Source: Candidatus Kaiserbacteria bacterium
Lineage (GTDB): Bacteria; Patescibacteriota; Minisyncoccia; Phycocordibacterales; UBA918
Reading direction: 5' to 3'
NCBI GenBank assembly: GCA_043770255.1
Contig: JAYVIL010000049.1
Coordinates: 1-35,313, forward strand
DNA length: 35,313 nt
Under the pieces are notes generated by a model, which saw only the letters and a list, made by a program, of their open reading frames with translations, had not been told where the DNA came from and made no database searches. Below are positions 1-35,313 of this stretch, piece by piece. The stretch's first letter is position 1, and every line of letters starts with the position of its first letter. The position numbers and the translations under genes were made by a program.

Positions 1-863
1 GTAAAGCCGAGGAACAGTAAAATTAAAAGCGTGCTCCCGATAAATCCAAATTCTTCGGAATACACTGCAAATATCGAATCACCAATTGGCTCAGGCAGAT
101 ACTCAAATTTTTGAATACTTTGGCCAAAGCCGCGCCCTGAAAATCCCCCAGAGCCGACTGCTATGAGTGATTGCTGAATTTGGTAACCGGCCCCCTGAGG
201 GTCATCCTCGGGGTGCATAAAAGTAGTAAGTCTATCCATGATGTATGGTCGCATAAACGCCACGAGTGCCAGTAGCACAACTGCCGCTAAAATCATGTAC
301 CCAACATCGCGCCAGCGGCCGCCGGCAGTAACAAACATAGCCAGCGCCGCCGCCGCCATAATCATAAACGTGTCAGTGTCAGGCTGGAGCAACATCACTC
401 CGCCGACCAAACCCACAATCCCTATAAACGGCAGAGTCCCCGCTACAAAAGACGTCACGTGTTGATTCATCCCAGATAGCCACGTGGCCACATAAATCAC
501 AAAACCAATTTTTAGAATCTCGGCTGGTTGGAGTGAAAAGCCCAGAATGTTAATCCACCTCGTAGCTCCGCCGTGGGTGGCACCAATACCCGGCACAAAC
601 ACAGCCAGCGTAATCAGAACAGAAAAAATAAAGATATAAAATGCGTACTGCCGTAAATTCCGGTAGTAAATATTAGAGAGGAAAAACATCGACAAACCTC
701 CCCCGACAATACCGAATAAAAATTGATTAAAAGCGACGCTCGAGAAACTGGCGCCGGTGCGGGCGAGGAGTCCAAGCGACGCCGAAGAAAATATCAAAAA
801 ACCACTGACTACCAAAACGAGTACTAGTGCAAGTAAAATTTTATCGACGGGCTTTGCTTTCAT
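1..863 (-). CDS. ftsW: FtsW/RodA (SEDS) peptidoglycan glycosyltransferase, 3' end outside the window
   Basis: Not in the ORF track; translated by hand from ATG 863: MKAKPVDKILLALVLVLVVSGFLIFSSAS...GATRWI...QPAEILK...YQIQQSLIAVGSGG...LPEPIGDSIFAVYSEEFGFIG (SEDS motifs). Lies next to mraY. Confidence 0.93.
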   Translation of the reverse strand, partial: MKAKPVDKILLALVLVLVVSGFLIFSSASLGLLARTGASFSSVAFNQFLFGIVGGGLSMFFLSNIYYRNLRQYAFYIFIFSVLITLAVFVPGIGATHGGATRWINILGFSLQPAEILKIGFVIYVATWLSGMNQHVTSFVAGTLPFIGIVGLVGGVMLLQPDTDTFMIMAAAALAMFVTAGGRWRDVGYMILAAVVLLALVAFMRPYIMDRLTTFMHPEDDPQGAGYQIQQSLIAVGSGGFSGRGFGQSIQKFEYLPEPIGDSIFAVYSEEFGFIGSTLLILLFLGF

Positions 864-889
864 AGGTGTTCATCAGTATACCCTATCGT

Positions 890-1948
890 CTATGCGACAG
901 TGGCAATGGCCAGGCCGGCAATACCACACATGATACTGATAACCCAGTACCGCATTACTACTTTAGTAGACGGCCACCCTATTGCTTCAAAATGGTGATG
1001 CAGTGGTGCAATCCTGAGCAATTTCCGACCAGTGATTTTTTTGTAAACAACCTGGAGCAAAACTGAAGCCGCAGTTGCCACGAGTGGTAGTCCAATCAGA
1101 GGCAGGAGTAAAATCCCCTTGCCGTCACCCAGTTCATCGGTCATAAATACCACTACAGCTAAAGTGAGCGTAAGCGCCATCGAGCCAGTTTCCGTCATCC
1201 AGAAACGAGCCGGCGGAATATTGAACCATAAAAATGCCAGAATTCCGCCGGCTACCGTCGCACAAAAAGCGGCCAGGTCGTACTGGGATTGATTAAAGGC
1301 AATACCCGCATACGCGAGGAAGATAGTTGAAAATACGCCACCAGAGAGTCCATCAATGCCATCAATTACTCCACTGGCGTAGAGAGCAATAGTGGTAAAA
1401 ATAAAAAACGGAATTATTAACCAGCCGATGTATAAAGACCCATCAAACGGTACTCCCACACTATCTATACCCAATTTGGCATAAAACCACCAGCCAATAA
1501 ATCCAGATAGTGCAGTGATGATGAGTATGCGCACTGACAGTCGCAAACCCTTGCCTCCGTGCATAACATCATAATAGTCATTAAGTAACCCAACTCCCGC
1601 GCCAATCACGAGTGTCGTAAAAGGAATCCAAGTTTCGGACCGACTGACAAAAAATAGATCATCAAAAACACTATTGGGGAAAAGCAGTTTAAGTATATAA
1701 ATAAAGCCAATAGTGACGAGCACTGCTCCCCAGATCACGATTCCGCCCATGCGTGGGGTTTTTAACTCCCCTTCCCCTTTGAGGCGATTAAACTCCGTTG
1801 CTATGGTCCCATTAAGCGCCATCTTGCCACCAGTTTTTTTCCAGACTTTATATTTGTACAGATAGTGCGTGAGCAGTGGCGTCATCAAAATGCCAAAAAT
1901 AAAAGCGAGCGTGGCTGGAATGAGAATTGAAAAAATTGGGTACTCCAT
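890..1948 (-). CDS. mraY: Phospho-N-acetylmuramoyl-pentapeptide transferase (divergent)
   Basis: KTPRMGG, DGIDGL, FNIPPA and APLHHHFE motifs; multi-TM; next to ftsW. Confidence 0.92.
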   Translation of the reverse strand: MEYPIFSILIPATLAFIFGILMTPLLTHYLYKYKVWKKTGGKMALNGTIATEFNRLKGEGELKTPRMGGIVIWGAVLVTIGFIYILKLLFPNSVFDDLFFVSRSETWIPFTTLVIGAGVGLLNDYYDVMHGGKGLRLSVRILIITALSGFIGWWFYAKLGIDSVGVPFDGSLYIGWLIIPFFIFTTIALYASGVIDGIDGLSGGVFSTIFLAYAGIAFNQSQYDLAAFCATVAGGILAFLWFNIPPARFWMTETGSMALTLTLAVVVFMTDELGDGKGILLLPLIGLPLVATAASVLLQVVYKKITGRKLLRIAPLHHHFEAIGWPSTKVVMRYWVISIMCGIAGLAIATVA

Positions 1949-1951
1949 ACA

Positions 1952-2971
1952 TTATTCGGTAGTTTTGATTGAGTTAGTAACAGCGTTCACCAGCTTTTTG
2001 ACATCAGTAAACCGTCCATCAAAGCTTGATCCTAGCACGGTGATAATAATGGGTCGATTATACCCAGCATCAAACGCAATAGTCAGGTTGCCACCGGCGA
2101 GGTCAGTATAGCCAGTTTTTGAGCCCAGCAGGTTGGGGATTTGGGTGACGATGGGGTTTGTGTTTTCTGCTGAATGGTAGGTGCCAGCTTCGTTGTAGAC
2201 ACGGGTAGAAGTAAAGGTGCTTGGTTCCAGGATGTTGGGATAGTTGTTTAAAACGTACTCCATGAGAAACGTAACTTCTCGCGCAGTCCCCAAAGCGCCA
2301 GCGTGTGTAGTATCGATATCTAAACCAGTAGGATTATAAAAAATAAAATTATCGAGACCAAGTTCTTCAGCTTTGATATTCATGGCATTTACAAAAGTCT
2401 GATTGGGGTTTGTCTTGTCAATTACGGCACCAACAGCTGCCGCCAAAGCAAATGCTGCGTCGTTTGATGAGGCGAGCATGGCATAATCTGACAACGATTC
2501 GGCCGTGATTACTTCACCGGCGCTCAGCCCACTGGCGCCTGACTGCGAAATGGCAGACTCAGGGACAGTAATTGTTTTCTTTTCATCAATGAGTTCGTAG
2601 GCAACGAGCGCAGTCATGAGTTTAGTAATAGAAGCCAGTGGCAACACTTTGTCAGCCCCTTTGACATACAAGGCCTTTTTACCACGCACATCATAGACAA
2701 AGGCGGCCGTACCTTCGATTTGAATATTTTCGATGGTATCGATAGTAGCTAGCGACTCCGCAGCGAGCATGAGCGGTGTCGTCGGAGCCGTATTGATACC
2801 AGCGTCATTATTTTTAGCCAGGAATTTAGGTAAAAAGCTCGCCGAAAACACCAGTACCAAAACAAGCCCGAGGAGTGATAGCTGGGCCAGTACCGGAAAA
2901 CGGCGCTCTACTACCGCGGGCGGGTTGGTGTCTTCGACCGTTTCAATCATGTAGTCGGTGTCATCAATCAT
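1952..2971 (-). CDS. Serine D-Ala-D-Ala carboxypeptidase (peptidase S11), membrane anchored
   Basis: SxxK (ASITK), SxN (SSN) and KTG motifs; one N-terminal TM segment. Confidence 0.9.
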   Translation of the reverse strand: MIDDTDYMIETVEDTNPPAVVERRFPVLAQLSLLGLVLVLVFSASFLPKFLAKNNDAGINTAPTTPLMLAAESLATIDTIENIQIEGTAAFVYDVRGKKALYVKGADKVLPLASITKLMTALVAYELIDEKKTITVPESAISQSGASGLSAGEVITAESLSDYAMLASSNDAAFALAAAVGAVIDKTNPNQTFVNAMNIKAEELGLDNFIFYNPTGLDIDTTHAGALGTAREVTFLMEYVLNNYPNILEPSTFTSTRVYNEAGTYHSAENTNPIVTQIPNLLGSKTGYTDLAGGNLTIAFDAGYNRPIIITVLGSSFDGRFTDVKKLVNAVTNSIKTTE

Positions 2972-3510
2972 AGCGATGTTTCAGGGGCGGTGTGTTGTTC
3001 AAATTTTTCGAGCTCATTTACAATTCGCGAAAACTCAGGTAAATCACGACTGCCCGCTACGCCGAGCTGTGCCAGGAGCGCCGGTGTCCCCGAGAATGTA
3101 TACCCACTACCCTTCCCGCTGGCATTTCGTTCGATTAGTCCACGAATCATCAGATTGCGAAGAATAAACGAAGAGTTCACTCCACGGACTTGATCTATGG
3201 CACTACGAGACACCGGTCCCCGATACAACACAATCGCTAAAGTCTCTGCTCCCGCTTTTCCGATATCGTTTTTAATGTCCGCTTTTCGGATTTGCTCGAT
3301 AAATGGAGCGAGCTCTGGTGCGGTCGCGAGGGCGATTTCTGTATCAGTTTCTACTAGTCTGGTGGCTCCCCTAGTCAGGCGCTCCTTTAAATGGGAGATA
3401 GCAGCCTGTAAATCACTTTCCGATACAGAATAAAGCTTCAAAAGTGAAGTCTTTTTCTGCGGAGCTGACTTATAAAAAAGCAGTCCTTCAATCAGGATAT
3501 CAAGCGGCAT
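2968..3510 (-). CDS. scpB: SMC-Scp complex subunit ScpB
   Basis: IEGLLF; AETLAIVLYRGPVSRSAIDQVRGVNS; LMIRGLI. Confidence 0.93.
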   Translation of the reverse strand: MPLDILIEGLLFYKSAPQKKTSLLKLYSVSESDLQAAISHLKERLTRGATRLVETDTEIALATAPELAPFIEQIRKADIKNDIGKAGAETLAIVLYRGPVSRSAIDQVRGVNSSFILRNLMIRGLIERNASGKGSGYTFSGTPALLAQLGVAGSRDLPEFSRIVNELEKFEQHTAPETSL

Positions 3511-3599
3511 TGTAGTTAGTGTACCACAGTTTTACCCTGAAAAAACAGCTTATTTTAGCTAATTATTGTTGACAACACCCAAATCTCCAATCCTAATGC

Positions 3600-3628
3600 T
3601 TGACTTTTGAATTTAAGTATGCTACTAT
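3600..3628 (+). promoter_or_regulatory. Sigma70-type promoter for the 3635-4273 unit
   Basis: TTGACT (3600-3605), 17-bp spacer ending TGn, TACTAT (3623-3628). Confidence 0.7.
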
Positions 3629-3679
3629 AGTAAATACCTGACGCAGCAACAGTTGCGCGTCAGAAATCAGGAGGCTCGT

Positions 3680-3781
3680 ATGTTTACGTCGAACTTTTCG
3701 CCGCAGGCCAAAGTGCCCGCAGTTGCTCAAAAAACCTTGTCCGACATTCACCGGCGCCCAATGGGCCACAACCAGATCTGA
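3680..3781 (+). CDS. Possible 33-aa micropeptide MFTSNFSPQAKVPAVAQKTLSDIHRRPMGHNQI
   Basis: AGGAGG (3669-3674) 5 nt before ATG, just downstream of the promoter; no homology recognised. Confidence 0.3.
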   Translation: MFTSNFSPQAKVPAVAQKTLSDIHRRPMGHNQI

Positions 3782-4231
3782 CCGACCAAGACCGGCGGAC
3801 CAGGTCGGTTGCGGGGCGAATCCTTAGGGGTGGCCACCGCCGATAACTGACTGGTCTTACTACCCGGAGTGACTCCTGCCGATGGCGCGCGATGTGCACG
3901 TGCAGGAAGTTCACTCCGTTGGGCGAATTAGACTCGAAACAAAAAAAGGAGCTGCGATGCTGATGAAAATCCGCATTCGTGATCCCACCCACTAGCGTCA
4001 AACTCGCTCGGTGGTTGAGAAAAAAAGGTTGGCAGTTAACCTCAAACTGTCTGCGACGCAACAGGGAGAGACTCCGATGAAGATCTTTCGATTATGATTC
4101 ACTGAGCTTTGGTCGGCAAACACCCTCCTAGGCTCAGAAAGAAGTCCACTTTTCAAATGGGACCCCGGCTTCTGATAACCGAGAGAAAATAAGTTCAGTC
4201 AGGTTAGAATCACCTTAGGCCCAAAGCATTT

Positions 4232-4273
4232 TAACCCCGCACATGTCAGTCATGTTGCGGGGTTACTTTTTTT
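4232..4273 (+). terminator. Intrinsic terminator
   Basis: TAACCCCGC-ACATG / CATGT-t-GCGGGGTTA stem followed by a T run. Confidence 0.8.
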
Positions 4274-4303
4274 GTAAAATTTCGAATTACCCATCGTCCT
4301 TAC

Positions 4304-4351
4304 TGTGTAACCTTGAAACTATTCAACTATTCAACAATTAAACTATTCAAC
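4304..4351. repeat. Degenerate 8-bp tandem array (consensus about TATTCAAC), 6 units
   Basis: tgtgtaac cttgaaac tattcaac tattcaac aattaaac tattcaac, directly after the scpA stop. Confidence 0.8.
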
Positions 4352-4354
4352 TAA

Positions 4355-5098
4355 CTAGTAGTATCTCGGCGTACTTCCCTGTTCTAACTCAATTTCAATA
4401 TCATCAAATCGCCCGAGTTGGGTCACCAATACATTTCCTTGTTTAACTAATTCTAAAATCGCCAAGAAGCCCACAATCACTGTCTTGTGCTCAGGTGCTT
4501 CGGCGCGCAGTTGGGAGAACTTGGTTTTTAGTTGGGTTTCAATACGTCGCTTAAGATTATGCATCATTTCCTCTAGACTAATGGTCTGCTTTACCTGCAC
4601 CTTAGGTTTGATTTCTTTTTTCGGCAGGTTGAGGAGGACACTGTCCATGGCTTCGCGTAGGGCGTCGGTAGTACAGTATTCGTCGGGAATAAATAGGGCT
4701 TCTTTGGGTGCCACAAACCGTGGACTGTAGAGTGGTGTTTTGCCAAAAATACTTGCCAGGTGCTGACCGGCATCACGGTAGATTTGGTATTTACGCAACC
4801 TGTCCTCGAGATCATCAATCAACACTTCTTCCTCGGGAGTGAGTTCAAGTACCGGTAGGAGCGATTTTGATTTAATCAGAAGCAACGTCGCTGCCAGTTG
4901 CACAAACTGCGCTGTGTGCGGGAGTGACTTCTCCTGCATAGCACTCACTTGTTTGATATATTCATCGGTAACTTCGGCGAGAGAGATGTCGTTAATAAGA
5001 AGTTTCCTCTTCTCCACGAGTTCAATCAGCAACTCCAAAGGCCCCTCAAACACATTTGATTTAAAAGAAAACGCGAGCGGGATAGCAGTTAGAGACAT
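4355..5098 (-). CDS. scpA: Segregation/condensation protein ScpA (kleisin)
   Basis: FEGPLELLIELV, AATLLLIKSKSLLP, FLAILELVKQG, Q..RFDDIEI. Confidence 0.94.
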   Translation of the reverse strand: MSLTAIPLAFSFKSNVFEGPLELLIELVEKRKLLINDISLAEVTDEYIKQVSAMQEKSLPHTAQFVQLAATLLLIKSKSLLPVLELTPEEEVLIDDLEDRLRKYQIYRDAGQHLASIFGKTPLYSPRFVAPKEALFIPDEYCTTDALREAMDSVLLNLPKKEIKPKVQVKQTISLEEMMHNLKRRIETQLKTKFSQLRAEAPEHKTVIVGFLAILELVKQGNVLVTQLGRFDDIEIELEQGSTPRYY

Positions 5099-5127
5099 GT
5101 AGATATTTTAACACATACAAACCAATT

Positions 5128-5487
5128 TCATTGCGAGGGACGAAGCAATCTAGATTCATATCAAAAGTGAGATATCTTTCCATGTTGGATTTTCTTTTTC
5201 AATGAGTAGCATTTTTGATACCCTCGATCCTGCTTTAAGTTGTTTTTCTTGTTCAATTGCTTGTAACATTGATTCACAATGTTCTGCGTAAACGAGTGTG
5301 TGTAATTTATATTTTTTTGTAAACGCGCTCCCGAAACCACTCTTATGCTCGTCTACACGTTTAGGTAAATTATTAGTAACGCCAACATACAAAGTACCGT
5401 TTCGTTTATTGGTTAAGATGTAGATAGCAGGTTGCAAATTAGGTGTATGTTTAAAGAATCTCTAGATTGCTTCGTGCCTCGCAATGA
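5128..5487. mobile_element. GIY-YIG gene bracketed by 27-bp inverted REP-like repeats
   Basis: TCATTGCGAGGGACGAAGCAATCTAGA (5128-5154) against the reverse complement of 5461-5487: 26/27 identical. Confidence 0.7.
5156..5437 (-). CDS. Small stand-alone GIY-YIG nuclease (UPF0213/YhbQ-like)
   Basis: AIYILTN..NGTLYVGVT.NL..RV.EHK, FTKKY, E.QLK...R..K..LIE..NP.W.D; TTG start. Confidence 0.9.
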   Translation of the reverse strand: MQPAIYILTNKRNGTLYVGVTNNLPKRVDEHKSGFGSAFTKKYKLHTLVYAEHCESMLQAIEQEKQLKAGSRVSKMLLIEKENPTWKDISLLI

Positions 5488-5502
5488 CGGATAGAGAAAT
5501 AT

Positions 5503-6915
5503 TTAATACGTCTCGAGCCATTTAATAAGTAAACGTACTGGTTCGCCAGTCGCACCTTTGGCTAGTTTGTCGCTCGGGATACTGTCCATTCGGGGAGCGA
5601 TATCGAGGTGAGCGAAGGGGGTGTTTTTTGGCGCAAAGGCATCGAGGAACATACCGCCTTCAATCGCCCCACCCCACTTGGCGAAATTGGTAGCAATGTT
5701 ACTGATATCAGCCCGAGCACTCTTGAGTGGGCCTTTATATTCATCCCATAATGGTAGTGGCCAGATTAAGTCACCGGCTTCTTCACAGAGCGTGCGCAGT
5801 GCGGTCTCGAGATTTATATCACGAGTCATAACCGCACTCGCTTGTTGACCAAGAGCCACTAAGGCGGCACCGGTTAAGGTCGCTACGTCAATAATCGCTC
5901 GGGGTTTATAACGCTGGCTGTATGTCAGCGCGTCAGCGAGCACGAGTCGTCCCTCGGCGTCAGTGTGGAGAATCTCTACCGTGGTGCCGGACATTGACGT
6001 GACAATATCACCAGCCCGCATACTGCGGCTACTGATAGCGTTTTCCGCCGCCGGGATCAGGGCGATGATATTTTTCTGTAGCCCGAGCTTACTCGCCGCC
6101 ACAACCGCCGCCATCACGGCGCTTCCACCGGACATGTCCATATGCATATCATGCATCGCCCCTGACGGCTTTACATTAAGTCCCCCCGTGTCATAGGTGA
6201 TACCTTTTCCGATGAGTACCAGTGGTGCCTCTTTTTTATTTTTACTTCCCCAATATTCCATTAGGATAAATTGTGGTTCGTTGTGTGATCCTTTACCCAC
6301 TGCTGCGACTAAATTCATCTTTAGTTTCTGTATCTCTTTGAGACCGAGCACTGTAACAGAGACCTTGGTGCCAGCAGCCAACTTTTCAGCAGCTGTACCG
6401 AGAGCTTTAGGAGTAAGGTCATCACCATGCGTGTTGGCGATATCGCGAGCGATATTTACGTACTCTGCTACAATCTTCCCGCGCTTGAATCCAGTTTTTG
6501 CTGCCACTGAATTTTGCTCGCACAAGGCAATTTCTTTGAGAGATTGTTTAGTATCGGGTTTTGATTTATAAACAGTGTAGTCGTACGCAGCCAGAGACAG
6601 GTTCTCAACTATCGTCGAGGTAAACCAGGCTTCGTCGTACATATGTAGTTTTGGAAAACTATTGCGATCAAGCTGTATAGTCGCATACTCAACCTTGTGT
6701 GCCTTGAGTGACTGGACCACACTACGAAGCATTGTGCGGAAGGTACGTGGCGTCACCTCACTCCACTTCCCCAGCCCTTGGCGGTACTCTGTGTGAAGAG
6801 CTGCCGTTTCTACAAAACGGTGGGTGCTGACGGTATCTTCTGTGAAAACAATACGAGTATATTTTGTATCAAGGGACGAAACATCTTTTGTAGCTAAGGT
6901 AATTTTAGTAGACAT
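5503..6915 (-). CDS. pepA: Leucyl aminopeptidase (M17)
   Basis: GKGITYDTGG, DMSG, TDAEGRL, ATLTGA, HLDIA. Confidence 0.93.
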   Translation of the reverse strand: MSTKITLATKDVSSLDTKYTRIVFTEDTVSTHRFVETAALHTEYRQGLGKWSEVTPRTFRTMLRSVVQSLKAHKVEYATIQLDRNSFPKLHMYDEAWFTSTIVENLSLAAYDYTVYKSKPDTKQSLKEIALCEQNSVAAKTGFKRGKIVAEYVNIARDIANTHGDDLTPKALGTAAEKLAAGTKVSVTVLGLKEIQKLKMNLVAAVGKGSHNEPQFILMEYWGSKNKKEAPLVLIGKGITYDTGGLNVKPSGAMHDMHMDMSGGSAVMAAVVAASKLGLQKNIIALIPAAENAISSRSMRAGDIVTSMSGTTVEILHTDAEGRLVLADALTYSQRYKPRAIIDVATLTGAALVALGQQASAVMTRDINLETALRTLCEEAGDLIWPLPLWDEYKGPLKSARADISNIATNFAKWGGAIEGGMFLDAFAPKNTPFAHLDIAPRMDSIPSDKLAKGATGEPVRLLIKWLETY

Positions 6916-6990
6916 GGTGGTAATTATAGCAGGTTATAACTTCAGTTGACGATGTAAAAAAAGAGAGTATTGTACTTTAAGAGGACTGAC

Positions 6991-7314
6991 ATGAGGTGTA
7001 CGGTGAGAGATATCAGGCAACTCCGTGATGAGCTTTACTTTGTAGATGTTTATTTTATCAAAGATAAACCGGCTGTTCGAATGTATTTTCAGGTTGACTT
7101 TTGGACTCACCACAAATGTAATATTGTTCGTCCCGTTATCATCGATGTTGAAAAGGTGACTGCCACTGTGGTGTCGCTCGAGATGGAAAAGCCTTGGGCA
7201 AAAATTGTGACACGAAAATTAATTCAAAAATACGGCTTGCTAAGAGTTTTGAATTTAAGAAAAGTAAAGAATATGAAAAAAACACAAGCCTTATTCGAGT
7301 TGAGAAAGGCTTGA
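6991..7314 (+). CDS. Hypothetical protein (107 aa, basic C-terminus)
   Basis: Start moved to ATG 6991, preceded by GAGGA; putative promoter TTGACG (6946-6951)...TATTGT (6968-6973); terminator follows. Confidence 0.65.
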   Translation: MRCTVRDIRQLRDELYFVDVYFIKDKPAVRMYFQVDFWTHHKCNIVRPVIIDVEKVTATVVSLEMEKPWAKIVTRKLIQKYGLLRVLNLRKVKNMKKTQALFELRKA

Positions 7315-7320
7315 ACCATC

Positions 7321-7360
7321 AACCGCCTTACGGAATCCGTCCGTCGGGCGGTTCCTTTTT
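7321..7360 (+). terminator. Intrinsic terminator
   Basis: AACCGCC...GGCGGTT stem with inner pairing, then CCTTTTT. Confidence 0.7.
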
Positions 7361-7375
7361 AATGGTCTAATCTTA

Positions 7376-7531
7376 TACCATTCCCAACTAACCATTGCAC
7401 ACTTCAATCTTAATTCTGGCTGCAAAACTGCGTTTCGCTTTCTCCATATCTCGATATGGTTCAAGCTCCAACTTGTTTTTCGCTCTGAATTAAAATTGAA
7501 GTTATTGTGCAAGAGTTATTTGGGGATGGTA
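7376..7531 (-). repeat. ~156-bp long imperfect palindrome (MITE-like), copy A
   Basis: Terminal IR 7376-7392/7515-7531 (15/17); inner arms ACTTCAATYTTAATTC; apex CCATATCGAGATATGG on the minus strand. Confidence 0.8.
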
Positions 7532-7567
7532 TTACGATTAATCGTATGATTATGGCTTCTTGGTCGA

Positions 7568-7600
7568 CAAAAAACCTCTCAGTTAACTGAAAGGTTTTTG
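7568..7600. terminator. Probable bidirectional terminator after aspS
   Basis: AAAAACCT-c-TCAG / CTGA-a-AGGTTTTT hairpin with A/T tails. Confidence 0.7.
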
Positions 7601-7615
7601 TTGGAAATCTCAAGA

Positions 7616-15878: not shown

Positions 15879-16652
15879 TCATTCAGCAGGGTTCATCGCT
15901 GGCTTTGGTTCTCTTGCTGCAAAGATGGCCATGAGACCATGCATCACCGTGTTGATTACAGGATAGGACATCAGTGCCAAGAAGGCGTAGAAATGTATGT
16001 CCCACGTTAGCGGCGCGGCAGACACAGGCCACACCATACCCTTACTACCATGTACCCAGGTGGGCACAAGAAGTAGCGCATAAGCCATAGCCCAGATCGC
16101 CCACGGCCGAGCGTCTTCTTTTTCTGGATGTGCCCAGGCTTGCCTGAGGATCGGCACGAAGTTCGGAAACGTCGTCAGGTTTGATGCAACCAGGAAGGCA
16201 ATGACCCACCACAGATGCACGTCCCCTTCAGTCGTCCCAAACAAAGTGAAGATCCATAGAGCGGAGTAACAAACGGTCAGTCCGATGTCAGTAGCAAATG
16301 CCTTGCCATCGGTTTCTTTCCAGTCGATCTTCCATTCCTGCGGCCACCATTTTTGAGTCGTACGGAAGTTTTGGCGCCAGATTCCTACTGCCACACCGAT
16401 GCCCCCAAGGGAGCATATAATGGGTAGAAGTAGAACGCTGAGCACGTTCATCCATGAAAAATCTGCAGTAGCGTCTTTGCACATGGAGTCGAGCTCCATG
16501 ATGGTTAACACTGCTGTGCCGTACGCAAACATGAACCAGGTTAGGGGCTCAGCCTCCTTGCCATCTTTCCGGATGACGAGGAGATAGTACGTTATGTATC
16601 CAGCTAGCTGAAACATTCCGGCTGCAAGACCAACGTATGTGGCATCGACCAT
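15879..16652 (-). CDS. Multi-TM protein with internal repeat (PQ-loop/SWEET-like), paralog 2
   Basis: Aligns with paralog 1 (TWFMFAYGTA, KWWP..W, SNL.TFP.F.PI, HPEKE, YP..N...H); own SD AGGAGG (16663-16658) and promoter TTTACT-17-CATAAT (16712-16684). Confidence 0.7.
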   Translation of the reverse strand: MVDATYVGLAAGMFQLAGYITYYLLVIRKDGKEAEPLTWFMFAYGTAVLTIMELDSMCKDATADFSWMNVLSVLLLPIICSLGGIGVAVGIWRQNFRTTQKWWPQEWKIDWKETDGKAFATDIGLTVCYSALWIFTLFGTTEGDVHLWWVIAFLVASNLTTFPNFVPILRQAWAHPEKEDARPWAIWAMAYALLLVPTWVHGSKGMVWPVSAAPLTWDIHFYAFLALMSYPVINTVMHGLMAIFAAREPKPAMNPAE

Positions 16653-16735
16653 GTCGACCTCCTAAAAAATAACTTCTGTTTAAATTATGTCACAATTAGT
16701 GTAAAAAGTAAAGTGATGGGTGTGGAATTTTTTGG

Positions 16736-17554
16736 TTAGAGATTGTTTGAGGCAATGAAAGCAGCTTTGTGTATTTCAGAATTGTAGTACTTTGTTGAAA
16801 GCCCCTTCGTTCTATTTTGCAAGCTCCGGGGTGAGATTTTTGTGATGTCTGTCACTTGACTTCCCCAGGCTATGGCCAGTGGTCCGCCGATGTACATTGG
16901 TACGTTGATTAGAAAAATTCCAGAATGGTTAAATAATTTTTTAAAAGACTTACGGGTGTTTTCTACAACTTTCGGCTGCATGTTGGGGACGCCAGTGATG
17001 CTCGTAAACAGTCCGTTTTTCGCCAGAGCTTGTACACAGTTGGTATAAAAACTTTGTGTAAATAGTGGATGCCCGGGACCGACTTCATCTCCACGGTCAG
17101 TGATAATGACATCAAATTTCTCGGTAGTGGTCTTCACAAATTCTGCAGCATCGGTCACAATCACGTTTAGACGAGGATCTACAAAGGCGTTTGAGATTAA
17201 ACTCTTAAGATGCTTTTTAGATAGCTCAATAACACGGGCATCAATTTCAACCAAGGTCACAGATTCTACATCATGCTTAAGTACTTCACGTACAATACCC
17301 CCGTCCCCTCCTCCGAGTACTAAAATATGTTTTGGCTTAGCATGAGATGATAGTGATATGTGCGCGAGCATCTCATGGTAAATGTGCTCATCTTTTGCAG
17401 TTAACTGAACAATGTCATCTAAAAAAAGTACCTTGCCGTGTAAAGGGGTATCGATAATTTCAATTTTTTGGAAGGCCGATTGTTCAGAGCAGATCACTTT
17501 TTTGACAGCAAATCGTTGCTCGTAGCCTGTATATAGTTGTTCAGCTTTCCACAT
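16736..17554 (-). CDS. speE: Polyamine aminopropyltransferase (spermidine synthase)
   Basis: S.FQKI, LDDIVQ...DE.IYHEML.H, LGGGDGG..REVLKH, VEID, DVIITD, YY....H.AAF. Confidence 0.92.
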   Translation of the reverse strand: MWKAEQLYTGYEQRFAVKKVICSEQSAFQKIEIIDTPLHGKVLFLDDIVQLTAKDEHIYHEMLAHISLSSHAKPKHILVLGGGDGGIVREVLKHDVESVTLVEIDARVIELSKKHLKSLISNAFVDPRLNVIVTDAAEFVKTTTEKFDVIITDRGDEVGPGHPLFTQSFYTNCVQALAKNGLFTSITGVPNMQPKVVENTRKSFKKLFNHSGIFLINVPMYIGGPLAIAWGSQVTDITKISPRSLQNRTKGLSTKYYNSEIHKAAFIASNNL

Positions 17555-17558
17555 AAAT

Positions 17559-18080
17559 TTATCGAGAAAACGTTAAACAACTTTTAGTACGCACAAAAAT
17601 ATTTTCCTCGGGGTATGAATGAATACTTTCGATTTCAATTTTTGAATCCGTAACTGTAAAACCAATAATTGTTACGGGTGCAGGACCTGATGATTCTCCT
17701 GCTGGGAAAGTATGTGTCAAGACATTGTCATGTTGACTTATTTTGACTTCGTCGGTCAAAATTGAGTGTTTGGCGTGCTCAAATGTGTATGACCATTTTG
17801 TGTCAACATAGGTAACTTTTTTTGGAAGAGTCGTTAGCTCGCCACTAACAATTGGTTTAGTTTCGAATTCACCACTAGTACAAGCGCATATTTCAGTTAC
17901 TTTTAAATCTGGAACTTGAACCGTCACGAAGTGACTTTCACTCAAAATCCCAAAAAACACCTCACCAAGCGGAGTCATAATTGTCTTTTGCGCAATCACT
18001 TCAAATTGTTCAATATTTGGCTCTCCAGCTATGACAAATAAATGTAGCTGATCTGAACTCTGTTCAGTATATGTAATCAT
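17559..18080 (-). CDS. DUF2617-like protein
   Basis: GIL..SH.V, TEICAC, FP.....P.T and H.YP.E...V.T.S pattern recalled for DUF2617; needs an HMM check. Ends 4 nt before speE. Confidence 0.6.
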   Translation of the reverse strand: MITYTEQSSDQLHLFVIAGEPNIEQFEVIAQKTIMTPLGEVFFGILSESHFVTVQVPDLKVTEICACTSGEFETKPIVSGELTTLPKKVTYVDTKWSYTFEHAKHSILTDEVKISQHDNVLTHTFPAGESSGPAPVTIIGFTVTDSKIEIESIHSYPEENIFVRTKSCLTFSR

Positions 18081-18089
18081 TATGCTATA

Positions 18090-18118
18090 ACTATAGCACG
18101 ATTAAGTAAAAATGTAAA
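18090..18118 (-). promoter_or_regulatory. Promoter for DUF2617-like/speE
   Basis: TTTACA (18118-18113), 17 bp ending TGn, TATAGT (18095-18090). Confidence 0.65.
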
Positions 18119-18256
18119 GGAAAATTGCTTGGTTGTGGGTAAGTACTAAAAAAATTTACAAATACTCTGCCTGTTATGGTTTAAATCTCAGTTTATTTTA
18201 CGAGGTGTTTTAACTCCCCTATCAATTATTTGCTCAACTCAATACGTACGATTTAT

Positions 18257-18742
18257 TTAGTTAAAATACAGAAAAACCATTGGTAACAATAGCCACCAGA
18301 AGAACCATTCTTTAGGGGCGAAAAGTGAGGCGATTGGGGTCCCGGGAGTAACAAATTCGGTGATGGGTAGAACATGGAAGCTGTATACCATAATGAGGAT
18401 TGTGCCACCAAGGGCTAACAGTAGTTTTTTTAAAAAACTTTCAAACTTCTTTTCCCGAAACGGGCTAGGCATCACCCGAGCAACAAGAATAGTTGCGACA
18501 GCAGTGAATATGCCAAAAATTACCATCTTCCCTATTGCCAATGTATGCGCGCTTCCTCCAGCTGGGAGGAACGTCTCGTAGTATGGAAATTCAAGCGAAA
18601 TAAGCAACGCAAAATACAACCCAAAAATAACATTAATAACCGCCTGCCTCCCCCGTGCCACCCCCCACCCCAAAAACACCCCAAACACCACAAAAAAGAA
18701 AACCAATTCCTGAAGTAGACTAAGTAAGTACGAAGTGTCCAT
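18257..18742 (-). CDS. Hypothetical membrane protein (4-5 TM, possibly CvpA-like)
   Basis: Hydrophobic segment pattern; -10 TATAAT shortly upstream; family uncertain. Confidence 0.7.
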   Translation of the reverse strand: MDTSYLLSLLQELVFFFVVFGVFLGWGVARGRQAVINVIFGLYFALLISLEFPYYETFLPAGGSAHTLAIGKMVIFGIFTAVATILVARVMPSPFREKKFESFLKKLLLALGGTILIMVYSFHVLPITEFVTPGTPIASLFAPKEWFFWWLLLPMVFLYFN

Positions 18743-18796
18743 GTCCTTCTAATTATAGACCTAAAACTTTTTTTGATGTAAACACATATGGGATAA

Positions 18797-19479
18797 AAAA
18801 TTAGGGGTCAGACCCCTAATTTTGATATAATTATGTAATGCCACGAATCACAGTACCTCTCGTTGAGGGTGAACGGTACCATGTCTACAATAGAGGGGCT
18901 GACAAAAGAGATATTTTCTTATCAAAAAAGGACTACCTTCGTTTTTACTTATCATTAGATTTATTTAACTCAATAGAGCCAGTTACAAATTTTGAATTTG
19001 CTAAGGTTCATAAGAAGAAAAACACAATTTCACCAAAATTAGTTAAAATAATTGCATATTGCTTACTCCCCAACCACTTCCACTTACTACTTGAGCAGGT
19101 TGCGCCTAATGGAATAAGTGATTTTCTAAAAAGGGTATCTGGCGGATATACTAGTTATTTTAATCTACAGCAGGAAAGATCAGGGGTATTATTGCAAGGC
19201 AGGTTTAAGAGGGTCTTGATTGATTCAGATGAACAGTTTAATTACTTATTGTCGTATGTAAATGAAAACCATATTGTACATGGTATTAACTTCGAAAGAG
19301 AAATATGTCATTCAAGTTCTCTGCACTACCAAGGCGTTTATAAAAGCAAACTTATAGAAACAAATATTCCGAACTATAACTTTAGTGAATCTATTGATTT
19401 AGCATTGAGTATTTATGAAAAACGAGCTAAACAAAAAATATCTGATTTGCTCGAAAATTAGGGGTCTGACCCCTAATTT
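18797..19479. mobile_element. Y1/HUH transposase bracketed by inverted perfect-arm palindromes (REP-like)
   Basis: AAAATTAGGGGTC-A-GACCCCTAATTTT (18797-18823) and AAATTAGGGGTC-T-GACCCCTAATTT (19455-19479). Confidence 0.8.
18838..19461 (+). CDS. IS200-like / REP-associated tyrosine transposase (Y1_Tnp)
   Basis: YHVYNRG..K..IF, AYCLLPNHFHLL (HUH), RSG.L.QGRFK, catalytic Tyr region SYVNEN; AT-rich; opposite strand to its neighbours. Confidence 0.9.
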   Translation: MPRITVPLVEGERYHVYNRGADKRDIFLSKKDYLRFYLSLDLFNSIEPVTNFEFAKVHKKKNTISPKLVKIIAYCLLPNHFHLLLEQVAPNGISDFLKRVSGGYTSYFNLQQERSGVLLQGRFKRVLIDSDEQFNYLLSYVNENHIVHGINFEREICHSSSLHYQGVYKSKLIETNIPNYNFSESIDLALSIYEKRAKQKISDLLEN

Positions 19480-19892
19480 ATGCGGTCTAGGGCGTGTTTG
19501 GTGGCGGATTGGAGGTGTTTGAAGCGGTCGCCCATTAACTTTACTCCGCCAAACCAACGGGTGACGACTACGATGCAGTTGGTTATGTCTTGGGTCTGCA
19601 TGATGCGGAGAATGACCTGGCCTGCGCCTACTTCGCCGTCGTCTGATTTTGTTTCATAGATGGCACCTTCGTGCGCGATGCGTGCAGCCCAGCTGTTATG
19701 ATCGGCTTTAGCGTAGCGTTTATTAGTCTTTAGCTGTTTGAGAAAGGATTTTATATCGTCACGACCGTGGACGAGGCCATAGCTTGCGCTGTATTTACTG
19801 CCACGATCTTCGATAATGTATTCAAATAACATGAAGGGTGCTGAGGGTTGTTTCGTGTTCCCGAAGTCAAAAGAGGTGGATTGTTTGGGCAT
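19473..19892 (-). CDS. YigZ/IMPACT family protein (UPF0029 domain only)
   Basis: DRGSKY, ADHNSWA, SDDGE.GAG, VVVTRWFGG.KL; start moved to ATG 19892 (TATACT 8 nt upstream). Confidence 0.88.
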   Translation of the reverse strand: MPKQSTSFDFGNTKQPSAPFMLFEYIIEDRGSKYSASYGLVHGRDDIKSFLKQLKTNKRYAKADHNSWAARIAHEGAIYETKSDDGEVGAGQVILRIMQTQDITNCIVVVTRWFGGVKLMGDRFKHLQSATKHALDRIN

Positions 19893-19906
19893 GATTCTAG
19901 AGTATA

Positions 19907-19936
19907 GCAAAAATGCGCCTGATGGCGCATTTTTGC
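19907..19936. terminator. Terminator after dnaJ
   Basis: Perfect 13-bp stem GCAAAAATGCGCC-tgat-GGCGCATTTTTGC. Confidence 0.8.
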
Positions 19937-19948
19937 ATTGTTATGACG

Positions 19949-19980
19949 TGGATTGCCGCGCTGTGGCTCGCAAAGACGGA
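19949..19980. repeat. Solo REP-like element of the GIY-YIG-flanking family
   Basis: TGGATTGCCGCG...CTCGCAAAGACGGA; compare TAGATTGCTTCG...CTCGCAATGACGGA at 5463-5491. Confidence 0.7.
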
Positions 19981-19999
19981 ACTTTTAAATAGTTTTTAT

Positions 20000-21055
20000 C
20001 TAGATACCTTCTGCTCTCAGTTCCTCGACTAGTCTTTTGGCTTTTTTGCTGAGGGACTTTGGATTATTGATTTCGATTTTTACCATGAAGTCACCACGGT
20101 GATTGCCATCTACGGGCACACCTTTGTTTTTGATACGGAGCATTTCGCCGTGAGTGATACCAGCCGGGATGTTGATTTCGATGTTGCCGTCGAGGGTAAC
20201 TATTTTGTACGTGGCACCAAGGAGAGCGTCAGTGAGTTTAATGGGTTGTTTAGTGTAGAGGGTTGAGCCATCGCGTTTGATGGTTTTGTGAGCTTCAACA
20301 CCCACCTTGATATAGAGGTCGCCTGCTTGGCCTCCTTGCATCGCTTCCCCGCGTCCGGTCATACGGATGACTTCTCCATTTTGAATACCGGCAGGGACTT
20401 TGATTTGAATTTCCTCTTGAGCACGGGCTACACCGGCTCCGGCACAGTTTGTACAACGTTCCTTCGGCACCTTCCCAGTACCGTTACAAGTTGTACATTC
20501 ACGCACGGTAGAGAAACTACCCATGAAGGTTTGTTTGGCTTCGTGGATTTTCCCAGCACCGTTACAGGTGGTGCAGTTAACTACGGCACTGCCCTTCTTG
20601 GCACCACTGCCTTCGCATACAGTACAGGTTGAATTTTTAGTGAGGAGAACTTTACGTGTGACACCAAATATTGATTCTTCAAAGTTCAGGTTGATATCAA
20701 TCGAAATGTCACGACCACGACTGCTTTTGCGGGCGCCTCCAAAACCAAAGTTTTCGAAAATATCGTTAATATCGAACTCGAATCCCTGGCCCCCACCCTG
20801 CTGAAAATCAGCCCAATTAAAACCACCACCCGGTTGACCTTGCCCGCCGGCAAAGGAATGACCATAGGTGTCGTATTCGGCTTTTTTCTTGTCGTCACTC
20901 AAAGTCGCGTAGGCTTCGGTGATCTCTTTATATTTGGCTTCATCGCCAGTTTTTTTGTCAGGATGGTATTGGGCAGCTAGTTTACGAAAGGCTTTCTTTA
21001 CTTCATCTTTCGCTGCACCTTTTTGTAGTCCGAGGATTTGGTAGAAGTCTTTCAT
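20000..21055 (-). CDS. dnaJ: Chaperone DnaJ
   Basis: J-domain HPD, G/F region, four CxxCxGxG repeats. Confidence 0.97.
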   Translation of the reverse strand: MKDFYQILGLQKGAAKDEVKKAFRKLAAQYHPDKKTGDEAKYKEITEAYATLSDDKKKAEYDTYGHSFAGGQGQPGGGFNWADFQQGGGQGFEFDINDIFENFGFGGARKSSRGRDISIDINLNFEESIFGVTRKVLLTKNSTCTVCEGSGAKKGSAVVNCTTCNGAGKIHEAKQTFMGSFSTVRECTTCNGTGKVPKERCTNCAGAGVARAQEEIQIKVPAGIQNGEVIRMTGRGEAMQGGQAGDLYIKVGVEAHKTIKRDGSTLYTKQPIKLTDALLGATYKIVTLDGNIEINIPAGITHGEMLRIKNKGVPVDGNHRGDFMVKIEINNPKSLSKKAKRLVEELRAEGI

Positions 21056-21143
21056 ATAATTATTTGCATTATGCCATAAGGAAGGTTGATACGCAAAGGC
21101 TATTTTTTAGCTTATCAATTAAGATTTAATGACATCGAAGTTC

Positions 21144-21175
21144 TGGATTGCTTCGGCTGCGACTTCGCAAAGACG
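21144..21175. repeat. Solo REP-like element of the GIY-YIG-flanking family
   Basis: TGGATTGCTTCG...TTCGCAAAGACG between dnaK and dnaJ. Confidence 0.7.
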
Positions 21176-21226
21176 TAAAGGGCACTTGTCTACTAAGCTT
21201 ACTAATTTTTGGGCTACTGCCTGTGC

Positions 21227-23128
21227 TTATTCAGTTGGTTTTTTATCTTCGTTTACCTCAGCATCACGTACAGTACCCTCTTCAGTTGAGGTTGCTTCTG
21301 TGGCTGCAGGCTTCGCTTCACCTTCTTGGTGTTTAGCCATTTCTTCACCAATCTTTTGCATTGAAGTACTGAGAGCTTCGCTAGCGGCAGCGATCGCGAC
21401 TGTATCATCTTTACCCTTAGCTTCGTTCACAGCTGCAATTTTAGCTGTCACATCGTCCTTGATTTCGCTCGGAACTTTGTCGCCATGTTCTTTGAGGGCT
21501 TTTTCCGCGGTGTAGACCATTTGTTCGGCCAGGTTGCGGGTGTCGATTAATTCCTTCTTCTTTGCGTCTTCACCGGCATGATCCTCAGCTTCTTTTTTCA
21601 TACGTTCGATGTCAGCATCAGTTAATCCTGATGAAGCTTCGATTTTAATTGATTGTTCTTTGCCCGTTGATTTATCTTTGGCGGTTACTTTAAGTACCCC
21701 GTTACTGTCGACATCAAAGATAACTTCGATTTGTGGGACGCCCCGAGGTGCTGGTGGAATGCCGTCGAGTACAAAGCGACCAAGTGATTTATTGTCCGTA
21801 GCCATTGGTCGTTCACCTTGGGTGATGTGAATTTCGGTTGAGGTCTGGTTGTCAGCGGCCGTTGAGAATACCTGTTCTTTCTTGGTCGGAATATGAGTAT
21901 TTTTTTCGATTAGTTTAGTGGCTACCCCGCCCATAGTTTCGATACCGAGTGAGAGTGGAATGACGTCAACCAGCGTAATATCCTTAACGTCACCTTGGAA
22001 AATCCCCGCTTGGATAGCGGCACCAAGCGCCACCACTTCATCTGGATTGATGGTTTTATTTGGTTCTTTACCAAACAGCTCTTTTACCGCAGTGATAATC
22101 GCTGGCATACGAGTTTGTCCACCAACGAGAATGACTTCATCAATTTCAGCGATTTTTAGACCTGAAGCCTCCATAGCACGTTTGGTAATCTCGATTGATT
22201 TGTCGATAAATTCATGCGCTAATTCCTCGAGCTTGGCCCGGGTAATTTTGATCGCTAGGTGCACAGGACCATCTGTGCCTTGGGAGATAAATGGAATGTT
22301 GATTTCTGTTTCAGTAGTTGTTGAAAGCTCCAATTTCGCCTTCTCAGCTGCTTCATCGAGTCGTTGTAGTGCAAGCTTGTCTTTGCCGAGATCAATCGCG
22401 TCAGAGGCCTTAAACGTCGCAATTAAGTGACGGATGATAGCTTGGTCAATGTCACGACCTCCCATGTGAGCGTCTCCGTCGCTTGATTGGACTTCAATCA
22501 CGTCATCTCCTACTTCAAGAACCGACACGTCAAAGGTTCCGCCACCAAAATCGTACACGACAATCTTTTCGTCTTTCTTTTTATTAAATCCGTACGCGAG
22601 GGCGGCTGCGGTTGGTTCGTTAATGATACGACGAACATTAAGCCCGGCAATTTTACCGGCGTCTTGGGTGGCTTTTCGTTGTGAGTCATTGAAATAGGCC
22701 GGTACCGTGATGACCGCTTCGGTAATTGTCTCACCAGTTTTCGCTTCCGCGTCAGCTTTTAGTTTAGACAGAATCATTGCTGATACTTCCTCAGGACGAT
22801 AGTCCTTACCGTCCATTGTGACGACTGCTCCACCGTCAGCGCCTTTCTTGATTTCGTAGGGCACGATGGCTTTGTCTTTTTGGACAACATCTTCGTCATA
22901 CTCATGTCCCATAAAACGTTTAATACCGTAGATGGTATTGGTGGGGTTCGTCACTGCCTGACGTTTGGCGATTTGTCCAACGAGACGTTCACCAGTTTTT
23001 GAAATAGCCACTACCGATGGTGTCGTGCGAGCGCCTTCGATATTTTCAATAATAATTGGTTCGCCGGCCTCGATAATAGCCATAGCAGAGTTAGTTGTTC
23101 CCAAGTCGATTCCTAAAATTTTTGCCAT
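21227..23128 (-). CDS. dnaK: Chaperone DnaK
   Basis: [32 protein letters not shown]. Confidence 0.98.
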
Positions 23129-23144
23129 AATAGTATAATTTAAA

Positions 23145-23753
23145 TTAGTTTGTATATTCCCCCACTGTCACTCTAGCCGGACGTATCAGTTCTTTGTTAC
23201 CGTCAACTTCTATTTCATAACCCAGTTGAATAACAGAAATTACTCTGTTGTTGTGTGATGCGTCGGTTACTGGCACTTGAGCTAAAGCTTCATGACGGTT
23301 GTGATCAAATGATTCTCCAGTTGGATCAAAAGCAGTGACTTTATATGACTGCATAACGCTCGTTAGTTGTGATGCAATTCCCTCAACACCCTTGCGCCAT
23401 TTCTCGTCAGCTTTGGCCCACGTTTCTTTGTCTAACATCGCTAGGTAAAAACTGTCACATAACGGCAGTAACTTTTCAACGTGACTAATGGTGAGCCTCG
23501 TTTTGTCACGAGCGCGCTCGTCCTCCAACCGACGTTTACCGTTTAGGAAATCGGCTCTACTTCGCTGGAGTTCTTCGAGTAGGTCGCGGTTCTTTTCTTC
23601 ACTTTCTTTTAACTTCGTCTTTAAGGTTTTTAATTTGTTATCTTCAGCATCTTCAATGTCAGAAAGTTCAGGGTCGCTCGCTTCAGTCGTGTCAGTATCC
23701 TCGGTGAATTCAAGGTCGTCCTGAACTTCGTCTGTGTCTTTTTTATTCACCAT
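23145..23753 (-). CDS. grpE: Nucleotide exchange factor GrpE
   Basis: R..ADF.N..RR, FD...HEA, GY.......IRPA.V.V; upstream of dnaK. Confidence 0.95.
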
Positions 23754-23759
23754 GTAAGC

Positions 23760-23788
23760 ATTATAACGCGGAAAAAGTGTCGTGTCAA
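23760..23788 (-). promoter_or_regulatory. Consensus sigma70 promoter giving a probably leaderless grpE-dnaK mRNA
   Basis: TTGACA (23788-23783), 17 bp, TATAAT (23765-23760), 6 nt, ATG. Confidence 0.85.
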
Positions 23789-23981
23789 AAAATGAGAAAA
23801 TGAGCGTAGCGACTATTACGAATTTTGTTCCCGATTTGCTCTTCCCAGAGCCAATCGCTGGAACGTGCGCTCAAAGACTCCTTACAAACTCTATTGGAGT
23901 TAAATTTTTATTCCCAATTTTCTTCTAACGTTTACAATCATTGAATAAAGTGTAAATATAGTTACAGAACGGAGGTGACTT

Positions 23982-24263
23982 ATGTATGGTGAAAAATGCC
24001 GGGAGTGCGGTTTGGTTGAGAGCGCACATGATGTAGCTCAAGCTATTACTGAAGAAATAGGTCGTGGTAATCCCGAGTTAATAGATGAACAAGTTGCAGA
24101 CCTTGCTTTCTATAAACTTCAGGAGCCAGCACTTCCTTGTGAATCATTTGAAAGTGAGGTTGATCATAAGCCTCGTTGTCCAGTCTTTATTGACTATAAC
24201 GGCCAAGAAATCTACTGCCAAGATCTACCAGGAGGGTGCGAGGAGTTGATGAGACATCCATGA
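23982..24263 (+). CDS. Hypothetical acidic Cys/His-rich protein (93 aa)
   Basis: SD GGAGGTGA before ATG; CxxCG....AH plus four more Cys; GGCGCAG/CTGCGTC-T5 terminator at 24286-24311. Confidence 0.7.
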   Translation: MYGEKCRECGLVESAHDVAQAITEEIGRGNPELIDEQVADLAFYKLQEPALPCESFESEVDHKPRCPVFIDYNGQEIYCQDLPGGCEELMRHP

Positions 24264-24326
24264 TGATCAATTTAGAAATGCAAACGGCGCAGTTTACACC
24301 TGCGTCTTTTTCGTTATGTAATTACC

Positions 24327-24375
24327 TGGATTGCCACGTCTGTCGTCGTCCCTCCTCCCTCCTCGCAAAGACGGA
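24327..24375. repeat. Solo REP-like element of the GIY-YIG-flanking family, longer spacer
   Basis: TGGATTGCCACG...CTCGCAAAGACGGA. Confidence 0.7.
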
Positions 24376-24384
24376 AGTTAGACA

Positions 24385-24414
24385 AACAAAAAACTCCCGA
24401 AGGAGTTTTTTGTT
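24385..24414 (-). terminator. Terminator downstream of the ribosomal protein operon
   Basis: AACAAAAAACTCC / GGAGTTTTTTGTT stem; the minus-strand loop is C(UUCG)G. Confidence 0.8.
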
Positions 24415-24454
24415 GCTTTGATTAGGAAACGATATATTTTGAGTGACTGGCTAG

Positions 24455-24676
24455 GAGCTTAGGAAAATTTGTTGTAAGGGGGACGAATAGCGAAGCGAAT
24501 AACAAATTTTTCGTAGCGACAACGCCAGGTGCCAAAATTTATCGTTTACTCTCAAAACAATAGAAATTGGATGCAGTGAGCGACGCGCAAGAAAAAAGAC
24601 TCGACCGGGACAATAGTCCAGGGAGAGTCTTTTTTCGTAGCGCAACAAAGCAATGCGCCGATTTCTATCGTTTTGA
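24455..24676. repeat. Two adjacent long hairpin elements at the rpsI 3' end
   Basis: GAAAATTTGTT...AACAAATTTTC; 19-bp IR 24552-24570/24658-24676 (17/19) enclosing the 12-bp stem 24591-24602/24625-24636. Confidence 0.6.
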
Positions 24677-25075
24677 CCAGGCCGGTCGTTTTCGAGCTTT
24701 AAGCAATCCAAACTTCTTTCGTTCAACCGATCTTGGATCTCGTTTCAGGAATCCAGCTTTTTTGAGTTCGGTTCGACGGTCGGCTTTTTCTTTTACGAGA
24801 GCGCGAGCAATTCCGAGACGGATAGCTTCGGCTTGTGATGATGTTCCACCACCTACTACCTTGGCAGTAATAGTGTAGTTCTCAATGCCGGCGTCTTTGA
24901 TATCTAAAACTGAGTGTACATCCTTGTGGAGTGATACATGTGGGAAGTAATCAGTGAGGTTTTTGTCGTTAACGACAATGGTAGTTTCCTTTGCGGGAGT
25001 AAGACGTACGCGAGCGGTAGAAGTCTTTCGACGTCCGATTGCTTCGATATATCGTGCGGTTGTAGTTGTAGCCAT
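24665..25075 (-). CDS. rpsI: 30S ribosomal protein S9
   Basis: GRRKTSTARV, GGG.SSQA.AIR, ERKKFG..KAR....SKR. Confidence 0.98.
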   Translation of the reverse strand: MATTTTARYIEAIGRRKTSTARVRLTPAKETTIVVNDKNLTDYFPHVSLHKDVHSVLDIKDAGIENYTITAKVVGGGTSSQAEAIRLGIARALVKEKADRRTELKKAGFLKRDPRSVERKKFGLLKARKRPAWSKR

Positions 25076-25076
25076 A

Positions 25077-25439
25077 TTATTCGGTGATTACTAAGTTTTT
25101 AAGCATAGGCTTTTTGAGCTTAGTGTTCGCAAGCATACCAGCAATTGTTCGCTCTACCACTACTTTGTACCCAAGACGATTACCGAGGTGATCAAGTGTC
25201 TCTTCTTTTCGCCCCCCTGGGTAACCTGAGTATGATTGGTAGATTTCTTTCTTTTTCTTTTCCGGAATATCCATCTTACTAACGTTTTTAATTTCAACAG
25301 TTACGTTAGAAACCAAGTTTTTAACAAAGTCAGGGGTGGTTTTCCCGAGTAATACTCGAGCCGCTTCTGTCGCAACAATCCCGAGCCGCTTTCCAGCAGC
25401 GTCGATTGTGTGAACGCGGTTTTGTGTTTTAGTGTCCAT
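25077..25439 (-). CDS. rplM: 50S ribosomal protein L13 (short form)
   Basis: IDA.G..LG..A, SGYPGG, GML; directly upstream of rpsI. Confidence 0.93.
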   Translation of the reverse strand: MDTKTQNRVHTIDAAGKRLGIVATEAARVLLGKTTPDFVKNLVSNVTVEIKNVSKMDIPEKKKKEIYQSYSGYPGGRKEETLDHLGNRLGYKVVVERTIAGMLANTKLKKPMLKNLVITE

Positions 25440-25447
25440 AAATAATG

Positions 25448-25804
25448 TTATTCTACAAATTCAATTACGGCTTCATCGCGTCCAGCTGGGGTACGTCCCA
25501 TTTTAATAATTCTTGTGTATCCACCGTTCCTTGTTGTGAACTTCGGAGCAATCACTTCGAACATTTTAGCTACCACATGAGCTGCTGGCTCACCTAGGCG
25601 ACTGGCAACAATTCGTCTAGCTGCTACCGTGTTCTTTTTTCCGTGAGAGATTAAACGTTCTACAAAGGGACGGAGCTCCTTGGCCTTTGCTTCAGTGGTT
25701 TTGATCTTGCCGTCACGAATAAGTGAGACGGCTAGTCCGCGCACCAAAGCTGTCCGCTGAGAGCGAACTCGTCCAAATTTTCTGTTTTTATTACCGTGTA
25801 CCAT
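25448..25804 (-). CDS. rplQ: 50S ribosomal protein L17
   Basis: I.TTEAKAKELR, RNGGYTRIIK. Confidence 0.97.
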   Translation of the reverse strand: MVHGNKNRKFGRVRSQRTALVRGLAVSLIRDGKIKTTEAKAKELRPFVERLISHGKKNTVAARRIVASRLGEPAAHVVAKMFEVIAPKFTTRNGGYTRIIKMGRTPAGRDEAVIEFVE

Positions 25805-25808
25805 ATAA

Positions 25809-26765
25809 TTATTCGCCCAGGTTTAGATTCATTGTCTCAAGAAGAGTGACGATCTCATCAACGCCTTTTGGACCAATGCCATCGAGCGCTAGAATATCAC
25901 CTTTTGACTTTCGCACAAGCCCCCCAACAGTTCTAATTGAAGCTGCTTCGAGTGCTGCAAGTGTCCGACTAGAAAGTTCTAGTGTTTCGATGCGTGTCTT
26001 GAGAACTTCGGTGTCCGGTGTCGCGACTTCTGGTGCTAATGCAACTTCAGCTACAACTGGCGTGTGACTTTGGTCCTGGAAACCGATGATGGCTTTAAGC
26101 TGATGGATCATGATCTCGATAGAGTTTTCAAGAGCTGCTCTCGGAGTAATTGTTCCATCAGTTTCAATTGAAAGTCTGAGACGGTTATAGTCAGTACGGT
26201 CACCGACGCGCATGTTTTCAACTTCGTAGTTGGCACGACGGATTGGAGTGAACACGGCATCAAGGGCAATTGTCCCGATCTCAACCTTGTCTTTTTGGTG
26301 AATCTCACGCGGAACGTAGCCTAAACCTCGTTCGATGGTGATAGCCATATCAAGTGTAGATGTTTTGGCTGTAAGCTCAGCAATGTGTTGTTTTGGATTG
26401 AGGATCTCTACTTGGGTTGGACAGGTAATGTCGGCTGCAGTTACCGCGCCAGCACCTGATTTCTTGAGATGAATTGTGATTGGTTCTTCGCCGTACAATT
26501 GGAAACGTACTCGTTTAAGGTTAAGAAGCAGGGTTATCACATCTTCGTTCATACCACTGATGGTTGAGAACTCATGACCGACACCTTCAATTTTAACTTG
26601 CGTGACTGTAGCTCCCGGAAGTGAAGCGAGGATAATTCGTCTCAGTGAGTTTCCAAGCGTGTGACCGTAGCCAGGGAACAGACCATCGATTTCATAAACA
26701 CCGTGGAATTCCTCCTCGGATACAACGCGTGGCTTTGACGGAAGTGTGACATTTGTTTCTAACAT
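25809..26765 (-). CDS. rpoA: RNA polymerase subunit alpha
   Basis: GYGHTLGNSLRRILL-like motif, HEFSTI.G..ED, alpha-CTD. Confidence 0.98.
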   Translation of the reverse strand: MLETNVTLPSKPRVVSEEEFHGVYEIDGLFPGYGHTLGNSLRRIILASLPGATVTQVKIEGVGHEFSTISGMNEDVITLLLNLKRVRFQLYGEEPITIHLKKSGAGAVTAADITCPTQVEILNPKQHIAELTAKTSTLDMAITIERGLGYVPREIHQKDKVEIGTIALDAVFTPIRRANYEVENMRVGDRTDYNRLRLSIETDGTITPRAALENSIEIMIHQLKAIIGFQDQSHTPVVAEVALAPEVATPDTEVLKTRIETLELSSRTLAALEAASIRTVGGLVRKSKGDILALDGIGPKGVDEIVTLLETMNLNLGE

Positions 26766-26802
26766 AATGTGTGAAATTTACTTTAATAAAACCGCGTTGT
26801 AC

Positions 26803-27408
26803 CTATCTACTGTAGTACTCGAGTACTTGCTCAGGGTCAAACATGAAGTCAGTGGCTTGGTATGTTGGTGCTCCAGTCACTGTTCCAGTCATCTTTTTTA
26901 CATCAAATGTAAGCCATGATGGTACACTGGTAATTTCGTGTGTGTCAGCGAGGAGTGTAAACAGCCCAGTTGCCTTACTTCCCTCACGAACGGTGATTAC
27001 GTCACTTGCAGAAACTTTGTGTGACGGAATATCGAGTCGACGTCCGTTCACGTAGATATGACCATGATTTACCATTTGACGGGCAAAGCGACGTGTCTTT
27101 GCAAGACCAAGTCGGTATACGACGTTATCAAGGCGGAATTCCAAACGTTCGATCAAAAGTGCAATCGGCTGGTGACTCTTGGTTGAAGCTTCAGCAACAT
27201 AACGACTAAGTTGCTTTTCACTAATGCCGTAGGTAAATCGCATCTTTTGCTTTTCGATGAGTTGCTTCTTGTAATCACTCGCCATGCCACCTCGTTTACG
27301 TACGCGACCTTGTCTGGCTTGAGAGATGACAAACTTTGCAGTTTGAGTCTTTTCAAAGATTGGGGCACCAAGACGCTTGGCGATTTTGTATTTAGGACCG
27401 ATTTTCAT
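26803..27408 (-). CDS. rpsD: 30S ribosomal protein S4
   Basis: QL.EKQK.RF.YG, LE.RLDNVVYRLG, ARQ.V.HGH, EYYSR. Confidence 0.98.
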   Translation of the reverse strand: MKIGPKYKIAKRLGAPIFEKTQTAKFVISQARQGRVRKRGGMASDYKKQLIEKQKMRFTYGISEKQLSRYVAEASTKSHQPIALLIERLEFRLDNVVYRLGLAKTRRFARQMVNHGHIYVNGRRLDIPSHKVSASDVITVREGSKATGLFTLLADTHEITSVPSWLTFDVKKMTGTVTGAPTYQATDFMFDPEQVLEYYSR

Positions 27409-27419
27409 ATAATAATAAA

Positions 27420-27851
27420 TTAGATACGTCGAGGCTTAGGTGGACGAGTACCGTTGAATGGTACTGGTGTCATGTCGACAATTCTAGTAATACCAATTCC
27501 CTTTCCAGAGAAAGCACGAAGAGCTGACTCACGACCAGCACCTACTCCGCGAACAACTACTTCTGCATCTTTCATACCCATTTGCTGAGCTTTTTCGCCG
27601 ATGATTTCACCAACTTTTGCAGCTGCAAAAGGTGTACTTTTCCGTGATCCTTTAAAACCTAGAGCTCCACTTGAGGCACTCATTACTGCATTACCCTTTG
27701 GATCACACAGTGTGAGTAAAGTGTTATTAAAAGTAGCCAAAATGTTTAGGCGCCCTGCGGGCACTTTGCGTTTTGGAATACGATTCAAAGCACGAGAACT
27801 TCCCGCAATGTCTGAACCTCCACTCTTCTTCATGATACGTTTCTTACCCAT
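27420..27851 (-). CDS. rpsK: 30S ribosomal protein S11
   Basis: ATFNNT, GFKGSRKSTPFAA, D.TP.P.NG.RP. Confidence 0.98.
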   Translation of the reverse strand: MGKKRIMKKSGGSDIAGSSRALNRIPKRKVPAGRLNILATFNNTLLTLCDPKGNAVMSASSGALGFKGSRKSTPFAAAKVGEIIGEKAQQMGMKDAEVVVRGVGAGRESALRAFSGKGIGITRIVDMTPVPFNGTRPPKPRRI

Positions 27852-27880
27852 ATGTCGTTACGTGTTGATTAATAATAATT

Positions 27881-28258
27881 TTAAGTCTTTTCGAGCTTAC
27901 GACGTCCACTACCCATAGTCTTCTTGGCACCTTTGAGTGTACGGGCGTTAGTTTTTGTTCGCTGACCACGAGTTGGTAGTCGTTTAGCGTGACGTGAGCC
28001 ACGGTATGAGGAGATGTCTTTGAGACGTTTAATGTTAGCAGCAATAGAACGCTTTAGTTCACCCTCAATGGTGAAGGCTTCAACACTTTCGCGAACAGCA
28101 TTTTCTTGTTCCGTTGTGAGTGTTGTTGGCTTAGCAGTCACTTCAATTTTATGTGACGTGAGAATGACTTTTGCCCGAGCAAGGCCAATACCGTATACAG
28201 CTGTAAGGCCGTAAGCTAATTGTTTATCGTCGGGAATGTTGATACCTGAAATACGCAT
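27881..28258 (-). CDS. rpsM: 30S ribosomal protein S13
   Basis: YGIG, SYRG.RH...LP.RGQRTKTNART. Confidence 0.98.
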   Translation of the reverse strand: MRISGINIPDDKQLAYGLTAVYGIGLARAKVILTSHKIEVTAKPTTLTTEQENAVRESVEAFTIEGELKRSIAANIKRLKDISSYRGSRHAKRLPTRGQRTKTNARTLKGAKKTMGSGRRKLEKT

Positions 28259-28268
28259 ACTTTTCTAA

Positions 28269-28385
28269 TTAACCTTGCCGTTGCTTATGACGGGGTTTCT
28301 TTTTATTAATAACAAACACAACACCACGTCGTTTAACGATGATATCATCTGGGCTCATTTTTTTAACTGAGGATCGTACTTTCAT
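28269..28385 (-). CDS. rpmJ: 50S ribosomal protein L36, Cys-free form
   Basis: [38 protein letters not shown], the C-terminal 38 aa of track ORF 28269..28535. Confidence 0.96.
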
Positions 28386-28395
28386 GGTGTGATAT

Positions 28396-28620
28396 TTATA
28401 GTCGTTTGCTAATTCGTGCTTTGCCGCCGTAGGGGTCGATAACCATACCAACTTTGTCTCCAACGAGCACTCTGATTCTAAAACGTCGCATCTTGCCAGC
28501 AAGATAAGCAATTTTTGACTCCCCCGTGACATCAATGATCACACGGAAAAGAGCATTCGGGAGGGCTTCCTCCACAACGCCATATGTTAATTCATCTTTT
28601 GTCGATTCTTGCTCTGCCAT
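28396..28620 (-). CDS. infA: Translation initiation factor IF-1
   Basis: [17 protein letters not shown]...IR.L.GD.V; start at ATG 28620, with promoter TTGACG-17-TACACT (28661-28633) upstream. Confidence 0.96.
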
Positions 28621-28668
28621 TACGCGAGGGTGAGTGTAACAAATCAAATAGAATTCGTCAATACATCA

Positions 28669-30063
28669 CTACGGTTTTGCTGTTGATAGATCTTCTTTTA
28701 TTGTAATATCTGACATTGTCGAAGGAAAAGTCCGCTTCCAGAATGGTCTAACCTCTACTTCTCCGCGTTCAATTCCGGTGTAATTACCAAGCACTACCGT
28801 GAAAGCTGTCTTTTCTTTACCAATCAACTCTGTTTTCATTTTTTCACCATCAAATGTCCACACAATCTTAGGAACACCGGCAATTTTGAAGGTGAGAGAC
28901 TGTTCGTTTGCTATGTTTGATTGGCTGGTGGTGGCGTTAACGTACGTAAAGGTGAGGTTCTCTAGGTTATCAATGCGTACAGTCTCCCCTTCGTAGCCGA
29001 CGATGGTTTCTTTGGCAATAAACTCAGCAAAATCTTCTTTTTTGAAAAGAGGTATTTGTAGTACAGCTTGTTCTTTAATTGTTACCAAATCATCGCCGTA
29101 TTGAGTGGGTGGTAGTGGATTATAGGTAATCGCAATTGAAGATTCAAAGTTAGTAAAGTCAGCTGGGCTTTCGGCTTTTATTTTTGCTAAAAGAGCGTTA
29201 CGGAGTTCGAGCTGGAGTGATTGCCTTGCAGTACTGAGTTCGGCTTCATTTATGATAAAACGTGGACCATTAAATCCATCGACAAAAGCACTGGTGTTTT
29301 TTGCTGAAATCGCATTAAACAAATCAGTGTAACCACCCTCTTTGAAGCCCGGTACGTTTAAAACTGTGCCAGCCGCAATATTATGCTTGTCACCGGGGAC
29401 ATCAGCGAACACCTGAGCCCTGATCACACCAGGTACACTTTTGCCATCAGTGCCGTTAACTGCTCCGGGCACAACAACTGACTCCTGAATACGAAACACT
29501 AGACCATCAGCCGTGGCAAAACGAGTATTTTTAATCAGTCGTTCAGCGCCAGGGGTTGATTTAGAGATTTCTATTTCGCCCGATGCTTGTTTGGTAACTG
29601 TTTCCTGCCCACTGGCCTTTACTTGCCGTTCACCGCTGGCATCAAGTGTCATGATTTCATAAGCTAGTTCGCCCGGTTTCATTTCTGCATAGGCTGTAAA
29701 TTCAGCGTTTACATTTAATTCTCGGACTTTTGGATAGATGGTGATCTCTGCTCCGCCGGTAAGCGCACTGATACCAAGTCCGCCAGCGATTATGAGTCCA
29801 GCTAAAAATATACCGATGTACAGGTTTCCTTTGCTACGTTTATTTCCATTGATGACAGGAATATTACCTTCAGAATCATCAAGTTCTCCGTCATAAGATT
29901 CAGTTTGATTGTGTTTAAAAGTTGGTACACTCACCGGATTTTCCGACTGGTGAGCAACACGCATATCAGAATGTGCCGGTCTGTTTTCAGTAGACGGTGC
30001 CGGACGTCTTAGCTCTCTTGGTTGGGCTGGACGAATGTCCTGCAGATTCCATTTTTGTGTCAT
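28669..30063 (-). CDS. Single-TM protein with an extracytoplasmic baseplate-J-like domain
   Basis: Low-complexity N-terminus, one TM (~aa 82-102), then A.G.I.I...L..NTRF...DG..F......VPG...V.A...G...N pattern recalled for baseplate-J-like CPR proteins. Confidence 0.6.
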   Translation of the reverse strand: MTQKWNLQDIRPAQPRELRRPAPSTENRPAHSDMRVAHQSENPVSVPTFKHNQTESYDGELDDSEGNIPVINGNKRSKGNLYIGIFLAGLIIAGGLGISALTGGAEITIYPKVRELNVNAEFTAYAEMKPGELAYEIMTLDASGERQVKASGQETVTKQASGEIEISKSTPGAERLIKNTRFATADGLVFRIQESVVVPGAVNGTDGKSVPGVIRAQVFADVPGDKHNIAAGTVLNVPGFKEGGYTDLFNAISAKNTSAFVDGFNGPRFIINEAELSTARQSLQLELRNALLAKIKAESPADFTNFESSIAITYNPLPPTQYGDDLVTIKEQAVLQIPLFKKEDFAEFIAKETIVGYEGETVRIDNLENLTFTYVNATTSQSNIANEQSLTFKIAGVPKIVWTFDGEKMKTELIGKEKTAFTVVLGNYTGIERGEVEVRPFWKRTFPSTMSDITIKEDLSTAKP

Positions 30064-30086
30064 ATAACTATTATACAGTATACTCC

Positions 30087-31319
30087 TTAAACTTGAATAA
30101 AGTCATTACAATGATGCTGTTTGTGGAAAAACTGCGCCGCAACGAGAAGAGCTGTGTCGGTATTGTGAGTCAGTAGGGCTTTTTTCTCATCTGCAGAGAA
30201 GTTTTTGGTCAGTAGTTCTGTCGACACACCATGTACTGCGTGGGTTGAATTAGTTGCTTTTTTGGCAGCAGCTTCTAGCTGACGGCCAAAAAAATCTTCG
30301 GTTTGGTGATCACCATGCATAAAGAGGATTTTAGGGATGGATAGTTTGTCACCAGTTTCATTAAACAGTTTTGCTAGGTTGTTCTGGTACTCATCAAAAA
30401 CGACCGCTACTGCTGCAAGCTTGTCAGGGCTTAATGTTTCCATAGCTCTCGTATGGTACGGCTCTTTGAGAAATGCGTATGCTTCTTCAAGCGGTATAGC
30501 AAGTACCGTAACCAGCGTGCGAGCCAGGGTGCTAATCCCAATTGGGGTGTGGGTGCAGTATTTAAGGATGCCACCACGAACAACACCAATTTCTGTGGCT
30601 TCATAGGTGATGTCAATCAGACAATATTCACTGAGCTGGTTGTAGAGCTCACGAATAATGCAGTGGAACATGAGCATAAATGAATAACGTTCCAGTACGG
30701 CATGTTTAAAAACTTTTTGCTGTATATCAGCTACCGCGTCGGTCAGGTATGTTTGGGCCACGGCACTGACTTGGGTCAACGTGAGGGTGGAAGCCATTTT
30801 TCCTTTAGGATCTTCGATTTTGTAGTCGTTAGCTTGGATATCTGTTGTCGCGCGCGTCATGATAGCTAGTCCGAGGTCTGATGCTAGTTCGTTTTCCTTT
30901 AGTTCCTCAGATATTTTCTTTTGAGCCGCTGTTATCAGGGTGCTCAGAAGCGTATCCGTAATTTCAAAGGGAGCTTCTTTGTTGTAACCAATGACTTTTG
31001 TAATCGTATATGACCAAGGTGCCGTCATAGAGACCTGTACGTACCCAATATGGGCGCCAGGATTGGTTTGCTTCAGGACTTCCCTGCCTGCACTCTCAAG
31101 CGTCAGTACAGCGTTCATGAGAGCGGTGATGACGGATTTTGCATTGATAGCGGTGTCACTTTCAGCACGTCTTGTAGCGTACTCGCGAGTAGACCAAATT
31201 ATCTCCGGATTTTTCTTTGTTTTGTCAGATTTTACAATTGAGGTCAAAACACTCCCTGAACCTATTTCAATAACAGCTCCAAAGCGAATAGCTGCGTCTG
31301 ACTTACTAAAGAGCGACAT
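30087..31319 (-). CDS. Degenerate FtsA/PilM-like actin-fold protein
   Basis: Phosphate-1-like VIEIGSGSV, phosphate-2-like LIDITYEATEIGVV, P.G...L, EEA. Confidence 0.65.
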   Translation of the reverse strand: MSLFSKSDAAIRFGAVIEIGSGSVLTSIVKSDKTKKNPEIIWSTREYATRRAESDTAINAKSVITALMNAVLTLESAGREVLKQTNPGAHIGYVQVSMTAPWSYTITKVIGYNKEAPFEITDTLLSTLITAAQKKISEELKENELASDLGLAIMTRATTDIQANDYKIEDPKGKMASTLTLTQVSAVAQTYLTDAVADIQQKVFKHAVLERYSFMLMFHCIIRELYNQLSEYCLIDITYEATEIGVVRGGILKYCTHTPIGISTLARTLVTVLAIPLEEAYAFLKEPYHTRAMETLSPDKLAAVAVVFDEYQNNLAKLFNETGDKLSIPKILFMHGDHQTEDFFGRQLEAAAKKATNSTHAVHGVSTELLTKNFSADEKKALLTHNTDTALLVAAQFFHKQHHCNDFIQV

Positions 31320-31402
31320 ATGTTTTATTATAACAAGGATTTATACATAGACTGTAAATTCTCCCCGTTTTATGAGTTGTAAATTAGTTTGGTAGAAAAA
31401 AA

Positions 31403-31511
31403 GTTACAAAGTTTAATAGTTGCATGGTTGCATGGTAACGTTCGAACAATGTAACTTTGCAACTATGCAACTATCAAACCATTCAACCATGCAACAATTA
31501 AACTATTTAAC
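31403..31511. repeat. Two opposed degenerate 8-bp arrays (4 GTTnnnnn units, then 8-9 nnnnnAAC units)
   Basis: gttacaaa gtttaata gttgcatg gttgcatg ... aatgtaac tttgcaac tatgcaac tatcaaac cattcaac catgcaac aattaaac tatttaac. Confidence 0.8.
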
Positions 31512-31518
31512 TACTATT

Positions 31519-33459
31519 TTACTCTAAAACAGCTTTGATACGCCTCACTCCGGCTGAAGAAGATTCTTCTTTGGTAATTTTGAATGTTCCATTGATATCT
31601 TCTAATTTCTCAACATGGGGCCCACCACAGAGTTCTCGCGACACAACTGCTCCGTCACTCGTTGTCATGGTGTACACCTTTACTTCATCAGGGTACCTAT
31701 CCCAGAAGCTGGCTTCAATCGTGGGATCGGTTTCGGCTTCTGTTTTCTTCATCATGTTAATCGCAACTGTTCCACCAAGCGTAATTGCCTCGTTAACAAA
31801 TTTCTCTACGGCCGTGATTTGTTCAGTGGTCATTTTGTCACCGTGTGTAAAGTCGTAACGGAGGCGTTCACCGGTAATGTTTGAACCAGCTTGATGGACG
31901 TGAGTTCCTAAGATTTGTCGCAAGCCAGCCAGCATCAGGTGGGTGGCGGAGTGGTACGCTACTACCTGCTCTGAACTATCAGCCAGTCCCCCTTTGAATT
32001 TTTGCTCAGCACCAGCTCGGGATAGGCTGCGGTGTTCTTCCATCAGGGTGTCAAACGTACTGCGTTCAACAATCAGTCCTTTTTCAGCCGCAATTTCTTC
32101 GGTTAATTCAATTGGGAAACCGTAGGTTGTATAAAGTTCAAAGGCGTTTTGTCCAGAAATAGCTTGTTTAGTAGTCGGAGCGACCGATTTATCAATCATT
32201 TTCTTTCCGTCCACTTCTTTACTCACCACGTGAACTTGGAGGGTGATTTTATTAAATTGTTTTAATCCAGCCTCTAGTGTCTTGCGAAATTGTTCTTCTT
32301 CTCTGGCGATAATATTCGCAATCGATTCTGCTTTTTCTAGTAAATATGGATACACATCACTGTACATATCAGCAATTGGCCTGACAACATTAGCAAATTT
32401 ATTTTCTCCGACACCAAGAATATCTGCATGACGTACAGATCGGCGAATCAGCCTGCGTACAAAATAACTCTGGTCAGCATTACCAGGTTCAATGCCGTCT
32501 GCAATTAAAAACACTGCCGCTTTCATATGGTCGGCAATTACGCGGAATGATTTTGTATTTTTTTCATCTTCCCCGTACTTTTTACCTGAATGTTTTTCAA
32601 AATATTCGAGTATCGGACCATGATTGGTTGGAAACACGTCAGAACTGTTGTTTACAGCGGCAGCAATACGTTCTAAACCTCCACCGTAGTCAACGTTTTT
32701 ATTGGGTAGGTTATCAAAACCAGTTTCGGTTTTAACATACTGCATAAAAACAGAATTCCCAAGTTCAATATAGCGACCGCAATCACAGTTTGGGTGGCAC
32801 TTTTCCCCCCACTTGGTATCGTGAACAGTCTTAGGGAAAAGGTAAAAAACTTCTGAATCGGGACCACCTGGTTCGCCCGCCGGCATTTTGCTTGGACCGC
32901 CGGCACGACTCCACCAGTTTTTGTCACCATAGAAGAAAATTCGCCCATCCTGATCGCCAACAACATAGCCGTTTTCCTCTGTTCCAATGTCTACTTGTTT
33001 CGTATCAAGTTGTTTCGCAGAAAAAAGTTCGGTCCAGATAGCAGCACTTTCTTCGTCTTTTGGAATATTTGCTTCGGGATTACCGATGTAACAGGTGACA
33101 TAAATCCGAGCTGGATCAAGTCCAATCTCGTCTGTAAGAAATTTCCAAAACTGTTTAATTTGTTCGTCTTTAAAATAATCACCCAGAGACCAGTTCCCCA
33201 GCATTTCAAAAAACGTTGTGTGACGATTATCGCCTACTTCTTCGATATCGCCAGAACGAAAGCATTTTTGCGAATCAGCTAACCGTGTACCCATAGGGTG
33301 TGTCTGCCCCATAAGATATGGAATAAGCGGCTGCATCCCACTGCCGGTAAATAGCGTTGTCGGGTCGTTTTCAGGCACTAAGGCAGCTGAAGGCATGATG
33401 GCATGACCATTTTGCTTCATAAACTCCAAATATTTGCTCCGAATCTCGTTTCCTGACAT
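31519..33459 (-). CDS. alaS: Alanine--tRNA ligase, short form lacking C-Ala
   Basis: DPTTLFTGSGMQP, H.TFFEMLGNWS.GDYFK, GLER; editing motifs HSATH and ELCGGPH; ends at GVRRIKA. Confidence 0.97.
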   Translation of the reverse strand: MSGNEIRSKYLEFMKQNGHAIMPSAALVPENDPTTLFTGSGMQPLIPYLMGQTHPMGTRLADSQKCFRSGDIEEVGDNRHTTFFEMLGNWSLGDYFKDEQIKQFWKFLTDEIGLDPARIYVTCYIGNPEANIPKDEESAAIWTELFSAKQLDTKQVDIGTEENGYVVGDQDGRIFFYGDKNWWSRAGGPSKMPAGEPGGPDSEVFYLFPKTVHDTKWGEKCHPNCDCGRYIELGNSVFMQYVKTETGFDNLPNKNVDYGGGLERIAAAVNNSSDVFPTNHGPILEYFEKHSGKKYGEDEKNTKSFRVIADHMKAAVFLIADGIEPGNADQSYFVRRLIRRSVRHADILGVGENKFANVVRPIADMYSDVYPYLLEKAESIANIIAREEEQFRKTLEAGLKQFNKITLQVHVVSKEVDGKKMIDKSVAPTTKQAISGQNAFELYTTYGFPIELTEEIAAEKGLIVERSTFDTLMEEHRSLSRAGAEQKFKGGLADSSEQVVAYHSATHLMLAGLRQILGTHVHQAGSNITGERLRYDFTHGDKMTTEQITAVEKFVNEAITLGGTVAINMMKKTEAETDPTIEASFWDRYPDEVKVYTMTTSDGAVVSRELCGGPHVEKLEDINGTFKITKEESSSAGVRRIKAVLE

Positions 33460-33602
33460 AGATATAGTATTAAATTAACATTCGTTACTATAACAAATTC
33501 TCACTGTTTGGCGAGTCGATAATGTTACAAATATTGACTTGCGTTAATATTTTATGCATATTATTACTGGATGAACAACTCAACCTTAAAATGGGGCAAG
33601 TA

Positions 33603-34139
33603 ATGGAAGACGAGAATCATGTAAAGTTGTCGTCGTATTGTTTTTTAAATCGTCAATTGATTCTGATGTACAACACAAAAGTTACGCTTCAATTCAAGCC
33701 ACTCACAGTAAGTGACGAAGATGAAGATGACGACCCGGTCAATAGCTACGAACTTATACTTAACGACACAGGTCGACATATACATGTACATGGACTTGAT
33801 AGCAAATGGCTCAATCCCAGCAAAGACCCACACAAGATAGATTGGGGAAAGTTAGATCTCTCCATCACTCCATCTGAAAGTCCAGAGTTCGGCCTTCAAC
33901 GCTGGATTACATTCAGTCTTTACGGCATGGAAAGTGTTCCCTACCTTAAAACTCAAACACCACAACTGCACGCCCGTTTGTTTCAGAAATCCGATGATAA
34001 AGGCTTCTTAAGTCTTCAGTCTCCGGTTTTGCAAGAATTTAAACGGCGGTTTTCAATTGAGAGTGCAGCTGATAGATTGAAGAAAGCCCAGAAAACTCTG
34101 GATAAACACCTTGCCATTGCTCCGTTTGTGACTGACTAG
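33603..34139 (+). CDS. Hypothetical protein (~178 aa)
   Basis: Open frame; promoter TTGACT (33534-33539)-17-CATATT lies inside the track ORF's 5' end, so the start is likely ATG 33603 (or 33591); hairpin plus T run at 34156-34194. Confidence 0.6.
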   Translation: MEDENHVKLSSYCFLNRQLILMYNTKVTLQFKPLTVSDEDEDDDPVNSYELILNDTGRHIHVHGLDSKWLNPSKDPHKIDWGKLDLSITPSESPEFGLQRWITFSLYGMESVPYLKTQTPQLHARLFQKSDDKGFLSLQSPVLQEFKRRFSIESAADRLKKAQKTLDKHLAIAPFVTD

Positions 34140-34216
34140 CATTGTTGGCCAAACTACCCCACTCTAGGCGGATCTCCCGCTTCGGTGGGTTTTTCGTTTT
34201 TGTTAAGTAACGCTAG

Positions 34217-35313
34217 TTACTTGGTAGCTTTAATAAAAGCATCAATGTCGGCTTCTAGTAAATCAAGACCCTCCTCAAAAGCGGCAGATTTTGAAACATC
34301 AATACCTATAGATTTGAAGATTTTTTCTACTGTTGTGTGGTCACCTGCAGTCAGGAACGTGTCAACTTGGTTTACATAGTCGGGATTGTCTTTGTAGCGT
34401 TTGAACATAATAGAACTGGCCAGGTTGCCAAACGAGTAGCTGTACTGATAGAAATACATGCGGTAGTGGATTTTGGCGATCACGTTGTAGCCGTCGGTCT
34501 CGTCAAAAGCAATTGCTGAGCCACAGTAGTCAGTAAAGTGACGGACAAGGCAGGCACTCATTTCTTGCCAGGTCATTGCTCCTTCACGCCGAATGGTTTC
34601 GTGGATTTCAAGCTCTGCTTTGTAGCGAGCAATACACATGATAATGGTATTAATTTTGTCACAGATTTGCGTATTGAGCATTGTGACACGTTGCTCGCCC
34701 TCAAGTTGCTCAAGTAACCGGTGACTGACCACTGATTCAAAAAAAGTACTCGCTGTTTCTGCTGTGACGGTAGAGTGATCTTGGTACATTAGTGGCTGGA
34801 GTTTGCTCCGGTAGGCATGGACAGCATGACCCATCTCGTGCGCAAAGGTGCTCACCGCTTGGAAGTCACTACTATGGTTGAGTAATACCAGAGTTGGCAT
34901 GTGGGTACCGCTCGAACAGAACGCCCCGCCCCCTTTACCGGCTTTGGGATACACGTCGATATTTCCCCGCTCTAGCATCTCGTCAAAAATCTTGCCGTAA
35001 ATAGGGTTAAAATTATAAAATGAATCACGACAGATTTCGGTTGCGGTAGCGAAGTCAATTTGCGGTAGAGCCACACCGTAGTCATCACGGTCAATAAAAT
35101 CAATCTTTTTCCCCGCCAGTTTGGCCTTGTGGGCAAAGAATTTCCGAGTCAGCTTGTAGCCTCGATTGGAAATAGCGTCTACTAAGGCCTCGAGACTAGT
35201 TTCGGTCAAGTCATGGCCGAGCACGGTCGCTGAATAGGGCTTTTTGAAACCACGCAGCTCGTCGTTAATTTTTTTGTCAGTAATAACAGCGTTAAGTTCG
35301 TTTTCTGCTACTG
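34217..35313 (-). CDS. M3 family oligoendopeptidase (PepF-like), 5' end outside the window
   Basis: GK.GGAFCS, HEMGH zinc motif, AETASTFFE, HY...FY.YSY; frame stays open to the window edge (VAENELNAVITDKKINDELRGF...). Confidence 0.9.
   Translation of the reverse strand, partial: VAENELNAVITDKKINDELRGFKKPYSATVLGHDLTETSLEALVDAISNRGYKLTRKFFAHKAKLAGKKIDFIDRDDYGVALPQIDFATATEICRDSFYNFNPIYGKIFDEMLERGNIDVYPKAGKGGGAFCSSGTHMPTLVLLNHSSDFQAVSTFAHEMGHAVHAYRSKLQPLMYQDHSTVTAETASTFFESVVSHRLLEQLEGEQRVTMLNTQICDKINTIIMCIARYKAELEIHETIRREGAMTWQEMSACLVRHFTDYCGSAIAFDETDGYNVIAKIHYRMYFYQYSYSFGNLASSIMFKRYKDNPDYVNQVDTFLTAGDHTTVEKIFKSIGIDVSKSAAFEEGLDLLEADIDAFIKATK

Follow-up and report, generated by a model that had tools for sequence, protein, structure and literature searches.

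The window, which is the whole 35,313-nt stretch of DNA analysed here, comes from an uncultivated Paceibacteria-type bacterium (Candidatus Kaiserbacteria), and in it the condensin genes scpB and scpA, both on the minus strand, are held apart by a spacer of 844 nt. A sequence-only reading of this stretch had placed in the spacer a plus-strand unit with its own promoter and terminator and without a long open reading frame (ORF), and our analysis confirms such a unit, the longest plus-strand ORFs touching 3600-4273 being of 42, 37, 34 and 33 aa (Table 1). The same reading took scpA and scpB to be neighbours as a rule, which is borne out by a comparison set of 80 related Patescibacteria loci: where gap length was counted (70 loci), the gap is under 150 nt in 44 and at least 240 nt in 24, and since a large insert is this common in the clade, the split is not peculiar to the studied genome. 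Close relatives carry the insert patchily (present in L001, L002, L008 and L014; absent from L003 and L009), the unit in relatives spans about 220 to 650 nt, and the content of the slot differs between genomes, including ordinary small protein genes of 164 aa (L058) and 61 aa (L045).

Table 1. Features of the scpB-scpA spacer and its flanking genes (window coordinates; bracketed counts are shuffles folding as well).
Feature	Position	Strand	Details
scpB	2968-3510	-	Pfam SMC_ScpB, E 6.1e-30
scpB extended -10 TGgTACACT	3526-3518	-	7 nt upstream of ATG
Upstream promoter-like site TTGACA-17-CCTAAT	3569-3597	+	in tandem with main promoter
Main promoter TTGACT-17-TGcTACTAT (extended -10)	3600-3628	+	scan score 9/12, TG before -10
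5'-terminal hairpin	3638-3663	+	-15.2 kcal/mol, z -2.31 (6/200); ends 5 nt before Shine-Dalgarno (SD)
SD AGGAGG	3669-3674	+	5-nt spacer to sORF1 ATG
sORF1 MFTSNFSPQAKVPAVAQKTLSDIHRRPMGHNQI	3680-3781	+	33 codons plus TGA
G+C-rich variable spacer	3782-3945	+	up to 62.5% G+C; local hairpins, largest 3865-3920
SD AAGGAG	3946-3951	+	serves micro-ORF 2
Micro-ORF 2 MLMKIRIRDPTH	3957-3995	+	12 codons
Conserved non-coding 3' domain	4027-4231	+	about 210 nt; 75-93% identity to L001 (40-nt windows)
SD GGGAGAG in small GGAG/CUCC hairpin, and micro-ORF 3 MKIFRL	4064-4097	+	ORF 4077-4097, 6 codons
Hairpin CUGAGC.../...GCUCAG	4102-4137	+	-17.1 kcal/mol, z -2.96 (1/200)
Terminal module	4172-4226	+	H1, H2, then CCCAAAG (4220-4226)
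Hairpin H1	4172-4176 with 4194-4198	+	loop holds CCGAGAGAAAA (4179-4189)
Hairpin H2 AGGU/ACCU	4200-4204 with 4212-4216	+	
Intrinsic terminator	4232-4273	+	14-pair bulged stem 4232-4265, then T7 4267-4273
scpA	4355-5098	-	Pfam SMC_ScpA, E 3.2e-19; convergent with plus-strand unit

Promoter-like sites number three in 3300-4600, against 1.3 +/- 1.0 in shuffles, and the main one, with a predicted transcription start at about 3634-3637, combines TTGAC with an extended -10, a pairing met at one other place in the whole 35-kb window (28661 on the minus strand, ahead of infA-rpmJ-rpsM). The promoter region (3568-3627) is 85% identical to that of L001, and of the 24 large-gap loci 18 have a TTGAC-N16-18-TAnnnT site at a distance of 58-100 nt from the scpB start, as have three truncated contigs; the GTTGACAAC of the upstream tandem site is kept in L001, L002, L008 and L014 and also in the short-gap L003 and L009. 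Patescibacteria genomes are tiny and tightly packed, and given this compactness, and a promoter rivalled by only one other in the 35 kb, a spacer of such length is unlikely to be idle. On the opposite strand the extended -10 of scpB ends so close to the start codon that the scpB mRNA is probably leaderless; TGnTAnnnT also stands 6-8 nt ahead of the scpB ATG in the short-gap relatives listed.

At the other end, the terminator hairpin (fold of 4228-4272) has a free energy of -22 kcal/mol and a z-score of -6.84, with none of 200 shuffles as good, and is retained in L001 and L002, its upper stem differing. A simple terminator scan listed none in the unit, probably because the stem has a bulge. Its distance to the scpA stop is 82 nt and it may end scpA transcription as well; a pairing of its U tail with upstream A runs was considered and dropped, not being conserved in L001. 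The short unit is bounded by its own promoter and intrinsic terminator, both predicted from sequence, as is the case for dual-function small RNAs (sRNAs) and small-peptide mRNAs.

Three mini-ORFs, each an ATG behind an SD sequence, had been noted within these bounds, and all three exist as described. The first, sORF1, occupies a position that recurs: an SD-led ATG ORF of at least 25 codons begins 29-63 nt after the -10 in 12 of the 19 promoter-bearing units (the window among them), with lengths of 26-48 codons, where dinucleotide shuffles lead one to expect 0.55. On account of this recurrence sORF1 is most likely translated. The 5' UTRs of all 12 sORF-bearing units fold better than their shuffles (z at or below -1.9 in seven) while differing in sequence, and the proposed alternative pairing of CCUGA (3637-3641) with UCAGG (3667-3671), which overlaps the SD of sORF1, is retained in L001 as CCUGAG/CUCAGG.

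The peptides themselves are less constant. The score of the window-L002 alignment is reached by 29 of 1000 shuffles and that of the L001-L002 alignment (28) by none of 1000, the annotated frame being the best of nine frame pairs in both; the window-L001 alignment is no better than chance (416/1000), and a leave-one-out profile recovered none of 11 left-out peptides. With family-wide peptide homology absent, the word 'translated' rests mainly on position rather than on sequence, and the sORF1 peptide appears to evolve too fast for such homology to show. Kin of it were not found in the collections searched either: the window's peptide had no match among 1.84 billion protein representatives, and when a profile of nine peptides was run on 5.8 billion proteins, the sole hits were three peptides from the profile, which are annotated there as hypothetical proteins; the window's own has no entry. 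Pfam assigned no family at a credible E-value to four peptides or to eight accessory ORFs of other inserts, and the top score for the L040 peptide in ESM Atlas, 0.76, lies under the tool's lead threshold.

The central 300 nt of the unit (3628-3937) are 28-55% identical to those of the nearest relative, L001, and cannot be aligned to relatives, so that the middle of the unit appears unconstrained; it holds a stable local hairpin at 3865-3920 (-31.7 kcal/mol, z -2.85, 3/200). Identity to L001 is 65-68% over the micro-ORF 2 region (3946-3995), where the counterpart reads MPGKIRIRDPTALLKSR; eight codons, KIRIRDPT, are common to both, all four nucleotide differences being synonymous in the micro-ORF 2 frame, and [IM]R[DG]PT stands near the start of SD-led ORFs in L063 and L074 too. 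In L001 the sORF1 frame continues through micro-ORF 2 with in-frame TGAs, as it would in a hidden long gene reading TGA as sense; we reject that idea, for in the window a TAG stops the sORF1 frame and micro-ORF 2 lies in another, and table 11 reads the flanking genes without interruption.

Conservation is concentrated at the 3' end of the unit, where identity to L001 is 81.8% over 258 nt (blastn). Measured against a neutral baseline, the third codon positions of scpA and scpB (40-48% identical), the 3' domain is as conserved as the first and second codon positions of scpA, and both its flanks are near the baseline. It is non-coding, since its gaps relative to L001 are of 2, 2, 1 and 1 nt and all frames contain stops. 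Among the 80 loci searched the full domain was found in L001 only; nhmmer with the whole domain picked up nothing but the part near the terminator in L002 (E 4e-4) and a 34-nt stretch in L033 (E 5e-4). The distant L033 matches the window at 91% of that stretch (4054-4087), with an ORF that reads MKMFLCI, and micro-ORF 3 is identical in L001. The hairpin at 4102-4137 contains an anti-SD-like CCCUCCU (4123-4129), partly paired with GGUCGG, and its CTGAGC/GCTCAG pairing, one of those proposed earlier, is retained in L001 through a C-G to U-A change of the closing pair, most other differences falling in the loop.

The terminal module is the part of this domain that reaches furthest. The 11-mer CCGAKAGAAAA occurs four times in 749,352 nt (both strands), in the window, L001, L047 and L074, every time inside the scpA-scpB unit and in the same orientation. 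A covariance model of the module built on the window and L001 finds L047 (E 0.0049) and L074 (E 0.071), the next hit having E 0.93, and a second model, built on all four, added no further sequence (next best E 0.52). L047 and L074 are distant relatives, with ScpB identities to the window of 58% and 51%; of 81 sequences the model detects just 4, and it does not detect L002, whose closeness to the window equals that of L001. In H1 two of five pairs have changed on both sides, and its covariation, 0.300 against 0.140 +/- 0.058 in shuffles (12 of 500 reaching it), comes from an alignment of four sequences in two clades that was itself fitted to the structure.

A sceptic could explain all this with a plain small-protein gene or tiny-peptide operon, its long 3' UTR functionless and the 3' conservation a matter of recent recombination or of what the terminator or the 3' end of scpA needs. 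The conserved position of the SD-led ORF and the ordinary small genes that fill the same slot elsewhere suit this explanation, as does the confinement of the full 3' domain to a single relative; if the 3' block had recently been exchanged from lineage to lineage, high identity to L001 would be expected then too. Nor does covariation over the 3' domain as a whole reach significance: among 54 predicted pairs, 50 never vary and 2 are double changes, a number attained by 146 of 500 shuffles. The conserved block, however, begins about 200 nt ahead of the terminator between near-neutral flanks, its differences from L001 lie mostly within predicted loops, and the module with its 11-nt loop motif recurs in the two distant relatives, all of which leads us to rate this explanation as unlikely.

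The sequence-only reading had also proposed a single structured non-coding RNA of about 630 nt; on this view the mini-ORFs would be fortuitous. Folded whole (3634-4272), the plus strand has a z-score of -4.69 and the minus strand one of -3.21 (20 shuffles each); G-U pairs and this more negative score favour the plus strand as the transcribed one. Many local hairpins, the want of any protein family match and the lack of family-wide peptide conservation all accord with such an RNA, but the individual helices on which it was built fare unevenly. Of the pairings offered as a possible switch or pseudoknot, CTGAGC/GCTCAG stands and the two long-range ones break in L001, TGATTC-ACTGAGC/GTTCAGT..GAATCA losing 3 of its 13 pairs without compensation and GCTTTGG/CCAAAGC 4 of 7. 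Taken in isolation ACCGACC/GGTCGGT folds no better than chance (z -0.50, 54/200), while GGCAGTT/AACTGTC is retained in L001, with a G-U become U-G, and has an isolated z-score of -1.57 (18/200). The structure of the unit is weakly supported, and the idea of one continuous RNA sits badly with the unconstrained 300 nt at its centre, with the varying length of the unit in relatives, and with ORFs at a fixed offset from the promoter whose peptides align best in frame.

Nor did a known RNA family emerge. The earlier statement that the unit matches neither tmRNA, RNase P nor 6S holds, as none of the 4227 models of Rfam 15, which include SRP, OLE, ROOL, GOLLD, HEARO and raiA besides those three, matched at its gathering score; in lax mode the best hit in 3450-4420 (E 1.1) had 17.5 bits, where the gathering score is 82. 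Rfam likewise had no match in 15 related loci and nothing credible in six loci in E-value mode, and ARAGORN found no tRNA or tmRNA in the window. Taking these points together, we consider a single large structured RNA distinctly unlikely.

The fixed location of the insert between scpA and scpB, the back-to-back arrangement of the unit and leaderless scpB promoters about 75 nt apart, and the nearness of the terminator to the scpA stop invite a reading in cis, in which the unit tunes scpB initiation or sends antisense read-through into scpA and the micro-ORFs, one with an Arg-Asp-Pro-Thr loosely like RAPP-type arrest cores, sense translation status. We find this quite improbable: the 44 short-gap relatives do without the insert, the terminator is strong, the end of micro-ORF 3 is 135 nt from it and so beyond direct ribosome effect, and the arrest core wants its required last proline. 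Duplex energies with the scpA and scpB start regions (-24.8 and -25.0), obtained by a crude method, fall within the spread for 35 genes (-22.9 +/- 4.5) without being outliers. A leader-peptide attenuator is also rejected, as there is no downstream gene in the same orientation, the next one, scpA, being on the opposite strand.

Patchiness among close relatives, varying slot content and a 125-aa ORF on the minus strand (TTG start, 3684-4061) would be natural in a decayed gene or a mobile-element remnant, an origin we hold to be very improbable. That ORF, considered as a protein, falls in no Pfam family, lacks conservation of its frame in L001 and, in a search of 5.8 billion proteins, matched nothing but the window's own record; the decayed-gene homologues that tblastx might have revealed did not appear, 26 other inserts giving only DNA-level matches. 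An insertion sequence or MITE is rejected in the absence of terminal direct or inverted repeats and of a further copy in the window or the 80 loci, phage and plasmid collections hold no match to the unit, and the promoter, ribosome-binding sites and 3' domain are under constraint. A RiPP precursor was dismissed as well, there being no adjacent genes for a modifying enzyme, protease or transporter in a Pfam survey of 20 ORFs (3-19461), whose neighbours comprise a D-Ala-D-Ala carboxypeptidase family member (Peptidase_S11), a family 4 glycosyl transferase, an FtsW/RodA-family protein, a GIY-YIG protein, an M17 aminopeptidase, and class I and II tRNA synthetases.

Type I toxin-antitoxin systems consist of a hydrophobic toxin peptide and an overlapping antisense RNA. 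A similar pair here, with a short antisense RNA over the micro-ORF 3 start controlling the peptide mRNA, could draw on a minus-strand promoter-like site (4119-4091), on an A7 run and hairpin (4022-4049) that read as a minus-strand terminator, and on a strong equivalent hairpin in L033 (-28.7 kcal/mol, z -3.22, then U6) adjoining the shared 34 nt, but is scarcely credible and was rejected, given that the hairpin in the window has little stability (-4.5 kcal/mol, z +0.31; 120 of 200 shuffles fold as well), that L001 has no U run at its equivalent and does not keep the minus-strand -35, and that the peptides are hydrophilic or merely of 6-12 residues, unlike known type I toxins.

What was left of the earlier proposal of a large ncRNA or micropeptide-encoding regulatory RNA is its second half: an undescribed unit with an SD-led ORF at a recurrent position and a constrained non-coding 3' part, the single structured RNA having given way. 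The reading we prefer, to which we give about an even chance, is that of an mRNA that encodes a small peptide and ends in a conserved RNA domain, a candidate dual-function RNA. Under it, an independent plus-strand transcription unit (about 3635-4273) would be transcribed from a strong predicted sigma-70-type promoter with an extended -10; the terminal hairpin would probably stabilise the RNA and partly mask the ribosome-binding site, and a consensus SD would bring ribosomes onto the 33-codon ORF for what is predicted to be a very fast-evolving peptide. A G+C-rich, seemingly unconstrained spacer would then lead to the micro-ORFs of 12 and 6 codons with their separate putative ribosome-binding sites, and to the non-coding domain overlapping them, with its predicted hairpins, C-rich anti-SD-like stretch and A-rich loop, before the strong predicted terminator closes the unit and perhaps also protects scpA, which runs towards it. 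Functions for the peptide and the 3' domain are inferred: the latter may act as RNA, either as a regulator of the 3'-UTR type or by binding protein, or be coupled to translation through the micro-ORFs.

If this preferred reading is true, the unit would be the first candidate dual-function RNA in this radiation, the space between scpA and scpB a recurrent hypervariable cassette site mostly overlooked by gene callers, and the module of CCGAGAGAAAA loop and AGGU/ACCU hairpin a conserved RNA element that can be searched for in metagenomes. In related Paceibacteria and Kaiserbacteria genomes, the scpA/scpB site may, from the sequences compared, host small cassettes with predicted high expression. 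A bolder extension, which we regard as rather doubtful, sees a slot in the condensin operon where a promoter of ribosomal-protein strength drives both hypervariable micro-peptides and a conserved riboregulator domain. Were it correct, it would reveal a previously unseen fast-evolving peptide-plus-RNA class in ultra-small episymbiotic bacteria, whose peptides could function in host or competitor interaction and whose 3' domain (CCCUCCU, A-rich loop) could be a lineage-specific translation regulator; if the unit proves to be just a small orphan gene and its long UTR, its interest is local.

Several known systems invite comparison. Large Rfam and housekeeping RNAs resemble the unit in size range, in strength of promoter and in a G+C content above that of the surrounding genome, and differ from it in having models and, for tmRNA, a finder that recognise them, neither Rfam nor ARAGORN having done so here. 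Micro-ORF 2 recalls the RAPP-like ribosome arrest peptides, represented by SecM, ApdA, ApdP and ApcA (PMC12992588, PMC7897499, PMC10951233, PMC10987492). Their core is reported to be a C-terminal R-[AGDS]-P-P or RAGP in which proline comes last, RDPP is partly permissive and under-represented, and the SecM variants P166A (RAGA) and RAPG are arrest-defective (PMC12992588). Both are short ORFs with an Arg-x-Pro core (IRDPT in micro-ORF 2) in a structured RNA; the fourth residue of micro-ORF 2 is Thr, not Pro (R-D-P-T in the window and L074, R-G-P-T in L063), and for lack of the last proline required by that core we reject it as a RAPP-like peptide.

Closer in layout are the 3'-UTR-derived regulatory sRNAs, which share the terminator of their mRNA. 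As in these, the last 250 nt or so of the unit, terminator included, are its best conserved part and the coding part upstream evolves faster; unlike them, the candidate 3' domain shows no sign of processing or of an internal promoter. Closest of all are the dual-function sRNAs that also encode a peptide, such as RNAIII/hld, SgrS/SgrT and SR1/SR1P. The unit departs from them in having three ORFs rather than one and a peptide not conserved family-wide, and a literature search on small RNAs and small-protein systems of Patescibacteria/CPR found nothing relevant and no described example of this kind. It shares with them a length of a few hundred nucleotides, a promoter and terminator of its own, a short SD-led ORF and a non-coding part, conserved on its own, in which hairpins and a C-rich stretch occur.

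The 844-nt spacer between scpB and scpA (see table) carries a predicted plus-strand transcription unit, most economically read as a small-peptide mRNA joined to a conserved functional 3′ RNA domain, that is, a candidate dual-function RNA in a recurrent scpA–scpB cassette site. The description given by the sequence-only reading, of a promoter and a terminator bounding a region that splits the two genes and lacks a long ORF, is borne out by Pfam, a promoter scan, folding and an ORF scan; no plus-strand ORF there is longer than 42 aa, and the terminator escaped a simple terminator scan and was seen by folding. A protein search with the 125-aa minus-strand ORF returned no relative except the window's own record. 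G+C content peaks at 62.5% at 3701–3900, against 44% for the whole window, and the Pfam-matched genes around the unit read cleanly under table 11, the further neighbours being an FtsW/RodA-family protein, a glycosyl transferase family 4 protein, a D-Ala-D-Ala carboxypeptidase family protein, a GIY-YIG protein, an M17 aminopeptidase and tRNA synthetases. A 207-aa ORF at 18838–19461 (plus strand) weakly matches the IS200-like Y1 transposases (E 3.3e-4), under the Pfam cut-off.

Features of the scpB–scpA interval, with identities to the nearest related locus (L001)
Feature	Coordinates	Strand	Details
scpB	2968–3510	−	Pfam ScpB, E 6.1e-30
Spacer	3511–4354		
Promoter region	3568–3627		85% identity to L001
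Predicted promoter	3600–3628	+	TTGACT-17-TACTAT, TG preceding −10
Middle of unit	3628–3937		28–55% identity to L001
sORF1	3680–3781	+	33 codons
Micro-ORF 2 region	3938–3997		65–68% identity to L001
Micro-ORF 2	3957–3995	+	
3′ domain, compared block	4032–4227		75–93% identity to L001
Micro-ORF 3	4077–4097	+	MKIFRL
Terminal module	4172–4226	+	hairpins H1 and H2 (AGGU/ACCU)
Intrinsic terminator	4232–4273	+	hairpin + T7; −22 kcal/mol, z −6.84, 0/200 shuffles as good
TTG-start ORF	inside spacer region	−	125 aa
scpA	4355–5098	−	Pfam ScpA, E 3.2e-19

An alignment of 41 ScpB proteins (the window's own and 40 of the 120 matches listed, among which the closest relatives are Patescibacteria, Kaiserbacteria or Paceibacteria MAGs) was used to scan species-representative genomes, yielding 80 loci, numbered here with the prefix L. 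In 70 of these scpA was found adjoining scpB, with a gap of <150 nt in 44, 150–240 nt in 2 and 240–1960 nt in 24, so that a large insert recurs at exactly this site in the clade. Of the 24 large-gap loci, 18 have the promoter form TTGAC-N16-18-TAnnnT at 58–100 nt from the start of scpB, as do three contigs ending inside the insert; the −10 block AGTATGCTAyTrTA is almost invariant among the window, L001, L008, L014 and L033. The MAG contigs of L004, L005 and L054 end 327, 211 and 94 nt upstream of scpB, inside the insert and just past the conserved promoter, a pattern that would be consistent with assembly breaking where strains vary. Within the window, a −35 plus extended −10 occurs at one other site only, in the minus-strand region 28396–28661 ahead of infA, followed by rpmJ and rpsM, which places the unit's predicted promoter in the strongest local class; the infA ATG lies 12 nt past its −10, making infA nearly leaderless. 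The plus strand is indicated by the promoter, ribosome-binding sites, T-run and G-U pairs, and the fold z-score is also lower on this strand.

Third codon positions identical to L001 at 48% in scpA and 40% in scpB supply a near-neutral baseline for the uneven conservation along the unit. The 3′ block aligns with gaps of 2, 2, 1 and 1 nt and has stops in all frames, and is thus non-coding. We predict a promoter, a 5′ hairpin, a ribosome-binding site with ORF, a terminator, and purifying selection on 4027–4231, and conservation supports these predictions. An inert untranslated region shared through recent recombination, the rival that survives best, would suit a 3′ domain seen whole in one relative only (L001); the terminal module extends further. 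Four copies of the 11-mer CCGAKAGAAAA are present in 749,352 nt (both strands), all of them within inserts and oriented alike (window 4179, L001, L047, L074), and a covariance model from the window and L001 alone (68 nt, two hairpins) finds L047 at E 0.0049 and L074 at E 0.071, with noise from E 0.93. A second covariance model found no fifth member of the module, and L002 retains only the AGGU/ACCU hairpin, the CAAAG stretch and the terminator. Two of the five H1 pairs are changed on both sides in the four-sequence alignment (covariation score 0.300 vs 0.140 ± 0.058; 12/500 shuffles reach it), which was fitted to the structure and comprises two clades, thus perhaps one event.

The terminal module is better supported than the whole-domain structure from RNAalifold, where 50 of the 54 pairs for the window and L001 are invariant, two changed on one side and two on both (G-U to U-G in GGCAGUU/AACUGUC, and C-G to U-A closing 4102–4137); this covariation, matched by 146/500 shuffles, is no evidence either way for structure. 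Two pairings proposed from the sequence did not hold up, since TGATTC-ACTGAGC/GTTCAGT..GAATCA loses 3 of 13 pairs in L001, and GCTTTGG/CCAAAGC 4 of 7, without compensation. Within the hairpin at 4102–4137 lies CCCUCCU, the complement of sORF1's AGGAGG and of Shine-Dalgarno sequences generally; in the predicted fold it is partly paired with the conserved GGUCGG. We favour a 3′ domain that might act as an RNA, whether as a regulator, a protein-binding element or a stability element.

No known RNA family was recognised: Rfam 15 gave 0 matches in the window at gathering score and, with permissive filters, four at 3450–4420 (best E 1.1, 17.5 bits vs a cut-off of 82); fifteen related loci gave nothing at gathering score and six in E-value mode nothing credible, ARAGORN found no tRNA or tmRNA, and the open-access literature searched held nothing relevant on small RNAs or small proteins of Patescibacteria or CPR. 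Against a single large ncRNA, one of the forms in which the unit was first proposed, stands the short ORF near the 5′ end. In 12 of the 19 promoter-bearing units (window counted) an ATG ORF of 26–48 codons, led by GGAG, GAGG or AGGA, starts 29–63 nt after the −10, where 0.55 such units in all are expected by chance (same scan, 200 dinucleotide shuffles per unit). The stretch from start site to ATG folds better than shuffles in 12/12 units (z ≤ −1.9 in 7/12), with differing sequences (stems CUGACGC/GCGUCAG in the window, CCUGAG/CUCAGG in L001, UACCCG/CGGGUA in L002). Stable, well-translated mRNAs typically have such a 5′ hairpin ahead of a strong ribosome-binding site. We conclude that the unit conserves a short ORF, predicted to be translated, whose peptide may be made and of consequence.

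The sequence of sORF1, we further conclude, is probably under weak or diversifying constraint. Mean column identity of the peptides is 22%, and a profile of ten recovers the left-out eleventh in 0/11 cases, giving no detectable peptide family. Pairwise alignment scores 28 for L001–L002 (reached by 0/1000 shuffles), 7 for window–L002 (29/1000) and −3 for window–L001 (416/1000). In the first two of these pairs the annotated frame is the best of nine combinations and differences are commonest at third positions (24 vs 14 and 12, and 24 vs 16 and 13, respectively), and SNFSP, common to the window and L002 peptides, is encoded with four synonymous differences. Recorded as hypothetical proteins, the L040, L014 and L015 peptides are the sole matches of the peptide profile; Pfam and the ESM Atlas yield nothing for the sORF peptides, and the window's has 0 matches, itself included, among 1.84 billion representatives, so that it was apparently never called as a gene. 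One long frame in L001, reading TGA as sense from the start of sORF1 across micro-ORF 2 to TAA (L001:4161-5000, minus strand of the locus; five in-frame TGAs), is not found in the window and was treated as a side effect of G+C-rich sequence.

A cis-regulator of the condensin genes would accord with the position of the unit; a crude duplex scan found no RNA target, the scpA and scpB start regions not being outliers. The extended −10 of scpB (TGnTAnnnT; 3518–3526, minus strand) ends 6–8 nt before the ATG, without a Shine-Dalgarno sequence, as in relatives with adjacent scpA and scpB (short-gap loci L003–L035), so that scpB looks leaderless and separately promoted throughout the clade.

A mobile or decayed remnant would fit the patchiness of the insert, present in L001, L002, L008 and L014 and missing from the similarly related L003 and L009. 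The spacer has no match in phage and plasmid collections, tblastx against related inserts gave nothing past the blastn DNA matches, and no second copy was found in the window, an 8-nt tandem repeat aside. By blastn, L001 is matched in the promoter region and over the final 258 nt of the spacer (81.8%), L002, L004, L005, L008 and L014 in the promoter region (L002 additionally over 39 nt at the terminator) and L033 over 34 nt (91% identical). The scpA–scpB gap has the character of a small, hypervariable island. In this slot, L036:4642-5000 and L042:4697-5000 (minus strand of the loci) each have an ORF-less unit of about 190 nt that lies behind a promoter of the same kind and closes with a terminator; they share 72% identity over 93 nt, match no Rfam family and may be a different small RNA. 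Other inserts carry extra unrelated ORFs of 61–164 aa, some membrane-like and none with a Pfam family (L015:4164-4559, L033:3891-4178, L047:4259-4564, L058:4360-4851, L060:3084-3455 and L045:4719-4901, all on the minus strand of the loci). The tandem repeat (AACTATTC, 4.6 copies, 4317–4353) immediately follows the scpA stop; a 646-aa gene (31519–33459, minus strand) has a similar array immediately after its own stop (AACTATGC / CAACTATT, about 7 copies, 31445–31513), and CTATTCA-like related repeats lie beside the scpA stops of L002 and L014.

Least favoured is a type I toxin–antitoxin system: the window's minus-strand A7-plus-hairpin at 4022–4049 is terminator-like but weak (−4.5 kcal/mol, z +0.31), and its L001 counterpart is without a U run. 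Only in L033 (4531-4581, plus strand of the locus, the window's minus strand) is the terminator-like hairpin strong (−28.7 kcal/mol, z −3.22) and trailed by U6; it points away from scpA and adjoins the 34 nt common to L033 and the window, a hint that in this genome alone an antisense RNA may cover the start of the micro-ORF.

In the dual-function unit that we prefer, the micro-ORFs might couple translation to 3′ domain structure. Micro-ORF 3 is the same in L001, and its ribosome-binding region is the 34-nt stretch in common with L033, which encodes MKMFLCI. Micro-ORF 2, MLMKIRIRDPTH, aligns with MPGKIRIRDPTALLKSR of L001, and in the eight codons in common 4/4 nucleotide differences are synonymous in frame and non-synonymous on the opposite strand. 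The loose motif [IMLV]R[DGA][PD]T has 15 occurrences in 1,498,380 residues of six-frame translation, eight of them in inserts, of which four lie near an SD-led ORF start (window, L001, L063, L074). The IRDPT of micro-ORF 2 resembles RAPP-type arrest cores but lacks the final proline that the reported rule of that family requires (PMC12992588), and no gene lies downstream of the unit to be regulated.
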